From positions 9,101 through 73,100 of the forward strand of contig CAYLKL010000003.1 of assembly GCA_964384645.1 (NCBI GenBank): 64,000 nucleotides of DNA. The letters are read 5' to 3'. How positions within the stretch are numbered: position 1 is the first letter of the stretch; the number at the start of each line of letters is the position of its first letter. Positions 1-64,000 of the stretch are shown here, in pieces. Both the position numbers and the translations under genes were made by a program. The DNA is from an uncultured Candidatus Saccharibacteria bacterium. GTDB lineage: Bacteria > Patescibacteriota > Minisyncoccia > Phycocordibacterales > UBA9973. Below the pieces are notes generated by a model that did not search any database, was not told where the DNA came from, and saw nothing but the letters and a program-made list of their open reading frames with translations.

Positions 1-1072
1 AAAGCCTATCAAAAGCAATGTGTTATTTTTGTCAGGCAAATAGTTTCTTTCATGATGAACAATTCTTCCCCCCATAGACATTCCACTTCCAGCCATAATT
101 ATCTTTGGTGAAGGTACTTTTAAAATACCCTTTGATTCATCCGTAGAAAGCGTAACCCGAAGGCCTGGAAAATTAAAAATATCATCCCCTTCTTTTATTT
201 TATCTAATGCAATTTTGTTTAAGTATTTTGTATATTTAGAATAAACAGCAGTAAGTTTTATGGCCAACGGTGAATCAATATAAACGGGCATTGGCGGGAT
301 CCTGTTATTCTCAACAAAATCGTTTATCTCAAAGAGTAACTCCTGACTTCTCTCCAAAGAAAATGTTGGAATAACCAAAACACCCTTTCTGCCATAATTG
401 TCTTCTATCACTTTTTCTAATTTTTTCTTTCTTTCATCTCGAGATTCATGGTTTCTGTCTCCGTACACACTCTCCATTATCAAATAGTCGACATTTTTTA
501 ATAGCTCTGTGTCTGGCAAAATTGGCGATGGAGAGTTTCCTAAATCTCCAGTAAAAACTATACTTTTACCGTACGCATTAAAGCAAATCATTGCCGAGCC
601 CAAAATATGTCCAGCGTCTTTTAGACTAACAGTTATGTCTTCAGAAATTTTAAACTCTTGATTGTATTCGTGAGTTTCCCACAAAGATAGAGCTAAATTA
701 ATATTTTTTTCGTTATAAAAAACGTCTAGACCGTTAGCGTCATCTTGTGTCAAAATACCAGCTGTATCCCGCATCATCAGATCAGCGATATCTTTTGAAG
801 GTATAGCTGAAATAATTTTTCCCCTGAACCCCTCTTCTATTAATTTTGGTATTCTACCCACGTGATCAATGTGTGCATGTGTCACAAATAAAATCTCTAC
901 TTCACTTGCGTTGTAAGGAAAAGGATCCCAGTTCACTTCATCTGCCAATTTAGAATTTTGAATCATTCCACAGTCAATCAAAAATTTTTTTTCATTTACT
1001 TCAAACAAAAAATTAGCACCTGTTACAGTACCGGCCCCAGAACAAAATGTTATCTTAGCTTTATTTGCCATT
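1..1072 (-). CDS. Metallo-beta-lactamase-fold beta-CASP family hydrolase (RNase J / CPSF-like), truncated by the window edge (N-terminal ~357 aa present)
   Basis: Minus-strand translation from the ATG at 1072 reads MANKAKITFCSGAGTVTGANFLF...ILFVTHAHIDHVGRIP (HxHxDH metal motif) ...DAGHILGSAMI. The open frame continues to position 1. It is not in the ORF track because the stop lies outside the window. Confidence 0.6.
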
Positions 1073-1462
1073 TATATTATTATATATGTTTTTATTTATT
1101 TTTGCTGTGAAAAAAGCGCCGATAGTCGCCCCAGCCATACCTAAAAATATATCTGAGACTGAATCAAATGTTCTTGCGTACTCAACACCAAAAGTATTGT
1201 CTAGATATATTTCAAAAAATTCCCATCCAATAGTAACAAAAAAGACAAGTAGTAGAATTTTAGATATTTTTATTTCTTTTTCAAAAATTAAAGCAAAATT
1301 ATAAATTATCAAAAACACAACAAGCCCTCCCAAAAAATGTGGGAGCATGTCAAATTCATAAAATAGATAGTACCAACCAAATTTAATAGCCCCTACGTGC
1401 AAAAACAGCAAGAGCGCAGATAAAATTAGAGTAATAAATATTTTTTTATTTAAAAAATTCAT
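1061..1462 (-). CDS. VanZ-like family small membrane protein (4 TM)
   Basis: 133 aa with four hydrophobic helices. The C-terminal motif WEFFEIYLDN...ARTFDSVSDIFLGMAGATIGA matches the VanZ-family E..Q / R.FD..D...G...G pattern as recalled. Confidence 0.5.
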   Translation of the reverse strand: MNFLNKKIFITLILSALLLFLHVGAIKFGWYYLFYEFDMLPHFLGGLVVFLIIYNFALIFEKEIKISKILLLVFFVTIGWEFFEIYLDNTFGVEYARTFDSVSDIFLGMAGATIGAFFTAKINKNIYNNINGK

Positions 1463-1471
1463 ATTTTTAGC

Positions 1472-1499
1472 AAAAAGCCGACAAAACGTCGGCTTTTTA
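1472..1499. terminator. Intrinsic terminator hairpin (gccgac-aaaac-gtcggc) with U-runs on both strands
   Basis: Perfect 6-bp GC-rich stem at 1477-1493, flanked by an A-run and a T-run. It lies only 14 nt upstream of the VanZ-like start codon. Confidence 0.7.
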
Positions 1500-1650
1500 T
1501 TTACGGTTATTACAAGAATATTACCGTAGCCTTAGCCCACGGGGGTGCCTGACTCCGACGTTTACCATCGGCGTACCGCATTCTCTTTAAAAAGTGAGAA
1601 AACTATTGGCTCCCAAAAATATTGTGTTTCTCGGTAATACGCTTCAATAA
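1500..1650 (-). promoter_or_regulatory. Candidate structured 5' leader or cis-regulatory RNA (class unassigned) upstream of the VanZ-like gene
   Basis: The termini are complementary (cggttatt 1504-1511 with aataaccg 1637-1644; attaccg 1520-1526 with cggtaat 1622-1628), enclosing ~140 nt with internal GC-rich hairpins. An intrinsic terminator follows immediately before the start codon, which is classic attenuator architecture. Confidence 0.25.
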
Positions 1651-1724
1651 CCGTATAAATATTTTATAAAAAAATTTTTACAAAAACAATATAGACAACT
1701 ACAAAAATGCGTTTTAGAAAAAAA

Positions 1725-2234
1725 TTATTTAGCCTTTCTCTTCAACGTAAATTTTTCATACACAGTTTCGTACTCAAAAATTTGATCATCAGAAAACCAG
1801 TGTGGAATTTCTTGAACAGCATCTTCGATAGAACCTGATGCATGAATAATATTAGGAAGTGCAATATCATTTCCATCAGCATGACCATAACTCATATGTG
1901 CGTAATCACCCCTAATTGTCCCTGGGGCTGAGCTTTTTGGTTCAGTTGCCCCAACCATCTTTCGAACAAGTGTGACAGCCTCTATGCCCTCTAAAATCAT
2001 TGCCAAAACAGGACCTTCGCACATCATATTCTTTGTCATATCACAAATTTTCTGCCCCATTCGTGTCGCAAGCTTACCTATTCCTTCATAATGCTGGTCG
2101 TAATGACTTTCACTTGGCCAAACCATTTTGACTCCAACTATTTTTAGCCCCGCTTTTTCAAAACGAGCAATAATTTCCCCAGTAATCCCTCTTTGGACCG
2201 CGTCAGGTTTAAATACTATAAGTGTTCTTTCCAT
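1725..2234 (-). CDS. ndk: Nucleoside diphosphate kinase
   Basis: LIVFKPDAVQRG...NIIHASGS active-site His region; full-length NDK fold pattern with one insertion. Confidence 0.9.
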   Translation of the reverse strand: MERTLIVFKPDAVQRGITGEIIARFEKAGLKIVGVKMVWPSESHYDQHYEGIGKLATRMGQKICDMTKNMMCEGPVLAMILEGIEAVTLVRKMVGATEPKSSAPGTIRGDYAHMSYGHADGNDIALPNIIHASGSIEDAVQEIPHWFSDDQIFEYETVYEKFTLKRKAK

Positions 2235-2324
2235 ATATAAATTTAATTAGTAATTAATAATCTCAAAAATTAAAAATGGCCTAAGCCACAAAGACTATAG
2301 CAAAATCTTCCCCTTATCTCAATA

Positions 2325-5063
2325 CTAAGCAGAATAACGACTTAAAATTTCAGCTTCGACAATTTTACGATCTTTTCCATATTTCAAATGTGAAAGCTCT
2401 TTAATCTTTTGAGCTAATTCTCTATTTCCTTCAGTTGGCTTCATTGTCCTAAGACTAAATGGTTTTGCAGGAAATCCATTTACGAGCATTTTTACATATG
2501 CATTTCTATTTTCTAATTTTTGTAAATCAAGTCCAGTAAAAGTAGGCTCAAATTGTTTTGCCAAAAAGTCTGCATCGTCTACTCCGATTCTAAAAGCAAC
2601 CATAGAGCCAACGTTTCCAAAAACAGCATTTTTTATACCTTCATCTATTTGAGCAATATATTGATGCGCTAAGTTAAGTCCTAGTTTGTATTTTCGAGCT
2701 TCCGAGAGAATCTGACTGATAGAATTTGTTGTGACATTTTGAAACTCATCGATGTAAAGATAAAACGGGGGCAAATCCTTACCAATTGAATCAACCCTAG
2801 AAAGTGCCGCCATAAACAATTTCCCAACAATCACAAGACCCAAAAGGTTTGAGTTTATCTCCCCCAACCTTCCTTTTGAAAGATTTACTAAAAATATTTT
2901 CTTACCGTCAATTATTTCCCTGAAATTCAGCGATGACTTTTGTTGAACAACAATTGGTCGCATTATTTCATTTGTTATAAAAACATCAAATTTATTGGTT
3001 ATGTAATTTACGTAGTTTGCCAAAGATGCTTCTCCGGTCGTCTTTTCTGCGCTTTCCCAAAATTGCCTAATTATTGGATTTACACATTTAGCAATCAATC
3101 TTTGTCGATATTCTTTGTTTGCCAAAACTCTACCAATTTCAAGAAGCGTCGCCCCTTCGGCTGGGTCATCCATTGCAAGTAGGGCTGAATTTCTAAAATA
3201 TTGCTCAAAAGCTGGACCCATACTTTCTGGAGTTCCTCCAAAAAGTTTTCTAAAAATAGAAAGAAGTTCATCGACAACAAAAGTCTTCTGCTCAGGAAAA
3301 CGAACATCATATTCCAACATATTAAGACCAATTGGCCTATCTATTGAACCTGGATCAAAATAAATAACGTCATCAGCTCGCTCTGGTGGAATATTTGCAA
3401 GAATATCTTCTATGTCATTTCCGTGCGGATCAATAAAACAAACACCTTCGCCATTTAAAATATCTTGAACAATCATATTTTTCAAAATGGTTGTTTTTCC
3501 AGTTCCAGTTTGTCCAATAACATACAAATGCCTAAGTCTATCTTCGGGAGAAAATTTTACTTCGGTTTCTTGTCCACGATAAGAATTTATTCCAAGCAAT
3601 ACCCCCTTATTAGAAACTTCTGCTGGCGCAGGAGAGAGAGTCATCGCACTTTGTGCAATGTGAGGAGAATCAATTGTGTTCTCTGGCATATGAACCATGC
3701 TAGCAATTTCTCTTTGTGTTAAAGGTAAATTATTTTCTTCTTTAAAAATTCTATAAGAAAAAGAGTGTAGTTCATCAAATAATCTAGATTCACCCACGTT
3801 TTGGAAAACTAATGAATTTGAAGTTGTGTCAGTGAACTGATTGAAAGCAGAAGATATTTCCCTTACCATCTGCTCTGTTCTTTCTTTTGTTGATGCTGAT
3901 ACAACTATACGAATATTTGCAGACAAAATAGTTGAAGTAAGCTTCTTGTTCATTTTTTCTATATTACTCCGTAGTTTTTCATCATCTTTTTTGTCGTCCT
4001 TATTTTCATCTTTTTTAACAGGAGCAGAAAAGAAATCTTTAGCTGCATTTTTCAAAGCACCACCCCAAGAATCTAATCCACTATAAACTTCTTTAACATT
4101 TCCGCCATTTCTAACTTGATCAAGAATTCTGTTGTATCTTTTTATAAAAGCATCTCCAACAGGCTTTACAACAAATTGAATAGACGCACCCTCTCCTGGT
4201 TGATTGAACTTTGAAAAAGCGGAAATTATTGAAGACATCGGATCTGTAGCACCATCTTCAAACGAACGAAGCGGAAAAACAGGTAGATCAGTTAGTTTGG
4301 CAATAGACGCAACGGCATAGCCTTGCTCATTAAAAATATTGTAATCATCTGGAACCTCTTTTATTTTTGCATCTGGATAAACCGCTAACATGTTTTTCTC
4401 AAAAAGATCAGCACGTGAAGCTGGCACAGCTACGTACAAAGACATGTTCGATCCATGATTCTCTACAGCAAGTTCAAGCGTGAAATATTCTTTTCCTTCT
4501 ATAGTCCTCCCGTCACCTACAGCCTGCATACCAGAGAGAAATTGCTCCATCCCTGCAATCAAAGATGCTGGAGTCTTTTTTTCTTTATCAAAATTTGGCA
4601 AACTAACTTCAAAAAGTCGCATAGAAAGACCCTTATTTTCTTCAAGCCCTTCTCTTAAGTCGCTCGGTTTTTGTCCAGTTATTAAATATTGAACTAAGAA
4701 TCTATGGAAATCATCATCTAGATGAGGATTATTCATCTTCTTTAAAACAGAAAAAGTGTTTTTTAAACCTTTTTCTAGCATCAATCCAAAAAACTCTTCT
4801 ATTTTTCTATCGTGAGTCTCTGGTGTAAGACTTAAAACGATTTGCTCCGCCTCTTGTCTTGGAATTAAATTATCAGGTATTACTTTCTCTGCAGGAACGA
4901 ATTTATAAGCGTCGATTGCGTCTTTGGCAACTTGCTCGAGTGGAATATTCTTTCTTTCCTCTGTTAGTTGTTTTTCTCTATTACTAATATGTTCTCGCAA
5001 ATAGCTAATCTCCTCTTCAGGAGTAGTAAATTTTGGTAGATCTTTGAAAAATTGATTTTCCAT
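2325..5063 (-). CDS. TraG/TraD/VirD4-family (T4SS coupling-protein-like) P-loop ATPase with a ~500-aa N-terminal non-membrane domain
   Basis: Walker A VIGQTGTGKTT and Walker B LYIDEFQN in the C-terminal half. No N-terminal TM helices. 912 aa. Confidence 0.55.
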   Translation of the reverse strand: MENQFFKDLPKFTTPEEEISYLREHISNREKQLTEERKNIPLEQVAKDAIDAYKFVPAEKVIPDNLIPRQEAEQIVLSLTPETHDRKIEEFFGLMLEKGLKNTFSVLKKMNNPHLDDDFHRFLVQYLITGQKPSDLREGLEENKGLSMRLFEVSLPNFDKEKKTPASLIAGMEQFLSGMQAVGDGRTIEGKEYFTLELAVENHGSNMSLYVAVPASRADLFEKNMLAVYPDAKIKEVPDDYNIFNEQGYAVASIAKLTDLPVFPLRSFEDGATDPMSSIISAFSKFNQPGEGASIQFVVKPVGDAFIKRYNRILDQVRNGGNVKEVYSGLDSWGGALKNAAKDFFSAPVKKDENKDDKKDDEKLRSNIEKMNKKLTSTILSANIRIVVSASTKERTEQMVREISSAFNQFTDTTSNSLVFQNVGESRLFDELHSFSYRIFKEENNLPLTQREIASMVHMPENTIDSPHIAQSAMTLSPAPAEVSNKGVLLGINSYRGQETEVKFSPEDRLRHLYVIGQTGTGKTTILKNMIVQDILNGEGVCFIDPHGNDIEDILANIPPERADDVIYFDPGSIDRPIGLNMLEYDVRFPEQKTFVVDELLSIFRKLFGGTPESMGPAFEQYFRNSALLAMDDPAEGATLLEIGRVLANKEYRQRLIAKCVNPIIRQFWESAEKTTGEASLANYVNYITNKFDVFITNEIMRPIVVQQKSSLNFREIIDGKKIFLVNLSKGRLGEINSNLLGLVIVGKLFMAALSRVDSIGKDLPPFYLYIDEFQNVTTNSISQILSEARKYKLGLNLAHQYIAQIDEGIKNAVFGNVGSMVAFRIGVDDADFLAKQFEPTFTGLDLQKLENRNAYVKMLVNGFPAKPFSLRTMKPTEGNRELAQKIKELSHLKYGKDRKIVEAEILSRYSA

Positions 5064-5119
5064 AGATTTTAATTATACCCTATTTGATATTTTATTTTAA
5101 TTCATATATCCTAATTAAT

Positions 5120-5620
5120 ATGGAATACCCACCAAAAGATGACGTAGATATATTAGAAGATGAGCCAGTGCAGATATCTAAGGAGAAACCTATTGAAAAA
5201 AGACTTCTTACTGTAAATGAGCATGGCTTAAGTAAAGATTATTTAAATGAATTCAATGTTACCAATCTATGGATTAAGGATTTGCTAGCAGACGAATATG
5301 ATAAAAATAACCCAGAAGAGCTACTGGATCTTAAAATTGTGACGAGTGGCCTTAATAACAAATTCCAAAATAAGGAGTTGAAAAAATATACCGAAAGACT
5401 ACGAGAAGAAGAGTATGGAAATGTTAAAAATGAAAAAAACCAAGCACTAATTGGTGAACTTGATGAAAAAATAGAAGAAATATATTCAATAATGAACGGA
5501 GTTGAACTTACTCCTGAAAATATTGATCAAAACAAAGATAAACTTAAAGAAGTATTAGAAACATACGATGATATAAAATCTCTTGTAGAAGAAGGGGTTT
5601 CTAGAAGAATTGCTGCTTAA
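5120..5620 (+). CDS. Hypothetical acidic, coiled-coil-rich protein
   Basis: ORF 5084..5620; the likely start is the ATG at 5120 (MEYPPKDD). Lys/Glu-rich with no recognisable motif. Its end overlaps the map stop convergently. Confidence 0.4.
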   Translation: MEYPPKDDVDILEDEPVQISKEKPIEKRLLTVNEHGLSKDYLNEFNVTNLWIKDLLADEYDKNNPEELLDLKIVTSGLNNKFQNKELKKYTERLREEEYGNVKNEKNQALIGELDEKIEEIYSIMNGVELTPENIDQNKDKLKEVLETYDDIKSLVEEGVSRRIAA

Positions 5621-6384
5621 GTAACAGTTAAAATTTTTGGGCCTTCTTTTGTAATCATAACAGTATGCTCAAAATGAGCTGACATAGACTTATCTTTTGT
5701 GACATAAGTATACTCATCACTCAAGGCTCTAACGTGCCCTTTACCCAACGTAAACATTGGCTCTATAGCAATAACCATTCCTTCCACAAGCTTTGTGCCT
5801 TGGCCCGGTTTGCCGTAATTTGGCACATAAGGGTCGTCGTGTATCTTCTTTCCGACACCGTGCCCTGAAAGTATTTTTACCAATCCATAGTTGCCATTTT
5901 TTGCCACAGATTCGATTGCGCTTCCAATATCACCAGTTGTATTACCAACTCTAGCTTGTCCTATTCCAAGCTCTAATGCTTTTTTAGTATCCTTTAGTAA
6001 ATTTTGAATTTCTTTCGAAACCTTTCCTACTGCAACAGTTTTTGCATGATCACAAAAAAGACCATTATGTTTGAGCCCAAGGTCGACAGAGACGATATCC
6101 CCTTCTTTTATTATTCTTTTTTTACTTGGGATACCGTGAACCACTTCTTCATTTATGGATACACACAGTGCTGACGGATATGGATTTCTAATTCCTTCTG
6201 GTGTGTAACCCAAAAAAGCTGGAATATCTACTATTTTTTCAATTTCATTTCTAGCAATTTTATCCAAATCTTCTGTTGTCATCCCTGCCTTTACAGACTT
6301 GGCAACAATATCTAAAACACTAGACAATCTTTTGCCGCATTCAATAATAGACTCTATTTCTGTTTTATCTTTTATAAGACTCAT
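5617..6384 (-). CDS. map: Methionine aminopeptidase type I
   Basis: DIVSVD, HNGLFCD, HGVGKKIHD, MVIAIEPM and EHTVMIT metal-ligand motifs. Conserved position downstream of adk. Confidence 0.9.
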   Translation of the reverse strand: MSLIKDKTEIESIIECGKRLSSVLDIVAKSVKAGMTTEDLDKIARNEIEKIVDIPAFLGYTPEGIRNPYPSALCVSINEEVVHGIPSKKRIIKEGDIVSVDLGLKHNGLFCDHAKTVAVGKVSKEIQNLLKDTKKALELGIGQARVGNTTGDIGSAIESVAKNGNYGLVKILSGHGVGKKIHDDPYVPNYGKPGQGTKLVEGMVIAIEPMFTLGKGHVRALSDEYTYVTKDKSMSAHFEHTVMITKEGPKILTVT

Positions 6385-6385
6385 T

Positions 6386-6997
6386 TTATTTATTAAAAAC
6401 TTTTTGAATCAGTTCGTTGTGCACCTCTTCAATTGTCTGCTCTCCATTTATTTCAATAAAATTATAAATACCACTATCCCGAAGATGATTCATGGCAGGT
6501 ACAACTTCATTGTCGAACCAATTTAGTCTTTTCTCAACTCCTTCTTCTGTGTCATCAAAACGCCCACGCCCAACAAGTCTTTCTTTTGACCAGTTTCGAC
6601 TTACGTTTAGATGAACAACTATTGGTTTAACTCTTCCATAAAAACCCATAACAGAATCTAAAATAACAGACTCTGAATAAGTTCTCGGTGTGCCGTCTAA
6701 AATGATATGATTATTTTCTTTTAAGTTCTCTATTAAGATATGAGACCAAATATGAATAGCCAAAAAGGCTGGCTGAAGATCGCCGTTTGAATAAATTTCT
6801 TTCGCGAGTTTACTTGTGAATGAATCACCTTCTATCATCTCCCGGAATTTTGCTCCAGTTTCAAGAGAAAAAATCTCTCTACTTTCAGAGTCATTTTGTT
6901 TTATGTAATCTTTTAATAGGGCTACCTGAGTCCCCTTTCCGCAACCTGAGCGACCCATAAAAATTATTGTCTGTAGTTCCATTTGTATATTATACAA
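6386..6997 (-). CDS. adk: Adenylate kinase
   Basis: P-loop GRSGCGKGTQ and LID/NMP-binding pattern; secY-adk-map order. The true start may be the internal Met (MELQTIIF). Confidence 0.85.
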   Translation of the reverse strand: MYNIQMELQTIIFMGRSGCGKGTQVALLKDYIKQNDSESREIFSLETGAKFREMIEGDSFTSKLAKEIYSNGDLQPAFLAIHIWSHILIENLKENNHIILDGTPRTYSESVILDSVMGFYGRVKPIVVHLNVSRNWSKERLVGRGRFDDTEEGVEKRLNWFDNEVVPAMNHLRDSGIYNFIEINGEQTIEEVHNELIQKVFNK

Positions 6998-7002
6998 AGA
7001 AT

Positions 7003-8265
7003 TTAGTATTCCCGAAGAGTAAGTTGTGCGTTTAGTTTCTTAACCAAATCAAGAATAACAGAAACTGCAATCAAAAGAGATGTTCCTCCAATAGAAATTG
7101 CCTGAGTATTAGACAGATTAGTTGTAATTATAGGTAAAATAGCAATCAAACCAAGGAATAGTGCTCCGACTGTTGTAACGCGACTAACAATTCCACCAAT
7201 ATACTCTGACGTTGATTGACCTGGTCTAATTCCAGAAACAAAAGCCCCGTTTCTTTGCAAATTATCTGATATAGTTTTTGGATCGAAAGTTACTGCAGTG
7301 TAGAAATAAGTAAAGAAGAAAACTAAAATAAAATAAACAACTGAGTAAATCCAATTATCCTGAGTAAATCCTGAAAGAGTTTTTGAGACAGACGCCAAAG
7401 TTGTATTATCTGAATTAGCCAAAAGACCACTTAAGATTTGAGGAAACACTAATATAGATAGTGCGAAAATAATTGGAATAACTCCTGCTTGGTTTAATTT
7501 TATAGGTAAATATGAAGCATTTGCTTGGCCAATACCACGAACTTGTCTTGCGTAAGTAACAGGAACCAATCTTTCTGCCTCTGTAATAAAAATAACTCCA
7601 GCAATAACAATAATTGCCACAGCCAAGAAAGCTAGATAAAGAGGTATCATTGTTGTGTCGAAAGTTGAAATAATCTGAGAAAAACTAGAAGGTAAACTAG
7701 CAACAATACCAGCGAAAATTATCATTGAAACACCATTTCCGATTCCATATTCTGATATAAGTTCTCCTAGCCACATAGCAATCAAAGCACCTGCAATCAA
7801 GATGATTATGTTTGAAAATAGAGCAAAGCCATAAAGCTGGTCAATGACACCTTGCTGAGAAAGCAGATAAATAAGACTGTATCCTTGAAGAGCTGCCAAA
7901 GGAACAGTTAAAAGTCTTCCGTATTGTGTAAATTTTTTCTTTCCAGCCTCTCCTTCTTCTGAATATAGTGCCTTTAGTTTTGGCGAAACCAATGTCAAAA
8001 CTTGTAAGATAATGGACGCGGTAATATATGGCCCAACACCAAGCATAACCAAAGAAAGATTTGAAAGTCCTCCTCCAGAGAATATATTCAATACACCCAA
8101 AAGTTGGCTTTGTTGTAGAAATTGTCCAAGTCTTGAAGCATCAATTCCTGGAATTGGAACATTTGCCAAAAGTCTAAAAATGAAAAGAATAAAGACTACG
8201 AAAAGTAATTTATTTCGTAGACCTTTATCACTTAACAATAATTTAACTTTTTGCCAAAAATTCAT
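7003..8265 (-). CDS. secY: Preprotein translocase subunit SecY
   Basis: 420 aa with 10 TM helices. N-terminal FRLLANVPIPGID signature. Located after rplO. Confidence 0.95.
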   Translation of the reverse strand: MNFWQKVKLLLSDKGLRNKLLFVVFILFIFRLLANVPIPGIDASRLGQFLQQSQLLGVLNIFSGGGLSNLSLVMLGVGPYITASIILQVLTLVSPKLKALYSEEGEAGKKKFTQYGRLLTVPLAALQGYSLIYLLSQQGVIDQLYGFALFSNIIILIAGALIAMWLGELISEYGIGNGVSMIIFAGIVASLPSSFSQIISTFDTTMIPLYLAFLAVAIIVIAGVIFITEAERLVPVTYARQVRGIGQANASYLPIKLNQAGVIPIIFALSILVFPQILSGLLANSDNTTLASVSKTLSGFTQDNWIYSVVYFILVFFFTYFYTAVTFDPKTISDNLQRNGAFVSGIRPGQSTSEYIGGIVSRVTTVGALFLGLIAILPIITTNLSNTQAISIGGTSLLIAVSVILDLVKKLNAQLTLREY

Positions 8266-8267
8266 AA

Positions 8268-8708
8268 TTATGTAACTTTACCTCCTGCTTTTTCTATCTT
8301 AGCCTTTGCTGATGGACTTACCTCTAATCCTGAAACTTCTATTTTTTTATCTATTTCCCCAGCTGACAGAATTTTTATTCGTGGAGTCTTACCTCTTCTT
8401 AATACTATAACCTTTTTTTCAACCAATGTCGCTCTTGTGACCGATTCTCCGTTTGCAAATACCATTGATAGAACGTTTAGATTTATAGGAGTAACTACTT
8501 CTCTAAATCTCTTAAAAATATTTTTTCCTCGTCCACGAAGTTTTGGAAGTTTTTTAATAGTGTCTCTAATTTCTGGTCGCATTTTTCTACCAGATCTAGA
8601 TTTTTGACCCTTAGTACCTCGCCCTGCAGTCTTGGCGTGTTTCCCTCCACGACCAACAACTCGGTGCTTTTTTCTTTTTGTATTTCTTTGTAATTTACTT
8701 TGTTCCAT
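8268..8708 (-). CDS. rplO: 50S ribosomal protein L15
   Basis: KRVGRGGKHAKTAGRGTKGQKSRSG Gly/Arg-rich N-terminus. Confidence 0.95.
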   Translation of the reverse strand: MEQSKLQRNTKRKKHRVVGRGGKHAKTAGRGTKGQKSRSGRKMRPEIRDTIKKLPKLRGRGKNIFKRFREVVTPINLNVLSMVFANGESVTRATLVEKKVIVLRRGKTPRIKILSAGEIDKKIEVSGLEVSPSAKAKIEKAGGKVT

Positions 8709-8713
8709 AAAAA

Positions 8714-9379
8714 TTATTTATCTTCTTTTACTTCTGCAACCTTTGGTCTTTTTACATTAAGTACAGGCTTTCCAAAAACAGATAGTGCTTCCATTGTTGC
8801 TTTCGCAATGTTCATTTTATTTTTACTTCCAGAAAGAATTTTTGCAGTAACATTTTTTATACCTGCCAAAACAAGAATTTCTCGCACAGCACTTCCGGCA
8901 ACAAGACCTTTTGATCTGTTAGGAAATAGGTACACTTTTGAAGTCGAATATTTGGCGTGCACATCATGAGGCAAACTTAAATCTTTTGTAAGAGTTATTT
9001 TTACCATGTTTTTCTTTGCGTCTCGAGTCGCCTTGTTTATAGCCAAAGCTGTATCCAGTGCTTTTCCAACCCCAAGACCTATCTTCCCCTTCTTATCACC
9101 AAGTGCAACCAAAACAGCCAATGAAAATCTTCGTCCTCCAGCAACAACTCTAGTTACTCTTCTTGCAAGCAATGTCTTTTGATCAAATTCTGAATCAGGT
9201 CTTGGGCCACTTCTTCGTGGTCCATTAGAATTTGGTCCGCGTGAACCAAAAGATCTTTGTCCTCCAGTAGAATTACCTCTAGGAACAAAAGCTCTCTTTA
9301 CTGGTGCCGCCACTCCTGGAGCAGAAGTTTCTGCTACTACCGGTGTGTTATTTTCTGTTGTTGTGTTTGTGTCTTCCAT
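8714..9379 (-). CDS. rpsE: 30S ribosomal protein S5 with a ~60-aa low-complexity N-terminal extension
   Basis: VVAGGRRFSLAVLVALGDKKGKIGLGVGKA core. It directly abuts rplO with a 5-nt gap, so there is no L30 gene. Confidence 0.95.
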   Translation of the reverse strand: MEDTNTTTENNTPVVAETSAPGVAAPVKRAFVPRGNSTGGQRSFGSRGPNSNGPRRSGPRPDSEFDQKTLLARRVTRVVAGGRRFSLAVLVALGDKKGKIGLGVGKALDTALAINKATRDAKKNMVKITLTKDLSLPHDVHAKYSTSKVYLFPNRSKGLVAGSAVREILVLAGIKNVTAKILSGSKNKMNIAKATMEALSVFGKPVLNVKRPKVAEVKEDK

Positions 9380-9381
9380 AA

Positions 9382-9732
9382 TTAAAAAATTAATCCGCCT
9401 TCACGAGCTCCTTCTGCTAATTGCTTAATTCTTCCTGTGTATTTAAATCCACCTCGATCAAAAACAACTTTTGTTATTCCTGCATTCTTTGCATTAACAG
9501 CAATCGTTTTTCCAATCTCTTTAGCTCTTTCCATAGGAGAACCTTTTTCAATTTTTATATCTGATGCAGAAGCAAGAGTTTTTCCTGTTGTGTCATCAAT
9601 CAACTGAGTATATATTCTAGAGTTAGATTTGAAAACAGCAAGTCTTGGTCGCTCCAAAGTACCAGAAACTTTTGCTCTGATTCTTCTCTTAACTCTAAAT
9701 CTTTTTTCAACTTTTGATTTTGTTTTACTCAT
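9382..9732 (-). CDS. rplR: 50S ribosomal protein L18
   Basis: [20 protein letters not shown]...TLASAS motif. Confidence 0.95.
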
Positions 9733-9737
9733 AAGCC

Positions 9738-10274
9738 TTATGCAGTCTTCTTACCTTGTTTTCGTCTAATAACTTCATCGCTATATCTAAAACCCTTACC
9801 TTTGTACGGTTCTGGTTTCTTCAATGCTCGAGTTGATGCTGTAAATTCTCCTACGGCTTCTTTATCAATTCCTGAAACTGTTATGTTGTTTTTTTCTGCT
9901 GTAACAGTTAGACCTTCTGGTATTTTAACATTTACAGGATGTGAAAAACCTAAAGCTAAAACCAATTCACTTCCCTTCACTTCAGATTTAAAACCAACTC
10001 CTTCAAGAATTAATTTCTTTGTAAATAGATTGTTTACTCCATTTACCATATTTTTCAAATGAGAAGCGTATGTACCCCAAAGAGCTCGAGATGAAATTTC
10101 TTCGTTTAGAGGTGTTACTTGAGCAATGTTACCTTCTACTGTTATAGCTACAGCTTTTGTGTTAAACGGCTTTGATAGTTCGCCCTTAGGGCCTTTTACA
10201 GTCATTACACCATCTGTAATTGTTACAGATGTTCCAGCTGGTATTTCAATAGGTTGTTTTCCAATTCTTGACAT
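9738..10274 (-). CDS. rplF: 50S ribosomal protein L6
   Basis: [19 protein letters not shown] and the two-domain L6 pattern. Confidence 0.95.
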
Positions 10275-10280
10275 AAATTT

Positions 10281-10673
10281 TTACCAAATCAAAAATAATG
10301 GCTCTCCTCCGACCAATTCTTTTCTGGCGTCAACGCCTGAAAGAATTCCTTTTGGAGTAGATAGTACAATAATACCTCGACCACCTTTAACTAACTTTAT
10401 TTCTCTGTAACCATAATACAAACGTCTTGATGGCTTAGAAACTCTTTTTGCTTCTTTCACCTTTGCTGATCCGTCTTCTGCATATGCAAGATTTATATCC
10501 AAAACCTGGTGCCCTTGTTTGATTCTCTTTTCAAAAGAATCAATAAAGCCAGCTTTTTTTAAACAATCAAGAATCGCACTTTTGATGCTTGAGTGTCTAA
10601 CTGTGATTGATGTCTTTTTTGCGATTCCACCAACCTTTATTTCATTTACCATTGCTCCAATAGGGTCTGTCAT
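10281..10673 (-). CDS. rpsH: 30S ribosomal protein S8
   Basis: MTDPIGAMVNEIK N-terminus and C-terminal GGEPLFLIW. Confidence 0.9.
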   Translation of the reverse strand: MTDPIGAMVNEIKVGGIAKKTSITVRHSSIKSAILDCLKKAGFIDSFEKRIKQGHQVLDINLAYAEDGSAKVKEAKRVSKPSRRLYYGYREIKLVKGGRGIIVLSTPKGILSGVDARKELVGGEPLFLIW

Positions 10674-10683
10674 AAATTTATTT

Positions 10684-10869
10684 TTACCAAGATGACTTTC
10701 TAACTCCAGGAATCATTCCTTCGTTTGAAAGTTCTCTAAAGCAAATTCTGCAAAGACCGAAGTCTCTCATAAATCCCTTTCCTCTTCCACAACGAAAACA
10801 GCGATTCTTCGCTCTTGTAGAAAACTTGGGTGTACGCGCAGCGCGTACTTTTACTGATGTTTTTGCCAT
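10684..10869 (-). CDS. rpsZ: 30S ribosomal protein S14 type Z (Zn-ribbon, 61 aa)
   Basis: [23 protein letters not shown] CxxC...CxxC motif. 61 aa. Confidence 0.95.
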
Positions 10870-10967
10870 ATTTATAATTACTTCGCAATATCACACGATT
10901 TTTCTTGGATATCTTCGTCCGAAAACTCGGATACCCAAGGAGAACCGTGGATTGCTGAAGTCCTAAG

Positions 10968-10996
10968 ATACTACCAAAAGGGCTTTTGGATGTCAA
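10968..10996 (-). promoter_or_regulatory. Near-consensus sigma70 promoter driving rpsZ and downstream spc genes
   Basis: Minus strand reads TTGACA (10991-10996), a 17-nt spacer, then TAGTAT (10968-10973). It lies ~95 nt upstream of the rpsZ start and immediately after a terminator. Confidence 0.55.
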
Positions 10997-11002
10997 ATAA
11001 TT

Positions 11003-11033
11003 CAAAATAAAAAAGCTGGTTTTATCCAGCTTT
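11003..11033 (-). terminator. Intrinsic terminator after the inserted hypothetical gene
   Basis: Stem agctgg / ccagct followed by a T-run on the minus strand, directly downstream of the stop at 11037. Confidence 0.7.
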
Positions 11034-11036
11034 AGA

Positions 11037-11660
11037 TTAGGCACTACTTGCCAAATTTTTTAAATGAAACTCAGCCTGTTTTTTAATAGACTCTAAATGT
11101 CTTTTTTGATACAACTCAGCACCTTCATTTATTATCGCCTCAATGCCTTTTATATCGGGTTGTCTGAGATTCTTATTCTCAATCCGATTAAACAATACAG
11201 ATATCGCTTCCCTCTTACTATTCATTTCTTCTTCGTTGTAAAGTTTGGTGTGGTTGAAATCTGATTTTTCCGACCATTTTTTTATCTTTTTGTATATAAA
11301 CTTTACCCAAAGATAATCAAAAGGGTGAAATAGTACGTAAAGCAAAGTTAATGTGGAGAAGAAAAAAATAACACCTAGCAATTCCTTACTTAATTTATAT
11401 CCTACGGGTAAGACTTGCGTGTTATTAACCTCCAAATTCAACTCAAAGAATACATATAACAAAGACATAACAATCATAGCCGAAACAAGACCTAGCACAA
11501 TAATGCTGACTCTGTACCAAAATAAGTATAACCATAGATGATCTCTGAGCTCATAAAACCTCAATCTATTTTCTTTGGTCACCAAAAAAGATTCGAACCC
11601 GCTAATCTCTTTAAGGTTTTTAAAGACATCTTCAATGTTTATTATTTTATTTTTCTTCAT
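11037..11660 (-). CDS. Hypothetical membrane protein (2 TM) inserted inside the spc operon
   Basis: 207 aa with hydrophobic helices WLYLFWYRVSIIVLGLVSAMIVM and GVIFFFSTLTLLYVLF. No recognisable family. Confidence 0.5.
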   Translation of the reverse strand: MKKNKIINIEDVFKNLKEISGFESFLVTKENRLRFYELRDHLWLYLFWYRVSIIVLGLVSAMIVMSLLYVFFELNLEVNNTQVLPVGYKLSKELLGVIFFFSTLTLLYVLFHPFDYLWVKFIYKKIKKWSEKSDFNHTKLYNEEEMNSKREAISVLFNRIENKNLRQPDIKGIEAIINEGAELYQKRHLESIKKQAEFHLKNLASSA

Positions 11661-11726
11661 AATATTTAGTTTTTAGAGTTTCGTAAACTTTACTCTTTGG
11701 ATAAAAATTGTCAATAAAATAAAGCC

Positions 11727-12080
11727 TCAATTGAGGCTTTTAGTTGAAAATAATTTTTTTAATTGTGATTTTGTAACATAACTAGCAAGTCGTTCAGTGT
11801 CATTATTTTGAATAAATTCTATACTTTTTACTTCTTTATTCTCCACAACAACCTCAACGAAACAACCGTACAATTCATATAGAGCGAAGGTCTCTTTTTT
11901 TATTTTTTTAAGTTTAACAAAAGTACCACTTTCCAACAGAACACCAGCTCTTTCCTCAAGAGATATATCTACTTTAAATTCCAAACCTTTCATAGTTCTA
12001 AGTTTTATTTTAGAAACAATACTACAATAAATTAAAAAAGTAGCAAGTCTTTTACACTTCTCATAAAATAAAAAAACCAC
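11727..12080 (-). CDS. Hypothetical small protein inserted inside the spc operon
   Basis: ORF-track start is a GTG buried in the rplE terminator hairpin. The true start is more likely the internal ATG at 11993 (MKGLEFKV..., 88 aa). Confidence 0.35.
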   Translation of the reverse strand: MVFLFYEKCKRLATFLIYCSIVSKIKLRTMKGLEFKVDISLEERAGVLLESGTFVKLKKIKKETFALYELYGCFVEVVVENKEVKSIEFIQNNDTERLASYVTKSQLKKLFSTKSLN

Positions 12081-12097
12081 CGAATGGTGGAGTTTTT
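12072..12097 (-). terminator. Intrinsic terminator immediately after rplE
   Basis: Minus-strand stem ccacc-attc-ggtgg followed by TTTTTTT, 7 nt after the rplE stop. Confidence 0.7.
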
Positions 12098-12675
12098 TAT
12101 TGAATATTTGTTTTGAATGGAAGGCCGATATGTGTCAAAAAATCTTTTGCTTCTTCTTTTGATTTAGCAGATGTCTCGATTGTTATAGCCATTCCAAAAA
12201 TATCTTTAATATCTTCGTCTGATGTTTCTGGGAAAATAGTGTGTTCTTTGATTCCAAAAGTGATGTTTCCGATATTATCAACTGAGTTTGGGTTTATTCC
12301 TCTAAAGTCTTTTGTACGTGGAAGTGCAATATTTATAAGTTTTTCCAAAAAGTCTTGCATTCTATTTCCTCTTAAAATTACCAAAAGTCCGATTGGGTCT
12401 CCTTGTCTTACCTTGAAAGATGCAACTGATTTTTTAGCTCCACGAACAGCTGGTTTTTGACCAGTTATTTTTGCAAGTCTGTCAGAAACAAAATCATTTC
12501 TTTTGTTGTCTTTCTTCATCATTGTTCCAGTTGCAACAGAAACAGCAACTTTTAAAATCTTTGGAGAAGACATTACGTTCTTATATCCAAATTTGTCTTT
12601 TGCTTCTTTAAAAAAGCTATCTTGTTTTTCTTTGATTGATTTCATATTAAATTTCTTTGCCAGACTTTTTGGCAA
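12097..12675 (-). CDS. rplE: 50S ribosomal protein L5
   Basis: KNVMSSPKILKVAVSV... and FRGINPNSVDNIGNITFGIKEHTIFPE pattern. Confidence 0.95.
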   Translation of the reverse strand: MPKSLAKKFNMKSIKEKQDSFFKEAKDKFGYKNVMSSPKILKVAVSVATGTMMKKDNKRNDFVSDRLAKITGQKPAVRGAKKSVASFKVRQGDPIGLLVILRGNRMQDFLEKLINIALPRTKDFRGINPNSVDNIGNITFGIKEHTIFPETSDEDIKDIFGMAITIETSAKSKEEAKDFLTHIGLPFKTNIQ

Positions 12676-12946
12676 TTCTTACATTTTTACCATCTACGAC
12701 CTTGGCTCCAATTCTTGTTCTTTTCTTTCCATCAAGAAGCATGACGTTTGACATATGGATCGGCATAGGAAATTCTGCAATCTGCCCTTTTTCACCTCGA
12801 GTCTTTGCTCTTGTGTGTTTTTTCTTTACGTTTACGCCTTCAACAACAACTCTGTTTACTGAAACAAAAACCTCTAGGATTTTTCCAGTCTTTCCTTTGT
12901 CATTTCCTGCGATAACTATGCAATTGTCTCCTTTCTTGATTTTCAT
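12647..12946 (-). CDS. rplX: 50S ribosomal protein L24
   Basis: MKIKKGDNCIVIAGNDKGKTGKILEV KOW motif. Confidence 0.95.
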   Translation of the reverse strand: MKIKKGDNCIVIAGNDKGKTGKILEVFVSVNRVVVEGVNVKKKHTRAKTRGEKGQIAEFPMPIHMSNVMLLDGKKRTRIGAKVVDGKNVRIAKKSGKEI

Positions 12947-12950
12947 AAAA

Positions 12951-13322
12951 TTAAATAACTTCAGGTGCTAATGAAATAATCTTTTGGTACCCTTTGTCTG
13001 CAAGCTCTCTTGGTATTGGCCCGAAAACACGTCCCGCCTTTGGTTCCTTTTTTCCCTTTTCTAAAATAACAACAGCGTTGTCGTCGAATCGGATGTAAGA
13101 ACCATCTCTTCTTCTTAGAGCTTCTCTTTGTCTTACGATAACAGCTTCAAGAACATCTTTCTTCTTTATGTTCTTTCTTGGTGTTGCAACCTTAACAGAG
13201 ATAATAACTCTGTCTCCAATTTCAGCATAACGTCTCTTTGAACCACCAAGTACTTTGAAAACTTGGCCGACTGTTCCACCACCGTTGTCTGTTATTTTTA
13301 CTACTGTTCCTGCTTGTATCAT
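12951..13322 (-). CDS. rplN: 50S ribosomal protein L14
   Basis: MIQAGTVVKITDNGG...AEIGDRVIISVK pattern. Confidence 0.95.
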   Translation of the reverse strand: MIQAGTVVKITDNGGGTVGQVFKVLGGSKRRYAEIGDRVIISVKVATPRKNIKKKDVLEAVIVRQREALRRRDGSYIRFDDNAVVILEKGKKEPKAGRVFGPIPRELADKGYQKIISLAPEVI

Positions 13323-13328
13323 AAAATT

Positions 13329-13571
13329 TTAACCATTAACAACAATAAAATGCTTGTCTTTTGAAATCGGCCTTGATTCTTCAATAAAAACCTTGTCACC
13401 AACCAAAGCAGTATTGCCTGGATTGTGTGCCTTTAGTTTTTTTGTAATCTTCATAAACTTCTGATATTTAGGGTGTTTAACAAATCGAACAACAGAAACA
13501 ACCACCGTGTCTTTCATTTTGTTAGACACGACTGTTCCTTGCAATGTTCTTTTGTTATTTTTCTTTTCCAT
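13329..13571 (-). CDS. rpsQ: 30S ribosomal protein S17
   Basis: RTLQGTVVSNKMKDTVVVSV...HNPGNTALVGDKV pattern. Confidence 0.95.
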   Translation of the reverse strand: MEKKNNKRTLQGTVVSNKMKDTVVVSVVRFVKHPKYQKFMKITKKLKAHNPGNTALVGDKVFIEESRPISKDKHFIVVNG

Positions 13572-13576
13572 AAATA

Positions 13577-13765
13577 TTATTTATCTAAACTTGCTAGTTG
13601 TGTTTTTGATCTAGCGATTGTTTTCTTTAAGTTTCTCTTTTCTACAAAACTCTTTTCTCCTGCCCCACTTGTACTAAAAGCTATTTCTCTAAGTCTTAAT
13701 TCTGATTCCTTGATAAGCTTTTGTAATTCTAGGGCAGATTTTGTTTTTAAATCTATCTTTTTCAT
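13577..13765 (-). CDS. rpmC: 50S ribosomal protein L29
   Basis: 62 aa; LKTKSALELQKLIKESELRL pattern; correct operon position. Confidence 0.9.
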   Translation of the reverse strand: MKKIDLKTKSALELQKLIKESELRLREIAFSTSGAGEKSFVEKRNLKKTIARSKTQLASLDK

Positions 13766-13766
13766 A

Positions 13767-14192
13767 TTAAATCACTCGTGAAATTACTCTTGTTTTGATT
13801 GGCAATTTTGTTCCAGCCTTTCTTAAAGCTTCTCGTGCGATTTTCTCATCAACACCATCAACTTCAAAAATAATTCTTCCTGGTTTTACCTCAAAACAAT
13901 ACTTTTGTAAATCTCCCTTACCTTTTCCCATACCCACCTCTGGTGGTTTTGCTGTTACAGGTCTATCTGGGAAAACTCTTATCCAAACTCTTCCTGTCTT
14001 TGTAAGTTGTCTAGCCATTGCCTTTCGAGCTGCTTCGATTTGGTTTGAAGTCATTCGAGCGTGAGTTTCAGCCTTAAGTCCGAATTCTCCGAATGACAAA
14101 GTTACCCCTCTTGTATCAGGACGAGTAAAAGTAGCAGAATTTCTTCTTGCAGTTTGCCACTTTCTAAATTTTACTTTTTTAGGGAATAACAT
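13767..14192 (-). CDS. rplP: 50S ribosomal protein L16
   Basis: MLFPKKVKFRKWQ... and VWIRVFPDRPVTAKPPEVGMGKGKG pattern. Confidence 0.95.
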   Translation of the reverse strand: MLFPKKVKFRKWQTARRNSATFTRPDTRGVTLSFGEFGLKAETHARMTSNQIEAARKAMARQLTKTGRVWIRVFPDRPVTAKPPEVGMGKGKGDLQKYCFEVKPGRIIFEVDGVDEKIAREALRKAGTKLPIKTRVISRVI

Positions 14193-14210
14193 AAGCCTTT
14201 TTTATATAAA

Positions 14211-14873
14211 TTATTTATCACTATCGAACTTTTCTCCTCTGTAAATCCAAACTCTAATTCCAACATCTCCGTACGGCAGATGTGCTCTTTCTCTTGCGAA
14301 ATCAACATCTGCTCTAAATGTCTGAAGTGGGATAGAGCCTTTTTTCAATTCTTCACTTCGAGCGATTTCTGCCCCACCAAGACGTCCACCTAAAACAATT
14401 CTAACTCCTTGAACTTCTCGAACAGTCGAAACTTTTTCGATTGTTTGCTTCATTACTCTTCTAAAAGGCATTCTCTTCTCTAGAGCTTCAGCTACTGAAT
14501 ATGCAACAATTGCGGCGTCTGCGTCTGGATTTGCAACTGGAACAACTTCAATTTTGAAATCTTCAGGCATAGAAATCTTGTTCTTTTTCATGAAGTTTCT
14601 TGTATCGTCCATCAACTTCTTTGAACCTTCTCCTGATCGTCCGATAACAATACCTGGTCGTGATGTTCGAACAAGGATTCGTGCTAGTTTTCGACTTCTT
14701 TCGATTTCGATAGAAGAAATATAAGCATTTCTAAGTTTCTTTGTTAGGTATTCGCGAATCAAAACATCTCCTCGTAGATTTTCTTTGAATTTTGAACCTA
14801 CAGAAAACCAGCGTGATCTCCAATCACGGATTATAGGTAGACGGTGTGCAAATGGGTTAACAATTTTTGACAT
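14211..14873 (-). CDS. rpsC: 30S ribosomal protein S3
   Basis: KIVNPFAHRLPIIRDWRSRWF N-terminus with KH domain and C-terminal domain. Confidence 0.95.
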   Translation of the reverse strand: MSKIVNPFAHRLPIIRDWRSRWFSVGSKFKENLRGDVLIREYLTKKLRNAYISSIEIERSRKLARILVRTSRPGIVIGRSGEGSKKLMDDTRNFMKKNKISMPEDFKIEVVPVANPDADAAIVAYSVAEALEKRMPFRRVMKQTIEKVSTVREVQGVRIVLGGRLGGAEIARSEELKKGSIPLQTFRADVDFARERAHLPYGDVGIRVWIYRGEKFDSDK

Positions 14874-14878
14874 ATAAA

Positions 14879-15331
14879 TTAATTATTTTCTTCTTTAGTT
14901 TCCTCTTCTTTATCAATCTTTGATAATTTTTTAGCTACAGTTTTCGCTTCAGCTGTACTCTTTTGCATATCTTTCTTGATTTTGCTGATTTTTTCTTTCT
15001 TTTCTGGTTTTGCACCTAGTGTAAGCATTATGTGACTTGATCGCTTCTTTATTGCAGCTGGTCGGCCAAAAGCTCTTGGCATAAATCTGTGCATTGTAAG
15101 ACCTTGATCTACTCTGATACTTTTGATGATCATATCGTCTTCACTTGCCCCACCCTTTACAGTAGCGTTTGCGTAAGCACTTTTGATAAGTTTCAAAATC
15201 GGATCGCTTGATCTCTTTGGCAAATATGTAAGCAAAAGCTCTGCGTCAGTTATAGTTTTACCTTGAACAAGACTAGCTACTAGTCTTACTTTTCTTGGTG
15301 ATATTCTTAGATTTGAAAGCTTTGCGTTCAT
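14879..15331 (-). CDS. rplV: 50S ribosomal protein L22 with a Lys/Glu-rich C-terminal extension
   Basis: AKLSNLRISPRKVRLVASLVQGK core plus a ~40-aa KEKISKIKKD... tail. Confidence 0.9.
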   Translation of the reverse strand: MNAKLSNLRISPRKVRLVASLVQGKTITDAELLLTYLPKRSSDPILKLIKSAYANATVKGGASEDDMIIKSIRVDQGLTMHRFMPRAFGRPAAIKKRSSHIMLTLGAKPEKKEKISKIKKDMQKSTAEAKTVAKKLSKIDKEEETKEENN

Positions 15332-15337
15332 ATATTT

Positions 15338-15688
15338 TTATTTCTTTTTCTTATCATCTGAAGATGAAGCTTTTGCGGCCTTAGCTGCTGCAATTTCAGA
15401 TTCTTTTGCTTTTGCTTCAAGTTCTTTTTGCATCTTACCTCCGTGTCTTCTAAATGTCTTAGTTGGAGAGAATTCACCCAATCTGTGACCAACCATATCT
15501 TCTGTTGCTAGGACTTCAATGTGGTTTTTTCCATTGTGAACACCAAAAGTGAAACCAACCATTTCTGGACTGATTACACATGCTCGTGACCATGTTTTAA
15601 TAACCCCGATTTCTCGAGGGTTTTTTCCTAGCACTTTCTTTAGGACTCTTTCGTCAACGTAAGGTCCTTTTTTAGTTGATCTTGTCAT
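15338..15688 (-). CDS. rpsS: 30S ribosomal protein S19 with an Ala/Lys-rich C-terminal tail
   Basis: [19 protein letters not shown] and [18 protein letters not shown]. The ORF-track start at 15745 is probably an upstream over-extension. Confidence 0.9.
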
Positions 15689-15827
15689 AAGGGTAAAATA
15701 AATAGCTCTCCAAAGAGCTAGAGACAGATTAGCAGAAAGAGCCATACCTTGTCAAATTATTAATCAGTTAGGGTTGATATTTAGCCACAAATAGTTACTA
15801 TAAGAAAAACACTTTAAAAACTATCAT

Positions 15828-16754
15828 ATGCAATACACTAAAACACCCCAAAAATTACCCGTTTCTCCATTAGGAAATGGAGCTGGAATCATAAAAACAG
15901 AAGATGATTTCAACAAGTTTCTGAAAATTGAAGATATTCCAGAAATATTGATTGGAAGCATTACTTCCCTTCCCCGTGAAGGCAATTCCGGAAACACTTT
16001 TTATTCTGGGCCAGGATATACACTAAATGCACTCGGGTTGCCGAACCCCGGAATTCAGTACTGGCTAGAAAATGATCGACTGAAAAAATGTGCAGAAAGG
16101 GCGCATAAAAAAGAAAAGCAAGTTGGGATAAGTATTGTTGGATTCAAAGAAGGAGAACTTGGAGAAATCGCCCAAATTGCCGAAGATGCTGAGATTGATT
16201 TCATTGAGATTAATGCTGGATGTCCTAATGTCTGGGCCGAAGGTAAACAAAAAGAAATTATAAGTTTCTCTTCTGAGGCATTATCCTTTGCTCTAGGAGA
16301 AATTTATGGGGCGACCGAAAAAATAAAAATTGGCTTCAAACTTTCTCCATATTCAAACCCCGGAGAACTTGAGAGAATTGCTAAATTCTTTAATCTCACC
16401 CACAAAGCCTTTGATAGAATCTCTTTCATTACCACCTGTAACACTTTCCCAAATTCATTCTCAGAAGATGAGGAAGGAAATCCACGAATAAGTGCCAATA
16501 ATGGTTACGGCGGAATGGCTGGAGAAGCAATCATTGCAATTGCTCTGGGGCAAGTAAAACAATTCAAAGCAGTCTTAATACCCGAAATTAAAATAAAGGG
16601 AGTCGGCGGAATAACAAAAGGAAGTGATGTAAGGAATTTTTTTAAAGCAGGAGCCTCGATGGTTCAGATTGTTTCAGCTTATTACCGAAACGAAGACCTT
16701 AGTGTCTTCTCTCGCATAAGGGCAGAGTACGAAATGCTTACAGAAAAAGTGTAA
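15828..16754 (+). CDS. pyrD: Dihydroorotate dehydrogenase, class 1 (Cys active-site base)
   Basis: FIEINAGCPN active-site motif and IKGVGGITKGSDVRNFFKAGASMVQIVSAYY C-terminal FMN-binding pattern. Confidence 0.7.
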   Translation: MQYTKTPQKLPVSPLGNGAGIIKTEDDFNKFLKIEDIPEILIGSITSLPREGNSGNTFYSGPGYTLNALGLPNPGIQYWLENDRLKKCAERAHKKEKQVGISIVGFKEGELGEIAQIAEDAEIDFIEINAGCPNVWAEGKQKEIISFSSEALSFALGEIYGATEKIKIGFKLSPYSNPGELERIAKFFNLTHKAFDRISFITTCNTFPNSFSEDEEGNPRISANNGYGGMAGEAIIAIALGQVKQFKAVLIPEIKIKGVGGITKGSDVRNFFKAGASMVQIVSAYYRNEDLSVFSRIRAEYEMLTEKV

Positions 16755-16767
16755 TACCTTATAGGGC

Positions 16768-16798
16768 AAAACGGCGCAGTAGTGCGCCGTTTTTTTAT
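16768..16798 (+). terminator. Intrinsic terminator after pyrD
   Basis: Stem acggcgca-gtag-tgcgccgt followed by TTTTTTT. Confidence 0.75.
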
Positions 16799-16850
16799 TT
16801 GCAATAAAAAAATAAAAATGTAGGATGAAGCAAACTTTAAAAAATATCAT

Positions 16851-17894
16851 ATGAAAGAAATCCAAATTATAAGACCTAGTGATATGCATTTACACTTCCG
16901 TGAAGGAGAAATGCTAAATCTTGTAGCTCCGCACACCGCACGACATTTCTATTATGGACTCGTTATGCCGAACACGACCAACCCACCTATTCGAACTGGA
17001 GAAAATGCAAAAAATTATGAGGAGCAGATTTTATCTGCAACAAAAGATTACCCTCATTTCATTCCAGTCATGACGATTAAAGCCTATGACACCGATGAAC
17101 ACCTAACAACTCCAGAGGTTGTAGAGGGAGCATATTCAAATGGCGCCAAAGCAATAAAAGTTTATCCTCAAGGCGCGACTACTAATTCTCATGATGCTGT
17201 TAAAGATATTAAAAAACTTTACCCTGCATTTGAAAAAGCAGAAGAGCTCGGAATGAGAGTATGTCTCCACGGAGAAAAACCAGATGATGAAATAATTGCT
17301 CTGGAATGGGAAAGACTTTTCTATAGTGATGTAAAAGAGTTATATAAAACTTTTCCAGAATTACGAATTATCTTTGAACACATTACTTGCGAAAGCACTA
17401 TTGGTTTCATTCAAGATGCACCGGACAATGTAGCAGCTACAATTACTGCCCATCACGCACTGGTTAATTTCAATCATCTCGCAGGTGGAATGTTGCGCCC
17501 CGACTTGTACTGCAAACCTCTACTTAAATCCCCGCAGGATCAAAAAGCGCTCCGGAAAATTATGATAAGTGGAAACCCAAAATTCTTCCTGGGAACAGAC
17601 AGTGCTCCACACGTTGAAGAGAAAAAATATTGTGACCATGGATGTGCAGGAGTTTATACTGCCCCAATTGCAATGTCTCTTTACACCCAGATCTTCTATG
17701 AAGAAGGTGAGCTATCTAGACTCGAGAATTTTTCATCAGTTTTTGGACCAAGGTTTTATGGTCTTGAAATTCCAACTGAAAAAATTACCGTTATAAAAGA
17801 AGAATTCATCCCTAATAAATTTTATCAAGAAGGAAACCTTAAGATAAATAATTACTGGGGTGGTATGAAGCTCGACTGGAAAGTTAAAGAATAA
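16851..17894 (+). CDS. pyrC: Dihydroorotase, type II (E. coli PyrC-like)
   Basis: SDMHLHFREGEM HxH metal site. ...KVYPQGATTNSHD..., RIIFEHIT, ...LGTDSAPH...CGCAGV are collinear with E. coli PyrC as recalled. Confidence 0.85.
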   Translation: MKEIQIIRPSDMHLHFREGEMLNLVAPHTARHFYYGLVMPNTTNPPIRTGENAKNYEEQILSATKDYPHFIPVMTIKAYDTDEHLTTPEVVEGAYSNGAKAIKVYPQGATTNSHDAVKDIKKLYPAFEKAEELGMRVCLHGEKPDDEIIALEWERLFYSDVKELYKTFPELRIIFEHITCESTIGFIQDAPDNVAATITAHHALVNFNHLAGGMLRPDLYCKPLLKSPQDQKALRKIMISGNPKFFLGTDSAPHVEEKKYCDHGCAGVYTAPIAMSLYTQIFYEEGELSRLENFSSVFGPRFYGLEIPTEKITVIKEEFIPNKFYQEGNLKINNYWGGMKLDWKVKE

Positions 17895-17898
17895 ATTG

Positions 17899-17927
17899 AA
17901 AGAGACCTGAAATGGTCTCTTTTTTAT
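17899..17927 (+). terminator. Intrinsic terminator after pyrC
   Basis: Stem agagacc-tgaaat-ggtctct followed by TTTTTT. Confidence 0.75.
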
Positions 17928-17984
17928 TTGCCCCAAAATAGTAGGTGTGATAGAAATATGAAAATTCATTTAAAAACAAAAACT

Positions 17985-18725
17985 ATGTCAAAACTACAAA
18001 GAAATGCAGAAGCCCTCGCTGAATGGGCTCTTAAAATTGGAGCAATAAAAATAAACCCGAAAGATCCATTTAAGTGGGCTTCCGGCTGGAGAAGTCCAAT
18101 TTATAATGACAATCGAATGTCGCTAGGCTATCCCGAGATGTTTCAAAGAGTCGTTGAGTCTTTTTCAGACCTTCTATCTGAAACTTTCCAAGGTGACTGG
18201 AAAAGAGAAATTGATGTAATTATGGGAACATCTACGGCTGGAATCCCGCACGCGACTATTCTTGCTTATCTTCACGGACTTCCGTTTGGATACATAAGAG
18301 ATAAAGCTAAAGACCACGGTCTGAAAAATCGGATAGAAGGAATAGATGTCGACAAAGATTTATCCGGCAAAAGAGTTTTGCTTATTGAAGACCTTATTTC
18401 AACTGGCGGAAGCAGTGTAAGCGCTGTGCAAGCAATAAGAAACGCCAATGGAAAAATCGATCATTGCATTTCAATTTTCAATTATGGTTTTCCAAAAGCC
18501 AAAGAAATGTTTGCCGGAAATGCTTCATTTTCAAAAGATGGAGTAGAACGACTTTCTGAACCATGCCAGATTTATTCACTCTTGGATTACCCCACTCTTC
18601 TTGAGGTTGCTATCAAAGTAGATTACATAAGCGAAGAAGACAGGGCTATGCTTGATGAATGGAGTAAGGATCCGGAAAGCTGGAGTAATAACTGGAAATC
18701 TCAGAACGAGAAAGTTTCAGCGTAA
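17985..18725 (+). CDS. pyrE: Orotate phosphoribosyltransferase
   Basis: VLLIEDLISTGGSSVSAV PRPP-binding motif and GWRSPIYND. The ORF track starts at 17928; the likely start is the ATG at 17985 (MSKLQRN). Confidence 0.8.
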   Translation: MSKLQRNAEALAEWALKIGAIKINPKDPFKWASGWRSPIYNDNRMSLGYPEMFQRVVESFSDLLSETFQGDWKREIDVIMGTSTAGIPHATILAYLHGLPFGYIRDKAKDHGLKNRIEGIDVDKDLSGKRVLLIEDLISTGGSSVSAVQAIRNANGKIDHCISIFNYGFPKAKEMFAGNASFSKDGVERLSEPCQIYSLLDYPTLLEVAIKVDYISEEDRAMLDEWSKDPESWSNNWKSQNEKVSA

Positions 18726-18737
18726 GTTTTGAAATAA

Positions 18738-18772
18738 AAACAGGGAGACACAAATGTGTCTCCCTTTTTAAT
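18738..18772. terminator. Bidirectional intrinsic terminator between pyrE (+) and pyrF (-)
   Basis: Stem gggagacac-aaat-gtgtctccc with an A-run upstream and a T-run downstream. Confidence 0.8.
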
Positions 18773-18781
18773 TTAAATTGA

Positions 18782-19660
18782 TTAGTGAATAGATTGAGCG
18801 CGTAGTTCCATAACTTCTTTACGATATTCTGTTATGAGATCATGGGTCTCTTGAGCTGCTTCTCTGATGTTGCCTTTTGTGAAAATTATTCCACTCGAGG
18901 AATTAATAATGACTCCTGTTCCAAAACGATCTAGTCCATTTTCCACCACCTGCTTAAGGCTTCCTCCTTGTGTGCCTACACCAGGAATAAGAATTGGAAT
19001 ATCCCCTATAATCTCCCGAATTATTTGTAATTCTTCAGGATATGTTGCGCCGGCCACCAACAAACAATTACCATTTATGTTCCACTTATCACGCACGGTT
19101 TCTGCCACAACTTCAAAAAGTTTTTTGAATTGGGAATTACCAACCCTTACTTCTAAATCCTGAAATTCACCTGCTCCAGAATTAGAAGTCCGACAAAGCA
19201 CAATTACGCCCTTATCTTTTTGGTCAAGAAATGGCTTCATGGCTTCGCTTCCAAGATACGGATGTACCGTAATAGCATCGGCTTCGAGTTCATCAAAAAT
19301 TCCAGCAATATAGCCCATATTGGTATTCCCAATATCAGCTCTCTTTCCGTCCAGAATAATTGGAACATCTGGTGCAACATCATCCAGATATGCTTTTGTT
19401 CCAAACAATGCGGCAATTCCAATTTCTCCGTGAGCTTCGTAAAAAGCAATATTCGGCTTATAGGCACAAACAAGATCTTTTGTTTGATCGATCACCATTT
19501 TATTGAATTCGATAATAGTATCGAGTATTCGATGTCGGCTGTCTATAAATTTGTCGTGGATGAATTGGGGGATTTTTTTGTATTCAGAATCAAGCCCAAC
19601 ACATAAAAATTTATCTTCTGCCCATTTGGCGCGAAGCATTTCCATAAAGTTTCTTTCCAT
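18782..19660 (-). CDS. pyrF: Orotidine 5'-phosphate decarboxylase (long type-2 form)
   Basis: FLCVGLD, KPNIAFYEA and ILDGKRADIGNT (DxKxxDIxxT) motifs. Confidence 0.75.
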   Translation of the reverse strand: MERNFMEMLRAKWAEDKFLCVGLDSEYKKIPQFIHDKFIDSRHRILDTIIEFNKMVIDQTKDLVCAYKPNIAFYEAHGEIGIAALFGTKAYLDDVAPDVPIILDGKRADIGNTNMGYIAGIFDELEADAITVHPYLGSEAMKPFLDQKDKGVIVLCRTSNSGAGEFQDLEVRVGNSQFKKLFEVVAETVRDKWNINGNCLLVAGATYPEELQIIREIIGDIPILIPGVGTQGGSLKQVVENGLDRFGTGVIINSSSGIIFTKGNIREAAQETHDLITEYRKEVMELRAQSIH

Positions 19661-19721
19661 AATTTTTGTTTTTAAATGTGAATTTTCTTCAGATTAACCT
19701 TCTAGTTCAAGAATGTCAATC

Positions 19722-19750
19722 AAAAAAACCGCCCAATGGGCGGTTTTTTG
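19722..19750 (-). terminator. Intrinsic terminator after rplB
   Basis: Minus-strand stem ccgccc-att-gggcgg followed by TTTTTTT, 4 nt after the rplB stop. Confidence 0.8.
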
Positions 19751-19753
19751 TTC

Positions 19754-20596
19754 TTATTTCTTTCGTCGAGATTTTACTCTTCGTGTAACAATAAGCTTGT
19801 TTGAGTACTTCTTTGGAGTTCGTGTCTTTCTTCCTCCTGTAACCTTACCATGACGTGTTTTAGGGCGTCTTAGACCTCGTCCTTGTCGTCCTTCTCCTCC
19901 ACCGTATGGGTGGTCAACAGGGTTCATGGCAGTACCTCGAACAGTTGGTCTAATACCAAGCCATCGTGAGCGTCCAGCCTTACCAAAATTCTTCAACTTG
20001 TGTTCTTCGTTTGAAACTGAACCAATAGTAGCCCAGCATTCTTCAGAAACTTTTCGAACTTCAGTTGATGGCATTTTGATTTGAGAATACCCAGCGTCGT
20101 TTGCAACAACTTGAGCGAAACTTCCAGCAGAACGAACAAGCTTTGCGCCTCCGTTTGCTTTTAGTTCAATGTTGTAAACAAAAGTACCAGATGGAATTTT
20201 CTTCAAAGGAAGTCTGTTTCCGATCGTTACTGGTGCATCAGCTGAAACAATAAAAGTATCACCTACTTTTACGTTCTTCGAAGCAAGAACATATCTTCTT
20301 TCGCCGTCTTTATACAAAGCTCGAGCAATAAAAGATGATCTATTTGGATCGTATTCTACGTGTTCCACTTTAGCAGGGATATTTTTCTTGTCATACATGA
20401 AATCAACATCTCTGAAAAGTCTCTTATTTCCACCACCTTTGTGTTGAGTTGTAACACGACCAAGGTTATTTCTTCCAACACTTCTCTTTCTTCCATAAGT
20501 CAAAGACTTTAGAGGATCATTCGTTGTGATTTGACCTCGATAGTTTACTGTTATCATCCCACGTCGTGATGGTGTTGTTGGTTTATACTTTTTCAT
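19754..20596 (-). CDS. rplB: 50S ribosomal protein L2
   Basis: GRNNLGRVTTQHKGGG... and MNPVDHPYGGGEGR pattern. 280 aa. Confidence 0.95.
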   Translation of the reverse strand: MKKYKPTTPSRRGMITVNYRGQITTNDPLKSLTYGRKRSVGRNNLGRVTTQHKGGGNKRLFRDVDFMYDKKNIPAKVEHVEYDPNRSSFIARALYKDGERRYVLASKNVKVGDTFIVSADAPVTIGNRLPLKKIPSGTFVYNIELKANGGAKLVRSAGSFAQVVANDAGYSQIKMPSTEVRKVSEECWATIGSVSNEEHKLKNFGKAGRSRWLGIRPTVRGTAMNPVDHPYGGGEGRQGRGLRRPKTRHGKVTGGRKTRTPKKYSNKLIVTRRVKSRRKK

Positions 20597-20598
20597 AA

Positions 20599-20877
20599 TT
20601 AATAGATATTAATAGTCTCCCCTTTTTTAAGTGTTACGACCGCTTTTTTGCCTCCCTTTTTAACCCCTTTGATTCCTTTTCTAACAATCTTTTTTGGCTT
20701 TATATAAATTATTCCAACTTTCACTGGATTAACTTTATAAATTTCCTTGATTGATTTCATTATTTCAGTTTTTGTAGCATCACGTTCTACATCAAAAGTG
20801 TAAGTCGAATTCGAAGATGCCCGAACAGCTTTTTCAGTAACTCTAGGATTTTTGATTATTCTATGAATTGATTTCAT
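20599..20877 (-). CDS. rplW: 50S ribosomal protein L23
   Basis: IIKNPRVTEKAV...YTFDVERDATKTEIMKSIKEIYKVNP pattern. Confidence 0.9.
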   Translation of the reverse strand: MKSIHRIIKNPRVTEKAVRASSNSTYTFDVERDATKTEIMKSIKEIYKVNPVKVGIIYIKPKKIVRKGIKGVKKGGKKAVVTLKKGETINIY

Positions 20878-20878
20878 G

Positions 20879-21559
20879 TTATTTCTTTCTTGGCTTCTTT
20901 GTAATTCGACCTGCTAACACCTTATCAGCTTCTTCTGGATTTACCAAAACCACATTCTTGTGATCCAAGATATCCAAAATACTAGCTTGAGATACAGGCA
21001 TAACATCTATTTTTGGAAGATTTTTGAATGCACGAACCATTTCTCTGTCGATTTTTGGAGTCAAAAATAGTGTACTTGTAGGATTCTTTCGAGACAATGT
21101 TTCAAAACCTTCAACTTTTGCAAGTCCGATCATTACGTCTTTTGCAAGTTTAGTTTTTGATTCTTTCAGTGTCACAGAATCTACAAAAAGCATTCTTCCT
21201 TCCTTTAATTTTTCTGACATTACCATAGTAAATACAACCTTAAGCATGTTTGCATTTACTTTTCTGTCATAATTTTTTTCACTTGTTGGTCCATGAGTAA
21301 TACCTCCACCAACCCAAATTGGAGATCGAGACGAACCGTGTCGAGCGCGTCCAGTACCTTTTTGTTTCCAAGGTTTTTTTCCACCACCACGAACTTCACT
21401 TCGATCTTTTACGTTTGCAGTTCCCTTTCGTGCTCGAAGTCGAAGAGATGTCATTGTTTGATGAACCGCATCTTTATTGGCTTTTACACCGAAAACATTA
21501 TCTGAAATTTCGATATCTTTAACCTTCTTTCCTTCTTGATTGTATAAAGCTGTTTTCAT
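20879..21559 (-). CDS. rplD: 50S ribosomal protein L4
   Basis: RGGGKKPWKQKGTGRARHGSSRSPIWVGGG. The ORF-track start at 21649 over-extends into rplC; the likely start is the ATG at 21559 (MKTALYNQ). Confidence 0.9.
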   Translation of the reverse strand: MKTALYNQEGKKVKDIEISDNVFGVKANKDAVHQTMTSLRLRARKGTANVKDRSEVRGGGKKPWKQKGTGRARHGSSRSPIWVGGGITHGPTSEKNYDRKVNANMLKVVFTMVMSEKLKEGRMLFVDSVTLKESKTKLAKDVMIGLAKVEGFETLSRKNPTSTLFLTPKIDREMVRAFKNLPKIDVMPVSQASILDILDHKNVVLVNPEEADKVLAGRITKKPRKK

Positions 21560-21560
21560 A

Positions 21561-22178
21561 TTATTTTGATTCAATCTTAACAAGTGTTCCTCTTCGACCT
21601 GGTACTGCACCTGAAACAAGGATTTGATTTGTATCCTTATCAACAGCAAGTACCTTTAAATTTTTTACAGTCACAGTATCTCCACCAGTTCTTCCGGCCA
21701 TTCTCATACCCTTTGGAACTCGTGTTCTAAGACCTCCTCCGATAGATCCAGCTTCACGTTCTGAGTGTTTTTGTCCGTGTGAACGTGGACCTCCTTTGAA
21801 GTTATATCTTTTTACAACACCTTGAAATCCTTTTGACTTCGAAACTGAAGTAACTGTAACTTTATCTCCTGGTGTAAAATTGTCTACAGTAACAGCCACA
21901 CCCACAGAGCTTTCCCCTAAATCTTTTTCGTCTACTCGAAATTCGCGTAGGTATCTGAAGTTTCCAAGATCTTTAAGTGCGCCTTTTCTTGGCTTACTCA
22001 TAAGAGCTTCTCTTTGAACTCCAAACCCCATTTGCACAGCAGAATAACCATCCTTGTCTTTCGACATAATCTTGGTCACAGTAGCTGGTCCTGCGACAAT
22101 AACAGTCGCTGGATACGCTCTTCCGTCTTCAGAAAAAAACTGAGTCATATTTAGTTTTGTTCCAAGAATTTTTTTCAT
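21561..22178 (-). CDS. rplC: 50S ribosomal protein L3
   Basis: MKKILGTKLNMTQFFSEDGRAYPATVI...FQGVVKRYNFKGGPRSHG. The likely start is the ATG at 22178. Confidence 0.9.
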   Translation of the reverse strand: MKKILGTKLNMTQFFSEDGRAYPATVIVAGPATVTKIMSKDKDGYSAVQMGFGVQREALMSKPRKGALKDLGNFRYLREFRVDEKDLGESSVGVAVTVDNFTPGDKVTVTSVSKSKGFQGVVKRYNFKGGPRSHGQKHSEREAGSIGGGLRTRVPKGMRMAGRTGGDTVTVKNLKVLAVDKDTNQILVSGAVPGRRGTLVKIESK

Positions 22179-22306
22179 AATTTTGTTTATACACATACAG
22201 AAATAGTGGCTGTGCAGTGTTTAACTACAACAGTCCACTTAATTTCCGTGTCCATTTCGTGGTTTATCTTTTTTCTTTGTTTAAAGTCCGAGTCTGATTA
22301 ACAGAT

Positions 22307-22687
22307 TTACATCATCTTAACATCAACATCAACACCAGATGGAAGAGATAGGTTTGTCAAAGCTTCAATAGTTTTCGGTCCTGGATTTATGATATCTATT
22401 AGTCGCTTGTGCATTCTGATCTCGAATTGCTCTCTAGTATTTTTGTAAATAAACGGCGATCGATTGACAGTGTACTTCTTTATTTCAGTCGGCAATGGAG
22501 TTGGGCCCATTATTTTTGCATCATGGCGCAAAGCAGTATCAATGATTTGCTTTACAGACGCATCAAGAATTTTATTCTCGTACGCCCTAACTCTTACCCT
22601 AAGTCTAACAACCTCCTTGTCTTCTGAAGTCTTTGTTACCTTTTTCTTAGGTGCAGTCTTTGTCTTTTTTTCTTTTGCCTCTGACAT
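22307..22687 (-). CDS. rpsJ: 30S ribosomal protein S10 with a Lys-rich N-terminal extension
   Basis: LRVRVRAYENKILDASVKQIID...GPTPLPT core. Confidence 0.9.
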   Translation of the reverse strand: MSEAKEKKTKTAPKKKVTKTSEDKEVVRLRVRVRAYENKILDASVKQIIDTALRHDAKIMGPTPLPTEIKKYTVNRSPFIYKNTREQFEIRMHKRLIDIINPGPKTIEALTNLSLPSGVDVDVKMM

Positions 22688-22694
22688 GAATTTT

Positions 22695-23882
22695 TTATTT
22701 AATAACTTTAGTTACAACTCCAGCTCCAACAGTTTTACCTCCTTCTCGGATAGCAAATCTTTGTTGATCTTCAAGTGCAACAGGGGTAATAAGCTTAACT
22801 TTAAAAGTAATTGTGTCTCCTGGCATAACCATTTCCTTTCCTTCTGGAAGGGTAACTTCTCCTGTTACGTCAGTTGTTCTGATGTAGAACTGAGGCTTAT
22901 AACCTTTAAAGAAAGGTGTGTGACGACCTCCTTCTTCTTTTTTCAAAATGTAAACTTCTGATTCGAATTCATCGTGTGGAGTAACTGAAGCTGGCTTTGC
23001 CAAAACTTGTCCTCGTGTGATGTCTTCTTTCTTAACTCCTCGTAGAAGAATACCGGCGTTGTCTCCGGCCATACCTACATGTAGAGACTTGTTGAACATT
23101 TCAATACCAGTAACTGTAGTTTTTACAGTGTCCTTAATACCGATAATTTCAATTTCTTCTCCAACCTTTACAACACCTCTTTCAATTTTACCTGTAACAA
23201 CAGTTCCTCTTCCTTCGATAGAGAAAATGTCTTCAACTGGCATAAGGAAAGGCTTTGTAACGTCTCTCTCTGGTACTGGGATGTAAGTATCTAGCGCTTC
23301 TGTAAGTTCTAGAACTTTCTTTGCCCATTCGTCGTCCATTGAAGATGCTTCAAGAGCTTTTAGTCCTGAACCTCTTATAACTGGACAATCCTTATCAAAA
23401 CCTTGCTTTTCAAGGATTTCTCGGATTTCTTCTTCAACTAGATCGATAAGATCTTTGTCTTCAACCATGTCGCACTTGTTTAGGAAAACGATGATCTTTG
23501 GCACTCCAACTTGTTTTGCCAAAAGAACGTGTTCTCTTGTTTGTGGCATAGCTCCATCAGTTGCTGCAACTACTAGAATTGCACCGTCCATTTGAGCTGC
23601 ACCTGTGATCATGTTCTTGATGTAGTCAGCGTGACCTGGAGCATCAATGTGAGCATAGTGACGAGCTGAAGTTTCATACTCGTTGTGCGAAATGTTAATA
23701 GTAATACCTCGCTCCTTTTCTTCTGGAGCGTTGTCGATATCACCGATTCCCTTCATTTTAACAGTCTGTCCAGACATGTTAAGAACGTGCAGGATCGCTG
23801 CAGTTAGGGTAGTTTTTCCGTGGTCAACGTGACCAATTGTTCCCACGTTTACGTGAGGCTTGTCTCTTTTAAAATCTGCCAT
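22695..23882 (-). CDS. tuf: Elongation factor Tu
   Basis: [18 protein letters not shown] and NKCD G-motifs. 395 aa. Confidence 0.97.
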
Positions 23883-24095
23883 AATTATTCTAAATTGGTT
23901 GCAACGCTTTTATACGTGCAACATATTAGCTGGTAATAGTAACCGCAATGATTTTTTGACCAAAAATCAAGTTTTGAGGATTTTTACAATAAAAAAAGCC
24001 CCAATGAGCGATTGGAGGTATATTAGCAGAAATGTTTATACTGTGTCAAATTCCCTTTTACCCCTTTTTACCGGAAAAAGGGGTGCAAAACCTCT

Positions 24096-24233
24096 CGCCG
24101 CATAAAGTTTTATTATGTTCACGTAATTCGTCTTCGCAAAAACTTTAAACTCTCCTTCGGCAAGCCCAAGATCAAACAGAAAAGTTTTAGTCTTCGGACT
24201 GATTGGTTCACATATATAAAACTTTATGCGGCG
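24096..24233. repeat. 138-bp element bounded by perfect 18-bp terminal inverted repeats (MITE-like, or a long-stem structured RNA)
   Basis: cgccgcataaagttttat (24096-24113) is the exact reverse complement of ataaaactttatgcggcg (24216-24233). The 102-bp interior contains small hairpins (cttcggcaag, gtcttcggac). No obvious target-site duplication. Confidence 0.45.
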
Positions 24234-24260
24234 AAGGACGACAAAACTTCTTAAGATAAA

Positions 24261-24290
24261 ATAAAAAACTCTCCGAAGGAGAGCTTTTGT
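24261..24290 (-). terminator. Intrinsic terminator after the SDR-like gene
   Basis: Minus-strand stem ctctcc-ttcg-ggagag followed by TTTTTT. Confidence 0.7.
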
Positions 24291-24304
24291 GACAATTTAG
24301 CTTT

Positions 24305-25036
24305 TTAGTCGGCTTTTAGTCCCACAGTTGTGATTACTTCATAGGCGAAATCTTCCGGGGTTTGAATTTCATCCCAAGGAGGATTTTCTCCAATGGTAAT
24401 TTCATTGAATTGTTTATGGGCCAAAGGACTGTTTATAAGTCCCGGTTCAAAAAGATAGACTTCTTCAAAAATCCCCTCTTCCTTTAAATCTTTAGCTAAT
24501 TTGGCAACTGCTTTCATAGAAGCAATATATCCCTCTTCTTTGTAGCCAGTCTTAAGATTAAGCCTTCTAGGGTCATCTTCAGCAAAATTTGCAGCATGAG
24601 AACCAATTAAAATAACTTTTGTCTTCTTATTAATGTTTTTTGGAAGCTTTTTAAGAGATTCAATTACAGCAACTTTAGTCTTAAAGTTTGCATTCATGAG
24701 ATCATTGGCTACTTGCTCTGCAGTTTTTGGATTTTCCATTCGCTTGTCGTTATCCCATTCAAAACTCCCCGCAGCCAAATCTACTGCATCAAAATAAACA
24801 TCAACGGCCGACATGTTAAAAATAAACACATTAACAGAATTTGAATCCTCCAAATCAAATCCATCATACAAATACACTCGTAAATCGCGCTTACCATCTA
24901 CCTTAAACATTTCTTCTGCCTTCTTTATATCTCTAACCATGGCGTAGACTTCATAGCCAAGTCTAAGAAATTTTTGAGCAATTTCGAAGCCGACACTACC
25001 TGTTACTCCTCCCACTAATGCTTTTTTAGTTTCCAT
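24305..25036 (-). CDS. NAD(P)-binding Rossmann-fold protein (SDR / NmrA-like), inserted between fusA and tuf
   Basis: N-terminal LVGGVTGSVGFEIAQKFLRLGYEVYAMVRD GxxGxxG dinucleotide-binding motif. 243 aa. Confidence 0.55.
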   Translation of the reverse strand: METKKALVGGVTGSVGFEIAQKFLRLGYEVYAMVRDIKKAEEMFKVDGKRDLRVYLYDGFDLEDSNSVNVFIFNMSAVDVYFDAVDLAAGSFEWDNDKRMENPKTAEQVANDLMNANFKTKVAVIESLKKLPKNINKKTKVILIGSHAANFAEDDPRRLNLKTGYKEEGYIASMKAVAKLAKDLKEEGIFEEVYLFEPGLINSPLAHKQFNEITIGENPPWDEIQTPEDFAYEVITTVGLKAD

Positions 25037-25243
25037 AAGTTCATATTTTATAACAGATTATCATTTTTGGCGAAAAAGACTAGGAGTTGATTTATTTTTA
25101 ATAAGGAATAAAATAAAAATCAAGAAATACTGGAACCTAAAAACTAAAAAACCATGCGCACAAAATTCAAAACCATCGTTGCTGTAATAATTATCGCAGT
25201 AACACTAGCGTTAATTTAGTAAAAAACAAAAACTCTGATAAAC

Positions 25244-25273
25244 AAAAAACCGCTCATATAGAGCGGTTTTTTT
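25244..25273. terminator. Intrinsic terminator after fusA (bidirectional hairpin)
   Basis: Stem ccgctc-atata-gagcgg with an A-run and a T-run, 10 nt after the fusA stop. Confidence 0.75.
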
Positions 25274-25283
25274 ATTTAGAAAA

Positions 25284-27425
25284 TTATTTTCTGTTCTTTA
25301 TGATTTCATCAGCGACGTTATTTGGAACAATGTCGTATCTCAAGAATTCCATTGTAAATCCCGCTCGTCCTTCTGTCATCGAACGAAGGTTTGTCATGTA
25401 TCCGAACATTTCAGAAAGTGGTACCACAGCTTTGATTGCTTGGTTTAGACCTCTTTCTTCTACGCCATCAATAAGACCTCGCTTTGCAGAAAGTGAACCT
25501 GTTACGTCTCCTAGGAATTTATCTGGTGTAACAACCTCAACTTTCATCATAGGCTCCAATATAACTGGTTTTGCTCGATTACAAGCCTCTTGTACTGCCA
25601 TTGAAGAAGCGATTTTGAAAGCCATTTCGTTTGAGTCAACTTCATGGTAACTTCCGTCCCAAAGTTCAACAGAAATATTAACCATTTTGTAACCTGCTAA
25701 AATTCCACGATCAAGACCCTCCTTAAATCCTTTTTCACAAGCAGGTATATATTCTTGTGGAATAACACCTCCTTTGATTGTATTTATGAATTCAAATCCT
25801 TCACTTCTCTTTGTGTTCTTTGGAAGATCGTCTTTGTCTACTGTCATATCCATTGGTTTAACCTTAATTCGAACGTGTCCGTAGTTTCCTCGTCCTCCTG
25901 ATTGCTTGATATATTTTCCTTCAGCTTCAGAATTTGCTGTAATTGTTTCTCGGTAAGCAACTTGAGGTCGCCCAACATTTGCTTCAACAGAAAATTCTCT
26001 CTTCATACGATCCACAATAATTTCAAGGTGAAGTTCTCCCATACCAGCAATAATTGTTTCCATAGTTTCAGGATCACTCATTACTTTAAATGTTGGATCT
26101 TCATCAGAAAGTCGTGAAAGCGCAAGACCCATTTTTTCTTGGTCAGCTTTTGTCTTTGGTTCAATACGCATAGAGATAACTGGTTCTGGGAATTTAATCT
26201 TATCTAGTACGATTGGGTTTGTTTCATCACAAAGTGTGTCAGAAGTTTTTGTATCCTTTAGACCAACTGCTGCCGCAATTTCTCCAGCATAAACTTTCTT
26301 TACTTCTTCTCTTTCATTCGCTTGCATGATAACGATACGTCCAAGTCTTTCCTTGTTTCCAGTTCGTGGATTGTAAATATATGAACCAGCTTCAACGGTT
26401 CCAGAGTAAACTCTAAAGAATATAAGTTGACCAACGAAAGGATCTGTCGCAACCTTGAAAGCAAGTGCAGAGAAAGGTTCAGCGTCAGACGGACCTCTTT
26501 CAAGTGGCGCGTCAGTGTCAGGGTGTGTTCCATTAACAGCCTTGATATCAAGTGGACTTGGAAGATAATCAACAACGGCGTCGAGAACCAATTGCACACC
26601 TTTATTTTTTAGAGCAGAACCAGCAAAAACTGGGAAAATTTCATTTGCAATAACAGCCTTTCGAGCAATCTTTTTTAATGTTTCAATGTCAGGAGTATTG
26701 CCGTCTAGATAAGCAGTCATCATCGCCTCATCATTTTCAACGATTTTCTCAATAAGTTCAGCGTGATACTTTTCTGCATCAGCCTTAAGGTTCTCCGGAA
26801 TATCTTTTTCTATAACTTTGTTACCCATATCCCCTTCGAAATAATAGGCCTTCATTTTTAGAAGGTCTACAACACCTTCGTGCTCACCTTCAAGTCCAAT
26901 TGGAATTTGAAAACGAACTGCTTTAGGAGAAAGTCTTTCTTTGATTGTTTTGAATGAGTGCTCAAATGATGCACCTGTTCTATCAAGTTTGTTTATGAAA
27001 CAAATTCGAGGAACTTTTGCTTCGTCAGCATAACGCCAGTTTGTTTCAGATTGTGGTTCTACACCTGCAACACCGTCGAAGACCACAACCGCACCGTCGA
27101 GAACTCGAAGAGATCGCTTTACCTCAACGGTAAAGTCGATGTGTCCTGGAGTATCAATAATATTGAATCGATGTTTTTTTGCCTTATCTCCCGGAGCATA
27201 AGTTGGAGTCCAAAAACAAGAAACAGCCGCAGCGGTAATTGTAATACCTCGTTCTTTTTCTTGTTCCATCCAGTCAGTAGTAGCGCCTCCATCGTGCACT
27301 TCTCCGATTTTGTGTGATTGTCCTGTGTAGTACAAAACACGCTCAGATGTAGTAGTTTTACCCGCATCAATGTGCGCAATAATTCCAAAATTTCTTAATT
27401 TTTCGATAGGGTGTTCTCGTTGCAT
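25284..27425 (-). CDS. fusA: Elongation factor G
   Basis: [22 protein letters not shown] and NKLD G-motifs. The ORF-track start at 27476 is over-extended; the likely start is [15 protein letters not shown]. Confidence 0.95.
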
Positions 27426-27523
27426 AAATGATTGTTTATAAAATATTTTTAATAAAAAAAGACTTCGGAAAGTCAAGGATAACTATACGGCAAGACGCTG
27501 TTTTTTGCAAATAAAAAAGGGGC

Positions 27524-27760
27524 CTATTGGCTCCTTACTTTTTTAACACTATGTGGCAACACACATACGTTTTTAATTAAATTTACAGTTTCTTTATCAT
27601 TCTTTTTAGAATTCAAAATAATGTGCTCTTTTCTTGTGTCAAGAATCAATTTACCATCAGATTTTACTTTTAAAACCTTTACATGGATTAATCCTTTAAC
27701 ACATTTATATTCCACAGTGTCTCCGGTGGAAATATTTTCTTTATTTTCAATCTTTTTCAT
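27524..27760 (-). CDS. Hypothetical small basic protein (78 aa) inserted between rpsG and fusA
   Basis: Intact ORF filling the rpsG-fusA spacer. No recognisable motif, possibly a KOW/SH3-like beta protein. Coding status unverified. Confidence 0.3.
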   Translation of the reverse strand: MKKIENKENISTGDTVEYKCVKGLIHVKVLKVKSDGKLILDTRKEHIILNSKKNDKETVNLIKNVCVLPHSVKKVRSQ

Positions 27761-27839
27761 TTAGTAAGTTTTTAATTTTTGTCAATTTACACCTCAAAAA
27801 GCAAACCGTCAAACAAAAAAGCCCCTTTCGGGATTTTTT

Positions 27840-28310
27840 TTACCAAGCAAAGTGTGCGAACGCTTTGTTTGAATCTGCCATTTTATGAGTATCTTCTCTT
27901 TTCTTTACAGCGACTCCTTCGTTGTTTGCAGCAGCCATCAATTCATCTGCTAGTTTTTGCGCCATTGGTTTTCCTTTTCCAGATCTTGCTGCTCCGATGA
28001 TCCATCTGATTGAAAGAGCTAGTCTTCTTTCAGGTCTTACTTCTCGTGGAACCTGATAGTTTGCACCTCCGATTCTTCGTGAACGTACTTCCATAGTTGG
28101 TCCAGTGTTTTTCAAAGCTAGGTCAAATATTTCAAGTGGGTTTGGATTTCCAGTCTTTTCTTTGATTATATCAAAGGCATCATAAACAATACCTCTTGCA
28201 GTTTCTTTTTTTCCACTCCACATAACACAGTTAATAAACTTTCCGAGCTTTGCGGAATTATAAATTAAATCTGGTTCTGCGATATTTCTATTTTTTACTG
28301 GTCTTCTCAT
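27840..28310 (-). CDS. rpsG: 30S ribosomal protein S7
   Basis: MRRPVKNRNIAEPDLIYNS...ALKNTGPTMEVRSRRIGGANYQVP pattern. Confidence 0.95.
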   Translation of the reverse strand: MRRPVKNRNIAEPDLIYNSAKLGKFINCVMWSGKKETARGIVYDAFDIIKEKTGNPNPLEIFDLALKNTGPTMEVRSRRIGGANYQVPREVRPERRLALSIRWIIGAARSGKGKPMAQKLADELMAAANNEGVAVKKREDTHKMADSNKAFAHFAW

Positions 28311-28315
28311 ATTGA

Positions 28316-28735
28316 TTATTTAGCAGCTTTAGGTCTCTTTGCTCCGTATAGTGATCGACTCTTTCGTCTTGCGTCTACTCCTGTAGTATCAAGTCTTCCT
28401 CGAACGATGTGGTATCGAACTCCAATCAAGTCCTTAACACGACCTCCTCTAAGTATTACCACAGAGTGTTCTTGTAGGTTGTGTCCCATACCTGGAATAT
28501 AAGCTGTTACTTCTTGTCCATTTGTTAGTCTTACTCTAGCGATTTTTCGAACAGCTGAGTTAGGTTTCTTTGGTGTAGTTGTTGTTACTTTAGTACATAC
28601 CCCTCTCTTGAATGGAGATGGATAAAAAACCGGTCGGTTCTTCAAAGTATTGAAGCCACGACTAAGAGCAACAGTTCGTGTTGCTTTTTTTGATTTAGTT
28701 CTTGGTTTTTTTACTAATTGACTTATTCTTGCCAT
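28316..28735 (-). CDS. rpsL: 30S ribosomal protein S12
   Basis: [28 protein letters not shown]...[18 protein letters not shown]. The likely start is the ATG at 28735 (MARISQLV); the ORF track over-extends. Confidence 0.95.
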
Positions 28736-28764
28736 AAAAACAAAATGCACCGATGTGCCGAAAC

Positions 28765-28793
28765 ACTTTAACAAATATGTAGATTTTATGCAA
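28765..28793 (-). promoter_or_regulatory. Candidate sigma70 promoter of the str operon
   Basis: Minus strand reads TTGCAT (28788-28793), a 17-nt spacer, then TAAAGT (28765-28770). It lies ~30 nt upstream of the rpsL start. Confidence 0.35.
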
Positions 28794-28837
28794 GAGGCTT
28801 TAATATCATCTTGGCGATCTAACTCATTTATTAGGGT

Positions 28838-31246
28838 TTAAACTACTGGCTCCTCTCCTGCATCAGGTGTGTCTGTTGGAGCGTCTCCCCCTTGATCAGA
28901 CCCATCATCTTGGGTATCTGGAGTCTGACCTCCATCACCCTCTGGTTGACCGCCATCATCAACAACGTCGCCACTATCTGTGCCTCCATTAGAATCCGAA
29001 TTAGTATCGACGTTACTTTGTTCTAAAATTTGCAAAAATTGATCTCGAGTGACACAAACATCTTCAACACAAAGTTCTTTGGTTGTTATTTTATCTGTAA
29101 TAATTTCTACAAAATTTACCACACCATTTATTGTCTTTTGAATTCCACTTTCTAAATATTCAACAACCGAAGATAAACTTAGACCACTATTTCCACCTCC
29201 AACATTCATTGAATCAACTTTTAGGTTCAAATCTTGGATAGATTTCACAATCAAAGGTGTAAGTTTTGAATAATCTACCATCCAATATTTATCCTCTTCT
29301 TCTGGAACCATAACAGCATCTGGGTACACTTCAAAAAGTTCCTGAGCAATCACACCGTGAGTTAATTTCTGACTAGGATCATTTTTCCAATTAAAATCTC
29401 GTATTTTTATGTCTAAAAGACTGTCCAAAGACAAATCTGTATCTTCAATGTTTTCCTTAAGCCTTTGGTCTGAAGTTGTATTGTAGGATGTTGCGTTTGA
29501 AGCAAAAGTAATTGAACCAATAGTTGGATTACCTAGTGGATGAAAATTTATAAGAGTAGTTGGAGTAACATCTGATGGATCATTTCCTGCCACAACTGTT
29601 ATACCGAGATTTCCTGCAACACCTGAGGTGTTTTCAAATTTCGCAACAGCAGTCACAGGAGCTCCTCCAACGCTTAAAATATTCCCATTATCTATACTTG
29701 TACCGATATTTACTTCGCCCATAACATTAGCAAGGTAAATCCGCCCAACAGATCCAGCGTTAGAACCTGTCCCGCCCGCACCAGGATTTACATATATATC
29801 ACCCCCGTCTCCAGCTGTGTCAGAGGCACCAGTGGAATTACCCCCATCGCCAGCCAAGATATTAACGTCTCCACCAAAACCACCCTGTGCAGCTATGAAA
29901 CCTTGTTCTTCTCCATTACCTCCATCTCCAGCAAATAAATTCAAATTACCGGCATAGCCACCATTTGCAGTATTACCTACCGCGGTTCCATTTCCACCGT
30001 CCCCAGTAGAAATTGTGACATCTTGTCCAGAAGTACCAGCGGTATCTGTGTTATCAGCTCCATTTCCAGCAGATGCAACGATTACACCATTAGAATCCAA
30101 ATAAATCTGCCCTTCTGCACTTGTAGAATTAATTGCTCTGAAAGCATATGTTCCAGCACCGTCACCTAAAACATCGAGCGTTGAATCTGGTGAACTTGTA
30201 CCGACTCCTAAAAAATTATTAGTACTATTGTAAAAAAGTTGTGGTTCACCTTTTGATAATTGTTTCTGTCCAGAATTAGAAGTCCAAAAAGCAACTTGTC
30301 CTTCGAGTTGTGTACCGACACCTCCTTGTGTCACATAAGTTGATGGAGTAATACTCGTGTAAGTAATATTACTAGTACCAAAAACTGGTGCGTCTGTTTC
30401 TTGAACCCATTGTTTACCTTTTATTGTCCAGTTTCCACCTTCTGTGGCAATCACTATTTGTGGCGACATTTCACTCGGCTCGTCTGCATCGGTTGTTCTT
30501 GTTAAAACATATGGTGAACCGCCACTACCTAAACTTGTCACGATATAAACACCATTTTGAGTTTGCGCAGATTGATTTTTAACCAAAAGCCTATCGCCCA
30601 CACCAAGACTAATCCCGTTTATATTAGGCAAGGCACCATTTGTCGATTTTGTTATTGTTGCTCCAACACCAGAGCTTCCATTATCATAAGTCACGCCAGA
30701 AAGAGCTGCCGCTGTCCCTGCTCTAACTATTGTTGGAGATACAACCAAGTCATCGAAGTTTGGTGTTGCTAACCATTGATTCCCTCTTATTGACTCAAAA
30801 ATAAATCCTTTTCTATTACTTGTTAGATAAACAGTTGTTGTTTCATTTATGTAATCTCCAGAATATGCGTCTACTGTGACAGTATTCGAAGCCGATGTTT
30901 TTAAAACAGTAATTTTCCTGCTTTCTGTTACCGAAGATATCTGAGGAAGCACAATATTTACATCACCGGCGGCTGTATCTGCATAAATAACCTGATCGGT
31001 AGATAAAATACTATAAGGACTATCTGAGTCGTCGACGGTTGTGAAATTAACAACAGCAGGAGCAACGGCAGTTGTACAGTTTGTATCACTCGGTCCACAA
31101 GTTGGATCGAGAGTTATACCCGGTAAATATTTTGTAGTTGGTGGAGCAGAAAAAACAGTCAGTGTAGTAGAAAATAAAATGAAAAACAAAAGTATACCTG
31201 CTACTTTTTTCCAAACACTATCTGTATTTATTAAAAACTTTATCAT
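28838..31246 (-). CDS. Secreted tail-fibre-like protein: Gly-rich beta-helix-like repeats plus a C-terminal intramolecular-chaperone autoprocessing (peptidase S74-like) domain and an acidic tail
   Basis: N-terminal signal anchor. Long GDGGNG / GxGG repeat region. ...TTSDQRLKENIEDTDLSLDSLL... matches the S-D-x-R-x-K-E-N-I start of phage tail-fibre/endosialidase chaperone domains (Ser ~residue 592, nt ~29471). C-terminal D/E/G/P-rich tail. Confidence 0.6.
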   Translation of the reverse strand: MIKFLINTDSVWKKVAGILLFFILFSTTLTVFSAPPTTKYLPGITLDPTCGPSDTNCTTAVAPAVVNFTTVDDSDSPYSILSTDQVIYADTAAGDVNIVLPQISSVTESRKITVLKTSASNTVTVDAYSGDYINETTTVYLTSNRKGFIFESIRGNQWLATPNFDDLVVSPTIVRAGTAAALSGVTYDNGSSGVGATITKSTNGALPNINGISLGVGDRLLVKNQSAQTQNGVYIVTSLGSGGSPYVLTRTTDADEPSEMSPQIVIATEGGNWTIKGKQWVQETDAPVFGTSNITYTSITPSTYVTQGGVGTQLEGQVAFWTSNSGQKQLSKGEPQLFYNSTNNFLGVGTSSPDSTLDVLGDGAGTYAFRAINSTSAEGQIYLDSNGVIVASAGNGADNTDTAGTSGQDVTISTGDGGNGTAVGNTANGGYAGNLNLFAGDGGNGEEQGFIAAQGGFGGDVNILAGDGGNSTGASDTAGDGGDIYVNPGAGGTGSNAGSVGRIYLANVMGEVNIGTSIDNGNILSVGGAPVTAVAKFENTSGVAGNLGITVVAGNDPSDVTPTTLINFHPLGNPTIGSITFASNATSYNTTSDQRLKENIEDTDLSLDSLLDIKIRDFNWKNDPSQKLTHGVIAQELFEVYPDAVMVPEEEDKYWMVDYSKLTPLIVKSIQDLNLKVDSMNVGGGNSGLSLSSVVEYLESGIQKTINGVVNFVEIITDKITTKELCVEDVCVTRDQFLQILEQSNVDTNSDSNGGTDSGDVVDDGGQPEGDGGQTPDTQDDGSDQGGDAPTDTPDAGEEPVV

Positions 31247-33345
31247 TATAAATTTATTTTGAACACTTCGTTTATGTAACCCTTGTTTGCATTTATAACG
31301 CCTGATTTGAATACTGTTTTATAAGATTCATCTGCCAATTTTTGGTCTATTTCAACATAATAATTTCCTTGTGGCATCAAACAATAATATTGTCCGTATT
31401 TATTTGCCACTTTTTTAGAAATCAAAGTCTGTGTATCAGAATTGTATACTTTTATTATAGCAAATGAGATAGGATTCCCTTCCACATCCAAAATTTTTCC
31501 AAAATTTTTCGTTTTTATACCTGTTTCTCTTAAAAATAGAAGAATTAGGTACAAGCAAAAGACTAAAATATTGTAAGTTGAAAAAGAGGAAAGAATTGCT
31601 AGACATGAAACTGTAAATCCAAAAGAAAAGAAAGAGTCAGAAAGCTTTGTCAAAAAAACATCTCTTTTTGAATAATACTTCATCAGTTTTTGATCTCGCT
31701 TTGCAAATTCATTCCAATCAAAACCAATTGGATCCATTGGGATATTCTTGATAATCACGTCACCTGCTCTACTTACCTCAAAAACATCTCCGAAATACAA
31801 ATCCAAATATATTTCATCACGAGTTTTTCCCACCAATTTAAGTGACGGGAAAGAATAGTGAGTCTTTTTGGGTAACAGTCTATATTTTCCAGGCTCAACT
31901 AAAAATCCATAACGCCCATCCATATCAGTTATTGAGGATTGAATTTCTTTTCCTTCCAAATCTTGAAGAGAAACCATAACAGGATCTAGTGGTTGTTTTG
32001 TAACTGCATCATAAACAGTCCCCCAAGGTCTTGCTCTTTTTTTAATTCCAAAAGCACTCATAAGGGCTGACCACAATCTATACGGCAACATCCAAATTTC
32101 AGTAAAAGAAAGTGGTGTACCGAAAAGTTTTGGAAGAACAGAGAAAATTGCACCGAACAAAATTCCAACAATTCCAATCATTTTAATTATAGGATTGCCA
32201 TAATCACTCGTGATTATTTCTTTCATTTCATCAAAAGCAGCCAAAAAAGTATCTATAGTGTAATCATAGGTATCGATTATTATGCACCAAATGACACCCA
32301 ATATACTTGTTTCGTATTCGCACCCTGTCAGTGGGTCGAAAACATCGTCATCGCTTGGATCTTCTTCGTCATCATCAGTGGGAGGGTTATCATCGTCGTC
32401 AATTGGGTCCAAATCATCTCCCGGGTCTTCTTCATCTACTGGAACATCCTCGTCTGTTGGATCTTCCTCTTCATCAACAGGATCATCATCGCCAGGAGAA
32501 GAACACAAAGAATTTTGTGGATTTAGTGTACAAAAATCACCACCGAAATTTAAAATTATAATCCCAGTATAAACGTCTCCTCTAGAATTATCTATTGCTC
32601 GATATTTAAGTTCATAGTCACCTAAACTAGGCGGTGTCCAAGGAATAGAAATAGAATTGGAATTATTTACCAAAGCAACTAGTACGTCATCTATATAAAT
32701 AAAAATCTTTAAAATTGAACCGTCCGGGTCAGTAGCGTTTGCCGAAAGAGTAACATTTTGTAAAGTTGCATAGTTGTTGACTGTGTTGGTCGGATTTAGA
32801 ACAGTAATAATTGGTAAAATATTGTCATTTCCACCCCCACCACCTCCGCCAGTAACAACTGTGTTTCTCCAACTTGTATTTACACAGGCATCAACAACAC
32901 CACAATCAAATTGTATCCAGCCATAATTTTGACTCCAAGCATAACCATCAAAATTTCCATTGCTATCTATGGTTACAGTTTGAGCAGATGAATTATCAAA
33001 CGGTCCGAAATTTACCCAGCCAGCGTTCTCTCCCCAGGCAAAACCAGAAAGAACACCGCTTGTGGTATTGCTCACCTTAAAATCACTACCTCCACAAGAA
33101 CTATTATTTGAACAATTTAAACTAATCCAACCAATATTTTCTCCCCAAATATAACCCGTGAGTTCGCTTGATGTTACCGTGACGTTTTTATCTGAGTTGG
33201 TCGTAAAATAACCAAAATTTATAATACTACTATCGCTCTCTAATTTTGCTTTGTAATTTACAGAGTCGATGTTTCCAACGGCAAAAATAAAACTAGAAGG
33301 AAATAAAAATAGTGTTAAAAATAAAATTTTTTTTAGAAATTTCAT
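31246..33345 (-). CDS. Large polytopic surface protein: signal peptide, three G[FY]AW..GW[IV].F repeats, Ig-like domain, D/E/P-rich acidic linker, TM helices and two carboxypeptidase-regulatory-like beta-sandwich domains
   Basis: Repeats TGYIWGENIGWISLNCS, SGFAWGENAGWVNFGP and DGYAWSQNYGWIQFDC. GGGGGGG run. ~45-aa acidic linker. Hydrophobic helices at ~residues 390-440 and 560-600. GTVYDAVTKQPLDPVMVSLQD...DGRYGF carboxypeptidase-regulatory-like motif. 1-nt overlap with the downstream gene and 4-nt overlap with the upstream M50 gene. Confidence 0.55.
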   Translation of the reverse strand: MKFLKKILFLTLFLFPSSFIFAVGNIDSVNYKAKLESDSSIINFGYFTTNSDKNVTVTSSELTGYIWGENIGWISLNCSNNSSCGGSDFKVSNTTSGVLSGFAWGENAGWVNFGPFDNSSAQTVTIDSNGNFDGYAWSQNYGWIQFDCGVVDACVNTSWRNTVVTGGGGGGGNDNILPIITVLNPTNTVNNYATLQNVTLSANATDPDGSILKIFIYIDDVLVALVNNSNSISIPWTPPSLGDYELKYRAIDNSRGDVYTGIIILNFGGDFCTLNPQNSLCSSPGDDDPVDEEEDPTDEDVPVDEEDPGDDLDPIDDDDNPPTDDDEEDPSDDDVFDPLTGCEYETSILGVIWCIIIDTYDYTIDTFLAAFDEMKEIITSDYGNPIIKMIGIVGILFGAIFSVLPKLFGTPLSFTEIWMLPYRLWSALMSAFGIKKRARPWGTVYDAVTKQPLDPVMVSLQDLEGKEIQSSITDMDGRYGFLVEPGKYRLLPKKTHYSFPSLKLVGKTRDEIYLDLYFGDVFEVSRAGDVIIKNIPMDPIGFDWNEFAKRDQKLMKYYSKRDVFLTKLSDSFFSFGFTVSCLAILSSFSTYNILVFCLYLILLFLRETGIKTKNFGKILDVEGNPISFAIIKVYNSDTQTLISKKVANKYGQYYCLMPQGNYYVEIDQKLADESYKTVFKSGVINANKGYINEVFKINL

Positions 33346-33965
33346 AAATTAAAACTTATGCCTGTCATTAAATTAAAAATCCAAAAAACTATAGGTGAAA
33401 TAACTGGCCAAATAAAGAAGACAACTATTATAAAAAGTGGCAATGTATAAGCGCTCGCAAGCTTTTCAAAACGACTAAATCTATCTGGTAACAATGAAAA
33501 AAGAATTCCTGATCCATCAAGCGGTGGAACTGGCACGGCATTAAATACTGCAAGTAAAATATTTAAAAATACAATTAAAGCTGATATTTCTATAATTGAC
33601 GATGGAAGAGCTATAAAAGCTGAAGACCTAATAACCATAGAAAAGAAAAACGCGATTAGAAGATTTACAACAATACCTGCTATTGAAACAAAGAACAGTG
33701 CTTTTTTTCTAATCTCTGGGGCGAAATTGGCAGAATTTACTGGAACAGGCTTTGCCCAACCAAACAAAAAGCCGGCATTTGTGACTACTAAAATTATAGG
33801 TAATAATATTGATCCAAAAAGATCTAAGTGTGGAATAGGATTTATTGTCAGCCGACCCGCCATTTTGGCAGTTTGATCACCAAATTTGAAAGCGACATAG
33901 CCGTGAGCGACTTCGTGCGCCACAACTGAAATAATAAGGATTAAAATGTAAAAAATAGAATCCAT
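33342..33965 (-). CDS. Site-2 protease family (peptidase M50) intramembrane Zn metalloprotease
   Basis: HEVAHG zinc motif in TM1 and the NAVPVPPLDGS (LDG) motif. Polytopic, 207 aa. Confidence 0.75.
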   Translation of the reverse strand: MDSIFYILILIISVVAHEVAHGYVAFKFGDQTAKMAGRLTINPIPHLDLFGSILLPIILVVTNAGFLFGWAKPVPVNSANFAPEIRKKALFFVSIAGIVVNLLIAFFFSMVIRSSAFIALPSSIIEISALIVFLNILLAVFNAVPVPPLDGSGILFSLLPDRFSRFEKLASAYTLPLFIIVVFFIWPVISPIVFWIFNLMTGISFNL

Positions 33966-34011
33966 ACTTGTCTAATTAATACCCTTATGATAGCATACCC
34001 AAACAACACAT

Positions 34012-34254
34012 ATGGCAAAAAAATGCGCAATAACTAATAAAAGTTCACTAATGGCAAGCGGATATTCAAACCGCGTGCGTGCTACTAAGTTCAATCCGAC
34101 TGTTAAGACTCGAAGATATGCAAACTTACAAACAAAAACAATCTTTGTTCCTGAAATAAACAAGAAAATAAAGATAACTGTTTCAACTAGAGGCCTAAAA
34201 ACAATCGCAAAACTAGGAGCCTTCCAAGCACTAAAACAAGCAAACTTAATTTAA
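34012..34254 (+). CDS. rpmB: 50S ribosomal protein L28
   Basis: MAKKCAITNKSSL...SNRVRATKFNPTVKTRRYANLQTK... fits the L28 C..T.K....N.S.A.N.TKR.F.PNLQ pattern. 80 aa. Confidence 0.8.
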   Translation: MAKKCAITNKSSLMASGYSNRVRATKFNPTVKTRRYANLQTKTIFVPEINKKIKITVSTRGLKTIAKLGAFQALKQANLI

Positions 34255-34280
34255 AAATCCCGTCCAAGACGGGATTTTTA
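34255..34280 (+). terminator. Intrinsic terminator after rpmB
   Basis: Stem tcccgtc-caa-gacggga followed by TTTTT. Confidence 0.75.
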
Positions 34281-34310
34281 AATAAGATTCTATTTTCTAT
34301 ATTCTAATAT

Positions 34311-35168
34311 CTAATTATCTAAATAAATTTTTTCCCCGTCGCTTATAAAAGTGATTATTCCAAAATCATAAGTCGCCAGACTTTTAATATTTAAAGCCTC
34401 AACCCTATCCATAACGTCTTTGTGCGGATGTCCGTATGTATTATTAAGTCCGGCTGAAATAATAACGACTTCGGGATCGACTGCTTTCAAAAATTCCATC
34501 GAAGAAGAAGTTTTTGAACCATGATGTCCTAATTTCAAAACATCCGATTCTATATTTTTAAAATTTTTTATTATTCTTTCTTCGTCTTCAATATAAGCAT
34601 CCCCCGTTAGCATGAATTCTGAATTTCCATACACCAACCGTCCGCAAATAGAAGCATCATTTGCTTCAACAAAAGAGACATCTGAATCGGGTGATAAAAT
34701 TTCAAAGCGCACATTTTTATCTTTGTCTAAATAAATATTTGTCCCCGCTCTAGCTAAAAAAGTTTTTATTCCTTTATTTTGAGCAATCTTTAAAATTTGA
34801 TTATAATTAGTGTTGTCGGCAATATTTCCAGAAATAAATAAAGAGCCAATATCATATTCTTGAATAATAGAAACCAAGCCACCAGAATGATCTTCGTCTG
34901 GATGTGTGACAACCAACACATCAATTCTATTATCAAAGCTATCCATCACCGAGTCTAATTTCTGTAACAATAAATCCCCTGACCTACCCCCGTCTATCAA
35001 CATATCAGTCTTCCCAAATGCCTTTATATAAATAGCGTCACCTTGACCAATATCTAAAAAAGAAACCTGTAGAGGGTATTCTTTTTTAAATTCCCTAATA
35101 GAAAGAAACCCTAAAATTACCAAAAGTAGAAATATTACAAAAATCTTGTTTTTCTTAATTCTTTCCAT
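34311..35168 (-). CDS. Stand-alone metallo-beta-lactamase domain protein of the ComEC C-terminal-domain type
   Basis: VLVVTHPDEDHSGGL (HxDxDH) plus downstream GHHGS and DAS motifs. N-terminal TM anchor. 285 aa. Confidence 0.65.
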   Translation of the reverse strand: MERIKKNKIFVIFLLLVILGFLSIREFKKEYPLQVSFLDIGQGDAIYIKAFGKTDMLIDGGRSGDLLLQKLDSVMDSFDNRIDVLVVTHPDEDHSGGLVSIIQEYDIGSLFISGNIADNTNYNQILKIAQNKGIKTFLARAGTNIYLDKDKNVRFEILSPDSDVSFVEANDASICGRLVYGNSEFMLTGDAYIEDEERIIKNFKNIESDVLKLGHHGSKTSSSMEFLKAVDPEVVIISAGLNNTYGHPHKDVMDRVEALNIKSLATYDFGIITFISDGEKIYLDN

Positions 35169-35775
35169 GAGTTATACTTCTTATGTTATGACACAATTTA
35201 ACCCAAAACAATTTAATATCCCTACTCTTATCGGTATAAGCGCTAAAAATATAGAAGAGCACACGAAACTCTATTTAGGCTATGTAAAACACGCTAATTT
35301 AATTCAAGAACATATAGAAGAATTGTCTAAAGATTCTGAAAAATATGCTTACGAACTTGGCGAAATAAATCGTCGATTTTCTTTTGAATTTAATGGAATG
35401 AGAAACCACGAAGTCTATTTTTCTCTTTTTGAAGATGGAGCAAAAGAATTAAACACAGATAGTTTGCTTTCAAAAGAAATCGAGAAAACTTTCGGAAGTT
35501 TTGATAATTTAATAAACAAATTTAAAGCTATTGCCATGACTCGCGGAATTGGCTGGGCAATGTTATCTTTGGATCTTGAAAACAAATCTTTAATCCTTCA
35601 TTGGCTAGATGAACAACATCTAGGTCAACTCCAAAATACAAAACCAATCGTCGCTCTTGATATGTGGGAACATTCATTTGTTTCTGATTATCAACCAAGT
35701 GGTAAAAAACAGTACGTTGAAGATTTCTTCAAAAATATAAACTGGACTGTCTCTGAAAAAAGATTCGAAGAATAA
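35146..35775 (+). CDS. Fe/Mn superoxide dismutase family protein (divergent)
   Basis: EEHTKLYLGYVKHAN, NGMRNHEVYF, RGIGWAMLSLD and ALDMWEHSFVSDY are collinear with the SOD HHTKHH / WNHTFYW / GSGWAWL / DVWEHAYY motifs, with metal ligands retained. The start is more likely the ATG at 35167 or 35188. Confidence 0.6.
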   Translation: MFFLILSMSYTSYVMTQFNPKQFNIPTLIGISAKNIEEHTKLYLGYVKHANLIQEHIEELSKDSEKYAYELGEINRRFSFEFNGMRNHEVYFSLFEDGAKELNTDSLLSKEIEKTFGSFDNLINKFKAIAMTRGIGWAMLSLDLENKSLILHWLDEQHLGQLQNTKPIVALDMWEHSFVSDYQPSGKKQYVEDFFKNINWTVSEKRFEE

Positions 35776-35808
35776 AAAAAGCCTCTCATAAAAATGAGAG
35801 GCTTTTGC
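35774..35808. terminator. Bidirectional intrinsic terminator between the SOD-family gene and the secreted-protein gene
   Basis: Stem gcctctca-taaaaa-tgagaggc with an A-run and a T-run. Confidence 0.75.
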
Positions 35809-35822
35809 AATTTAAACGCAGT

Positions 35823-37526
35823 TTATTCTTTTATAAATCGCTTGGTCTTGTGACCAACAACTACAAAATAAAAACCAGGTTTAATTTTTGAAACATCAAT
35901 CACCTCTTCGATAGCACCGGCAGATTGTTCGATAACAACTTTACCTAATGGATCGATAACAGTAATGGTATCTCCTACTTTGATCTTTTCGATAACCAAA
36001 TGGTCGGTTGTCGGATTTGGGTAGATTTTTATATCACCCATATCATCCTGAAACGCTTCTGTACGGACTTCGGCATTATCAGTAACTTCTTCCTGTTTTT
36101 CATCCGCAGAAAGACGACAGCTTGCTCCAAGAGTAACATTGACCACAGTGGAAGTTCTAAGAACTCCATACTTGTTAGTAACGATAACCTTGTATTTACC
36201 GACAGTAGTAACAATTAAACTATTCCCGGTTGCTCCGGCAATAACGTTCCCATACTTCTTCCAAACATAAGTAGCGTTTGAATCATATGGAACAGAAAGA
36301 GTGACATCTTGTCCGGGACAGATAGTTGTACTACCAAGTATTGATACTGCAGCACTTGGCGCAGGATATGTGACACGAGTTAAAATCATGTCGTAAGTTG
36401 AACTCGGCATATATGCTCGTGAACGCATACCTACAAACACCCAACCTATACCTGCATTCCTTTGAGCAAGACCTGTAAAGACATAAGCTCCCGTACTATT
36501 AGTTGTTTCTTTCCTGACCCAAATTCTATTAAAATTTGGGGAGTACTCAGCACCATAAGCACCGGTTGTTGTATTGAAATTTCCAAACATTCCCGCAACA
36601 ACAAAACCAGCATAAGAGTCTTCCATCTGAACTATCGATCCAGCTTCTGTTGTCTGAAATATTCCTGATACATTACCAAGCAAATCAACACTGACAAAAG
36701 AAATAAGGCTAGTCGCAGCATCTTCTTTGAGTCCGACAAAAAGAGAATTTTCTCTTTCGCCAAAACACATTTCAGTTGCAGTGTAACCCAGTGGCAAAGC
36801 AGATGACCAAAGTGTACCCCCGGAAGCATCCAAACAATAAACCGTTTGAATAACATTCCAAGAAGGATCATATCCTCTTACAAGAACAAAAGAATTTCCA
36901 GCGATCGTTGGAGCAACCGAAGTTGCAGCAAAACCATTAAAAAATCTTGTCCAAGTAGGAACACCTAATAAATCAAGCTTTGTAACGAAAGCGTTTTGAC
37001 CCTGAGCAGGTATTCTGTCTGAGCTAAAACAAGATCCGGATAAAAATAAATTATTACCCAAAATCCTCAAGCTTATAGGATTATCGTGACCACTACCGGA
37101 GACATTTGTAAGAATCGTAGACCATAAAACATTTGCAGATGCATCTTTTTTATACAAAGAGATGTCTCCGTTATTTTGGTCTTTCGAATAAACAAAAAAT
37201 ACACCAGATTGATCAGAGACCGTCGCCATATCAGACGATACCGCAGACTGTGACACAAACGATGAATCAAACCCACGAATTGCACCGTTATTGTAAGTAG
37301 TACTCGAGACAACACCAATACTTCCAGTTCCTTTCGGAACTCTGAGCCCACCAACGTATGAGTTTGCACCCATTGTTGATATGACTGGATTAATGGTCGA
37401 TTCGGATGTATCTACTACAGCTTTTTTGAATGTAACGGCTGGAGATTGAGCATTTACTATTTCGGGGCAATATATACCCTGGATAAGTATAATCAATAAG
37501 ATCATAAGATATTTGATTGTTTTCAT
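35823..37526 (-). CDS. Secreted beta-rich protein with an Ig-like domain and a C-terminal Por_Secre_tail (T9SS-type sorting) domain
   Basis: Signal peptide. C-terminal DIKIYPNPTTDHLVIEKIKVGDTITVIDPLGKVVIEQSAGAIEEVIDVSKIKPGFYFVVVGHKTKRFIKE fits the T9SS CTD consensus (YPNP...I.D..G..V...........ID.S.L..G.Y.V.V....). Confidence 0.55.
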   Translation of the reverse strand: MKTIKYLMILLIILIQGIYCPEIVNAQSPAVTFKKAVVDTSESTINPVISTMGANSYVGGLRVPKGTGSIGVVSSTTYNNGAIRGFDSSFVSQSAVSSDMATVSDQSGVFFVYSKDQNNGDISLYKKDASANVLWSTILTNVSGSGHDNPISLRILGNNLFLSGSCFSSDRIPAQGQNAFVTKLDLLGVPTWTRFFNGFAATSVAPTIAGNSFVLVRGYDPSWNVIQTVYCLDASGGTLWSSALPLGYTATEMCFGERENSLFVGLKEDAATSLISFVSVDLLGNVSGIFQTTEAGSIVQMEDSYAGFVVAGMFGNFNTTTGAYGAEYSPNFNRIWVRKETTNSTGAYVFTGLAQRNAGIGWVFVGMRSRAYMPSSTYDMILTRVTYPAPSAAVSILGSTTICPGQDVTLSVPYDSNATYVWKKYGNVIAGATGNSLIVTTVGKYKVIVTNKYGVLRTSTVVNVTLGASCRLSADEKQEEVTDNAEVRTEAFQDDMGDIKIYPNPTTDHLVIEKIKVGDTITVIDPLGKVVIEQSAGAIEEVIDVSKIKPGFYFVVVGHKTKRFIKE

Positions 37527-37585
37527 AGAACAAGTTTTTAGAGTTTGACTGAATTTTTGTTTACTTAACTATATCACACAAATAC

Positions 37586-39049
37586 CTATTTTGTCAAGTA
37601 AAAAACCCTTGTTTTATAAGCCCAAACAGCAATAATTCCATACAAGACTAACATTATAAATAGCCCGAAATCCTTGAAAACAAAGGCCGAAATTGATAAT
37701 CCCGAAATAAATTTAGAAATGCTTATAACTACCCTTAACCCAAAATCCACACCTATTACAAAAGGAAAGGCTAAAACCGGACTAACTACCCCCACTATTC
37801 CCCCAATAAAACCTAGTAGCATGATTACCGGAATTAGAGGCAAAACAACAATATTTGTAGGCACAGATAAAACAGAAAGGAGTCTAGTTTGGTAAAGAAT
37901 AATTGGCAAAACTGCAACTTGAGCAGCCAAAGATGTTGCAATTATTTCTTTCAAAAAATATGGCAATTTTGTGTACAAACTTTGTTGTATTTTTTTAGTA
38001 AATAAAATTATTCCTAATGTTGCCAAAACTGAAAGCTGAAATGAAAAATCAAAATAAATAAGCCGAGGATTTATTATGTTCATAACAAGTACAGCAATAA
38101 ATAAAGCCCGAAGAGACATATACATATTTCCAGAACGTAAAGCGATGAGAGATATTATGGCCATAATTCCCGCCCTAACTGCAGTGATAGGAACACCTGT
38201 CATTAGAATAAAAAGAATTATTGATACAACTGAAAAAACAGAACTAGTTTTAGCTCCTATATTTAAAAACAATGCTTTTACCCAAGAAGCAATAACTGTA
38301 ATATTATAACCAGACAAAGCAATAATATGAGTCAGACCTGCAATACGAAATGAGTCAGCCAAATCGCTACTTAAAATATTTTTACCAAACAAAATACCAG
38401 CAAATAAATTTTCAATATCTCCCCGCAATCTATCTGCAAAAGGTTCAATGAAATTATCCCTCAAAAGAAAAAGTTTTCTTCTAAAATTATTCTTATTACT
38501 CTCTACTTTTTCAATTTTTGTATCATAACTTAAATAAAAAATGTTTTTAGTCTTCAAAAATTCATCGTATTCAAATTCTGTATTTGTATCAGTTTTAAAA
38601 GGTTTTGGTTTCTCAAAATTACCCACCACAGAAAGAATGTCTCCGTGCAAAAAGTTTTCTCCTATATCCTTACTGTATAACAAAACATTTTCTTTAGTTT
38701 TTTGCCCATTTATTACTGGCTTACACTGAAATTTAAATTGATTATTCTTGTACTCAACATCACCTGATACTTGGCAACTTAGATATAATGGCGCTTTTCC
38801 TTCAATTTTAAGAGCAGAAACTCTATTGGAATTATCCAATTTGAAATAACCAAAGCCAAACAAAAATGAAAATAAAAATACAGCGATCAATCCAATTTCT
38901 GCTGATTTTCTTATTACTGCTAAAAATAAAATAGCAAAATTAATTGCTATTAAAATATAAATTTCTATATTTAAAATTGGTGAAAAAAACAGGCCAAATA
39001 AAAATCCAAAACCTAATATTAAAGATATTTTATTTAAATTTGCGCCCAT
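37586..39049 (-). CDS. comEC: Competence protein ComEC/Rec2 membrane channel domain, without the C-terminal MBL domain
   Basis: Polytopic. GLTHIIALSGYNITVIASW matches the ComEC competence-domain signature. 487 aa. Confidence 0.75.
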   Translation of the reverse strand: MGANLNKISLILGFGFLFGLFFSPILNIEIYILIAINFAILFLAVIRKSAEIGLIAVFLFSFLFGFGYFKLDNSNRVSALKIEGKAPLYLSCQVSGDVEYKNNQFKFQCKPVINGQKTKENVLLYSKDIGENFLHGDILSVVGNFEKPKPFKTDTNTEFEYDEFLKTKNIFYLSYDTKIEKVESNKNNFRRKLFLLRDNFIEPFADRLRGDIENLFAGILFGKNILSSDLADSFRIAGLTHIIALSGYNITVIASWVKALFLNIGAKTSSVFSVVSIILFILMTGVPITAVRAGIMAIISLIALRSGNMYMSLRALFIAVLVMNIINPRLIYFDFSFQLSVLATLGIILFTKKIQQSLYTKLPYFLKEIIATSLAAQVAVLPIILYQTRLLSVLSVPTNIVVLPLIPVIMLLGFIGGIVGVVSPVLAFPFVIGVDFGLRVVISISKFISGLSISAFVFKDFGLFIMLVLYGIIAVWAYKTRVFYLTK

Positions 39050-39744
39050 TCTTTTAGTAATTCAGATTCTTCTTCTTTTGAGTGTACTTTTCTAAATTTT
39101 GCACCATTCTTCCCCTTAACATCCTGCTCACAAGATTTCCAATCTTTATACGTTTTTAAAACACCAGCAACTAAACTAACATAAGAATAAGCTGGCCTTT
39201 TGTCGTTTGATTTTTTAATAGTCACCTTAAGGTCTTTTAAAATATCTTCATGTTTACTTTTTTCTCCCACAAAAAGAGTTATGCTCTTGTTATCAGCAAA
39301 AGCTTGAGCAATAATATCCGCTCTCTCATTTAAAATAACACCGGCGTGACCAGGAACTTTTTCCAATTTCAAACCTCTACTCTTAAGTCTAAAACAAATA
39401 CCAAATAAATCTTTCCAAATATCTTGATTTAAAACTATATTCCCCTCTTTTGTTTTCCATCCAGTTTTCTCCCAAGCAAACATCCAACCAGAAATACCAT
39501 TTACTACATAGGCTGAATCAGAAAAAATAACAATTTCACCATTATTCGTTCTGCTTTCAATTAATTCCAAACTTTTCAAAACAGCCATCATTTCCATTCT
39601 GTTGTTTGTAGTTTTGTCTTCTCTGCCACCTATCTCTAAAATCTTACCTTCTGAAAATAAAATAATTGCACCATACCCTCCAGGACCAGGATTTCCTCTA
39701 GATGCTCCGTCTGTATAAACAAGTATTTTATTTTCATTATTCAT
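39034..39744 (-). CDS. rnhA: Ribonuclease HI with an ~80-aa basic C-terminal extension
   Basis: VYTDGASRGNPGPGGYG...NNRMEMMAV...FSDSAYVVNG...PGHAGVILNERADIIA catalytic D-E-D-D pattern. Overlaps the comEC start by 16 nt. Confidence 0.85.
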   Translation of the reverse strand: MNNENKILVYTDGASRGNPGPGGYGAIILFSEGKILEIGGREDKTTNNRMEMMAVLKSLELIESRTNNGEIVIFSDSAYVVNGISGWMFAWEKTGWKTKEGNIVLNQDIWKDLFGICFRLKSRGLKLEKVPGHAGVILNERADIIAQAFADNKSITLFVGEKSKHEDILKDLKVTIKKSNDKRPAYSYVSLVAGVLKTYKDWKSCEQDVKGKNGAKFRKVHSKEEESELLKEWAQI

Positions 39745-39770
39745 AACCTTATTTTATCAGCATAAACTAA

Positions 39771-39800
39771 TAAAAAAAACCTATTTTATAGGTTTTTTTT
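39771..39800 (-). terminator. Intrinsic terminator after giant surface-protein gene 1
   Basis: Stem acctat-ttt-ataggt flanked by an A-run and a T-run; AT-rich and weak. Confidence 0.5.
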
Positions 39801-39822
39801 ATTAAATAAACTTTTAAGATTA

Positions 39823-42800
39823 TTAGAAAACTGAAACTCTGGTTATCGTAATTATTGGCGTTGAGGCCACTTCTGCACCCTGAGCGTTATATCCTTTTGC
39901 TTGATATTGAATATCTTTTGTTATAAGCCCTAACGGTCTCCATGTGCAGTTAAAATTAGGTGCAGAACTTGACGTACACTCTCTTGTCAATCCATTGTTA
40001 TACCTAAAATATTTTACCTTTGTTATTGGCCCGCCAACTGAAACTTTCATAGTGTAAACTTGGCCACTTTGTACAGTAAGGCCGTTTGTTGGGAAAACCC
40101 ATGAAATATAAGTTCCAGCTAAAACAGACACATTAACAGCAGTTGATGTCGAAGTATTGCCCACGGCGTCAATAGCGATAGCAGTTATTGTATGATTGCC
40201 ACCTGATGCCCCTGTAGTATCCCACGAAACACTATAAGGTGAAGTTGTGTCTATTCCAACAGACACACCGTCTACTTTGAATTCAACAGAAGCAATGCCT
40301 GAAGCGTCGGTTGCGTTTGCAGATAAGGTTACAGTTGTTCCTACTGCCACACTTGACCCGTCTATTGGTGCACTAATTGAAACAGTTGGAGGTGTTGTTT
40401 CTGGACCACAACTCCCCAAATTCAAATTAGAATTTTCAGTAAGTATGAATTTATCAAGTTGGAAGTTAGCTGAAAGTCCTGTGAATGTGAAAGTGTGCGC
40501 AGTGTTTGGGGTAACAGAAGAGAAAACGATAGGTGTACCTGCTTGGTTTTTGTTACACCAACCAAAAGTTGTTGAGTTTGAAGAAATTGTTTGAGCTGTA
40601 CCTGAATCTACTTTTACTGTAGCAGTTGATGTTCCAGTTGCTGATTTTGCGAAATACCATAGGTAATATGTTTTTGGAATAGAACCTGTTGCGTCTCTTG
40701 GTTCAAATTTGTAAGTTGTTGATCCAGTGCTTGGGTTTATGTAAGTTGTGAAGTTTGTGTAGTCTCCCGCTGGTGTACCTGCTGGAGTTGTAGTAGTTCT
40801 TGATGCAGAACCTGTGTCATAGACTTCTGCTTCAAAACTAAAGTCCTTTGACCAGTACCATGGGTGTGATGATTCGTGCCATGCGTCTAGTTGGTAAAAT
40901 ACTGGTGATGCTCCTGTTTTATCGTAGATGTAGGTGGAGCCTTGGCGTCTTGAATTAAATTTCAAAACTTCCCCAGAAAGATTTATGTTAACTGGTGCAA
41001 TTTCTGGAACAGCACCATCCATATTAGTATATTGATTTAAGTTAGTTGCAATTAAATATTTATTTACAGAATTATCTTTTCTAACAGTAGTAAATGCATC
41101 CATTCTTCCACTCTTGAAAGCGTAACCCGGAGTAGTACTAGAAGAAGCATAATCAAGAGGTAAATCACCAGTCATAACATTACTATTTTTATAGAAAGAA
41201 TCTACATAACTAAATACAGCTTGAGAATAAGAAGGTATCATATTCTGCCAAATTTTTTGAGCAGGCCAACCATCTTCACTTGTTCCAACTCGATTAAAAT
41301 ATCCAGTATGGAAAAATTCCGATCCCATATTGTTTACGTTTTTAGAAAGACCCAACCATTGACCAGGTGAAATATTTTGCTCAGCTTTCAAATCCCAACC
41401 TGGAGACATGTAAGCTCCGAAGAATTTATCTCCTGTTGCTTGTTGTCTGCCCATTACTTTTTGGATAAAGTACATACCGTTCCAAGCAGAAATTTTACTT
41501 CTCCAGTTAGATGGCCATCTTGGATAAAAGTCAGGCGTTGCATAGTATTGGCCATTTATAGGAGATTGCATTTTTCTTGCCTCACTCCACTTAAATCTTG
41601 TAGCTTCTTCGTATCCATCTACTGCGTACTCTAAATATTTTGAACCAGCAAGTCCTGGGATAGACAAAATTATATCTCTATATGTTTGATTGGCCATATC
41701 TGAAACGGTTTTCGCAACGTAAGACTGTGCATCCATTCCAGAAGAACTTATTGCAGAACTAACTGCTGGATCAGAATTTAGAGCATTTGTTTCGTACTTA
41801 ACTAAAATTTCACCATTCTCACTTATTAGATCAATTTTTGGTGCTGGCTTTGTTAATTGATTCACAACGCTATTAACCATACTTTTCATAGCATTTCCGT
41901 CTGGTGTGTATTGTGAAAACTGAGAACTAAGAGGTCTCCAAACTTTTGAAGTTGTTACGTTTCCGTTTATATCAATAAACTGACCAGAAGAATTTTGTAA
42001 ATAATACTGGTTTCCAAATCCTTGGTACCTCAAACAAGGCATATTAGATCCACCTCCACAAGTTGAAGCACCTGAAAGCTGAGCTCTTAAAATAACCAAC
42101 TGAGTTGGTAAAGTTGGATTTGAATTTGAATAACTTATCAATCCAGGTGTCCCTGAAACACCTGTGTCCAAGTTACTACTTGTAAGACTTGGAGCTAGAT
42201 CTAAATAATAATTCCATTTCTTTGCCATTTCACCCGCGATTGAAACTCCAGCCTGAACTTGAGCAGCTGAGTGCGTGTAAGTAAAATCTGTTGGTGTAAA
42301 GTGTGCTAAATAATCTAGGTCGTTCCAGTTAAAATTTCTAAGTAATGTATGCCCTGTTTTATATCTAGGCAATGGAACACTTTGAAGTTGAGTTAACACA
42401 GTTGGTGGTGTTGTTGAATATGTTGTGTAAGGAGAAGTTCCAAGCTGTGCTCCTGGCAAATAATCCATTGTGTCAAAAGATGACGAAACAGCTTGAGCAT
42501 TTGGGGTATTTGTAATATTTGTTACCCAAGAATAAGACTGTCCGTTTGTTATTGAATCTAAATAGTGCTGATATATTAGGTTACCAGGCAAATCATTACT
42601 CCATAGTGCAAATTGATCTATTGCACCAACATATCTTCTTTCGGCGGTACTGTTACCAAAAAACTTTATGTCACCGTTTGAAGATTTTATTTTATTAGTA
42701 TTCGCAACTGTTTTTGAAAAACCAGTTGGCAAAACTCCATCAACCCAAATTTCTTTTACTCCATTTGAGTATTTAAAAACCATATGATGCCAATTACCGT

Positions 42801-43362
42801 CGTTGTAATATGCTGGAGATTTTGGCCCAACTCCATCTAAGGCAATTTGGAAATCGTCTGAAACTGAATTTGTACCAGTAGTTCCAGTTGTTGAAAATCT
42901 AATATAAGGAACAGAAGTACTTGCTACAGGACTCTCAAATAAGATAGAAAAAGAATTATCAGTAGTTGTCATAAAATTTGAAACCAATATGTCGTCAGGT
43001 TTCCAAATAAATTCAACAGCAAAAGAAGAAGAAGCTGAAGTTGGTGTTTTCCCAATTGTTTGATAACAACCAGAACTGCTTGTATAGTTCAAATACTTCC
43101 CAACTGGACCATTTGATTGTTGAACAAATGGACAACTCGTCCCATTTGTAAATGTCGAAGATCCGATGGTCGCAGAGTTCCAAGGATTTCCTTCAAATTG
43201 CCAGTACGAATAAGGCTGAATCGGAGTTGTTACAGCGTTATACGTTGCAGCCAACTGTCCCCCAAAAAATCTAGATAAATTAAATGGAGACAAAAAATCT
43301 ATAACTAATAAAATTACTAATAATAATACAACTGATAAAATTAAACTCTTTTTCTTTTTCAT
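39823..43362 (-). CDS. Giant surface protein 1 (1179 aa): signal anchor, LamG/concanavalin-A-like domain, large conserved central domain, C-terminal Ig-like domains
   Basis: N-terminal TM. DGNWHHMVF LamG-type motif. C-terminal ...VTLSANATDASGIASVEFKVDGVSVGIDTTSPYSVSWDT Ig-like repeats. Paralog of the downstream gene. Confidence 0.6.
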   Translation of the reverse strand: MKKKKSLILSVVLLLVILLVIDFLSPFNLSRFFGGQLAATYNAVTTPIQPYSYWQFEGNPWNSATIGSSTFTNGTSCPFVQQSNGPVGKYLNYTSSSGCYQTIGKTPTSASSSFAVEFIWKPDDILVSNFMTTTDNSFSILFESPVASTSVPYIRFSTTGTTGTNSVSDDFQIALDGVGPKSPAYYNDGNWHHMVFKYSNGVKEIWVDGVLPTGFSKTVANTNKIKSSNGDIKFFGNSTAERRYVGAIDQFALWSNDLPGNLIYQHYLDSITNGQSYSWVTNITNTPNAQAVSSSFDTMDYLPGAQLGTSPYTTYSTTPPTVLTQLQSVPLPRYKTGHTLLRNFNWNDLDYLAHFTPTDFTYTHSAAQVQAGVSIAGEMAKKWNYYLDLAPSLTSSNLDTGVSGTPGLISYSNSNPTLPTQLVILRAQLSGASTCGGGSNMPCLRYQGFGNQYYLQNSSGQFIDINGNVTTSKVWRPLSSQFSQYTPDGNAMKSMVNSVVNQLTKPAPKIDLISENGEILVKYETNALNSDPAVSSAISSSGMDAQSYVAKTVSDMANQTYRDIILSIPGLAGSKYLEYAVDGYEEATRFKWSEARKMQSPINGQYYATPDFYPRWPSNWRSKISAWNGMYFIQKVMGRQQATGDKFFGAYMSPGWDLKAEQNISPGQWLGLSKNVNNMGSEFFHTGYFNRVGTSEDGWPAQKIWQNMIPSYSQAVFSYVDSFYKNSNVMTGDLPLDYASSSTTPGYAFKSGRMDAFTTVRKDNSVNKYLIATNLNQYTNMDGAVPEIAPVNINLSGEVLKFNSRRQGSTYIYDKTGASPVFYQLDAWHESSHPWYWSKDFSFEAEVYDTGSASRTTTTPAGTPAGDYTNFTTYINPSTGSTTYKFEPRDATGSIPKTYYLWYFAKSATGTSTATVKVDSGTAQTISSNSTTFGWCNKNQAGTPIVFSSVTPNTAHTFTFTGLSANFQLDKFILTENSNLNLGSCGPETTPPTVSISAPIDGSSVAVGTTVTLSANATDASGIASVEFKVDGVSVGIDTTSPYSVSWDTTGASGGNHTITAIAIDAVGNTSTSTAVNVSVLAGTYISWVFPTNGLTVQSGQVYTMKVSVGGPITKVKYFRYNNGLTRECTSSSAPNFNCTWRPLGLITKDIQYQAKGYNAQGAEVASTPIITITRVSVF
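40407..40951. repeat. Copy A of an intragenic duplicated block (identical to 45627-46171)
   Basis: 40432-40951 is 100% identical to 45652-46171 at a constant offset of 5220. Near-identity extends back to ~40261 / 45481. Confidence 0.9.
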
Positions 43363-43400
43363 AACTTATATAAGTATACAACTTTTGCAACTAAAAAAAT

Positions 43401-43430
43401 AAAAAACTCTGGATATCCAGAGTTTTTTAT
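43401..43430 (-). terminator. Intrinsic terminator after giant surface-protein gene 2
   Basis: Palindrome ctctggat|atccagag followed by TTTTTTT. Confidence 0.7.
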
Positions 43431-43440
43431 TTTTTTAGTT

Positions 43441-46400
43441 TTATTTAACTTTAATATTTTTTGTTGTTGTATTTCCGGCAACATCAACCGCTTGAACATT
43501 TATTGTAGAAGTTCCAAACCCCCACAACACAGACGGAACCGTAAAGCTGCAACTGTAAGAACTTGGTGGTGTTGTTGCACTTGTAAGTGTACATTTTGGA
43601 GTAGTAGATGTTGCACCCAAGAAGAATTTAACTTGCTTTACAGAAACATTATCTGTAACTGTTGCTATAAATGTTACAGGACTTGTGTTTGATACATTTG
43701 CGTTATTAGCGGGACTTGTGATTGAAACAGTCGGAGCAGTCGTGTCTGCCACTGTTGTTGAAATAGATACTGAAACAGCTGAAGAAGTAGAAGAATTTCC
43801 AGCATTGTCAGTTGCAATTGCAGTAATTGTATGACTTCCAGAAGTAAATCCTGTAGTGTTCCAAGAAATACTATACGGTGAAGTGGTTAATGTTGATCCA
43901 TATTGATTTCCATCAATATAAATTTTGACATTTTGTATACCAGAAGCATCACTTGCGTTCGCTGTTATTGTAGTATTAGATCCACCAGTCACTACAACTC
44001 CGTTAGCTGGACTTGTAATTGAAACAGTTGGAGCGGATGTATCAGTTCCCACTGTGATAGTTTCGGAAGTTGTATTATTTGCCTCATTTACTTCAGCAAA
44101 TCTATTAATATCATCAACAACCGCCGTTATGTTATGTGAACCGCCGGTCGCGTTCCATGCTGTAAATATACCAGTATCCGCTGACTGATTTGAACAATAA
44201 GCAGAGCCTGTACCCATACCAAGATTTACAGTTTTTCCAGCTCCAATTGAAGTTGTTTGAGCGTCTGAACAACCCAAAGCTACTCCATCCATCATAAACA
44301 TAACACCAACAACCATACCTTCTGGAGTGCCAACTGTTCCCTGGTTTTTAACAGTTGCAGTAAATGAAACATTTGCACCAACACTAGGACTTACAGGTGA
44401 CCAAACAATATCAGTCACAAGAACATCTGGTTGTCCTGTTGCATTTGAAACAGTCACTGAAACATTTGCTGAAGTTGCATTGTTTCCAGCTGCATCAAAT
44501 GCTTTTGCTTTTACTGTATGTGTTCCGTTTGAAAGAGTTGAACTATCTAATGTAACAGAATATGGAGCAGATGTATCAGTGGCAAAGGGTGATGTTGATG
44601 AATCAGTAAAGAACTGAACAGTAGTAACCCCAACATTATCACTCGCATTTGCACTAACGGTAACTAAACCTGAAACAGTTGCACTAGGTGTTGGTGCGGT
44701 AACTGAAACAGTTGGTGCAGTTGTGTCTGCGGGTGGTGTTGTTACGTTGTTTACCGTAACACCAAAGGCTGTAGTTGTTGTTGAGTTTGAACCTGGAACA
44801 GTAACTTTGTCGTAAGCTTTTGCTGTAATTTGATAACTACCGTTTGCAACACCTGTTGTATTCCAAGAACAAGAAAATGTTCCTGATGTTTGCCCCGTAG
44901 CTGTTGCTGTACAAATTAGAACTGTTCCTCTGTAAAACTCTATATGATTTATTCCAGTTGTGTCTGTTGCAGAAGCTGTCATTGTAACAGTGCCAGAAAG
45001 TGTTGCTCCAGAAACTGGAGAAGTTACCGTCGTCGAAGGACCCGCAGTATCAATATTTATTGATACTTGATTTGAAGCTGATGAAAAATTACCAGAACTA
45101 TCTTTTGATTTAACAATATACGTATGACTAGCATTTGCTGACGGTGTGTCTGTATAACCAAGGTTTGTTACAGCGCTTGTATTAATAGCAGTTGTAGAAC
45201 CATCTCTATATATATAGTAACCTTCAAGACCTGAACCAGAATCAGTTGATCCACCCCAAGATAAAACCGCACTGTTTGATTGTCTTGTAACAGAAAGTGT
45301 TGTTGGTGTTGTTGGAGCAACTGTGTCAGGAAGAGAAACTGTAATACTAACTGAAGAGTTTGCAGTATTACCAACAGTGTCAGTAGCTGTCGCTGTTATT
45401 TGATGTGAGCCATTCGTAACACCCGTTAGTGACCACGAAACACTATAAGGTAAAGTTGTGTCTATTCCAACAGATACACCGTCTACTTTGAATTCAACAG
45501 AAGCAATGCCTGAAGCGTCGGTTGCGTTAGCCGACAGAGTCGCTGGTCCAGTAGAAATTGTTGCTCCAGTTGTTGGCGCAGTAACTGAAACAGTTGGTGC
45601 TATTGTGTCAGTTGGAGTAGTTCCACCACAACTCCCCAAATTCAAATTAGCATTTTCAGTAAGTATGAATTTATCAAGTTGGAAGTTAGCTGAAAGTCCT
45701 GTGAATGTGAAAGTGTGCGCAGTGTTTGGGGTAACAGAAGAGAAAACGATAGGTGTACCTGCTTGGTTTTTGTTACACCAACCAAAAGTTGTTGAGTTTG
45801 AAGAAATTGTTTGAGCTGTACCTGAATCTACTTTTACTGTAGCAGTTGATGTTCCAGTTGCTGATTTTGCGAAATACCATAGGTAATATGTTTTTGGAAT
45901 AGAACCTGTTGCGTCTCTTGGTTCAAATTTGTAAGTTGTTGATCCAGTGCTTGGGTTTATGTAAGTTGTGAAGTTTGTGTAGTCTCCCGCTGGTGTACCT
46001 GCTGGAGTTGTAGTAGTTCTTGATGCAGAACCTGTGTCATAGACTTCTGCTTCAAAACTAAAGTCCTTTGACCAGTACCATGGGTGTGATGATTCGTGCC
46101 ATGCGTCTAGTTGGTAAAATACTGGTGATGCTCCTGTTTTATCGTAGATGTAGGTGGAGCCTTGGCGTCTTACTTTGAATTTCAAATTTTCTGTTGGTGT
46201 AACTGTTGTTGCAGGATATGTATCACCACCAAAAGATATGTCAGCTAGTGATTCTTCTGCGGCATTACCTTGATAATTTGACCAAGGGTTTTCCATACCT
46301 GTTATGACAAATCTATTAGCACTGTTTTGCTTTCTGGCAACAACAAGTTGGCCAGGATTTCCAGTATAAAATCTAAATCCAGGATTTGAGTCTGGCGGGT

Positions 46401-48618
46401 AAACCAAACGTGTTGTATCTCCACGCATCATTTTTCCATTTTTAAGAATATCTTCGTAATAACTTGTTACACCTTGTGCATATGAAGGAGTTGATGCTTG
46501 CCATACATAGTTTTCAGGATAAAGGTTGTCTGCAATGTTTGGTTCTATATTGAAAACACCTGGATAGAAAAATTCAGCACCTGTTGCAGCTAAAACTTTT
46601 GTAAAACCAAGCATTTGAGCTGGTCGAACATTGTTTCTTTCAACTCTATCCCAACCAGCAGATATAAATGGAGAATATAGATTATCTCCAGCTGCTAATT
46701 CCCCGTTTCTACTATTTACAACCCACTGCCATCCGTGCCAAGCACTACTCCAATATTTCCAGTTCCATGGATATCGAATATAAAAATCAGGAGTAGAGTA
46801 ATACATACCATTTATTGGATCATTTACTTTTCTTGCTTCTTCCCATTTAAATTCATATATATGTTCACCTTCAATAGCGTACTCTGTGAAAGTTGAATTT
46901 GAAACAGCTTGAATACTTTTTATTTTATCAACATAAGCTCTTTCGTTTGTATAAAATTGTCTAGCTACATAAGTATACGCATCAAGTCCAGATGCATTTT
47001 TTGCAGCCAAAACAGCTGGGTCATTATTAACTATATTTGTTGTACTTTCTGCTGTATACGGAGGGAAAACTTCACCGTTATCATTAATGATATCGATCGC
47101 ACGTGTTGGATATTGAGCAACTCTATTTGGTATAGAATTTAAAACAGTTTGAATGTGCGACTTTGCAGCTTCTCCGTCTGGAGCGTAACTTGAAAGATAA
47201 GTTGAGACAGGCCTCCATCTTTTATCGGTTGTTACATTTCCATTAGGGTCCAAAAATTGCCCTGATGAATTTTGTAAATAATGAGTACTTGGTAAATTTT
47301 GAGAAGAGATACAAGATCTTGTACAAGCTGAAGTATAAAGTTGAGCTCTAAAAGATGTTGCGGCTATAGGAATAAAATTTGCACCAGGTGTAATGTATTG
47401 CTGTTCATTTGCCAAAGATTGATCTGCCGCAGAAAAACCATTTGAACTTCCTGTGTTATTCGTAACTTGAATATGGTAGTTCCATTTTGTAGCAAGTTGT
47501 CTGTTTATGTCCTTTGACTTTGCGTGGTTTGTTGTAGTGTTCCCAACTGAAGTACCTGAAATACTTGATGAAGCTAAGTTTGAAAGATAATCATATGCCA
47601 ACCAGTTACCGACATTCCTTATTAAGGTATTTGAAGATTTATAACGAGGCAAAGGATAAGTTTCAAGCTGATCAATAACAGAAACATTTACTCCTGGTGT
47701 TTGTCCTGATGAAGAAGAAAGATTTGTTCCTGCCATAAAATCAAGAGGGTTGTAAACTCCAGCAACTGAATCAGCTGATGGAACATTTGTGATTGCTGTT
47801 GTAGTTGAATAGCTAAGGCCTGCACTTGCATTATTGTGGTGTTCTAAAATTAAGTTTGGTGGCAAAGATTTGTCATACAGCGCAATTTGATCTAGCGAAC
47901 AATTACATTGAGTGTACTCTGCTGAATTAAGGCTCGAGAATTTTACAGCACCTGTTGTAGATACTGCTGTGTTAAACGAATACCCAGCTGGAAGTTGTCC
48001 GTCAATCCAAAATTGTACTTTTTGTGAAGAAGAAGTTGGGTCATATTGAATAACAAAATGGTGCCAATTTCCATCAGCAATATATGCTAAAGATTTTCTA
48101 CCAGCCTCATCTAGGTTGATATAAGAATCAACGCCATTAAGTACAAGTTTCCACCTAGCCATACTACCGTTTGGATTTCCTCCAACTGGTGTCTGGAACT
48201 CAAGCTTAAAATTAGAACCAAATGAGAAAATTGTTCCAGCTTCAAAAGTTTTTGAAGGCTTAAACAAAAATTCAACAGCCCAACCACTCGCAGAAGGAGT
48301 TATGTTGCCTGCTGTATTACCAGACCCAGATAGATCTATGTAATTTCCAACCTTTCCGCCTGTTTTTGGTGTCCAAGTAGAAGTTTCTGTTCCTCCGAAT
48401 TGCTGAGATCCAATAGTTGGAGTTTTTTGACCAGCAGTAGTTGTGTCAGAGAACTGCCAATAACTTACTGGAGTGATTGGACTTGTGACAGCTGTATAAG
48501 TGGCAGCCTTTTGGCTATTGCTTAATATTTGCGGATCAATAGGAGAAATTACCTTTGAAAACAAAAAAACCGCAATCACAAAGAATGATAATAATAATGC
48601 CTTATTTATTTTTTTCAT
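43441..48618 (-). CDS. Giant surface protein 2 (1725 aa): signal anchor, LamG-like domain, conserved central domain, multiple Ig-like domains, FN3 domain, CARDB domain
   Basis: DGNWHHFVI. FN3-like LSWGGSTDSGSGLEGYYIYRDG. CARDB-like DVLVTDIVWSPVSPSVGANVSFTATVKNQG...EVNEANN. At least 6 Ig-like repeats (TAPTVSVTAPT...). Shares a ~200-aa identical segment with gene 1. Confidence 0.6.
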   Translation of the reverse strand: MKKINKALLLSFFVIAVFLFSKVISPIDPQILSNSQKAATYTAVTSPITPVSYWQFSDTTTAGQKTPTIGSQQFGGTETSTWTPKTGGKVGNYIDLSGSGNTAGNITPSASGWAVEFLFKPSKTFEAGTIFSFGSNFKLEFQTPVGGNPNGSMARWKLVLNGVDSYINLDEAGRKSLAYIADGNWHHFVIQYDPTSSSQKVQFWIDGQLPAGYSFNTAVSTTGAVKFSSLNSAEYTQCNCSLDQIALYDKSLPPNLILEHHNNASAGLSYSTTTAITNVPSADSVAGVYNPLDFMAGTNLSSSSGQTPGVNVSVIDQLETYPLPRYKSSNTLIRNVGNWLAYDYLSNLASSSISGTSVGNTTTNHAKSKDINRQLATKWNYHIQVTNNTGSSNGFSAADQSLANEQQYITPGANFIPIAATSFRAQLYTSACTRSCISSQNLPSTHYLQNSSGQFLDPNGNVTTDKRWRPVSTYLSSYAPDGEAAKSHIQTVLNSIPNRVAQYPTRAIDIINDNGEVFPPYTAESTTNIVNNDPAVLAAKNASGLDAYTYVARQFYTNERAYVDKIKSIQAVSNSTFTEYAIEGEHIYEFKWEEARKVNDPINGMYYSTPDFYIRYPWNWKYWSSAWHGWQWVVNSRNGELAAGDNLYSPFISAGWDRVERNNVRPAQMLGFTKVLAATGAEFFYPGVFNIEPNIADNLYPENYVWQASTPSYAQGVTSYYEDILKNGKMMRGDTTRLVYPPDSNPGFRFYTGNPGQLVVARKQNSANRFVITGMENPWSNYQGNAAEESLADISFGGDTYPATTVTPTENLKFKVRRQGSTYIYDKTGASPVFYQLDAWHESSHPWYWSKDFSFEAEVYDTGSASRTTTTPAGTPAGDYTNFTTYINPSTGSTTYKFEPRDATGSIPKTYYLWYFAKSATGTSTATVKVDSGTAQTISSNSTTFGWCNKNQAGTPIVFSSVTPNTAHTFTFTGLSANFQLDKFILTENANLNLGSCGGTTPTDTIAPTVSVTAPTTGATISTGPATLSANATDASGIASVEFKVDGVSVGIDTTLPYSVSWSLTGVTNGSHQITATATDTVGNTANSSVSITVSLPDTVAPTTPTTLSVTRQSNSAVLSWGGSTDSGSGLEGYYIYRDGSTTAINTSAVTNLGYTDTPSANASHTYIVKSKDSSGNFSSASNQVSINIDTAGPSTTVTSPVSGATLSGTVTMTASATDTTGINHIEFYRGTVLICTATATGQTSGTFSCSWNTTGVANGSYQITAKAYDKVTVPGSNSTTTTAFGVTVNNVTTPPADTTAPTVSVTAPTPSATVSGLVTVSANASDNVGVTTVQFFTDSSTSPFATDTSAPYSVTLDSSTLSNGTHTVKAKAFDAAGNNATSANVSVTVSNATGQPDVLVTDIVWSPVSPSVGANVSFTATVKNQGTVGTPEGMVVGVMFMMDGVALGCSDAQTTSIGAGKTVNLGMGTGSAYCSNQSADTGIFTAWNATGGSHNITAVVDDINRFAEVNEANNTTSETITVGTDTSAPTVSITSPANGVVVTGGSNTTITANASDASGIQNVKIYIDGNQYGSTLTTSPYSISWNTTGFTSGSHTITAIATDNAGNSSTSSAVSVSISTTVADTTAPTVSITSPANNANVSNTSPVTFIATVTDNVSVKQVKFFLGATSTTPKCTLTSATTPPSSYSCSFTVPSVLWGFGTSTINVQAVDVAGNTTTKNIKVK
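45627..46171. repeat. Copy B of the intragenic duplicated block (identical to 40407-40951)
   Basis: See copy A. Antisense ORFs 40247..40594 and 45458..45814 in the ORF track are near-identical artefacts of this duplication. Confidence 0.9.
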
Positions 48619-48730
48619 AATAGAAACTTATTTTTTAATAATAATTAATAAACACCAAAAACAAATGCCACCCTAATTTATTTATATTATATATGTTTTT
48701 TGGTTAAATTTTCAGACAAATGTGGATAAT

Positions 48731-50413
48731 TTAATGTATATCAAGTATTCTAATTCTAATTTTTTCATAACCTCCAAAAAAACTTTTTTCCACCAATCCA
48801 ACCATAGTAATGAAATCACCTTTTTTCATATCTATTTTGTAATCTTCAGGTTTTTTAAAAAAGGCAATGGCTTTAATTGCTTGCCCGTTAATACTAATCT
48901 CAAGCTCTGTATGGTTTTTTTCTTTACCAAAAGTCTTTACACCCAAAATAAGAGCATCTTTTAGTTCAAAAACAGGCTTTGGATTACCCATCCCAAAAGG
49001 GGCGAACTTTTCCATACTCGAAACACCGTTTCTATTAACAAAAAAACTGTCGAATTCTATAAAATTTTCATTTTCTTCATTATTCTGACTACTTGAACTT
49101 AAAAAAGCCTTCTCAAGTAACGCTGGCAGGTTATGTATTTCACCATCTTTAACAGAAAATCCACCTGCTTTTTTGTGGCCACCTATATCTATAAAGGAAT
49201 CTACTGTATTTTTCATTATTTCAACTACGTCAGCATTTCCAAAAGACCTACAAGACCCCTTAATAACCTCTTTTTCTCCATGAGTCCTACCCCAAACAAA
49301 TGTAGTCTTTTTATATTCTTCACATAACTTACTGGCCAAAAGACCTAAAAGCCCAGGACTCCATGTCGGACTACCGACACAAATGACATTTTCGAAACCT
49401 CTAGTTTTTATGCTTTTATTGGCTTCTTTCATCATAGTTGCGACGATTATCTTTCTTTTGTCAGAAAGTTTTGCTAAATCCTCAGACAAAATATCTGCTG
49501 AATCTTTATCTTCCGCACTTAAAAGCTGATATGCCTTGTAAGCCTCATCCATTCGGGAAGCCGCATTTATCTTTGGGGCAATTGAGAAATTTATATCGTC
49601 TTCTGTGATATTTCTAATATTTATCTTTGATCTATCCGCCAAGGCTTTGAGTCCGAGACGTTTTCCTTTTCTCATAACCATAAGGCCGTATTTTGCCAAA
49701 ACCCTATTTTCATCAATTAAAGGAACTTGGTCAGCAATAGTAGAAAGTGCCACCAAATCAAGTAACCATTTTTCTTTACCGCGTGGATATTTAAAATACT
49801 CATGGTATTTATCCAAAAAACCTAATATAACTTTGTAGGTTATACCTGTTCCACAAAGTTCTCGGAATGGATATTTAGAATCTTTTAACTTTGGGTTTAT
49901 TAGGGCGAAAGGCTTTGGTAAAACATCCGGCGCTTCGTGATGATCAATAACAATAACGTTTACTCCATTTGCTTCAGCAAAATCAATCGCCTCTCTAGCC
50001 GTCGTCCCTAAATCTATAGTTATCAGCAAGGTTGTTTTTAAATCTATGATTTTCTCAAGAATCCCTTGGTGTAGTCCGTAACCTAAAGTATTTCGATCAG
50101 GTATGTAAACTTCTAAATGTCTAACACCTAAACTTCTTAAAAATTCAGAAAGTATTGTTGCCCCAGGTATTCCATCACAATCATAATCTGAATATATAGC
50201 TATTTTCTCACCCGCCGTAATGGCACTAAAAATTCTCTCAATCGCTTTTTCGAGATCTGGTAACAGTTTAGGATCATGCAAATCCCTTATATAATCAGGA
50301 TTTAAAAACTTTTCTTTTTCAATTTCTGTTTTAATACCTATTTTTTCAAATAGTTTGTCGAAAACATTTTCCATCTTGGATTCATTAGGGGTCTTTTGCG
50401 TAAGCATGGTCAA
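48731..50413 (-). CDS. recJ: Single-stranded-DNA-specific exonuclease RecJ
   Basis: DHH motifs SDYDCDGIPG, ITIDLGT and VIVIDHHE, plus DHHA1 GGHKKAGG. The true start may be the internal MENVFDKL. Confidence 0.85.
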   Translation of the reverse strand: MTMLTQKTPNESKMENVFDKLFEKIGIKTEIEKEKFLNPDYIRDLHDPKLLPDLEKAIERIFSAITAGEKIAIYSDYDCDGIPGATILSEFLRSLGVRHLEVYIPDRNTLGYGLHQGILEKIIDLKTTLLITIDLGTTAREAIDFAEANGVNVIVIDHHEAPDVLPKPFALINPKLKDSKYPFRELCGTGITYKVILGFLDKYHEYFKYPRGKEKWLLDLVALSTIADQVPLIDENRVLAKYGLMVMRKGKRLGLKALADRSKINIRNITEDDINFSIAPKINAASRMDEAYKAYQLLSAEDKDSADILSEDLAKLSDKRKIIVATMMKEANKSIKTRGFENVICVGSPTWSPGLLGLLASKLCEEYKKTTFVWGRTHGEKEVIKGSCRSFGNADVVEIMKNTVDSFIDIGGHKKAGGFSVKDGEIHNLPALLEKAFLSSSSQNNEENENFIEFDSFFVNRNGVSSMEKFAPFGMGNPKPVFELKDALILGVKTFGKEKNHTELEISINGQAIKAIAFFKKPEDYKIDMKKGDFITMVGLVEKSFFGGYEKIRIRILDIH

Positions 50414-50415
50414 AA

Positions 50416-50826
50416 TTGTATCATGGAAACATGAATGACTGTATTTTTTGCAAAATAATCAAAGGAGAAATTCCAAGCTATAAAATTTATGAAGATGAAT
50501 CTTTTATTTCGTTCTTAGATATCAATCCAGTTTCTAAAGGACACGCCCTTATAATTCCTAAAAGTCACATTGAATGGATGCACGAGGCGGATGATAGTTT
50601 GATAAAAGAGATATTTGTATTAACTAAAAAAATGATGTTAAACATAAAGGAAAAGCTTCCGTGTGATTATGTGCAAATTGGTGTAGTCGGCAAAGATGTT
50701 CCACATTTTCATGTTCATCTAATACCTAGATCTTTAGAAGAGGCTGTTACTCAAACAACGAGACCACATGCTCCATACATGTCTCAGGAAGAAATAGATG
50801 AAATAGTAAATAAAATAAAAATGTAA
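50416..50826 (+). CDS. HIT-family (histidine triad) nucleotide hydrolase
   Basis: CIFCKII and the histidine triad HFHVHLIP. The start is possibly the internal ATG at 50431. Confidence 0.85.
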   Translation: MYHGNMNDCIFCKIIKGEIPSYKIYEDESFISFLDINPVSKGHALIIPKSHIEWMHEADDSLIKEIFVLTKKMMLNIKEKLPCDYVQIGVVGKDVPHFHVHLIPRSLEEAVTQTTRPHAPYMSQEEIDEIVNKIKM

Positions 50827-50830
50827 AAGA

Positions 50831-50860
50831 AAAAAAGCGACCTTGTGAGGTCGCTTTTTG
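50831..50860. terminator. Bidirectional intrinsic terminator (after HIT and after the small minus-strand ORF)
   Basis: Stem gcgacct-tgtg-aggtcgc with an A-run and a T-run. Confidence 0.75.
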
Positions 50861-50878
50861 TTAAGTCACAGCAGAGCT

Positions 50879-51013
50879 TTATTTTACCCAGGCAAAGTAT
50901 TTACCTGTTTCAGCTTTACTTTTAAAAGATACTCCTGTAAGTCCGAGGAAGAGGATAAGCACGAAGCCGATTACATAAACATTCTTGTTTGCTCTTTGAC
51001 GGATAATTTCCAT
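50879..51013 (-). CDS. Small single-TM protein (44 aa), unannotated sORF with its own consensus promoter
   Basis: Minus-strand ATG at 51013 and TAA at 50879-50881, encoding MEIIRQRANKNVYVIGFVLILFLGLTGVSFKSKAETGKYFAWVK. It is bracketed by a perfect promoter and the 50831-50860 terminator, and is below the ORF-track length cut-off. Confidence 0.4.
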   Translation of the reverse strand: MEIIRQRANKNVYVIGFVLILFLGLTGVSFKSKAETGKYFAWVK

Positions 51014-51056
51014 GTTTTTTTAGTTTTTAATTGGTTTAATTATTTAACTTTCTTTA

Positions 51057-51084
51057 ATTATACCATACATAGAGTTATTGTCAA
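51057..51084 (-). promoter_or_regulatory. Consensus sigma70 promoter (TTGACA-16-TATAAT) on the minus strand
   Basis: Minus strand reads TTGACA (51079-51084), a 16-nt spacer, then TATAAT (51057-51062). It points at the small ORF ~45 nt downstream. Confidence 0.55.
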
Positions 51085-51115
51085 GTCTCATTTACGGACA
51101 CTTATATAGACGAAT

Positions 51116-52243
51116 TTATGCCTTTTTTATTACAGCTTCTATTCCGACGAGAGTACTAAAGGCCAAAAAATCAAGTGTGGCACCCCCGCCAGTCGAAACA
51201 AACCTATATTTTTCAAGTTTATTTTCCTTTTCAAGGATAGCAAGCGTGTCTCCACCACCCAAATAAACATCCCCCGACACATCTGCCAAAAATGAAAGTA
51301 AATCATTCGTTGTTTTATCGAAACCGTTCTCGTAATTGCCTAGAGGTCCGTTCCAAAGTATCGTTTTTGAAACTCGAGCAAGGTCAAAAATCTGTTCCAT
51401 GCTTTTGTGCCCGACATCTACAATATTTTCATCTTCTGTTACTTCATTTAAAAGTCTTTCTCTTGTGCCGTTTGGTCCAGTCACAACTACGTCTACTGGA
51501 AGATGTAAATTTTCTCTTCCCAAAAAAGGCTGAGCGAGCTCTGGATTATCAGCCAAAGATATTCCTGTTTCAAAACCTTGTGCTTCAAAAAAGGAATTCG
51601 CTAAAGCACCGGCCACGTAAACATTGTCTGCTCGATCTAAAAAATTTTTCAGTAACGGAACTTTAGTGCTAATTTTTGCGCCACCTGAAATAAACAAAAA
51701 GGGGTGTTCTGGATTTTCAATAATTTTATTTAAATTCTCTATTTCGTTCCACATACCAAAACCAAAATAAGATGGTAAATATTTTGGAAGACCCACTACT
51801 GAAGCATGTGCTCGGTGTGAAACTGAAAAAGCATCATTTACATAGAAATCTGCTAGGCTGGCGAGATCTTTTGCAAAAGTTTCATCATTTGATTCTTCCA
51901 TTTTGTTTCGCCGAATATTTTCAACTAAAACAATTTCATTTTCAACTATACATTTCTTTATACTTTCGACTTCTGGCTTGTCACAGAAAGATGCTGTTAT
52001 ATTTTTTTGTTTTAACAAATCTATAAAAGGCAGTAGTGAGTCCTCTGTCTTACCTCGATGGCTTAAAATTATTATTTTGCATCCTTTTTCTTTTAGAAAT
52101 TCTATTGTTTTAATACTTTGTAAAAATCTCTGACTATTTATCATCGGAGCCCCTGGGACATTGTAATCAACTCGCAAAAGAACAATGTCGCCACGATGAC
52201 ACTGAAGATTTTCTATATTATGTTGATTTATTTTATCCTGCAT
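51116..52243 (-). CDS. pgk: Phosphoglycerate kinase
   Basis: VLLRVDYNVP and the hinge ...ISGGAKISTK... and GGGDT pattern. 375 aa. Confidence 0.9.
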   Translation of the reverse strand: MQDKINQHNIENLQCHRGDIVLLRVDYNVPGAPMINSQRFLQSIKTIEFLKEKGCKIIILSHRGKTEDSLLPFIDLLKQKNITASFCDKPEVESIKKCIVENEIVLVENIRRNKMEESNDETFAKDLASLADFYVNDAFSVSHRAHASVVGLPKYLPSYFGFGMWNEIENLNKIIENPEHPFLFISGGAKISTKVPLLKNFLDRADNVYVAGALANSFFEAQGFETGISLADNPELAQPFLGRENLHLPVDVVVTGPNGTRERLLNEVTEDENIVDVGHKSMEQIFDLARVSKTILWNGPLGNYENGFDKTTNDLLSFLADVSGDVYLGGGDTLAILEKENKLEKYRFVSTGGGATLDFLAFSTLVGIEAVIKKA

Positions 52244-52979
52244 AAGCGATAATTTTTAAGAATTTTTTTGTATCCAAACTAGCTCTACCCACCAAAACAC
52301 CGTCTATTTCTTTTGCTTCTACAAAATTTTTAGCATTTACTTCGTCCACCGATCCGCCGTACAAAACCTTTGAAACTTTTTCTGACTCAAAAACTTCTTT
52401 AATTGTTTTTTTAATAAACAAAGACATCTCACGAGCTTCGTCGAGCGTTGCCTCTCGGACGGCTTCACTTCCAATTGCCCAAATAGGCTCATACGCAACA
52501 ATGACTTTGCTTACTTTGTTTGCTGGAACCAAAGACAAATCTATACTTAACTGATTTTTAATAAATTTAAAAAATTCTCCAGTATTATCTCTTTTTGATT
52601 CACCGACGCACAATATAGGAGTAATTCCTTCAGACAAAAGACTTTCTATTTTTCTAGCAATCAATTCGTCTGACTCTCCTCTTTTTCTTGATTCAGAATG
52701 CCCAACAATTCCATACTTAGCGCCTAGAGTTTTTAAATGTTTCGGTGAAAGTGTGCCAGTGAAAGACCCAGAAGAATCAAGACCATTATCCTGTGAACCC
52801 GTTACCAAGCTCCCTTTAAGTCCATAAAACAAGGATTGAAACAAAGGTGGTGGAAAAATAATTACTTCAGAATTTTTAAATTTTCTTAGATTTTTATTTA
52901 AATCAGTAAAAAGTTTCTTCGCGGTTTTGGGGTCATTTGGATTTGTTTTCCAATTTCCGGCAATTATTTTTTTTATCAT
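52233..52979 (-). CDS. tpiA: Triosephosphate isomerase
   Basis: IIAGNWKTN, GHSESR and VAYEPIWAIGS active-site motifs. Overlaps pgk by 11 nt. Confidence 0.9.
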   Translation of the reverse strand: MIKKIIAGNWKTNPNDPKTAKKLFTDLNKNLRKFKNSEVIIFPPPLFQSLFYGLKGSLVTGSQDNGLDSSGSFTGTLSPKHLKTLGAKYGIVGHSESRKRGESDELIARKIESLLSEGITPILCVGESKRDNTGEFFKFIKNQLSIDLSLVPANKVSKVIVAYEPIWAIGSEAVREATLDEAREMSLFIKKTIKEVFESEKVSKVLYGGSVDEVNAKNFVEAKEIDGVLVGRASLDTKKFLKIIAYAG

Positions 52980-53107
52980 TACCTAATTTTACCTTAACTT
53001 TCAAATTCTTTCCATTTAGTTAACATTGCATATTTTAAGTATTGCTAAAAAAATAATTTGTTGAGCTAAGCTCCTTAATAAAAGACTGTAAACTGTTTTA
53101 ATGGGAA

Positions 53108-53136
53108 TAAAAAAATCCGACAAAGTCGGATTTTTA
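53108..53136 (-). terminator. Intrinsic terminator after the Gly-rich secreted-protein gene
   Basis: Minus-strand stem atccgac-ttt-gtcggat followed by TTTTTT. Confidence 0.7.
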
Positions 53137-53149
53137 AAATTATTATTTA

Positions 53150-54634
53150 TTATGGTGTTTCTTGCCAGCTAAATATAACGATACCGTTTCCCCCTTTACA
53201 TCCACTTCCTAGATTTGGAAGAAATGGATTAACTGCACCTGCACCACCACCACCCGAACTAATTCCTCCGCTTGTACAGCTTATCGAGCCCACACCTCCT
53301 TTTCCGGCATCCCTACTACCATCGTCGTTAAAGCTAGAAGCATTACCCCCAAGACCACCATTACCACTAGTACTACCAGAATGGACAACAGATCCATAAC
53401 TTAGCAGATCACCTGTTGATGTGTCTATCAAATAAGGCCACGCTGTGTACTTACCACTAGCTCCAGCTACTCCATTTTGAACATTTGCCCCTACTGTAAA
53501 AGACCCTCCTGTTCCACCAGCACCAGTTCCCGTTGAAGAAGATGGTGTATGTGGATTTACTATTATTTTTCCACCTAGTCCACCTTTTCCACCTTCAGCT
53601 TGAGCTACAACTGTAGATTGAGGTAAGGGACCTATAACCTTAGACTCTCCTCCGTTTTGTCCATCAGAAGCACCGTAACCAGATGGTGGACTATTAAAGT
53701 TTAAAATACTTGATACCCAACCACTAGGTGAGCCATAGAAAGAACCACTAACACCGTATCCTTTTTTAGTACCAGCACTACCGCCTGCACCAACTTGAAC
53801 ACTGTATTGCAAAGAAAGCTGTGTACCGATGCTATTAAATTCAGAGTAAGCTCCTCCACCACCACCTCCACCACCAGAGTTTATTTGACATTTTGCAGCT
53901 TGAGGTCCGGCATCATTAATAGTTCCAGGAGCACCCGATGTTCCAGAACAACCAGTAGAAAGATTATTTCCTTGACTAAATTGATAAGCGAGACCTCCCC
54001 CACCTCCTCCACCAGCACCGTTTATACTTACCCTAAGACTTCCCGCTACATATTTTACTGGTGTAATAAATATATTATTACTACAAGAACCTAACGGAGA
54101 ACTACAATCACCACTTGAGATTTGTGATCCAGAAGAATTAATAGAGTAAGTTTGATATTTAGTTGTGTTAACTACATTGCTTTCACTATTATCAGAAGAA
54201 CTTGTACAGCCCGGATCATTTGGATAGTCGACTAGTCCGTCACTATCATTATCCACGCCATCACTACACTCTGAAGTAGAAGTTGTTACCCCACAAAGAT
54301 AAAGTGTTCCGTTTGACTGAGCACAAACATGAGTATCGCCTGAATTTGTGTGTTGCAAGGTTGCAACCTTAAGTGTTCCAGTTCCAGGATCAGTAGTGTA
54401 ATCACCAACTGTTGTATCTCCAACCAAAAGTGATCCTCCAAAAACAGCAAGAGAATTTAACCCAAGTCCAGAATTTTTTATTTGGTTTGTTGTTCCAACA
54501 TTTACTGGACCCTGAGCATTATTACCAGGAGGCGGACCAGCTGGCGCAACCCAACTACCGGCATAAGAAATACCCGCTGACAATACTAGACCTATAACTA
54601 TTATTTTTAATCCATTTATAACTTGCTGTTTCAT
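53150..54634 (-). CDS. Secreted Gly-rich protein with a Cys-bracketed Asp-rich (TSP3/dockerin-like Ca-binding-type) motif
   Basis: Signal peptide. CSDGVDNDSDGLVDYPNDPGC. Two GGGGGGG runs and long GxGG low-complexity tracts. 494 aa. Confidence 0.5.
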   Translation of the reverse strand: MKQQVINGLKIIVIGLVLSAGISYAGSWVAPAGPPPGNNAQGPVNVGTTNQIKNSGLGLNSLAVFGGSLLVGDTTVGDYTTDPGTGTLKVATLQHTNSGDTHVCAQSNGTLYLCGVTTSTSECSDGVDNDSDGLVDYPNDPGCTSSSDNSESNVVNTTKYQTYSINSSGSQISSGDCSSPLGSCSNNIFITPVKYVAGSLRVSINGAGGGGGGGLAYQFSQGNNLSTGCSGTSGAPGTINDAGPQAAKCQINSGGGGGGGGAYSEFNSIGTQLSLQYSVQVGAGGSAGTKKGYGVSGSFYGSPSGWVSSILNFNSPPSGYGASDGQNGGESKVIGPLPQSTVVAQAEGGKGGLGGKIIVNPHTPSSSTGTGAGGTGGSFTVGANVQNGVAGASGKYTAWPYLIDTSTGDLLSYGSVVHSGSTSGNGGLGGNASSFNDDGSRDAGKGGVGSISCTSGGISSGGGGAGAVNPFLPNLGSGCKGGNGIVIFSWQETP

Positions 54635-54689
54635 ATGTTTATAATTTTACCACGCTAATAATAATTTTTATTAATAATTGTTTATAATT

Positions 54690-57143
54690 TTATCTTTCTT
54701 CAATAATTGGTTTTATATTTCCGTTTCCACCGCCACCTCCTGGAGGCACAACACTACAATCTGTTGCAACTACAACTGAAACTTGAGAACTTTCAGAATC
54801 TCCAGAACCATCAACACAAGATATTGAATAATTTAATGTTCCACCATCTGCAACTCCACTTGGAATAAACGGCCCAAAATCAGTTGTACCGCTACTGTTC
54901 AATTGATTAAACCAAAACATTGAGCCAAAATTATTCCAGCCAACTGGTGCAGGTACACCTCCGCCAGGAACATAAGAGTATCCAGTTGTACAAGAAGCGA
55001 AAGGATTTGATTGAGCGCTCGCTGAGCTTACGGTCAAAGTTAGAGAATCACCTGGTTCAATACACGCAGTATTTGTATTTAAGTCCAAATAAACACTTGA
55101 ATTAGCCCTAGGCACAATTGTTACAGAGTCAGTTACAATTGGAATATGTGTATTATTTAATTTATCTTCGCAAGTTATATTGTAATAAACAATATCTCCA
55201 ACATTTGCTCCCCCAATATCTATATTCAAGAAGCTTCCATCTGGATCGTGCGTAACGCTGTTAATTGCATTCCAAGCGGTCGTTGGTGATGATGTAATGT
55301 CACAAGTTCCAGAATTAAAATCTCCTGCTGTTTTCTTTATATCTATTTTTACTGTTCCACCTACCTCAACAGTATTCAAGTTTCCATCATTGTCATTTTC
55401 GTCACTTGCATTAAGTGACAACTGAAGACCATTTAGCCCTGCGATAGAAACTTGCGTTGATGCTGTATAAGTTTGTAGTGTTACCTTATCTCTACAAGTT
55501 AGCGTATAGGTTGTTGTTGCCGGAATAACGGACACTCCATTTTCAATTGCTGTAAATGAGTTCCCCGCAAAAAGATCAGTTTTTGGACCAAACCAAGCAC
55601 CATTTGGAGACGAAACACCTCCCATTCCAACAGCAGAACACTCTAAATCTTTATTCAAAACAGATTCCCATCTCAAAGAAATTTTTTCACCGAGATTCAC
55701 CTGACTAATTGCCTGACTACCTAAAACATAAGGATCTTTGTGCGCAGTAAGAACTAGTGAAACATTTTCATTAACAACCACAATGTCTTGACCACAAACA
55801 AGACTAGGAGATGTACCACAAGAAGCACCTGTAGTACCCGCACCTCGTGTACAAGTTAATTTAAATATAGTTGCATCACCAACAGCACTACCTGGCACAA
55901 GAACATCGTTTATAACCCCAGAAGTTCCAAGGAAAATATATGGTAAAGGTTGCGCAAGTGGGGTTGTCCATTTTGGATTTGTGTAAACAACACCATTAAA
56001 AGTAGTCATACCGACGCAAGTATTTGGCACAATAGCGTTTGTTGTCCAAGTTATATCAGTAAGGAAAAAACCATTCGCATCTGGAACATTTTTAGGATTT
56101 GCACTAACGACAACTGAAGCAACTTTTCCACCTGGAAGTATTGTAACTAAAATATTTCTAACCATCGGACCGATAGTTCCAGTTCCATTTTCGTCACCCT
56201 GACATGTAATTGTAAAAGATTTAGTTATAGCGGCAGATGTAGTATTCAAAAAAGTAAGCGCAGGCCACGCATGACCTCCGTTAGTAGAACTTCTGCCTGG
56301 ATTTCCAGACAACCAGTCTCCACTTGCAGTACAACTATTTGGAACAACATCTAAAACATTCCAACTCAGCACTACGTTGTTATTTGAAGAAGTAGAAGAA
56401 GTAGAGACTGATGGATTCTGTTGATTTGCAATAACATTACCCGAACTTGTTGTTGCAGAAAAAGTTAAAAGTGATTTTCCGCCGGCATTTCCATCTATGA
56501 ACACTTGACTCATATCAATCCAGCCGACATTTAATGGTCCACCCCAAGCAAAACCCGAAAGAAATCTTTGACCTTGGGCATTTGGCTGACCAACACTTAC
56601 AGAATAAGAGCCGGACTCGCTTCCGTTAAACATTGCATCTCCTGCAAAACTAATCCATCCATCCCAACCACCATTTGGATTATCTGTCATTGAACTACAG
56701 TTCCCTGGAACGTTTGATCCTAGAGTATTTAGTGTTGCACTACAAAATCTTGCCCAGCCAACAATATTATTACCAGCTAGCCTTGCGTTTACGGGAGTTG
56801 TCCCTGATCCAACAGGAAAACCTGAAAGACCTCCAAACTTAACCCATCCGTAACTTTTTGTTCCCGTGATAGAGTCTACTGGGTTCGCCCATGCATATCC
56901 AGATAAATTACCAACCGAATCAATAGTAACTTGATAACTTGCAGGGTCGGTCAAGCTATCCTTAAAAGAAATCCACCCCGCGCCTCCAGGAATACCACTA
57001 GGCTGACCAATCCCCGCCCAAGCCCAGCCGTCCATTTCTTGAAATGAAGTCTGTGCTTTTAAAATAGACGTATCACCAAAAACAAAAAAACTTATCATTA
57101 GGAGTCCTAGTATTGCGAAGAAAAATTTTCTAGTGTTTTTCAT
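54690..57143 (-). CDS. Large secreted protein (817 aa) with N-terminal G[FYW]AW..GW[IV].F repeats and C-terminal Ig-like / beta-sandwich domains
   Basis: Signal peptide. Repeats DGWAWAGIGQ...AGWISFKD, SGYAWANPVD...YGWVKFGG, GWARF, GWDGWISFAG and SGFAWGGPLNVGWIDMS. The same repeat type occurs in the 31246..33345 protein. Confidence 0.55.
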   Translation of the reverse strand: MKNTRKFFFAILGLLMISFFVFGDTSILKAQTSFQEMDGWAWAGIGQPSGIPGGAGWISFKDSLTDPASYQVTIDSVGNLSGYAWANPVDSITGTKSYGWVKFGGLSGFPVGSGTTPVNARLAGNNIVGWARFCSATLNTLGSNVPGNCSSMTDNPNGGWDGWISFAGDAMFNGSESGSYSVSVGQPNAQGQRFLSGFAWGGPLNVGWIDMSQVFIDGNAGGKSLLTFSATTSSGNVIANQQNPSVSTSSTSSNNNVVLSWNVLDVVPNSCTASGDWLSGNPGRSSTNGGHAWPALTFLNTTSAAITKSFTITCQGDENGTGTIGPMVRNILVTILPGGKVASVVVSANPKNVPDANGFFLTDITWTTNAIVPNTCVGMTTFNGVVYTNPKWTTPLAQPLPYIFLGTSGVINDVLVPGSAVGDATIFKLTCTRGAGTTGASCGTSPSLVCGQDIVVVNENVSLVLTAHKDPYVLGSQAISQVNLGEKISLRWESVLNKDLECSAVGMGGVSSPNGAWFGPKTDLFAGNSFTAIENGVSVIPATTTYTLTCRDKVTLQTYTASTQVSIAGLNGLQLSLNASDENDNDGNLNTVEVGGTVKIDIKKTAGDFNSGTCDITSSPTTAWNAINSVTHDPDGSFLNIDIGGANVGDIVYYNITCEDKLNNTHIPIVTDSVTIVPRANSSVYLDLNTNTACIEPGDSLTLTVSSASAQSNPFASCTTGYSYVPGGGVPAPVGWNNFGSMFWFNQLNSSGTTDFGPFIPSGVADGGTLNYSISCVDGSGDSESSQVSVVVATDCSVVPPGGGGGNGNIKPIIEER

Positions 57144-57144
57144 A

Positions 57145-57471
57145 TTATAAATTATTTAAAGCGTCTAATTTTTGTTCATCAGTTGTATAAGTACCTGAAC
57201 TTACATTTAATTCTTCTAGGTATTTATCTTTTTCTTCTTTAGATAGAGAGTTTTCTGATTCGAGAGAATTTAAAACATCTAATTTTTGTTCTATAGTTTT
57301 CTCTTTAACTTCGAATTTTTTATAAATAAGAAATCCAACAAATACTATTATTAGAATTATTATGATCCAAAGAAAAACTTTTTTTGAATCATGTTCACTA
57401 ACTTCTTTTTGAGGATTTGAAAGATTATAAAGATTTTTTTGCATTGTGTATAAATTATAGCAACAAATCAA
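57145..57471 (-). CDS. Small single-TM protein immediately upstream of the 54690..57143 gene
   Basis: TM helix VFLWIIIILIIVFVGFLIY followed by a coiled-coil-like EQKLD repeat. The ORF-track start is TTG. The first ATG is at 57444, preceded by a TGcTATAAT extended -10 (57454-57462). 1-nt gap to the downstream gene. Confidence 0.45.
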   Translation of the reverse strand: MICCYNLYTMQKNLYNLSNPQKEVSEHDSKKVFLWIIIILIIVFVGFLIYKKFEVKEKTIEQKLDVLNSLESENSLSKEEKDKYLEELNVSSGTYTTDEQKLDALNNL

Positions 57472-57507
57472 AAGTAGAAGAAGATATTTGTGGAAAACAA
57501 AAATACT

Positions 57508-57536
57508 TTGACAATAAAATGGTAAAAGAGTAGAGT
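57508..57536 (+). promoter_or_regulatory. Candidate sigma70 promoter for the 57563..58171 gene
   Basis: TTGACA (57508-57513), a 17-nt spacer, then TAGAGT (57531-57536), 26 nt before the start codon. Confidence 0.4.
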
Positions 57537-57562
57537 TTTATAAACCTCAAAAACTTCTGCAC

Positions 57563-58171
57563 ATGAAAAACAAATACAAAATACTTAGTCTAATTATCTC
57601 CTGCTTATTGGCGTATTTAAGCTACGAAAACCCCATAAACGACCGTAGTGAAATCGTGCCCCAGATTATTATCCACGCATGGATAGCTTCCATGTATATG
57701 TCTGCGATTATTTTTTCCATAAACGCGCAAGATCTACTAACTAGTGAAGAAAAAGAAGTAGAAAAAAACTTAACAGACAGCGCCTCAAACCTGCAGTACC
57801 TAATTCTCTTTATGTTTTCGTCTTTCGTGACATTATCTGCCGGAAACATAGTTATCTTAGTGAATTACAGCTCTTTAGAAACCGCCCTGGTTTATGCTTT
57901 GTTGTTTTTTGTTTCTTTCGCATTTGTATCTGTCAAATGCTTAAATCTTTTTGACAAAAGAAACTTGCAAATTCAATGGGTTGTTTCTTTTACACTTATA
58001 CCGATACTATCTGTGTCTGCAATATCAATACTAGGAACAGATCTATTAGCAAAAATAAAAATGAACCAATTATGGTTAATGATTTTTGTTTTTGTTTTAT
58101 TCTTTGTTTCCTTTCTTTCATTTTATATTACAAAAACAGAGGAGAGTAAAATCAAAAAGCCCGCTACTTAG
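57563..58171 (+). CDS. Hypothetical polytopic membrane protein
   Basis: 202 aa with ~6 hydrophobic helices. No recognisable motif. Confidence 0.45.
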   Translation: MKNKYKILSLIISCLLAYLSYENPINDRSEIVPQIIIHAWIASMYMSAIIFSINAQDLLTSEEKEVEKNLTDSASNLQYLILFMFSSFVTLSAGNIVILVNYSSLETALVYALLFFVSFAFVSVKCLNLFDKRNLQIQWVVSFTLIPILSVSAISILGTDLLAKIKMNQLWLMIFVFVLFFVSFLSFYITKTEESKIKKPAT

Positions 58172-58185
58172 CGGGCTTTTTTTAT
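58153..58185. terminator. Bidirectional intrinsic terminator (membrane-protein gene on plus, tig on minus)
   Basis: Stem agcccgct-actt-agcgggct followed by TTTTTTT; an A-run precedes it. Confidence 0.8.
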
Positions 58186-59237
58186 TCTTCCAAAAATTTC
58201 ATTACGGACTCCTTAGTTAAAACATCCTCAATATACGCTTCTGCTCTACCTCTATCAGCGCCTTGATACTGAGACATTATCAACTCAACTTCTTTATTTA
58301 TTTCTTCGGCTTCTGGAAAAAGATTATTTTCTCTAGCTATATCTCTTACAACCAAAGCAAGTGTAACTCTTTTTTCAGCATCTTTTGCAAAATCTGCTCT
58401 CATTTCGTCTTCTGTTTTACCAATCTGCTTTATGTAATCTTCAAACTTAAGACCAGCATCTGCTATATTTTGCTTTGCTGTTTGGAATAACTGTTCTTGC
58501 TCAGCATTTACAAGTATTTTTGGAAGTTCAACTTTTGTTTCCTTAATCAAAGCTTCTGCAATCCTTGTTCTCTTATCACTTTTTTGTTTTAATTTTTTCT
58601 CTTCTAAGATATTTTCTTTTAATTTTACTTTCAGATCTTCTACGTTTTTAAAACCACCAAGAGATTGAGCAAAAGTATCGTCTAGTGCTGGGAGATTTTC
58701 ATCTTTGAGCTCTGGATGATCATGAGTGTGAACTGAATTATCCCCGTGCGCATGTAGTTCGTCATGTATGCGCATTTTTTGAATAGTCCGCATTGTATCT
58801 TCAATTTCTTTTTCTGTAACCTCAAGACTTTCTTCTTTCTCTTCTTTAATAACATCTTTTGCTACTTTTTTGTAATCCTTCTTTTCAATTTCTGGCAAAG
58901 TTGCAATTAAAATATTATATTCAAGGTCGTTTCCTTTTGCGATTTTAGAAATAGTTATATGCGGCCTACCAAGAGTTTCAAGCCTATTTTCTTTTACAAC
59001 TTCCGCGAATTGCTCACCAATAGCAAGAGCTGCCATTTCTTCAAGCAGAACCATTTCAGGAGTGTTTTTTTTAATAATTTCAGCAGGAGCTTGCCCCTTT
59101 CGAAATCCAGTAAACTCTCTATCCTTCCCTAGAATTTCTAATGCTTTTGCCTCAAAAGATTCAAATTTTTCAGCCGGTATTACGGCGTCAATTTTTGTAA
59201 TACTTTCAGGCATTTTTGTTATTTTTATATCTTTCAT
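58182..59237 (-). CDS. tig: Trigger factor lacking the PPIase domain
   Basis: Ribosome-binding signature GFRKGQAP (TF GFRxGxxP) in the N-domain. The likely start is the ATG at 59237 (MKDIKITKM), giving ~351 aa with no FKBP-type segment. The ORF track over-extends to 59357. Confidence 0.7.
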   Translation of the reverse strand: MKDIKITKMPESITKIDAVIPAEKFESFEAKALEILGKDREFTGFRKGQAPAEIIKKNTPEMVLLEEMAALAIGEQFAEVVKENRLETLGRPHITISKIAKGNDLEYNILIATLPEIEKKDYKKVAKDVIKEEKEESLEVTEKEIEDTMRTIQKMRIHDELHAHGDNSVHTHDHPELKDENLPALDDTFAQSLGGFKNVEDLKVKLKENILEEKKLKQKSDKRTRIAEALIKETKVELPKILVNAEQEQLFQTAKQNIADAGLKFEDYIKQIGKTEDEMRADFAKDAEKRVTLALVVRDIARENNLFPEAEEINKEVELIMSQYQGADRGRAEAYIEDVLTKESVMKFLEE

Positions 59238-59410
59238 CCGGTAGTGAAAAATGGCATTAAAATTAAAGCCATTTATTAAATTAACTTCTAAATAAAATTT
59301 CCAAACCTTTAATATATTTAAAATCCGAACTAATAGAATTTTAAATGGCAATGCCATTTTCTAATAACCGGACAGGTAAGTGAAGACACTTTAACACAGT
59401 TTCCCGGAAA

Positions 59411-59452
59411 AACAAAAAGGCTCATATTTTTTAAATATGAGCCTTTTTGTTT
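59411..59452. terminator. Bidirectional intrinsic terminator
   Basis: 12-bp stem aggctcatattt / aaatatgagcct followed by a T-run; an A-run precedes it. Confidence 0.8.
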
Positions 59453-59454
59453 TT

Positions 59455-59730
59455 CTATTCTATTTCTACTTCAAGCGAATTAAAGTCTGTTGACTCAAAA
59501 TCTGCTTCTATTGATTCAATTTCAGTAGAATCAGATTGTGTACCCATAGAGTCTGCTGATTGCTCATTTTGACTCATACTTTCCTGTGTATTGTTCATCT
59601 TATTTTCACGAGATTCACCACCCAGTAAAATATATCCCAGAACAACAATGATTACTATTGCAACTATTGACCACAAAAGTGAATTAGACTTATTCTCAAC
59701 CACTTGAACCGAATTATTGTCTCCTTCCAT
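59455..59730 (-). CDS. Small single-TM protein with an acidic Ser/Glu-rich C-terminus
   Basis: TM helix LLWSIVAIVIIVVLGYILLGG. 91 aa. Confidence 0.4.
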   Translation of the reverse strand: MEGDNNSVQVVENKSNSLLWSIVAIVIIVVLGYILLGGESRENKMNNTQESMSQNEQSADSMGTQSDSTEIESIEADFESTDFNSLEVEIE

Positions 59731-59767
59731 AATATTTTTCTAAAAAATATAAAGATACTCGACCAAA

Positions 59768-60703
59768 TTAATTTTTACCTGAATTATCGTCATTTGAATT
59801 ATCTCTTAAATCCTTTAGAGCCACAAGTGCTTTTCTAAGATTTTCAAAAGCAGATTTTAATTCTTGCTTTGTTGAATCTAGATATACCTTAACCATATCT
59901 TTTGACTCATCTCTTCTTGATTCCCATTCAAGCTTTGCTTTTGCATGAAAATCTTTCGCTTGAACTAAGTCAGTTTTTGCATTTTCTAAACTAGCACTAA
60001 CCAAAGAAACATCTTTACCTTCTGCCTTAAATTTACCCGCAGCTGTTTCAATTCTTACAATAAATTTCTCAATGTGTTTTACTGCTTCTTCAAATCTCTT
60101 AAATACAAATTCAGCTGACATTTTTCTTACAAAACTATCTTCTCTTTTTGAATCATCGTTTCTTTCACTCTTACCAAAAAAAGAAGCTTTTATCTTTGCA
60201 CCAATACTATTATCATCAATGCTATTATTTTTTCTATCATATCCTTCTTTGTCATCATTTCCTGAATTACTTCTTTCTGTATTTTTTTCGCTAGGTCTTG
60301 AATCTCTATTTTCAGTTTCAAGATTTAAAACAGCTTCTACTTCGGCCTTTGTTAAAGTTGGATATTTAGAAACCACTTCCGCAACAATTTCATCTCTAGT
60401 CTTTGCTGATGTTGAAAAAATTGATTTTTTATCATTAATTTCAACCTTAACAATTGTTTCGTTAGTAAAGATATCGGCTTCCACTTCAAGCGCACTACTA
60501 CTACTTGAAGAACTAGAACTATCGTCACTATTTGAATTATCATCACTTGAACTATCATCTTCTACCTTAACACCACCCGATAACCCAAATTCAAACGATC
60601 CTTTTCCGCTTCCACTATTTTCGCTCTTAGCGTAAACACTTGGAGCAGAAACAATAATTGCTAACAAAAATACAAATATTGATAAATTAAATACTTTTTT
60701 CAT
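59768..60703 (-). CDS. Secreted Ser/Asp-rich low-complexity protein with a coiled-coil C-terminus
   Basis: Signal peptide MKKVFNLSIFVFLLAIIVSAPSVYA. Poly-Ser/Asp tracts. 311 aa. Confidence 0.45.
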   Translation of the reverse strand: MKKVFNLSIFVFLLAIIVSAPSVYAKSENSGSGKGSFEFGLSGGVKVEDDSSSDDNSNSDDSSSSSSSSSALEVEADIFTNETIVKVEINDKKSIFSTSAKTRDEIVAEVVSKYPTLTKAEVEAVLNLETENRDSRPSEKNTERSNSGNDDKEGYDRKNNSIDDNSIGAKIKASFFGKSERNDDSKREDSFVRKMSAEFVFKRFEEAVKHIEKFIVRIETAAGKFKAEGKDVSLVSASLENAKTDLVQAKDFHAKAKLEWESRRDESKDMVKVYLDSTKQELKSAFENLRKALVALKDLRDNSNDDNSGKN

Positions 60704-60780
60704 AAAATTTTATTACATTAATAAAGCCAAAAGGCTACGACATTTATTATAACGCAGACTACCGCAAATAAGTAACGCAA

Positions 60781-60812
60781 ATAAAAAAACGCCCTTACGG
60801 ACGTTTTTTTAT
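60781..60812 (-). terminator. Intrinsic terminator after hppA
   Basis: Imperfect hairpin aacg(t)cc-gtaa-gg(g)cgtt flanked by an A-run and a T-run. Confidence 0.5.
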
Positions 60813-60820
60813 ATTTATAA

Positions 60821-62794
60821 TTAAATAATCATCGAAACTATAAGTAGTGCCACGATATTTAATATTTTAATCATAGGATTTATAGCAGGCCCGGCTGTAT
60901 CCTTATAAGGATCTCCTACAGTATCTCCTGTTACTGAAGCTTTATGTGCTTCTCCTCCTTTTCCGCCAAAATTTCCAAGTTCAATATATTTCTTAGCATT
61001 GTCCCATGCACCTCCACCTGAAGTCATTGAAACCGCTACAAAAATACCTGTAATAATTGCTCCAATCAAAAGACCTCCAAGAGCTTCAACCCCCAAAGTG
61101 AAACCAACAATAATTGGTACAACTACTGGTAGTAGTGCAGGGAAAATCATTTCTCTAATTGCACTCTTTGTAACAATATCAACTGTTCTTCCGTAGTCTG
61201 GCTTTTCAGTTCCAGTCATTATACCTGGGTGATTTTTGAATTGATCACGAACATCTTCAACAACAGCACCAGCTGCTTTTCCAACAGCTTCCATAGAAAG
61301 AGCGCCGAAGAAATAAGGTAGTAGTCCTCCTATAAATAGACCTGCTAAAACTCGAGGATCATCAATAAAGAAAGCATAACCATCTCCAATAGAATTAGTG
61401 AAGTCAGCAAATAAAACCAATGAAGCAAGAGCAGCTGATCCAATTGCGTAACCTTTTGTTACTGCCTTTGTTGTATTTCCAACAGCATCTAGCGGATCAG
61501 TAATATCTCTAACTTCTTTTCCAAGCTCACTCATTTCAGCAATACCGCCTGCGTTATCAGTAATAGGTCCGTATGCGTCAATTGTTACGATTATTCCAGC
61601 CATACCAAGCATTGCCATTGCAGCAATCGCAACACCATAAATTCCAGCAAAAGAATAAGCTCCCAACATTCCGGCAACAATAACAATCACAGGAGCTGCT
61701 GTTGATCTCATAGACAACGCAAGCCCAGCAATTATATTTGTTCCGTGTCCTGTAGTTGACGCTTTAGCCAATTTTTTTACAGGAGAAAATGATGTTGATG
61801 TGTAGTATTCAGTTATAACAATAAGTAACCCTGTTACAACTAGTCCAACAACTGCAGAAAGGAAAACATTCATAACGTCCATTTCTGTAAAGAATTGTTT
61901 TACAACAAAGTAAAAAGCCACTGCCGCGATAACACCTGAAGCAATAAGACCTTTATACAGAGCCATCATTATGTTTCCTTTTTTACCAAGTCTAATGAAA
62001 GCAAGTCCGATAATTGAAGCAAGTATTGCAACTGCACCTAAGACCAAAGGAAATACCACCAAGTTTGATTCAGCTCCAAAGAATATAACCCCAAGAAGCA
62101 TTGCTGCGACAGTTGTAACTGCATAAGTTTCGAACAAGTCTGCTGCCATTCCCGCACAGTCTCCAACGTTATCTCCAACGTTATCCGCTATAACAGCAGG
62201 ATTTCTTGGATCATCTTCTGGAATTCCAGCTTCAACTTTTCCAACCAAGTCAGCACCAACGTCAGCTGCTTTTGTAAAAATTCCTCCACCAAGTCTTGCG
62301 AAAATAGAAATCAAAGATCCTCCAAATCCAAACCCAACAAGAGCGTGTGTATCTTTTGTTATGAAATATATTAATGCTGTTCCAAGCAAAGCAAGACCAA
62401 CAACCAACATACCAGTTACAGATCCTCCACCAACAGCTACTGCCAAAGCTTTTTTCATTCCACCTCGAGCTGCTTCAGTTGTTCGAACATTTGCTCGTAC
62501 AGAAACATACATTCCAATAAATCCTGCTAGTCCTGAAAAAATAGCACCTACCAAGAAACCAATTGCAGCACTCCAACCCAAAGATGGGATAAATCCAAGA
62601 ACTCCAAACAAAACAACAGCAACAACCGCGATTGTCTTATATTGTCTTGTCATATAAGCTTTCGCTCCGATTTGAATCGCTTTTGCGATTTCCTTCATTT
62701 TTTCATTACCTTCTGGCATCTTAAGAATTGACCATGTTCTGATCAAACCATAGATGATTGCGGCTCCCGCTGCTCCAAATATTAACGCTTGCAT
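60821..62794 (-). CDS. hppA: Membrane-bound H+(or Na+)-translocating pyrophosphatase
   Basis: [31 protein letters not shown] and [13 protein letters not shown] motifs. ~15 TM. 657 aa. Confidence 0.9.
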
Positions 62795-62852
62795 ATAAAT
62801 TTAATTTATTAACTAATGATTAATTTTACGACTTTATAATTTTATAAACCTT

Positions 62853-63968
62853 CTAACTTGAAACTTCGTTATCTTCTTTTTTATCATTTTCACCTTCTTT
62901 TTGTAAAGACGATATTGCAGTTTTCAAATCATTCAAAGATGTATATTCTTCTTTTTCCTCTTCTCCTTCAACGACTTCTCCGTCAGATGAAACAACTGTT
63001 TCAGCTGTTACTCCTTTTATGTCAATTCTCCAACCGGTAAGTTTTGCAGCTAGTCTAACATTTTGACCGCCCTTTCCAATCGCAAGTGACAACTGATCGT
63101 CCGCCACTTCCACAAAAGCTTTGTGTTCTTCTTCTTGAACTTGAATATCCAAAACTTTTGCAGGTGATAGAGATTTTGCAATAAAAGCTGAAGCGTCAGA
63201 AGACCATTCAATTATGTCGATTTTTTCACCAGAAAGTTCACTCATAACAGTAGTGACCCGAACCCCTTTTTGTCCGACACAAGATCCAACAGGATCAACA
63301 GACTCATCGTTTGAAAAAACGGCGATCTTTGATCGAGAACCTGGTTCTCGTGCGATAGATTTTATTTCAACAACACCACCCGCAATTTCTGGCGCTTCCA
63401 TTTCAAATAATTTCTTCAAAAACATCGGATGTGTTCTTGAAAGTCTCAAGGTTACACCTCTTGGTCCTTCTTCTACTTGATAAAGATACGCGCGCAATCT
63501 TTCGCCTCTTCTGAAATATTCTCCTGGAATTTGTTCTTCACTAGGAAGTATTCCAACAGCTCTTCCGAAATCGACAAAAACCATCCCGCGTTCTACCTTT
63601 TGAACAACGCCAGAAACAATGTCGCCCGACTTTCCACCGAACTCTCCAACGATTGATTCTCTTTCAGCTTCACGAATTCTTTGGATAATAACTTGTTTTG
63701 CTGTTTGCGCAGCAATTCTTCCAAAGTCTTCTTGGGTCTCTAATGGAAAAACAATCTCCTCTCCTAGTTCAGCGTTTCCTTTCATTATTTTTACATCTTC
63801 TAAAAGAATGTGTTTTTCTGGATCAAAACGAACTCTTCCGTCATCTTCTGTGTTTTCGTTTTCATCTAGTAGCGGCACAACTTCTTCTTCTCCGTCTTTT
63901 GGCATAACAGCAGTCGTTTCATCAACAACTTTTTTTATTTGAGAAAAAGTTGTTGTACCAGTATTCAA
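62853..63968 (-). CDS. nusA: Transcription termination/antitermination factor NusA (N-domain + S1 + two KH domains, no C-terminal AR repeats)
   Basis: RIAAQTAKQVIIQRIREAERE, the S1 segment GDIVSGVVQKVERGMVFVDFG, and KH segments VGSCVGQKGVRV and AIGKGGQNVRLAAKLTGWRIDI. Confidence 0.85.
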   Translation of the reverse strand: MNTGTTTFSQIKKVVDETTAVMPKDGEEEVVPLLDENENTEDDGRVRFDPEKHILLEDVKIMKGNAELGEEIVFPLETQEDFGRIAAQTAKQVIIQRIREAERESIVGEFGGKSGDIVSGVVQKVERGMVFVDFGRAVGILPSEEQIPGEYFRRGERLRAYLYQVEEGPRGVTLRLSRTHPMFLKKLFEMEAPEIAGGVVEIKSIAREPGSRSKIAVFSNDESVDPVGSCVGQKGVRVTTVMSELSGEKIDIIEWSSDASAFIAKSLSPAKVLDIQVQEEEHKAFVEVADDQLSLAIGKGGQNVRLAAKLTGWRIDIKGVTAETVVSSDGEVVEGEEEKEEYTSLNDLKTAISSLQKEGENDKKEDNEVSS

Positions 63969-64000
63969 ATCAAAATGCGCTCGAACTATTTGTCCGCGCT

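Follow-up and report, generated by a model that had tools for sequence, protein, structure and literature searches.

Organization of the locus

The window (the whole stretch of DNA that was analysed, 64,000 nucleotides of a tiny uncultured Patescibacteria/CPR bacterium) contains three adjacent open reading frames on the minus strand, which encode in this order an M50 site-2 protease (207 aa; 33342..33965), a membrane protein (699 aa; 31246..33345) and a secreted fibre composed of phage tail-fibre modules (802 aa; 28838..31246). The genes are tightly packed: those for the protease and the membrane protein share 4 nt (ATGA; junction ...TTATGAAA), and those for the membrane protein and the fibre share 1 nt (TAATG; junction ...TTATAATGATA). 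The coordinates and overlaps that an earlier, sequence-only reading of this DNA had given were reproduced by our reading of the frames. The upstream boundary of the conserved block is the divergent rpmB gene (ribosomal protein L28; 34012..34254, plus strand; PF00830 matched on the orthologous genes in L001 and L003), which stands beside the M50 gene in most related loci. The downstream boundary is rpsL (28316..28774, minus strand; Pfam Ribosom_S12_S23), the first gene of the str operon, located 63 nt from the fibre gene. With rpsL, rpsG and fusA directly downstream, the module does lie next to the str operon, as had been proposed. Further genes around the trio encode a metallo-beta-lactamase-fold protein, SOD and ComEC. 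No phage genes were present among the checked neighbours, which are housekeeping genes, in agreement with the earlier reading, and PADLOC gave no matches.

The protease matches Peptidase_M50 (PF02163) with 49.1 bits (cut-off 27.2) and has no PDZ or CBS domain. Two motifs read from its sequence, HEVAH (zinc-binding; residues 17-21; 33903..33917) and NAVPVPPLDG (residues 142-151; 33513..33542), align with HELGH and FNLIPAFPMDG of the nearest solved structure, the Methanocaldococcus jannaschii S2P (mjS2P; PDB 3B4R; E=1.3e-5), and the Asp of the second motif is the predicted third zinc ligand. On the Pfam score and these HExxH and xDG motifs, we class the protein as a site-2 protease. Like mjS2P, it has the HExxH and NxxPxxxxDG motifs and is built around some six helices, and the two are similar in size (207 vs 224 aa). 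In contrast to mjS2P, its gene is fixed beside that of a polytopic beta-sandwich membrane protein, an arrangement that to our knowledge has not been described for characterised S2Ps and for which we found no paper. We know of no substrate for either protease.

The membrane protein consists of a signal peptide, a GW-repeat domain, an Ig-like domain, an acidic linker, four helices and two transthyretin-like domains. Relatives were found in 419 GTDB species genomes and, among the matches listed, all derive from Patescibacteria-type MAGs, apart from some obviously mislabelled records. The Ig-like domain (residues 178-245; 32611..32814) matches Big_7 (PF17957; 28.2 bits, cut-off 24.1) and, by sequence, the bacterial immunoglobulin B1 domain of PDB 9kvu (E=2.4e-4), an entry that ranked 28th in a Foldseek search with the protein (E=0.025). 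The linker (residues 285-339; 32329..32493) is 75% D/E/P with pLDDT below 50, and it varies more than any other part of the protein (47-88% identity in close relatives). The C-terminal half (31255..32193) comprises two helix pairs (residues 385-431 and 560-608), a CarboxypepD_reg domain (442-539) and a second transthyretin-like domain (616-697), and is conserved at 45-55% identity across the class, with 33 residues invariant in 110 sequences. The CarboxypepD_reg match reaches 46.6 bits (cut-off 32.3) in two stretches. Given the PF13620 score above the gathering threshold and the beta-sandwich fold, this is a member of the CarboxypepD_reg / transthyretin-like family. The Ig-like and CarboxypepD_reg assignments of the sequence-only reading therefore stand, and HMM searches placed all of its domain calls above the Pfam thresholds.

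The GW-repeat domain (residues 23-160; 32866..33279) carries three G[YF]xW[GS]xNxGW[IV] repeats, at residues 64, 101 and 134. The repeat unit measures about 35 aa, and in the AF2 model the three units fold into one compact domain (pLDDT 89-97). Repeats had thus been correctly recognized at this position, but their kinship with known GW modules was not supported: residues 23-160 gave no match at E<=0.1 to Pfam and NCBIfam models, including the Listeria-type GW module. Like the GW modules of Listeria and Staphylococcus and the clostridial ChW repeats, these are extracellular repeats with conserved Gly-Trp in surface proteins; in contrast to both, they have no Pfam match to either family and show their own signature of about 35 aa. 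As judged from its sequence, the domain is a separate repeat domain that is not represented by current models and is distinct from the known GW cell-wall module. The family is large, with 5,544 cluster representatives in a phmmer search (E<=1e-3). We propose this ectodomain as the docking site of the fibre, though it could instead bind cell wall or a glycan.

A putative secreted fibre of phage tail-fibre modules

The fibre starts with a hydrophobic leader (signal peptide or anchor, residues 1-34) and a Cys-loop motif (residues 35-60; together 31067..31246) of roughly 20 aa, YxPGxTLDPxCxPxDxNC, which we propose as the attachment end. The body matches tail-fibre families of PHROG over residues 171-313 and 308-681. 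A globular middle domain (residues 171-305; 30332..30736; pLDDT 80-94) matches phrog_8745 and phrog_30390, and residues 177-356 align with residues 266-443 of the tail fibre of Legionella phage LME-1 (PDB 9efk; E=5.6e-17). The LME-1 protein (orf22) forms six trimers on a T7-like tail in the virion (PMC12407071); only the middle module is alike, whereas its N-terminal tail-attachment part and distal parts are unrelated. A hypervariable Gly-rich shaft or distal region follows (residues 306-591; 29474..30331; 20% Gly), in which the tail-fibre family phrog_5668 matches residues 308-678. The protein ends, after its chaperone domain, in a low-complexity acidic, Gly-rich tail (residues 736-802; 28841..29041; 45% D/E/G; pLDDT below 50), for which tblastn gave no match in L001-L003 or L014. 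For the whole fibre, AF2 gave a poor monomer model (mean pLDDT 56). Full-length homologues are rare, with only four among 5.8 billion sequences. In close relatives, in which S12 is 97% and L28 100% identical, the shaft retains 30-37% identity, as against 91-97% for M50, the C-terminal half of the membrane protein and S12.

Residues 592-735 (29042..29473) form a Peptidase_S74 intramolecular chaperone domain (PF13884). The match (51.6 bits, cut-off 22) covers residues 592-645 and positions 1-57 of the 58-position profile, and opens with SDQRLK (residues 592-597), which places Lys597 at +5 from Ser592. The start of an S74 domain had been claimed from the sequence, and both the profile score and the Ser/Lys pair uphold that claim within the region concerned (residues ~592-715). 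Self-cleavage N-terminal to Ser592, with Lys597 as partner, is predicted. The S74 region is modelled with pLDDT 75-91 over about residues 600-690, and the top PDB match of the model in Foldseek is the chaperone 3GW6; the match is weak and on its own not significant (E=0.47, 55-57 columns, 3.8-4.2 A) because only the fibre monomer was modelled. Among 26 neighbouring fibres of related loci, 22 carry the domain, 19 of these with the S...K(+5) pair at the expected position, and a pattern search located SDQRLK in the L002 fibre as well. The four neighbouring fibres in which S74 is missing comprise two genes cut off at the edge of the retrieved sequence and two proteins that are complete, namely that of L074 and L027 378-1364, which has 329 aa.

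The domain resembles the phage chaperone domains (K1F endoNF, 3GW6; T5 L-shaped fibre pb1, 4UW8; PF13884, MEROPS S74) in its HMM match and in the Ser/Lys pair at its start. As in S74-bearing phage tail fibres, it follows a Gly-rich region matching tail-fibre PHROGs, and 3GW6 is its top, though weak, structural match. In contrast to the phage S74 proteins, the protein described here is cellular, secreted by a leader and not part of a virion, and 67 acidic residues follow the domain.

As the middle domain, the shaft and the chaperone domain all find their best matches in phage tail-fibre families, the gene might be considered the surviving tail-fibre gene of a prophage, tailocin or contractile injection system. 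No virion or baseplate genes were present among the checked neighbours of the fibre gene, the M50 and membrane-protein genes have no PHROG match, and the flanks consist of ribosomal and other housekeeping genes. The fibre has a secretion leader, which virion proteins lack; loci of this type are conserved throughout a bacterial class; a search of 2.9 million viral contigs retrieved no close relative; and the GC content is not distinct from that of the surroundings. We regard such a remnant as extremely improbable and effectively refuted by these observations. The 802-aa protein is somewhat more likely than not an adhesive fibre of the cell surface that has been put together from modules of phage tail fibres.

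The fibre gene is an optional cassette that accompanies the GW domain

We compared 115 related loci. In Paceibacteria, the genes for M50 and the membrane protein are conserved as a pair, flanked by rpmB and rpsL. The fibre gene behaves as an optional cassette, located before or after the membrane-protein gene and within 150 nt of it in 22 of 59 GW-positive loci, sometimes in two copies; the other 37 have no adjacent fibre. The sequence-only reading had described a three-gene module. The order does recur in relatives with fibres of no more than 47-53% identity, but it is not fixed, as the fibre is optional on either side of the membrane-protein gene. With the S74 domain matched and the three-gene order recurring, neither of the two outcomes that this reading had named as counting against it was found.

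Fibres of different genomes share only a signal peptide, the ~20-aa Cys-loop motif and, usually, S74. The leader and Cys-loop are the sole part common to 25 of the 26 fibre genes that stand beside the membrane-protein gene in other genomes. Paralogous fibres within one genome show the same pattern, with 67-99% identity at the N-terminal end and 18-48% elsewhere.

The variable number and position of the fibre genes, together with their presence in only 22 loci, would fit a co-location in which the proteins do not interact: M50 and the highly expressed str operon may enclose a permissive spot for fast-evolving surface genes, the fibre may be held by an uncleaved leader or by direct binding to the wall, and the membrane protein may have an unrelated envelope function. 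The leader has a hydrophobic core of about 20 residues, long enough to span the membrane, and if it were kept uncleaved as an anchor, a docking partner would not be needed. From the fibre gene to rpsL, the minus strand shows no terminator-like site, so that the placement could serve expression. In addition, motif-bearing fibres occur without a GW neighbour, namely the L086 fibre (no GW gene over 3.6-5 kb in either direction) and the second fibre copy of L036.

Three observations argue against a purely positional association. Nearly all fibre genes in the flanks (26/27) adjoin the membrane-protein gene or another fibre gene that adjoins it. None of the 24 loci whose membrane-protein paralogue lacks the GW domain shows a fibre gene beside it (Fisher p=2e-4). 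Finally, a reverse search that started from the fibre N-terminal motif and found 31 loci showed GW-domain genes beside fibre genes in various unrelated genomic settings outside the str region, with quite different GW architectures: next to a fibre, the GW domain is fused to a dockerin (L088) or to PG_binding_1 (L105) or has a single C-terminal helix (L108), and L101 is a further locus with the pairing outside the str neighbourhood. In L117 the pairing does occur at rpsL, but the GW protein there is without the C-terminal half, and no anchor was identified in it. We consider co-location without interaction possible but doubtful. By gene neighbourhood and sequence, the consistent partner of the fibre is the N-terminal GW domain of the membrane protein, and not M50. 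This also holds for loci that have neither M50 nor a str operon, and fibres adjoin GW proteins devoid of the membrane half at sites remote from M50 and rpsL.

The site-2 protease and the membrane protein

The sequence-only reading had suggested that the membrane protein may undergo regulated intramembrane proteolysis by the co-encoded S2P. In such a module, the fibre or the ectodomain would sense contact, the membrane protein would be clipped, and M50 would then cut one of its helices to signal or to remodel the anchor. In favour of this, the M50 gene lies directly upstream of the membrane-protein gene, or with only fibre genes between them, in 48 of the 59 GW-positive loci, overlapping it by 4 nt in the present case; in L099 the C-terminal half is a stand-alone gene that adjoins M50 in the opposite order. 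The metal site of the protease is intact. Moreover, the second helix is the best-conserved stretch of the membrane protein, with Pro421, Arg423 and Trp425 invariant and Pro411 and Glu416 near-invariant, and helix-breaking residues are typical of S2P substrates.

Against this, the order rpmB-M50-membrane protein-rpsL is syntenic class-wide, and the M50 adjacency may therefore be mere inherited order. M50 is absent from seven loci for which upstream sequence is available, and the membrane-protein/fibre pair persists away from M50 in L051 and between rpsG and fusA in L066. Of the 31 loci retrieved with the fibre motif, just one has M50. Pfam identified no anti-sigma, DNA-binding or other effector domain in the membrane protein, which a cut would also leave tethered through helices 3 and 4. 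The earlier proposal thus comes down to conserved adjacency, inseparable from the general conservation between rpmB and rpsL, next to a partner with no recognisable cytoplasmic effector domain, and we judge regulated proteolysis to be unlikely. M50 is a conserved neighbour of the C-terminal half of the membrane protein in Paceibacteria, but is not part of the fibre/GW core; by prediction, it may act on one helix of the membrane protein or on signal anchors.

A putative surface fibre resembling MAT adhesins

Among the closest known systems are the mosaic adhesive trimer (MAT) fibres of Bdellovibrio bacteriovorus, in particular the S74 subgroup (e.g., Bd3182), for which S74 self-cleavage has been shown experimentally (Caulton et al., 2024; PMC10769870). 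Like these, the fibre is encoded by a chromosomal, non-phage gene. The layout is similar as well: a signal peptide is followed by a putative constant region at the N-terminus, then by a phage-like body whose distal parts are exchangeable, and at the C-terminus by S74 with SDxxxK; in both systems some members have no S74 (here L074, L105 and L108). The mosaic character is evident, as neither different genomes nor paralogues have related fibre bodies, and 22 of 26 carry S74. A further parallel is the occurrence in a bacterium that has to recognise other cells, as the present one presumably does. The two differ in the constant part, which here is a leader with a shared Cys-loop peptide of about 20 aa and in MAT fibres a beta-rich domain of about 130 aa. 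They also differ in the cell, presumably a single-membrane Patescibacteria cell as opposed to a Gram-negative predator, and in the tight linkage of the present gene to a GW-domain anchor protein, whereas the surface partner of the conserved N-terminal MAT domain is unknown (PMC10769870). A sequence search with the fibre gave no PDB match at E<=1 to the solved MAT tip fragments. The likeness lies in the architecture and does not demonstrate common descent.

On balance, we find it somewhat more probable than not that the locus encodes a fast-evolving, self-cleaving fibre similar to the MAT adhesins, which is held at the surface by a GW-domain anchor. In this scheme the fibre would be exported by the Sec pathway via its N-terminal signal peptide. 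By analogy with its family, the S74 domain (592-735) would nucleate folding of a trimer and then cut itself off before Ser592 using Lys597, leaving a mature fibre of about 555 residues. The Cys-loop peptide (~35-60) may then bind the GW ectodomain (23-160) of the 699-aa protein, as suggested by the gene linkage, and the fast-evolving middle and Gly-rich parts would make contact with a target; for a member of the Patescibacteria, a host microbe's surface is the most plausible one. The role in host attachment is one that we purely infer.

A bolder version would make the GW domain a dedicated socket for phage-derived adhesive trimers, engaged via the Cys-loop, and in Paceibacteria fused to a polytopic module that works with the S2P to relay host contact across the membrane. 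We think this improbable; if true, the locus would be a CPR host-contact sensor and attachment organelle with swappable fibres that set host range, and the socket would supply the missing anchor of MAT-like fibres.

For host recognition by CPR bacteria, type IV pili have been the principal candidates under study to date. The locus provides a second testable candidate for host attachment, a hypervariable fibre that has the construction of a phage receptor-binding protein and a constant attachment end, and it offers a specific, genetically linked candidate anchor, the equivalent of which is missing for MAT fibres. It also brings to light two large families for which we found no functional description, namely the GW-repeat domain and the polytopic module with two beta-sandwiches that is paired with a minimal S2P. 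Close relatives carry sharply different fibre cassettes, which could therefore be used in metagenomes as markers of host range or be its determinants.

Organization of the fibre locus

Three minus-strand ORFs span 33965-28838 of the window and encode a 207-aa site-2 protease (M50; 33342-33965), a 699-aa membrane protein (31246-33345) and an 802-aa fibre (28838-31246). The first two genes overlap at ATGA and the last two at the A of TAATG, which bears out the coupled three-gene arrangement claimed in the sequence-only reading. Every domain named there is backed by Pfam, with Peptidase_M50 in the 207-aa protein (49.1 bits), two CarboxypepD_reg stretches and one Big_7 Ig domain in the 699-aa protein, and the Peptidase_S74 (S74) intramolecular chaperone domain in the fibre (residues 592-645, 51.6 bits against a cut-off of 22), where SDQRLK occupies residues 592-597. 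The M50 motifs HEVAH (17-21) and NAVPVPPLDG (142-151) can both be aligned to a minimal S2P of known structure, that of M. jannaschii. Source annotations call the protease a 'Zn-dependent protease' and relatives of the 699-aa protein a 'carboxypeptidase-like regulatory domain-containing protein' or 'hypothetical protein'; the nearest full-length fibre relatives are unnamed and remoter matches are listed as 'hypothetical protein' or 'Chaperone of endosialidase'.

Downstream of the locus lie rpsL, rpsG and fusA, and upstream a divergent rpmB, a metallo-beta-lactamase (MBL)-fold gene, SOD, a Por_Secre_tail protein, ComEC and RNase H. The GC content of the window is ~36%, and the composition is unbroken at the locus. 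No tRNA genes or Rfam matches were found in the window, and promoter and terminator scans gave chance level only and are thus uninformative on operon boundaries.

Type IX secretion, whose C-terminal sorting signal is Por_Secre_tail, is known from outer-membraned Bacteroidota. The conserved 567-aa protein ending in this domain (35823-37526, minus strand; 2134-3753 in the close relative L001; E=2.4e-10) is odd in a Patescibacteria genome. Two adjacent giant surface-type proteins of 1179 and 1725 aa (39823-43362 and 43441-48618, both minus strand) carry Big_7 Ig repeats, the larger one additionally Big_13, Big_3_3 and CARDB, and together with the fibre locus they make up an envelope-protein-rich stretch. 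If counted from the first TTG, the SOD ORF (35146-35775, plus strand) shares 23 nt with the 5' end of the MBL-fold gene (34311-35168, minus strand); its real start probably lies further downstream. In the 236-aa RNase H protein (39034-39744, minus strand), ~90 residues follow the domain that gives it its name, and 16 nt of its gene are shared with the start of the ComEC gene.

Full-length homologues of the fibre numbered only four among 5.8 billion sequences, one 94% identical and three 47-53%. On the contigs of the three ~50% homologues (L001-L003), M50, membrane protein and fibre lie between rpmB and rpsL in the same order. Lack of synteny in any relative was one of two outcomes set to refute the sequence-only reading, and these three contigs contradict it; the other, lack of a significant match to the chaperone domain, is contradicted by the S74 HMM score. 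Compared segment by segment between the window and these three relatives, L28 is 100% and S12 97% identical, M50 91-93%, the C-terminal half of the membrane protein 92-96%, its GW domain 84-99%, and its Ig domain and linker 47-88%. For the fibre, identity is 72-82% in the leader and motif, 67-71% in the chaperone domain, 48-60% in the middle domain and 30-37% in the Gly-rich shaft. Within the locus, the fibre evolves fastest by far.

Modules and origin of the fibre

PHROG tail-fibre families match the fibre at residues 171-313 and 308-681, and none matches the M50 or membrane-protein gene. Residues 177-356 resemble the tail fibre of Legionella phage LME-1 (PDB 9efk, E=5.6e-17), which is present as six trimers on a T7-like tail (PMC12407071). 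Only two parts of the AF2 monomer are confident, the middle domain at pLDDT 80-94 and the chaperone domain at 75-91. Its top PDB fold match is the endosialidase intramolecular chaperone 3GW6, at E=0.47 from a full-length monomer model too poor for a meaningful search, so the S74 assignment is based on HMM score and Ser/Lys motif rather than structure. The N-terminus consists of a charged stretch followed by a hydrophobic core of ~20 residues; to our knowledge, virion proteins do not carry such a leader. By its sequence, the fibre appears to be a cellular secreted protein assembled from phage tail-fibre parts.

A scan of 2.9 million viral contigs returned no close viral relatives of the fibre. 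A prophage or tailocin remnant was rejected in view of this empty scan, the housekeeping flanks, the secretion leader and the absence of phage genes, and an anti-phage defence system was discarded as PADLOC gave no matches.

Alignment of fibre N-termini revealed that 25 of 26 share the leader followed by a Cys-loop motif, [FY]A-x(2-6)-[YF]xPGxTLDPxCxPG[DE]xNCxV, beyond which they are unrelated. Iterated searches placed an S74 domain in 22 of the 26, and 19 of those 22 show S...K(+5) where it is expected; a pattern search also found SDQRLK in the fibre of the close relative L002. Between genomes, fibre N-termini have a median identity of 33%, and in the genomes with two fibres (L016, L067 and L036) identity is 67-99% over the first 75 residues but 18-48% over the remainder. 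A constant N-terminal end with a swappable body is also the arrangement of phage tail fibres, which plug into a fixed baseplate site, and of the mosaic adhesive trimer (MAT) fibres of Bdellovibrio. A profile search with the N-terminal motif retrieved short fragments only and yields no family size.

The paired fibre genes (L016 2132-7942, L067 9894-14582, L036 5671-7950 and 13937-14488), with near-identical leaders and motifs and unrelated bodies, look like a cassette system or gene conversion affecting the 5' ends. Many related fibres (L011, L016, L029, L042, L047, L048) have a conserved Cys pair right before the cleavage Ser, C-T-[IL]-x3-T-G-x2-C-[TS]-S-D-E-[RN]-L-K, which suggests a disulphide loop at their cleavage site; the window fibre has no Cys pair ahead of Ser592. 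Besides S74, phage appendages have a second family of intramolecular chaperones that process themselves, Peptidase_G2, and a sub-threshold match to it (17.6 bits, E=0.0026) occurs in the motif-bearing fibre of L088 (7917-9935), which lacks S74 and lies beside a GW-dockerin protein.

The GW domain and the membrane protein

The N-terminal repeat domain of the membrane protein (residues 23-160), termed GW-type in the sequence-only reading, is predicted at pLDDT 89-97. No Pfam or NCBIfam model matched it, so a Listeria-type GW module was rejected, and in eight proteins scanned with Pfam the domain was likewise covered by no model. Relatives of the domain are abundant (5,544 at E<=1e-3 among 1.84 billion cluster representatives) and often combine it with TSP3, PKD, IPTL-CTERM or similar extracellular modules. 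The proteins that contain them range from 191 to 3269 aa and have up to 20 matched stretches; the copy in the window lies at 32866-33279 (minus strand).

An 817-aa ORF (54690-57143, minus strand) without Pfam match has a weak GW-profile match (E=1e-5) and may be a second GW-repeat protein of the window; its 494-aa neighbour (53150-54634, minus strand) has no Pfam match either. The window also encodes a 912-aa VirD4/TraG-like coupling ATPase (2325-5063, minus strand; DUF87 and TraG-D_C matches), and on an unrelated contig (L118, 99-3899) the gene of a 311-aa GW-only protein immediately precedes one for a similar, 914-aa TraG-like protein, a hint that the type IV secretion machinery of Patescibacteria may have GW proteins among its partners too.

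The C-terminal half of the membrane protein (four helices, two transthyretin-like domains) belongs to a large, strongly conserved family, with matches at E down to ~1e-125, 45-55% identity and 33 invariant residues in 110 sequences. Relatives of the 699-aa protein occur in 419 GTDB species genomes and come from Paceibacteria/Nomurabacteria-type Patescibacteria MAGs, which places the window in a CPR bacterium. Two tight helix hairpins are predicted (385-409/414-431 and 560-586/590-608); with an N-terminus that is exported, both beta-sandwich domains would then lie on the outer side. By contrast, ~15 flanking Lys/Arg residues on the beta-sandwich side versus 1-3 on the opposite side argue, under the positive-inside rule, that these domains may be inside.

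Linkage of fibre and GW domain

Six-frame ORFs of 80 C-half loci and L001-L003 were queried with the window proteins. The recurrent layout runs from MBL through rpmB on the opposite strand, M50 and the membrane protein to rpsL, with zero to two fibre genes on either side of the membrane protein. The GW N-terminal domain is present in 59 loci, 48 of which have M50 upstream; in seven of the remaining 11, each with at least 545 nt of upstream sequence, M50 is absent. Fibre genes accompany 22 of the 59 (12 before the membrane-protein gene, 10 after); apart from the second copy in L036, each is no more than 150 nt away from that gene or from another fibre gene, and none of the 24 GW-less paralogues has a fibre neighbour (Fisher p=2e-4). 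Fibre linkage tracks the GW domain, not M50: the membrane-protein/fibre pair lies between rpsG and fusA in L066, apart from M50, and amid unrelated genes without M50 in L051. The L066 pair (5430-17131) is inserted inside the str operon, an unusual interruption of an operon that is among the most conserved in bacteria.

Metagenome contigs were also scanned in the reverse direction, with the fibre motif as the starting point. This yielded 31 genuine loci; L115, of high GC, was dropped as a false positive. The fibre adjoins a GW-domain or C-half gene in nine (L085, L088, L089, L099, L101, L105, L106, L108, L109), and no M50, rpmB or rpsL was found in L088/89, L101, L105/106 or L108/109. The GW proteins of L088, L105/106 and L108/109 are complete and have no polytopic half; the genes of L089 and L101 are truncated at the contig edge. 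In place of that half, L088 has a dockerin, L105 two PG_binding_1 domains and L108 a single C-terminal helix. The order in L117 is a fibre with a weak S74 match, a 404-aa GW protein and rpsL. Some fibres have no GW neighbour, such as that of L086, where 3.6-5 kb were searched on each side.

Among the 31 loci M50 occurs only in L099, in the order rpmB, stand-alone C-half, M50, fibre. M50 and the C-half thus adjoin in two different gene orders, and the most conserved stretch of the C-half is its second helix, with conserved Pro, Arg and Trp; both observations make a functional tie plausible. Against it, rpmB and rpsL are equally conserved at the same locus, several genomes have the pair split, and no effector domain is present in the membrane protein. 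We consider regulated proteolysis of the membrane protein by M50 improbable.

Discussion

The sequence-only reading is confirmed in what it observed and supported in part in how it interpreted this. The leader, the tail-fibre modules and the S74 domain with its catalytic pair are read directly from the sequence. Trimer folding and self-release by an S74 domain have been demonstrated for the K1F endosialidase. In Bd3182 of Bdellovibrio, S74 self-cleavage was shown and is lost in a Ser-to-Ala mutant (PMC10769870). Going by this family, the S74 domain of the window fibre would drive trimer folding and then release itself at Ser592. Gene linkage suggests that the mature fibre could be held on the cell by binding of its Cys-loop N-terminus to the GW domain, which would be fixed to the envelope by the anchor of its own protein, in the window the polytopic half. 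Lifestyle and evolutionary rate are consistent with a variable body that would bind the target cell. That the protein is a self-cleaving surface fibre we consider quite probable; the GW domain as its dock is a more tentative proposal, and the overall reading, a self-cleaving surface fibre docked on the GW domain, is somewhat favoured.

The closest analogue appears to be the MAT family of Bdellovibrio, chromosomal fibres with a signal peptide, a constant N-terminal module and a mosaic trimeric body, 13 of 21 of which end in S74 (PMC10769870). The window locus belongs to another lineage and its constant N-terminal element takes a different form; no sequence similarity could be detected between its fibre and the MAT fragments of solved structure. 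In contrast to MAT fibres, whose surface partner is unknown (PMC10769870), it comes with a candidate anchor linked to it and with a neighbouring S2P. We found no report in the literature of S74 or tail-fibre-like surface proteins in CPR. Although function beyond domain identity is inferred, the pairing of a fibre with an anchor is useful and testable for specialists in CPR symbiosis and in phage receptor binding.

Follow-up and report, generated by a model that had tools for sequence, protein, structure and literature searches.

How does a cell remove the second strand of incoming DNA when its ComEC channel ends before the nuclease domain? Transformation universally relies on ComEC as the channel through which DNA is imported. 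The nuclease domain is absent in about half of ComECs, and second-strand removal in these systems is an open question (Silale et al. 2021, PMC8579336). We discuss a locus that poses this question directly: in the window, by which we mean the whole 64-kb stretch of DNA analysed, a comEC channel gene without a nuclease domain lies 2417 bp from the gene for a metallo-beta-lactamase (MBL) protein of ComEC type. Its sequences lead us to regard the locus as, probably, the two-gene form of ComEC usual among the ultra-small Patescibacteria (CPR), carried on a Paceibacteria-type chromosome.

Organization of the locus

The features, by window position, are as follows.

34311..35168, minus strand: MBL protein, ComEC-type metallo-beta-lactamase, predicted nuclease subunit, 285 aa
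35188..35775, plus strand: Fe/Mn superoxide dismutase (SOD) gene, antisense between the comEC halves (ORF from 35146)
35777..35806: hairpin, bidirectional terminator-like, 13-bp stem with A-run and T-run flanks
35823..37526, minus strand: Por-tail protein, secreted, signal-like at the N-terminus, with a C-terminal sorting domain of T9SS type
37586..39049, minus strand: comEC channel subunit, 487 aa
39034..39744, minus strand: rnhA (RNase HI), 236 aa
39037..39192, minus strand: hybrid-binding domain (HBD) of RNase HI, RNase H1/viroplasmin type, about aa 185-236
39823-48618: two giant Ig-domain surface-protein genes, between rnhA-comEC and recJ
48731..50413, minus strand: recJ, with DHH, DHHA1, and RecJ_OB domains (context only)

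The five open reading frames named in the original prediction (MBL, channel, RNase HI, SOD-like, and Por-tail) are all present at these positions. The window holds no second copy of ComEC or of a ComEC-type MBL. The inserted surface-protein genes are the sole element of the window that is unusual compared with its relatives.

A divergent SOD-family gene and a Por-tail gene had been placed between the halves; both are there, but the SOD is not especially divergent. It aligns with the Aquifex Fe-SOD 1coj (E 8e-28), including the H, H, and D..H metal-ligand motifs, and matches PF02777 (E 2.2e-23, 82.7 bits), with PF00081 at 22.8 bits, under the cut-off of 27; judging from these matches, it is an ordinary Fe/Mn SOD. 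Its start is most likely the ATG at 35188, according to the Logan gene call and homologue alignments, which leaves no overlap with the MBL gene. The Por-tail protein carries PF18962 (E 2.4e-10, 41 bits, cut-off 27; TIGR04183 type, T9SS type A cargo), and no T9SS components were seen in the 64-kb window. Of the fetched loci, only a Logan contig of the same organism (L002) has a homologue; the gene is an insertion, specific to this genome, that lies between comEC and sod but has no part in the ComEC system. The Por-tail and SOD genes converge on the hairpin, and because it is strong and terminator-like, we conclude that the channel gene and the MBL gene are transcribed separately in the window.

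Two proteins that correspond to one ComEC

The channel protein consists of TM1-3, an OB fold/DUF4131 region (aa 27-175), and a Competence domain (aa 224-478). Both Pfam families are recognized above their cut-offs (DUF4131, PF13567, E 6.5e-11, 42.6 bits against 31.6; Competence, PF03772, E 1.8e-41, 142.7 bits against 23); the same domain search yields no Lactamase_B, and the ORF stops at aa 487, in agreement with the claim that the channel lacks its MBL domain. Three TM segments precede aa 70, beta-strands occupy aa 88-183 in the AF2 model, and a K/R-rich tail extends beyond the TM10 equivalent. The channel aligns with residues 126-443 of the full-length ComEC 30bt (E 2e-22). In an alignment of 10 split pairs and 16 fused proteins, H241, S246, G247, and R292 are among the invariant channel residues.

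The MBL protein supplies what the channel lacks. It was described as a stand-alone ComEC-type MBL with an HPDEDH motif and an N-terminal TM anchor, and this description holds: beyond a Lactamase_B match (Pfam, E 1.3e-11), its best NCBIfam match is TIGR00361 ComEC_Rec2 (E 9.5e-42, covering 420-659 of 663 model positions), and a single TM segment (aa 9-27) follows a basic +4 N-terminus. The TIGR00361 scores, 143 bits for the MBL protein and 58.8 bits for the channel, each fall under the full-length cut-off of 190.05. The motif (H89-P-D91-E-D93-H94, aa 89-94) lines up with THPDADH of the ComEC MBL crystal structure 9ic4 and is joined by D190, H215/H216, and H247/H249; D91, D93, H94, D190, H215, H216, and H247 are invariant among homologues and H249 is nearly so, whereas H89, present here, is not invariant.

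Profile searches place the protein firmly with ComEC. The MBL profile matches 9ic4 at E 1e-53 and residues 514-790 of 30bt at E 4e-53, as against 7.6e-5 (about 1e-4) for the best MBL match outside ComEC. In a pairwise alignment, aa 12-280 correspond to 30bt 516-790, which pairs the TM helix with the stretch of 30bt directly ahead of the MBL domain; we take this stretch as TM11. The modelled MBL half superimposes on 9ic4 with a TMt of 0.84; the closest non-ComEC structural relative is Pce, the pneumococcal phosphorylcholine esterase, a relationship also stated in PMC12455585. In a neighbor-joining (NJ) tree, the window protein and other CPR stand-alone MBLs adjoin the MBL domains of fused Chloroflexota ComECs. 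The protein thus groups with ComEC C-terminal domains and not with unrelated MBL hydrolases; it is a genuine ComEC-type MBL and a predicted nuclease.

Position of the break

Fused Chloroflexota ComECs are tiled by the two halves. In one such protein (L037), channel residues 10-474 match target residues 4-484 and MBL residues 22-283 match 529-787. The junction lies inside the cytoplasmic TM10-TM11 loop in every split sequence of the alignment of 10 split pairs and 16 fused proteins. The charges at the new termini follow a positive-inside pattern: the channel ends in ...AYKTRVFYLTK and the MBL protein begins with MERIKKNK. The MBL domain would then be extracytoplasmic and tethered by the TM11 equivalent, a topology for which the positive-inside rule is the sole basis.

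In the cryo-EM structure of ComEC (PMC13539106), a helix in the cytoplasm follows TM10; TM11 is loosely bound, and a flexible linker leads to the periplasmic MBL domain, which is positioned by a small interface with an OB loop. Such a build should tolerate a break between TM10 and TM11. An AF2 model of an artificial channel-MBL concatenation, in which a covalent tether joins the halves and the MSA was unpaired and partly misaligned, has a pLDDT of 90.3 and a pTM of 0.69, with pLDDT of 51-65 at TM11 and the junction.

Conservation among relatives

The original prediction presented the split as a feature of this locus; the split is real, but it is not peculiar to it. Of 61 non-fused loci, 40 carry a channel gene upstream of the MBL gene, on the same strand and no more than 10 kb away. 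In 13 the two genes are immediate neighbors or overlap, and in 15 an antisense SOD gene stands between the halves. The best 120 channel homologues all consist of DUF4131 and Competence only, without an MBL domain. The MBL protein has more than 6900 homologues; of the best 120, nearly all stand alone and measure about 285-290 aa. The genes sit in a conserved backbone with the order tpiA-pgk-hit-recJ-rnhA-comEC-sod-MBL-rpmB-M50-rpsL, and rpsG also belongs to this synteny block. Judged by these gene orders and domain contents, the two-gene ComEC is a standard, conserved architecture of Patescibacteria and no peculiarity of the window genome. Meheust et al. 2019 (PMC6744442) had already reported that CPR essentially lack ComECs fused to an MBL domain; as far as read, that paper does not mention the separate, syntenic, TM-anchored MBL gene that the loci here show.

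Split genes in metagenome-assembled genomes are often artefacts; the split here could in principle stem from an assembly error, a frameshift, or a decaying comEC pseudogene. We reject this explanation as practically certain to be wrong, and we find no evidence for an artefact here: the 2.4 kb between the halves holds two intact genes, both proteins also occur on independent Logan contigs, 40 genomes show a break at this same position, and the invariant functional residues are intact in both halves.

RNase HI and its hybrid-binding domain

Upstream, the comEC ATG and the rnhA stop overlap by 16 nt (ATGGGCGCAAATTTAA), as read directly from the sequence, and the tight rnhA-comEC linkage proposed earlier is upheld; the two genes are probably co-transcribed and possibly translationally coupled. 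The catalytic domain of RNase HI (aa 5-150; PF00075 E 9.8e-33, 113.7 bits) keeps an invariant DEDD(H) active site (D12, E51, D76, H133, D143) and is followed by a linker and a C-terminal HBD; the protein matches NF001236 (E 7.7e-41) with 139 bits, short of the equivalog cut-off of 160. No hydrophobic segment was found in it, so the enzyme is presumably cytoplasmic.

The tail of RNase HI had been read as an unusual basic extension of about 80 aa; it is instead a C-terminal RNase H1-type HBD, widespread in Paceibacteria. PF01693 reaches E 0.0016 and 19 bits on the window protein, slightly under the cut-off of 21, and is flagged on several homologues; a lineage profile of the tail finds the N-terminal domain of yeast RNase H1 (1qhk, E 2e-6) and the human HBD (3bsu, E 1.7e-3). 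The AF2 model has a beta-beta-alpha-beta-alpha fold whose best PDB matches are the same two structures (TMt 0.70-0.74 to 3bsu), and the domain, of the roughly 40-aa type, has a conserved W and a K(F/Y)KK patch. The window enzyme thus shares with eukaryotic-type RNase H1 (3bsu, 1qhk; PF01693) the RNase H catalytic domain, the HBD fold, and the W...C...KG...K(F/Y)KK signature, but its HBD is C-terminal, whereas that of RNase H1 is N-terminal.

A model and its alternatives

In our model, the product of the second gene corresponds to the C-terminal part of fused ComECs: it begins with a signal-anchor equivalent to TM11, continues through a linker, and ends in an MBL nuclease outside the cytoplasm that has its full set of metal-binding motifs. 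The channel and MBL polypeptides would enter the membrane separately, both with their junction-side termini in the cytoplasm, and would then associate as in a fused ComEC. The OB-fold loop and TM11 would hold the MBL domain at the channel mouth, where it would degrade the non-translocated strand during import of ssDNA. Homology, the tiling of fused ComECs, the place of the break, conserved synteny, and intact catalytic and channel residues are observed; assembly, topology, nuclease activity, and a part in DNA uptake belong to the model.

Alternatively, the MBL protein, of ComEC descent, may now be an autonomous, membrane-anchored extracellular nuclease or phosphodiesterase that does not dock and serves, for instance, to scavenge nucleotides or phosphate or to hydrolyze wall polymers; the channel would then resemble other MBL-less ComECs. 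Several observations fit such independence. The terminator-like hairpin makes the MBL gene transcriptionally separate from comEC in the window; nine loci, all fetched with 3 kb or more of sequence upstream, carry an MBL gene but no channel gene in the fetched flank, and one of them (L003) is the window's nearest NJ-tree neighbor among loci of other genomes. [quoted passage not shown] Firmicutes can carry a stand-alone ComEC-type MBL next to a complete ComEC; since one Bacillota locus (L055) has both, such MBLs can exist without completing a truncated ComEC. Yet the TM11-equivalent helix is kept exactly at the break point, the genes abut or overlap at 13 loci and share a strand, at most 10 kb apart, at 40 of 61, and the absence of the fused form from the best 120 channel homologues would leave the lineage otherwise without any ComEC nuclease. 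We therefore consider an autonomous role rather unlikely.

The original prediction read the neighboring genes as a nucleic-acid scavenging apparatus. In this reading, recJ, rnhA, comEC, and the MBL gene would form a dedicated module: ComEC would import DNA or RNA:DNA hybrids, and RNase HI with its HBD, together with RecJ, would break them down into nucleotide pools. The idea was already published for CPR ComEC (Meheust et al., PMC6744442), and the 16-nt overlap and the extra HBD agree with it, as does the position of rnhA directly 5' of comEC in 22 of the 40 split loci, with recJ directly 5' of rnhA-comEC in 18. However, the same block holds tpiA, pgk, hit, rpmB, the M50 protease gene, rpsL, and rpsG; inside so long a housekeeping backbone, the adjacency of rnhA and comEC may reflect general conservation of gene order and argues only weakly for a functional connection. 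Further, of the 13 loci with adjacent channel and MBL genes, just 1 has rnhA upstream of comEC, recJ and rnhA are 9 kb apart in the window, and RNase HI is presumably cytoplasmic. The window also encodes late pyrimidine biosynthesis (pyrD, pyrF, and PRTase genes), and in a Saccharibacterium comEC is required for transformation but dispensable for growth (PMC10633639). A scavenging module is, in our judgment, very improbable.

Comparison with known ComEC systems

The two-gene ComEC shares with three-domain ComEC/Rec2 (Bacillus subtilis; Neomoorella carbonis 30bt; MBL domain 9ic4) the OB fold, the competence channel, the MBL nuclease domain with HxDxDH, the order of the modules, and the predicted topology, and both window proteins align essentially end to end with 30bt. 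It differs in that the chain is broken in the cytoplasmic TM10-TM11 loop and in that its halves are encoded by two genes 2.4 kb apart, not co-transcribed in the window, which flank an antisense SOD gene and an inserted gene for a secreted protein.

MBL-less ("DC profile") ComECs include that of Streptococcus pneumoniae, which works with EndA, and that of Helicobacter pylori, which has no CTD (Pimentel & Zhang 2018, PMC6299819; PMC8579336). As in these systems, the window channel alone is DUF4131 plus Competence, and strand degradation must be supplied in trans; unlike them, the likely trans nuclease is a ComEC MBL domain with its own TM anchor. It also differs from EndA-type systems in its relatedness to ComEC and in the usual linkage of its gene to the channel gene. 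The stand-alone ComEC-type MBLs of Firmicutes (L055; L066, Paenibacillus) are similar in size (about 300 aa) and likewise have ComEC C-terminal domains as nearest kin; they form a clade apart from the CPR stand-alone MBLs in the NJ tree and, in L055, occur alongside a complete ComEC. For these reasons they are extra copies and not a missing half.

Implications for Patescibacteria

A stronger claim would make the TM-anchored MBL an obligatory trans subunit of ComEC throughout Patescibacteria and would have recJ-rnhA(HBD)-comEC couple import with the processing of RNA:DNA hybrids or incoming ssDNA; we think this distinctly unlikely. If true, these bacteria would be a natural "split-protein" experiment in which the covalent link between nuclease and channel is dispensable, and it would give a concrete answer, for Patescibacteria, to how CTD-less ComECs get the non-transforming strand degraded.

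For annotation, the CPR "MBL fold metallo-hydrolase" of about 285 aa should be read as the second subunit of ComEC and not as a possible antibiotic-resistance beta-lactamase. Saccharibacteria are genetically manipulable, so the two-subunit idea is testable, and a test there would tell whether the channel-nuclease interface is self-sufficient. The Patescibacteria loci suggest that the nuclease was not lost in these bacteria: it may have been kept as a separate, membrane-anchored product, detached at a loosely structured loop.

The locus and its genes

The window is a piece of the chromosome of a Patescibacterium of the Paceibacteria/Parcubacteria type. Its GC content is about 35%; it carries a ribosomal-protein supercluster and genes for EF-Tu/EF-G, SecY, tpiA, pgk, recJ, nusA, trigger factor, and an H+-PPase, and it also encodes several giant Ig-domain surface proteins. 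The closest organism-named homologues of the ComEC channel, the metallo-beta-lactamase (MBL) protein, and RNase HI belong to Paceibacterota, Nomurabacteria, Yonathbacteria, and similar metagenome-assembled genomes (MAGs). The window holds no tRNA or Rfam match. The genes of interest, all located where the original prediction had placed them, are:

34311-35168, minus strand: MBL protein, 285 aa
35188 (probable ATG), plus strand: SOD-family gene, Fe/Mn SOD
35823-37526, minus strand: Por_Secre_tail protein, 567 aa
37586-39049, minus strand: ComEC channel, 487 aa, DUF4131 and Competence domains
39034-39744, minus strand: RNase HI (rnhA), 236 aa

Pfam and NCBIfam profiles assign DUF4131 and Competence to the channel protein, without Lactamase_B. 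The predicted overlap of rnhA with comEC is real, with 16 nt common to the rnhA stop and the comEC ATG. So are the HPDEDH motif of the MBL protein (aa 89-94) and its N-terminal TM anchor, a single hydrophobic segment (aa 9-27) after a basic N-terminus. The gene between the ComEC halves, described as a divergent SOD-family gene, does belong to that family and lies on the plus strand, but its product is an ordinary Fe/Mn SOD, matching 1coj at E 8e-28 with the ligand motifs in register. Its most likely start, the ATG at 35188, and the MBL ATG (35168, minus strand) are divergent and only 19 bp apart, so the promoter of each gene must fall within the coding region of the other, unless the mRNAs are leaderless. 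Within the 64-kb window, we found neither a second ComEC or ComEC-type MBL nor comEA, comF, dprA, or pilus genes.

De novo nucleotide synthesis is usually said to be beyond Patescibacteria, which makes the late pyrimidine steps encoded at 15828-19660, inside the ribosomal-protein supercluster, notable: dihydroorotate dehydrogenase (pyrD), a pyrC-like amidohydrolase, a pyrE-like phosphoribosyltransferase, and OMP decarboxylase (pyrF). At 2325-5063, a 912-aa protein with HerA/DUF87 and TraG-D_C matches resembles VirD4/TraG coupling ATPases and may be part of a conjugation-type T4SS, a system reported for Patescibacteria.

The MBL protein and full-length ComEC

Sequence comparisons show that the MBL protein is a detached ComEC domain, and the predicted split of ComEC is the right reading. 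The best NCBIfam match of the 285-aa protein is TIGR00361, the ComEC_Rec2 equivalog (positions 420-659 of 663, E 9.5e-42). [quoted passage not shown] An identity as an unrelated hydrolase or beta-lactamase was rejected.

The two window proteins also tile the whole of the fused ComECs of Chloroflexota; in one such locus (L037), channel residues 10-474 match residues 4-484 and MBL residues 22-283 match residues 529-787. On 30bt, the channel covers residues 126-443, and the MBL protein aligns from aa 12, TM helix included, to residues 516-790. When 10 split pairs were aligned with 16 natural fusions, the break lay without exception in the basic loop that joins the final two TM helices. The cryo-EM study (PMC13539106) describes TM10, a short cytoplasmic helix, TM11, a flexible linker, and then the periplasmic MBL; TM11 is bound so loosely that one protomer is without it, and the MBL is kept in place through a small conserved interface with a loop of the OB fold. 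A break in the cytoplasmic TM10-TM11 loop would leave both new termini in the cytoplasm, in agreement with a channel that ends in K/R-rich sequence and an MBL protein that begins MERIKKNK.

D91, D93, H94, D190, H215, H216, and H247 of the MBL protein, which bind metal, are invariant in its family; in the channel, H241, R292, and other residues do not vary between split and fused forms. An explanation of the split as a pseudogene or an assembly artefact was examined and excluded. In several aligned stand-alone proteins (P0024, P0026, P0044, and P0096 of alignment A1), the first His of HxDxDH is Asn (TNPDxDH or SNPDEDH) with the other ligands retained; this substitution in stand-alone MBLs of the CPR could alter metal binding in a subclade.

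Distribution of the split

Homologues of the MBL protein number more than 6900, and nearly all of the best 120 are about 285-290 aa long; all of the 120 best channel homologues are 415-517 aa long and without an MBL domain. Using the stand-alone MBL alignment, we fetched 80 loci from one-genome-per-species contigs and searched their ORFs with the window proteins. Fused ComECs occupy 19 of the 80, mostly in Chloroflexota. In 40 of the 61 others, a channel gene precedes the MBL gene on the same strand: the 2 genes are adjacent or overlapping (gap of at most 100 bp) in 13, from Moranbacteria and others; 15 carry the same antisense SOD gene between them; and 12 have other spacers, including a VTT/DedA-domain gene in Yonathbacteria-type loci. 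In 9 of the 61 there is no channel gene within an upstream flank of at least 3 kb, and in 12 the flank is too short to judge linkage.

The VTT/DedA gene encodes a membrane protein, lies antisense between channel and MBL (L006:3979-4569, also L005, L008, L011, and L073), and fills the slot held by SOD in the clade of the window. A small antisense gene wedged between the ComEC halves is therefore a recurring pattern in which different genes fill the slot.

In a neighbor-joining tree without support values, the CPR stand-alone MBLs, the one in the window included, adjoin the fused Chloroflexota domains, and stand-alone paralogues from Firmicutes form a separate clade. Other arrangements occur outside the CPR: a Bacillota MAG encodes a complete 806-aa ComEC with a 303-aa stand-alone ComEC-type MBL 840 bp upstream of it (L055:2324-6495); in one Chloroflexota locus (L058), nested within fused forms, ComEC is independently split into adjacent genes; and another (L051) carries, next to a 793-aa ComEC, an additional stand-alone MBL.

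Gene neighborhood and transcription

Searching the other window proteins against the same loci traced a long conserved backbone: tpiA - pgk - (hit) - recJ - rnhA - comEC - (sod) - MBL - (rpmB) - M50 protease - rpsL - rpsG. Relative to it, the window has 3 insertions: recJ and rnhA are separated by 2 giant Big_7 proteins; comEC and sod by the Por-tail protein, whose sole match among the fetched loci is the contig of the same organism; and M50 and rpsL by further surface proteins. The very large surface proteins at 28838-33345 and 39823-48618 occupy positions that are empty in the backbone of relatives. Their Ig-like domains are of the Big_7, Big_13, and CARDB types, and one of the proteins also has a Peptidase_S74 tail-fibre chaperone domain; they look like lineage-specific insertions of host-interaction genes. 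The Por-tail protein (35823-37526) is secreted, bears a C-terminal sorting domain of the T9SS type (PF18962, 41 bits), and has no homologue from another genome in the 80 related loci; to our knowledge, no T9SS is expected in a Patescibacterium.

A terminator-like hairpin at 35777-35806 (13-bp stem, flanking A- and T-runs) separates the Por-tail and SOD genes, which converge on it. The Por-tail gene is preceded by a strong promoter-like site (37597-37568) matching at 11 of 12 positions, in a scan with no excess of sites (20 versus 22.9 expected from shuffled sequence). The MBL gene is therefore not co-transcribed with comEC in the window.

In 22 of the 40 split loci, the gene for RNase HI comes directly before comEC (15/15 of the SOD type versus 1/13 of the adjacent type). 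This adjacency argues weakly for a shared function, because the whole block is kept, unrelated housekeeping genes included.

The C-terminal tail of RNase HI

The basic tail that had been called unusual is an extension of about 80 aa conserved in RNase HI proteins of 225-270 aa, a long form common in Paceibacteria. Its last 50 or so residues weakly match Pfam PF01693 (E 0.0016), and a lineage profile of the tail gives E 2e-6 with the N-terminal domain of yeast RNase H1 (1qhk) and E 1.7e-3 with the human hybrid-binding domain (3bsu). An AlphaFold2 model of the tail (pLDDT 82) has a beta-beta-alpha-beta-alpha topology; its best PDB matches are again 1qhk and 3bsu (3bsu chains, TMt 0.70-0.74, rmsd 2.2-2.8 A), with E-values not significant for so small a domain. 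Given these profile matches and the model topology, the tail is a C-terminal hybrid-binding domain. In eukaryotic RNase H1, the order is reversed and this domain is N-terminal. The alternative of a low-complexity basic extension was rejected. The DEDD(H) catalytic residues are invariant, and the protein has no hydrophobic segment, so it is presumably cytoplasmic.

Assembly and function

The best-supported reading, which we consider likely, is that the 2 genes encode a two-subunit ComEC. The channel subunit and an extracytoplasmic MBL nuclease anchored by TM11 would assemble in the membrane, and the nuclease would remove the non-translocated strand as ssDNA enters. A concatenated model of both proteins reached pLDDT 90.3 and pTM 0.69 and is confident for each domain, but has little bearing on docking given its unpaired MSA and artificial tether; in that MSA, about 37 residues at the N-terminus of the MBL homologues and about 25 at the C-terminus of the channel homologues were misplaced by MAFFT. 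The MBL half superposes on 9ic4 (TMt 0.84), and residues 488-520, the junction and TM11, have pLDDT 51-65.

In the main rival reading, the MBL protein would now act independently, as a membrane-anchored nuclease or phosphodiesterase. We regard this as unlikely, but several results are in its favor: the separate transcription in the window, the Bacillota with a stand-alone copy beside a complete ComEC, and the 9 unlinked loci. Among the latter is L003, the nearest other-genome neighbor of the window in the tree, where the MBL gene directly follows pgk. The order there (L003:7579-12954) is tpiA-pgk-MBL-rpmB-M50-rpsL-rpsG; this position lacks recJ-rnhA-comEC-sod, and the channel gene must therefore be elsewhere in that genome or absent. 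The original prediction of a nucleic-acid scavenging apparatus found no direct support and seems very improbable to us. Work in the single CPR organism tested showed comEC to be required for transformation and dispensable for growth (PMC10633639), and the window itself encodes pyrD, pyrF, a phosphoribosyltransferase, and an amidohydrolase.

A lineage trait

Within the library searched, the literature gave no explicit description of a split CPR ComEC or of a link between rnhA and comEC, and none of an MBL retained as a distinct gene with a TM anchor and conserved synteny. JGI annotates stand-alone MBL proteins as "competence protein ComEC", and the arrangement was partly anticipated in literature and database annotation. 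The new content is modest: the exact position of the break in the TM10-TM11 loop, the retention of TM11 as anchor of the MBL protein, the conserved synteny, antisense SOD included, and the recognition that the RNase HI tail is a C-terminal hybrid-binding domain. Seen in homologues, loci, and tree alike, the split ComEC is a lineage trait and the conserved norm, consistent with the statement in Meheust et al. (PMC6744442) that the ComEC-MBL fusion is essentially absent from the CPR.

Follow-up and report, generated by a model that had tools for sequence, protein, structure and literature searches.

An island of near-perfect nucleotide identity inside two adjacent, otherwise strongly diverged genes of an uncultured Paceibacterota (CPR) bacterium is very probably kept identical by recurrent intrachromosomal gene conversion, as concerted evolution confined to one domain. 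The genes, A and B, lie in a 64,000-nucleotide stretch of DNA (the window), and their ORFs match the two adjacent minus-strand genes of 1179 aa and 1725 aa given in the preliminary description. Judging from their sequences, they form a tandem, same-strand pair of paralogues that diverged long ago within an uncharacterised secreted or anchored protein family. Their heads fall in different clades, with a mutual identity of 38%, and are as distant from each other as from Bacteroidota homologues.

Table 1. Positions of genes A and B and of the features discussed, in window coordinates
Feature	Position	Strand	Remarks
Gene A	39823..43362	-	1179 aa ORF
Gene B	43441..48618	-	1725 aa ORF
Block I, A copy	40405..40951	-	547 nt, equal to B copy except at 40431; A aa 804/805-985
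Block I, B copy	45625..46171	-	B aa 816/817-997; exact run 45652-46171
Diverged Pro/Thr-rich linker of A (PETTPPTVSISAPIDGSSVAVGTTV)	40324..40404	-	A-specific; kept in A orthologue L042
Diverged linker of B (GTTPTDTIAPTVSVTAPTTGATISTGPA)	45535..45624	-	net 9 nt longer than A linker
Block II, A copy	40222..40323	-	102 nt, 96% identity to B, offset 5211
Block II, B copy	45433..45534	-	partner of 40222-40323
TIM-barrel-like central domain of A (predicted), ~aa 339-729	41176..42348	-	AF2 model and fold matches
Hairpin AAAAAACTCTGGATATCCAGAGTTTTTT, perfect, A/T runs on both sides	43393..43436	.	in 78-nt B-A spacer; pattern match only

Gene A encodes, in this order, an N-terminal signal/anchor, a LamG-like domain, a TIM-barrel-like central domain, a beta-sandwich, a CBM6/35-like domain, one Big_7 domain (aa 992-1061 in Pfam) and an unannotated C-terminal beta region. 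The core architecture of gene B is the same, followed by a longer stalk in which Pfam recognised five Big_7 domains, a Big_13 domain and a CARDB domain. The Ig-like repeats attributed to both genes and the CARDB domain attributed to the larger one were therefore found, whereas no Pfam fn3 match above threshold supported the FN3 domain proposed for B. The LamG-type domain was recovered at the level of a Pentaxin/Laminin_G_3 match, which is weak (in A, a weak Pentaxin match in Pfam), and Ca_tandemer and OmpL47 appeared among the sub-threshold matches. No LPXTG motif was visible at the C-terminus of either protein. The hairpin in the B-A spacer is terminator-like, suggesting that A and B are probably separate transcription units.

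The 520-nt stretch of perfect identity reported at a constant offset of 5220 was reproduced (40432-40951 equals 45652-46171) and is the longest exact A/B run at this offset. Beyond a single mismatch at 40431 (TCT Ser versus GCT Ala), identity runs on to 40405, giving a 547-nt block (Block I) with 180 of 181 codons identical. By domain mapping on the structural model, its product spans the last two beta-sandwich strands (RRQGSTYIYDKT..VFYQ), the complete CBM-like jelly roll and the first linker residues (LNLGSCG). Near-identity had been described as extending back to about 40261/45481; a second near-identical patch (Block II) is indeed present there and falls in the first Big_7 domain, of which it encodes the N-terminal half (LSANATDASGIASVEFKVDGVSVGIDTT.PYSVSW), but the continuity is interrupted by diverged linkers past 40405, which measure ~81 nt in A and ~90 nt in B and share ~55% identity, with indels. 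Outside the patches, A and B are 17-62% identical in amino acids and 37-64% in nucleotides per 40-codon window (about 38% and about 50% overall outside the island), and the two-gene alignment with windowed identity recovered the described sharp island inside moderately similar paralogues. The Block I copies are direct repeats 5.2 kb apart, and the Block I/II repeat is the only long repeat within the window. The 100% identity of the block could be a slight overestimate, should the assembler have used a single consensus repeat node for both copies.

A segment might also stay identical without recombination if an essential domain were under strong purifying selection, and two observations speak for this: the first 20-75 block residues hold the best-conserved motif in the family (invariant Q807, G808 and S809), and the block changes between lineages at ~0.3-0.5 times the flank rate. 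Against this, all 176 of 176 degenerate codons are identical between the block copies, whereas codon choice agrees at only 53% of the conserved degenerate residues in the flanks; at that flank rate, the observed identity has P ~1e-49 even given a perfectly conserved protein. The preliminary description had regarded equal conservation of the block in all homologues as the mark of purifying selection. Against 14 outgroups, however, A scores 37-50% identity over the block, a level similar to that of the remaining protein (28-46% for the central domain), and identity drops to 25-42% over the second block half. In a tandem pair of another Paceibacterota locus (L009), the corresponding domain is 75% identical in amino acids, as its slower rate predicts. 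Synonymous identity combined with ordinary family-wide conservation excludes purifying selection as the explanation, and we give it practically no credence.

A related Paceibacterota MAG, GCA_035438585.1, carries an A orthologue on contig DAORIO010000041.1 and a B orthologue on DAORIO010000040.1, each 84.5% identical in nucleotides to its window counterpart, the heads of A and B pairing with P0001 and P0063, respectively. Both contigs end in one identical 55-nt suffix, which starts at most 2 nt from the block edge of the window. Over these first 55 nt of the block, which are the extent of the comparison and hold three variable sites, the two copies of the relative are the same and so are the two copies of the window, and the genomes differ by three substitutions common to both relative copies and absent from both window copies; one of these relative-versus-window differences is GATPVF versus GASPVF. 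The copies consequently show phylogenetic incongruence, grouping by genome within the tract (55 nt) and by orthology outside it; in the block tree, A and B are sisters. The shared substitutions and the shared boundary in the relative indicate that the block has been homogenised recurrently with a stable edge, and not in the one recent event that had been proposed; gene conversion between the two paralogues as such is well supported by the sharp-edged tract and the homogenised synonymous sites. Protein searches with the block alone and with the C-terminal tail of A for repeat or exit contigs of GCA_035438585.1 returned only distant (<=64%) or generic Big_7 matches.

In three or four related assemblies the contigs break within the block, in agreement with its suggested role as an assembly-collapse hotspot. 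The L062 contig (B side) ends 123 nt into the block, and that of L042, an A orthologue in synteny, begins inside the exact run and includes its last 53 nt; both ends are compatible with repeat breaks and are not diagnostic. Over 7 kb, the identity of L062 to the window switches back and forth between 71% and 100%; recombination is evidently active in the lineage. A stop in P0013 at RRQGSTYIYDKT was considered as another repeat break and rejected, since the contig extends further and the stop is overlapped by a second ORF; we read the stop as a frameshift.

A single, very recent gene-conversion or domain-replacement event, restricted to the window genome and without long-term homogenisation, would fit the one difference in 547 nt between the window copies, as well as the lack of an identity island in other tandem pairs of the family (L009, L011, L013-L016, L019 and L068). 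We nevertheless consider it improbable: in the relative, which is 84.5% identical in nucleotides, the A and B orthologue contigs stop after one common 55-mer at the same edge, and the substitutions common to its copies point to conversion in both lineages or after the split. Copies left untouched since the split would be expected to show ~5% divergence (~30 differences), compared with the single difference observed. An assembly artefact, with the assembler or scaffolder copying one true block into both genes or merging two similar blocks into one consensus, is more doubtful still. Assemblers do err at repeats longer than k, and the related short-read assemblies break exactly at the block; however, both junctions are in frame on both sides, the domain order is that of every family member, and the window contains no Ns. 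The independent assembly of the relative enters the shared sequence of at least 55 nt from A-type and B-type flanks, arguing for a genuine two-copy repeat, and an assembler cannot make ~55%-identical sequences identical, so that at most a few SNPs could be hidden.

Diversity-generating retroelements (DGRs) are common in CPR genomes, and ligand-binding domains near the C-termini of surface proteins are among their targets. That the repeat is a DGR template/variable pair, or part of a mobile cassette, is nonetheless extremely improbable. DGRs are recognised by a reverse transcriptase close by, by TR/VR mismatches specific to adenine and by a repeat of only about 100-150 nt. Here, a scan of 22 ORFs between 25 and 64 kb yielded no reverse transcriptase, integrase or transposase, the 547-nt repeat has a single T/G difference, which is not adenine-specific, and the domain is a predicted CBM-like jelly roll, not a C-type-lectin fold. 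Both copies are, moreover, in-frame coding parts of paralogues.

Recurrent gene conversion would proceed by non-reciprocal homologous recombination between the direct repeats 5.2 kb apart, presumably through a RecA-type pathway. The stability of the 5' edge may come from its position on the best-conserved family motif, RRQGSTYIYDKT, past which the flanks (~50% nucleotide identity) would be too diverged for heteroduplex extension, making the tracts self-confined. Block II, ~100 nt in the first Ig domain, is probably likewise held near-identical by recurrent conversion. That conversion would have had to start between segments only ~55-60% identical counts against this reading.

We modelled aa 290-990 of A with AF2, and fold matches to the model pointed to a TIM-barrel-like domain, a beta-sandwich and a jelly roll; the core is thus predicted to fold like a modular glycoside hydrolase with a carbohydrate-binding module (CBM). 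The domain encoded by the block was predicted to be a beta-jelly-roll superposable on CBM6/35/36 and probably binds carbohydrate. No curated CBM profile from Pfam or NCBIfam matched the block in A, B or 16 homologues, and no glycoside hydrolase (GH) family profile or sequence from Pfam, NCBIfam or PDB matched aa 290-800. The profile search against PDB sequences matched only Ig/fn3 repeats (e.g. GhpA 9flp) and nothing for the core, and the barrel similarity of the central domain is generic for TIM barrels. Family-invariant residues of this domain include E518, D531, W620, D645, W656, E682 and W705, of which E682 is near-invariant. By the GH-A pattern, with an acid/base Glu after strand 4 and a nucleophile Glu at strand 7, the candidate catalytic residues would be the invariant E518 (N-G-E, just after a strand) and the near-invariant E682 (G-[AS]-E-F-F, in a strand), both being guesses.

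The family comprises at least 321 clusters at 50% identity (E<1e-30), mostly from Bacteroidota and with T9SS tails, and neither Pfam nor NCBIfam holds a curated model for its TIM-barrel-like or CBM-like domain; it may represent an undescribed glycoside-hydrolase-like family. The initial label "adhesin-like" was not upheld: no recognised adhesin domain was detected, the Ig-like repeats are generic (Big_7, Big_13, CARDB), and the core is GH-like with a CBM. Adhesion through the LamG, CBM or Ig domains may still occur. The suggestion of cassette exchange for surface-repertoire variation found no support, with no chimeric or copy-number variants seen.

Concerted evolution by gene conversion is known in bacteria from tufA/tufB of enterobacteria and from the outer-membrane-protein genes babA/babB and sabA/sabB of Helicobacter pylori, and in the latter two pairs identical segments adjoin diverged ones. 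A and B resemble these systems in having a sharp nucleotide-identity island, synonymous sites included, inside diverged paralogues of the same genome, in that the copies track each other within a genome and differ between genomes, and in that the identical segment is a possible substrate for further recombination. Unlike them, A and B are adjacent direct repeats that have diverged extremely everywhere else (38% aa); their island coincides with a single internal domain, probably a carbohydrate-binding one, in place of the gene ends or the entire gene; there is no evident role in expression switching or antigenic variation; and the organism is an uncultured Paceibacterota bacterium. The case cleanly illustrates, in a new setting, a process that is well known, and does not represent a new type of system; we found no specific literature on gene conversion in surface proteins of CPR/Patescibacteria.

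Other close counterparts are modular glycoside hydrolases to which a CBM6, CBM35 or CBM36 module is attached, such as Xyn30D (GH30 with CBM35, PDB 4qaw), a GH26-CBM35 mannanase (3zm8) and GH42 beta-galactosidases (3tts, 1kwk). A and B differ from these in matching no GH or CBM model of Pfam or NCBIfam, in having only guessed catalytic residues, and in carrying a LamG-like domain at the N-terminus as well as an extended Ig stalk. With T9SS-secreted homologues of Bacteroidota (e.g. P0003-P0012), they have the LamG, the central domain and the block core in common (31-40% identity over ~950 aa), whereas those proteins end in Por_Secre_tail and CHU_C/PKD/fn3 repeats instead of Big_7/CARDB. Unlike A and B, the tandem paralogues of these homologues carry no identity island; self-comparison of 40+ related loci, together with L067 and L068, revealed tandem paralogues in several Bacteroidota and CPR genomes, all without such an island.

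With its own internal control, the pair is a clean case of concerted evolution restricted to one domain in a reduced CPR genome: paralogues that have diverged like proteins of different phyla, yet with one probable ligand-binding domain identical, and with the same block boundary in genomes differing by 15%. This points to homologous recombination actively shaping the surface-protein repertoire of these symbionts. It is conceivable, though we hold it doubtful, that the CBM-like domain is a shared docking module for one glycan and that the 547-nt repeat is a recombination hinge. The target glycan would possibly be displayed on the surface of the cell that serves this episymbiotic CPR bacterium as host or partner, and selection would favour conversion such that two differently headed predicted enzymes carry the same, co-evolving binding specificity. 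As a hinge, the repeat would allow head/tail swapping and copy-number change in the population, giving B-head/A-tail deletions or three-gene arrays.

No exact copy of A was present in the public collections searched. The nearest outside match of the block was P0086 (56%), with a head that resembles neither A nor B closely, followed by the A-clade proteins P0045/P0046; trees and best matches gave an ambiguous signal on the direction of conversion and the origin of the block, as P0086 belongs to neither head clade. An older conversion was considered for the L009 tandem pair, where identity steps at the RRQGSTYIYDKT motif from 51% aa in the N-part to the 75% of the block, and was rejected, because a slower block rate suffices: the block-to-head divergence ratio is 0.51 in this pair versus 0.47 in the orthologues L009b and L012. 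Since short-read MAGs of the lineage break exactly at the block, A/B-type genes are usually truncated in databases, as in P0001 and P0063.

Two adjoining minus-strand genes, A and B, which encode surface-enzyme-like paralogues, were recovered at the lengths given in the preliminary description, as was the 520-nt stretch of exact identity between them. The run ends at a lone mismatch, position 40431, where A has TCT (Ser) and B has GCT (Ala); identity then continues to 40405, giving a near-perfect tract of 547 nt (the block) in which 180/181 codons are identical. Past 40405 the genes diverge in a linker rich in Pro and Thr (A, 81 nt; B, 90 nt; ~55% identity, with indels), and a shorter second patch follows, beyond which A/B similarity decays. 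Similarity does continue back to about 40261, where near-identity had been claimed, but as a mosaic in which the diverged linker splits the block from the patch. Outside these tracts, A and B share 17-62% amino acid and 37-64% nucleotide identity per 40-codon window of a codon-aware alignment. The 64-kb window, compared with itself in full, shows no further long repeat and contains no Ns. The ORFs antisense to the two block copies owe their near-duplication solely to the repeat and in all likelihood are not genes.

Coordinates of genes A and B, their shared tracts, neighbouring ORFs and related loci (window positions unless a locus is named)
Feature	Position	Strand	Description
Gene A	39823-43362	-	ORF, 1179 aa
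Gene B	43441-48618	-	ORF, 1725 aa
Longest exact A/B match	40432-40951 = 45652-46171		520 nt, constant offset 5220 nt
Second patch	40222-40323 = 45433-45534		offset 5211, 96% identity; first half of first Big_7 domain
Central + CBM-like domains of A	~40393-42495		A aa 290-990
Antisense ORF	40247-40594	+	115 aa
Antisense ORF	45458-45814	+	118 aa
Surface-type ORFs	28838-33345	-	two large ORFs, 802 aa and 699 aa
Por_Secre_tail ORF	35823-37526	-	567 aa; syntenic homologue at L042 ~3162-4637
Adjoining ORFs	53150-57143	-	494 aa and 817 aa
L062 (JGI Ga0154020_10008882)	L062 3148-10122, window 46049-53022		collinear; B head + upstream genes; ends 123 nt into block
L042 (CAYOVR010000099.1)			syntenic with A tail, RNase H, ComEC; starts 53 nt before exact-run end
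L009 (Paceibacterota JAGOQQ010000001.1)	L009 7373-17787		tandem pair of A/B family in another CPR genome

By sequence comparison, A and B are old paralogues whose heads (the LamG and central parts) are no closer to each other than to Bacteroidota homologues: the two heads are 38% identical, compared with 44% between A and P0002 and 40% between B and P0052, both Bacteroidota proteins. In a neighbour-joining tree of this part, B and its orthologue P0063 branch apart from A, which groups with the homologues P0045, P0046 and P0068. In a tree of the block, A and B are sisters. Given such divergence and the placement in different clades, the identity island is not the remnant of a recent duplication.

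Nor can the island be attributed to purifying selection alone, which is excluded by the identical synonymous sites. The same codon is used at 176/176 degenerate sites of the block (P ~1e-49 even under perfect protein constraint); in the flanks, codon agreement at conserved, codon-degenerate residues is just 53%. The block is not fast-evolving, since between lineages it changes at ~0.3-0.5x the flank rate, and across the family its conservation is not unusual. Identity of A to 14 outgroup homologues is 37-50% over the block as a whole, 25-42% over the second half of the block and 28-46% over the central domain, so that the equal conservation in all homologues named in the preliminary description as a sign of purifying selection was not observed. 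Strong family conservation is confined to the first ~20 block residues, with the motif RRQGSTYIYDKT..PVFYQLD.WH.

The main new evidence was drawn from relatives; the window's own genome was absent from the collections searched. The Candidatus Paceibacterota MAG GCA_035438585.1 carries orthologues of A (P0001, 93% identical, contig DAORIO010000041.1) and B (P0063, contig DAORIO010000040.1), each gene being 84.5% identical in nucleotides to its window counterpart. Both contigs end inside the block; they share an identical final 55-nt stretch and, upstream of it, differ as much as A and B. A usual largest k of metaSPAdes is 55, and a terminal 55-mer common to two different flanks is what a k=55 de Bruijn-graph assembler leaves at a repeat. 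The relative's block edge lies within 2 nt of the window edge, where the corresponding identical stretch is 57 nt, and the tract boundary is conserved across genomes 15% diverged. Three positions set this 55-mer apart from the window block, and at each of them both MAG copies have the same state (GATPVF in the relative, GASPVF in the window at the protein level). At every variable site the copies agree within each genome and the genomes differ, which requires homogenisation after the lineage split, or independently in each lineage. Drift since the split would predict ~5% divergence between the window copies (~30/547 nt), compared with the one difference observed. The 3' edge is also old, because L042, a related contig, carries the A-type linker; the ends of L042 and of a second related contig, L062, are compatible with breaks at the repeat, though not diagnostic alone.

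These sequences are best explained by gene conversion that recurs within the chromosome, between direct repeats spaced by 5.2 kb, and amounts to concerted evolution of one domain only. Conversion had been proposed in the preliminary description as a recent occurrence, but the relative contradicts a one-off recent event: its two copies share the edge and three states absent from the window. Faulty assembly could have masked no more than a few SNPs. At both junctions the reading frame is kept and the domain order of the family restored, and in an independent assembly the same repeat is reached from A-type as well as B-type flanks. With RT, integrase and transposase all missing from the 22 ORFs scanned at 25-64 kb, and with a single mismatch that is not adenine-specific, a diversity-generating retroelement or mobile cassette is excluded.

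The conversion tract would be self-confined. Its 5' edge coincides with the family's most conserved motif, the sole place where diverged paralogues would keep nucleotide similarity, and outside it the flanks would be too diverged for heteroduplex extension; the 3' edge lies directly beside a linker differing by indels. The second patch, which lies in Big_7 and is slightly less perfect, points either to another tract of greater age or to a single heteroduplex repaired in patches. That the CBM-like domain stays identical could be selected, with one target for two different heads, or a neutral by-product. The B-A spacer contains a terminator-like hairpin, so the two genes are probably separate transcription units.

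Pfam and NCBIfam matches are confined to the stalk (Big_7, one in A and five in B; Big_13 and CARDB in B) and a weak N-terminal Pentaxin/Laminin_G_3 signal; neither database has a curated model over residues ~290-985 in A, B or 16 homologues. Modelled with AlphaFold2, A aa 290-990 (pLDDT 80, pTM 0.87) shows an alpha/beta barrel at ~339-729 and beta-sandwiches at ~756-824 and ~839-979, and the block therefore encodes the last two strands of the first sandwich and a complete CBM6/35-like jelly roll. "Adhesin-like", as the genes had been called, is accordingly not the best label for a core predicted as barrel plus CBM-like domain; the LamG, CBM and Ig parts may have a binding role. The predicted TIM barrel has weak similarity to GH42, GH29, GH164 and GH35, with lower-scoring fold matches to GH29, GH164, GH35 and GH18 barrels, and the glycoside-hydrolase assignment is only fold-level. 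By analogy with clan GH-A, we infer E518 (invariant, N-G-E after a strand) and E682 (near-invariant, G-[AS]-E-F-F) as candidate catalytic residues.

Queried with A aa 1-990, an exhaustive HMMER search yielded 662 cluster representatives, 321 at E<1e-30; the homologues are mostly Bacteroidota proteins with a terminal T9SS sorting domain. Many representatives are only ~930-960 aa long, and LamG, central domain and block therefore form a conserved three-part core, of which the block is the C-terminal domain. The CBM-like domain and the central domain of ~500 aa are part of this large family without a Pfam/NCBIfam model, which may be an undescribed glycoside-hydrolase-like family and deserves a separate look as a side result.

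Concerted evolution of bacterial paralogues is classical, as in tufA/tufB and the H. pylori bab/sab genes, and the A/B pattern matches it in its sharp tract, homogenised synonymous sites and by-genome grouping inside the tract with orthology outside. The phenomenon is known; here it occurs in a CPR genome, on a tract spanning one internal CBM-like domain of very old paralogues. Our literature search found no paper describing such concerted evolution for Patescibacteria. The finding is tidy and no surprise to a specialist, and the case is informative on recombination in CPR and on why A/B-type genes fragment in MAGs.

Along 7 kb, identity between L062 and the window runs 71-82%, 98-100%, 76-88% and 96-100%, a mosaic suggestive of frequent homologous recombination among diverged lineages in the population; recombination is clearly active in this lineage. 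In L062 the B orthologue lacks one nucleotide (L062 8552 / window 47620; TTAATAAGG -> TTAATAGG), which shifts the frame ~330 codons in; the site has no long homopolymer, and possible readings are a pseudogene, a variant or an error of assembly.

No identity island was found in other tandem pairs of the family. In the L009 pair, an identity step-up at the same motif was considered as conversion and not counted, being explained by the slower block rate. The first 50 codons of this pair (signal/anchor) are 88% identical in amino acids and 83% in nucleotides, with the remaining heads at ~50%, and these 5' ends may be a small conversion patch.

Within the window, the adjoining ORFs of 494 aa and 817 aa have no Pfam match at E<=1e-5. 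The region around the two surface-type ORFs is rich in envelope and surface proteins; the 802-aa ORF carries Peptidase_S74, an intramolecular chaperone of the kind present in endosialidases or the tail-spike proteins of phages, and the 699-aa ORF carries Big_7 and CarboxypepD_reg. In the 567-aa ORF, Por_Secre_tail (PF18962), the C-terminal sorting domain of T9SS, scores 41 bits, above its cutoff of 27. T9SS counts as a system of Bacteroidota type; its tail in a Paceibacterota (CPR) context, together with the same tail on the Bacteroidota proteins that make up most non-CPR homologues of A and B, is a hint that genes have moved between Bacteroidota and the present CPR lineage.

Follow-up and report, generated by a model that had tools for sequence, protein, structure and literature searches.

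A probable gene for a single-helix membrane microprotein, with divergent alleles, between pgk and a HIT-family gene in a Paceibacterota genome

INTRODUCTION

Several bacterial membrane proteins are shorter than 50 amino acids, among them AcrZ, MgtS, KdpF, CydX, and MgrB, which bind larger membrane proteins. Small membrane proteins often have expression signals of their own, escape annotation, and show little sequence conservation. The type I toxins (Hok, Ldr, TisB, Fst, TxpA, and BsrG) are also short and hydrophobic, with a charged tail, and they are intergenic, patchy in distribution, and fast diverging. At the polymorphic peptide loci comC, blpC, and agrD, pherotype or bacteriocin alleles are found between conserved flanks. 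In Actinobacteria, Pseudomonas, and Bacillus, the gene for SecG, a protein of 70 to 110 amino acids with two helices and a Gly-rich loop, is often a neighbor of tpiA or of the glycolytic operon.

Here, we analyze a small open reading frame (sORF) of 44 codons located downstream from pgk in a stretch of 64 kb (referred to here as the window, with a GC content of ca. 36%) from a Paceibacterota genome (CPR/Patescibacteria). The comparative sequence data indicate that it is very probably a real gene for a translated single-helix membrane microprotein. The encoded peptide is similar to the known small membrane proteins in size and in having a single hydrophobic helix. The ORF of no more than 50 codons, the predicted helix, and the selection on the frame would be in line with a translated, membrane-spanning protein of this kind. 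However, no sequence relationship with AcrZ, MgtS, KdpF, CydX, or MgrB was found using Pfam and NCBIfam. KdpF and CydX are encoded together with their complexes, in the same operons, whereas no partner gene adjoins the sORF, and allele replacement between constant flanks, as observed here, is not known from those proteins. With the type I toxins, the sORF shares the character of the peptide, the intergenic position, the patchy distribution, and the rapid divergence, but it differs in that no promoter for an antisense or adjacent small RNA was found, the leader has no structure to mask the ribosome site, the promoter is constitutive with consensus sequence, and the window has one copy only. Like SecG, it codes for a small membrane protein directly after glycolytic genes, although the peptides have one helix instead of two helices and a Gly-rich loop in 70 to 110 residues, and none matches the model. 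Resemblance to comC, blpC, and agrD lies in the divergent short peptide alleles between conserved flanks, found in closely related strains and subject to recombinational exchange. Those loci, however, are accompanied by receptor, processing, or export genes, while the neighbors of the sORF are housekeeping genes and its peptides lack leader or cleavage motifs. Leaderless (class IId) bacteriocins are cationic and amphipathic and have immunity and ABC-transporter genes next to them; at all loci, neither of these genes adjoins the sORF, and the core of the peptide is uniformly hydrophobic. By analogy, the locus would work like the known bacterial small membrane proteins, outside any described family.

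RESULTS AND DISCUSSION

Organization of the locus

The locus lies on the minus strand, after the stop codon of pgk (TAA), and faces a convergent gene of the HIT family, beyond which the next gene is recJ (minus strand). Its features, in the order in which they are transcribed, are the following.

51116 to 52243, minus strand: pgk (phosphoglycerate kinase [PGK]), the upstream gene; an identical protein (P0002) carries PF00162, and relatives are annotated as PGK
51085 to 51115, minus strand: block from the pgk stop codon to the -35 box, conserved in the alignments as ..CGTCTATATAAGTGTCC.TAAAT..
51057 to 51084, minus strand: sigma-70-type promoter, with TTGACA at 51084-51079, a 16-nt spacer, and TATAAT at 51062-51057
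51014 to 51050, minus strand: predicted 5' untranslated region of ca. 36 nt, with the transcription start placed near 51050
50879 to 51013, minus strand: sORF of 44 amino acids plus stop codon, with ATG at 51013 and TAA at 50881-50879; peptide MEIIRQRANKNVYVIGFVLILFLGLTGVSFKSKAETGKYFAWVK
50860 to 50878, minus strand: short 3' untranslated region (19 nt), variable among alleles and part of the replaced segment
50825 to 50859, minus strand: intrinsic terminator, a 12-bp hairpin (50859-50832) followed by a T-run
50416 to 50826, plus strand: convergent HIT-family gene (PF01230/PF11969 annotated on homologs)

The coordinates of promoter, ORF, and terminator given in an earlier note on this DNA were all confirmed on the sequence, and the peptide is exactly as quoted there. 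The ATG at 51013 is the first possible start, because an in-frame TAA is found three codons upstream. The first part of the block between pgk and the promoter, CCGTCTAT, is retained even by genomes without the sORF, and this block may be an UP element or a 3' element of pgk. The -35 box begins 31 nt beyond the pgk stop codon on the minus strand. We looked for terminator-like sites between 51116 and 50860 and found none; with no terminator between the pgk stop and the sORF promoter, transcripts of tpiA-pgk would be expected to read through into the sORF. The hairpin that closes the locus (AAAAAGCGACC-TCAC-AAGGTCGCTTTTT, 12 pairs) is only 5 nt from the stop codon of the HIT gene. Since it is flanked by an A-run and, on the opposite side, a T-run, transcription of the convergent gene probably ends there as well. 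It had been taken as a terminator dedicated to the sORF, a view that the relatives contradict: the hairpin comes directly after pgk in L004 and L010-12, which lack the sORF, and is the ancestral terminator between pgk and HIT.

The promoter is the only exact match (12/12) to TTGACA-N16-18-TATAAT in the 64 kb, where 0.13 would be expected, and its spacer ends in TGG, which provides an extended -10 (TG extension). At least one such exact match appeared in 13 of 100 shuffles of the 64 kb, so that by itself the unique match is only mildly unusual. In the nine loci scanned and in L029, TTGACA is unchanged and 11 to 12 of the 12 promoter positions are retained, with a perfect match in L029 and the TG extension in most loci with an sORF, while the spacer sequence differs among relatives. 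Between the window and most of the promoter-bearing relatives, the synonymous sites of pgk are saturated (dS of about 1.1 to 1.3). Compared to the window, L001 shows several changes in the spacer and a 14-nt deletion in the leader, with both hexamers and the TG intact.

Leader and translation start

Between TATAAT and the ATG there is an A-rich stretch of 43 nt. The fold of the leader plus the first codons has a predicted energy of -3.7 kcal/mol (z of -1.09; 31 of 200 shuffles fold as well), that is, the leader is essentially unstructured. It has no Shine-Dalgarno site, a feature shared with nearly all genes of the window; the genome being largely without such sites, their absence ahead of the sORF is normal here. 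The core of the leader, AAACCAATTAAAAAC (51037-51023), contains the motif TTAAAAAC, which recurs 15 to 18 nt before the start codons of several long genes of the window as well as before the sORF. Twelve loci of types A, B, and C (see below) share a 14-mer of the leader, AAACCAATTAAAAA, without any change, and it is unique to this slot. In types D to F the leader core is absent, and A-richness is the only shared feature. Literature searches on Shine-Dalgarno use and on small proteins in CPR bacteria turned up nothing specific to this locus.

Conservation of the reading frame

Relatives were gathered via the identical peptide (L001-L003) and via PGK homologs; another one, L004, came from a profile search of genome contigs with PGK alignment, and the corresponding search of metagenome contigs added no new relative. 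Samples with these genomes include JGI 3300056850 and 3300012956 as well as SRR23592399 and ERR14949474. The closest named relative is a "Candidatus Paceibacterota" metagenome-assembled genome with a PGK 82% identical. Over approximately 51320-50400, there is 100% identity among the window, L002, and L003, while the rest of pgk is only 70 to 85% identical. This identity is a recombination mosaic, and the three were therefore counted as one observation. L001 and L007 are independent of the window (pgk nucleotide identity of 79 to 80%). The ORFs of the window and L001 differ at six positions, all of them third-codon and synonymous, and the stop codon changes from TAA to TAG without moving. Compared to L007, there are 10 differences, 8 at third positions, with two amino acid changes (V14L and F23S). 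In total, about 14 of the 132 nt are variable, 12 of them at third-codon positions (binomial P of ca. 8e-5, by our own arithmetic). Among the window, L001, and L007, pairwise dN is 0 to 0.02 and dS is 0.24 to 0.46, with dN/dS of 0 to 0.06. The ORF is also the best-conserved intergenic stretch of 100 nt in the comparison with L001 (92 to 95% versus 72 to 88% in the flanks). These patterns indicate that the reading frame of type A is under strong purifying selection. The frame check in relatives suggested by the earlier note thus came out in favor of a coding sequence: the frame is conserved, and the substitutions are almost all synonymous. It should be kept in mind that dS in type A is 2 to 5 times below that of pgk in the same genome pairs, so that part of the conservation reflects recent recombination and not constraint alone. 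The low dS fits a recent spread of this type by recombination.

We also evaluated how often ORFs of this kind arise in shuffled sequence. For type A, an ATG ORF of at least 44 codons was found in 1.7% of the shuffles of the transcribed stretch, and one that also had an equally hydrophobic window of 17 amino acids was found in 0.02%. Across the six types described below, ATG ORFs of the observed length appeared in 0.3 to 2.7% of the transcript shuffles, and the combination with an equally hydrophobic 17-amino-acid window appeared in no more than 0.02%; the six ORF-length probabilities multiply to ca. 5e-12. The mean Kyte-Doolittle hydrophobicity over 17 residues is between 2.15 and 3.12 in all six types, while only ca. 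8% of the window's own ORFs of 34 to 50 amino acids attain a mean of 2.0.

The pgk-HIT slot in relatives

The gene order tpiA-pgk-[slot]-HIT (convergent)-recJ was found in every relative, with PGK identities from 49 to 100%. Every promoter-bearing relative has an ORF of ca. 37 to 46 codons that starts at the same place and codes for one hydrophobic helix. An A-rich leader and a terminator hairpin are present at all sORF loci, and in types C to F the structure of the hairpin is kept with a different sequence. The contents of the slot can be listed as follows.

Type A (window, L001-3, L007, and L008, which is cut): the 44-amino-acid peptide of the window
Type B (L009 and L029): 46 amino acids, MKKALSIVHPEIQSLILTVVVLGAIGIIAYGIELLNGGNFHTFVNL and MKKALSIRNPEIQTLALLVVALGVITFLAYVLAILNGGNFNTLVNV
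Type C: 37 amino acids in L015-17, MTKAISVVSYVIEKNTNVATFAAMLIITAICFFAGAR, and 34 to 37 in L013/14, (MKI)MAKAISSVIENHTTTVAFVAMGILTLVLLLAGAR
Type D (L020-22, PGK 71% identical): MVKIINFVAPLASKEIIAILTAFLTVFGGIAVLAFYYGF
Type E (L023, PGK 70%): MQKIKENKGPLVLIASIAVVFIICLSLGYAIAGNFNFLLR
Type F (L027/28, PGK 49%): MKKTLQILQTKKDFLNEAISLTLVAAIIIAVMENAIK, followed by a PG_binding_1 gene
Null (L004 and L010-12): pgk, 45 nt, and then the same terminator as in the window
No sORF (L025/26, PGK 50%, and a Saccharibacteria contig): a gene for a large PG-binding or surface protein instead

The two type B copies have 46 codons each despite 37 nucleotide differences and share their termini (MKKALSI..PEIQ and LNGGNF.T.VN). 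Their differences are distributed over the three codon positions as 14/8/15, which is a weak bias. Their dN and dS are 0.25 and 0.645, versus 0.057 and 0.663 for pgk in the same pair of genomes. In type C, dN/dS is 0.47, versus 0.09 for pgk; taken together, types B and C have dN/dS of 0.39 to 0.47, a weak codon-position bias, and a dN that is 3 to 4 times that of pgk at equal dS. On their own, types B and C would be only moderately convincing as coding sequences. Promoter and leader are ca. 86 to 93% conserved, versus 73% for the coding sequences of B and C, a difference that could reflect a separate function of the RNA or of its 5' end.

Relationships among the peptide types

We distinguished at least six peptide types (A to F), among which homology does not appear to be demonstrable from their sequences. 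In Smith-Waterman comparisons against 2,000 shuffles, only C1-C2 was significant (P of 0.0005), while pairs between types gave P values of at least 0.03, uncorrected. What links the types is the same slot, promoter, leader, and architecture. Two motifs seen by eye, M-x-K-A-[IL]-S-x-V at the N terminus of types B, C, D, and F and G-[KN]-[FY]-x-x-[FWL]-[VL] at the C terminus of types A, B, and E, failed the shuffle tests. Neither could type A be derived from a leftover signal anchor of the PG_binding_1 gene: no similarity was detected (P of 0.65 to 0.85), and L027 carries both an sORF and this gene.

We also compared L001 (type A) with L009 (type B). Their PGKs are 91% identical (dS of 0.59) and their promoters and leaders ca. 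90% identical, but the two sequences cannot be aligned for ca. 165 bp, from the ATG to about 5 nt short of the terminator. The rate of change within types B and C cannot account for this difference, and the pattern points either to allele replacement by recombination in the conserved flanks or to divergent alleles maintained for a long time. In the null alleles, a leader remnant of 22 nt is still recognizable (19/22 identical, P of 0.013), indicating that they arose by deletion of promoter and ORF and that the gene is ancestral to the group. The unusual side of the locus, judging from these alignments, is a peptide less conserved than its expression signals and architecture, with a cassette-like replacement and loss of alleles among close relatives.

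A more far-reaching reading, which we consider unlikely, would be that the slot is a hypervariable microprotein locus in which an invariant consensus promoter plus leader and a terminator serve as recombination arms, and ORF segments of ca. 165 bp are exchanged, replaced, or deleted among close CPR relatives. The segments exchanged would be nonhomologous or anciently diverged, each with one hydrophobic helix. In that case, an abundant peptide facing a fast-changing partner, for example, the host cell of the episymbiont, a phage, or a competitor, would be under balancing or diversifying selection, and the locus would represent a new kind of strain-specificity determinant in Patescibacteria.

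Searches against known families

No Rfam 15 family matched anywhere in the window at the gathering thresholds. With permissive settings (E up to 10), the best matches at the locus reached at most 26 bits (against thresholds of 39 to 115), and all of them fell on the terminator hairpin. The window contains no tRNA or tmRNA. The sORF had been described as unannotated, which holds only in part, as JGI calls the identical 44-amino-acid product a "hypothetical protein" on three metagenome contigs. Searching 5.8 billion proteins with a word index, and 1.84 billion cluster representatives (ca. 15 billion predicted proteins) exhaustively with HMMER, yielded this JGI protein as the only match to the type-A peptide. 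A profile built from the alignment of all types returned only its input sequences. With Pfam and NCBIfam at E up to 10, seven peptides gave scores of 11 to 15 bits versus cutoffs of 22 to 95, i.e., subthreshold helix matches. One of these, to SecE (13 bits versus a cutoff of 95), is noise from the transmembrane helix, and SecG (PF03840) matched none of the seven peptides, each with a single helix, at E up to 10. Paralogs were sought among the 730 small ORFs of the window with the family profile (hmmsearch), and none was found (best other match, E = 0.03). As a test of phage origin, the promoter-leader pattern was searched in viral contigs and was not found there.

Alternative explanations

The earlier note had proposed, among other possibilities, a type-I-toxin-like peptide. 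In such a module, synthesis of a membrane-depolarizing toxin would be restrained by a small RNA, antisense or encoded nearby, and the size (37 to 46 amino acids), the single hydrophobic helix, the lysine-rich C-terminal tail of type A, the promoter of its own, the variable presence among close relatives, and the rapid sequence turnover would all fit. Several observations speak against it. On the opposite strand, no promoter matching at least 9 of 12 positions was found within 50831-51115, and none was conserved in the other alleles among the nine loci scanned, nor do the 31 nt between the end of pgk and the -35 box leave room for a divergent small-RNA gene. This antisense scan covered the locus alone, and an RNA encoded in trans elsewhere in the genome could still play that part. 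The unstructured leader would leave the start codon open, and a toxin expressed from a perfect constitutive promoter through an open leader would be lethal. The sORF is present in a single copy in the window, its position between core genes is kept down to 49% PGK identity, and it matches no toxin family (Hok, Ldr, Fst, TxpA, or other). We therefore regard the toxin as improbable. To the same degree improbable is a peptide that is exported or directed to a host under diversifying selection, such as a leaderless bacteriocin, a membrane-active PSM-like peptide, or one inserted into the host by the episymbiotic CPR cell. It would explain the swaps of alleles between close relatives, with nonalignable ORFs inside ca. 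90% identical flanks at 91% PGK identity, and it would agree with the elevated dN of types B and C (3 to 4 times that of pgk at equal dS), the null alleles, the strong constitutive expression signals, and the low dS of type A, which is compatible with a recent sweep or introgression. Yet the neighbors are tpiA, pgk, HIT, and recJ, with no transporter, immunity, or processing gene adjacent; every peptide has at its core an ordinary hydrophobic helix of the membrane-spanning kind rather than a cationic amphipathic helix; neither a double-glycine motif nor a signal-peptide cleavage motif is present; and type A itself is under very strong purifying selection.

A regulatory RNA, i.e., a small or dual-function RNA acting through the conserved 5' leader and with a secondary or incidental ORF, seems less probable still. 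The unit from promoter to terminator has the size of a small RNA (ca. 225 nt), the upstream noncoding part is better conserved than the coding sequences of B and C, and AAACCAATTAAAAA is invariant in the 12 loci of types A, B, and C though their ORFs differ completely. This leader core, however, overlaps the general motif found before start codons in this genome and is not retained in types D to F. No stable fold other than the terminator was found, no Rfam family matches, and no complementary target was found in the window at up to two mismatches. The substitutions in type A are codon periodic, and an ORF with a hydrophobic helix has been kept in six unrelated sequence types. A noncoding small RNA as the sole function, which the earlier note had also considered, is contradicted by the codon periodicity and finds no match in Rfam. 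As for a chance ORF in AT-rich intergenic DNA beside a fortuitous promoter match, T-rich DNA readily encodes hydrophobic stretches, and a 12/12 promoter turned up in 13% of the shuffles of the 64 kb, but the comparative data effectively refute this possibility: the ORF-length product over six types (ca. 5e-12), the codon-periodic substitutions of type A, the hydrophobicity of all six types, and promoter hexamers kept across saturated divergence would have to be coincidental. A gene for a membrane microprotein remains, in our opinion, the best explanation.

Expression, significance, and structure of the probable microprotein

If the locus is such a gene, it would be transcribed as a monocistronic mRNA of ca. 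225 nt, with its 5' end near 51050 and its 3' end at the shared terminator, constitutively and at a high level, adding to the read-through transcripts of tpiA-pgk. Translation would be independent of Shine-Dalgarno sites, as for nearly all genes of this genome, and the peptide would be inserted as one helix into the membrane of the cell itself. Of the readings put forward in the earlier note, that of a small membrane protein expressed at a high level is supported at the sequence level by the conserved frame, the synonymous substitutions, the retained promoter hexamers, and the hydrophobic helix of every variant. By analogy with other small membrane proteins, it could be an abundant peptide that assists or modulates a membrane protein or complex as its partner, rather than a toxin or an exported peptide, a guess to which we give about even chances of being right.

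The locus adds a membrane microprotein, probably an abundant one, to the genes of a CPR lineage about which little is known, and it illustrates that positional comparison, not homology search, can validate such genes. The allele swaps and losses among close relatives hint at functional variation at the strain level in organisms that live attached to a host. So far, the finding opens no long-standing question. It does provide a clean example of a strong promoter combined with a leader independent of Shine-Dalgarno sites in Paceibacterota, which could help to define the translation start in this group.

Regarding the structure of the peptide, the hydrophobic helix of type A spans V12 to V28 (17-residue Kyte-Doolittle mean of 2.55), and AlphaFold2 predicts a single continuous helix from residue 2 to 43 (pLDDT of 87). 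The net charge on the N-terminal side is +1 to +3 in all types. On the C-terminal side, it is between -1 and +1 in types B to F, an asymmetry that suggests that the N terminus is most likely inside in these types, with an insertion resembling that of tail-anchored proteins in C, D, and F. In type A, with net charges of +2 (N-terminal side) and +3 (C-terminal side), the predicted topology is ambiguous, as there is positive charge on both sides. Predicted tryptic peptides include ANKNVYVIGFVLILFLGLTGVSFK and YFAWVK.

Variation in the pgk-HIT intergenic region

The slot between pgk and the convergent HIT gene, which holds the 44-codon sORF in the window, was compared with the same region in relatives. 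Two relatives devoid of the sORF (L004 5123-5190 and L010 3623-3690) have kept a 22-nt remnant of its leader, identical at 19 of 22 positions and located between the terminator and the pgk stop codon. It follows from this remnant that the sORF disappeared through two deletions. Over a longer time span, the slot is also a variable region, since in two distant relatives (L025 3703-5493 and L027 3949-5753, with PGK identities of ~50%) it is occupied by a gene for a PG_binding_1 surface protein of ~600 aa, which in L027 is split and includes a stretch of unknown residues.

Window positions 51320-50400 were 100% identical to the metagenome contigs L002 and L003, while the surrounding DNA was only 70 to 85% identical; in L003, the identical tract reaches ~49500. 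Either a recent recombination mosaic of related populations or a chimeric assembly could account for it. The highest conservation in the 4.4 kb compared was found at 50290-50540, comprising the 5' ends of the divergent HIT and recJ genes, whose starts are separated by a few tens of nucleotides. This segment was 94 to 99% identical even to L001 and L004, relatives whose pgk is only ~79% identical to that of the window.

Translation start signals

Inspection of the start regions of ~47 ORFs in the window indicated that Shine-Dalgarno sequences are scarcely used in this genome. A yTTAAAAAC(T) motif was repeated 15 to 18 nt 5' of many start codons and may represent a lineage-specific translation-initiation signal.

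Examples of the yTTAAAAAC(T) motif in ORF start regions
15813-15828, +
19676-19660, -
11677-11660, -
37542-37526, -
27776-27760, -

At L020 3691-3720, gene calling had lengthened the type D ORF, encoding the peptide variant of relatives with 71% PGK identity, to 49 aa by starting it from an ATG located just 2 nt past the -10 hexamer. Transcription probably begins downstream of this codon, and the true start is likely the second ATG, giving 39 aa.

Large ORFs and putative surface proteins

Large ORFs and a Gly-rich protein in the window
39823-43362, -, giant ORF of 1179 aa
43441-48618, -, giant ORF of 1725 aa
53150-54634, -, Gly-rich protein of 494 aa with a hydrophobic N-terminal segment

The L020 homolog of the 1725-aa ORF contains Big_7 and CARDB repeats. 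Among L001, L002 and the window, gene content upstream of tpiA was not the same, a pattern suggestive of variable surface proteins.
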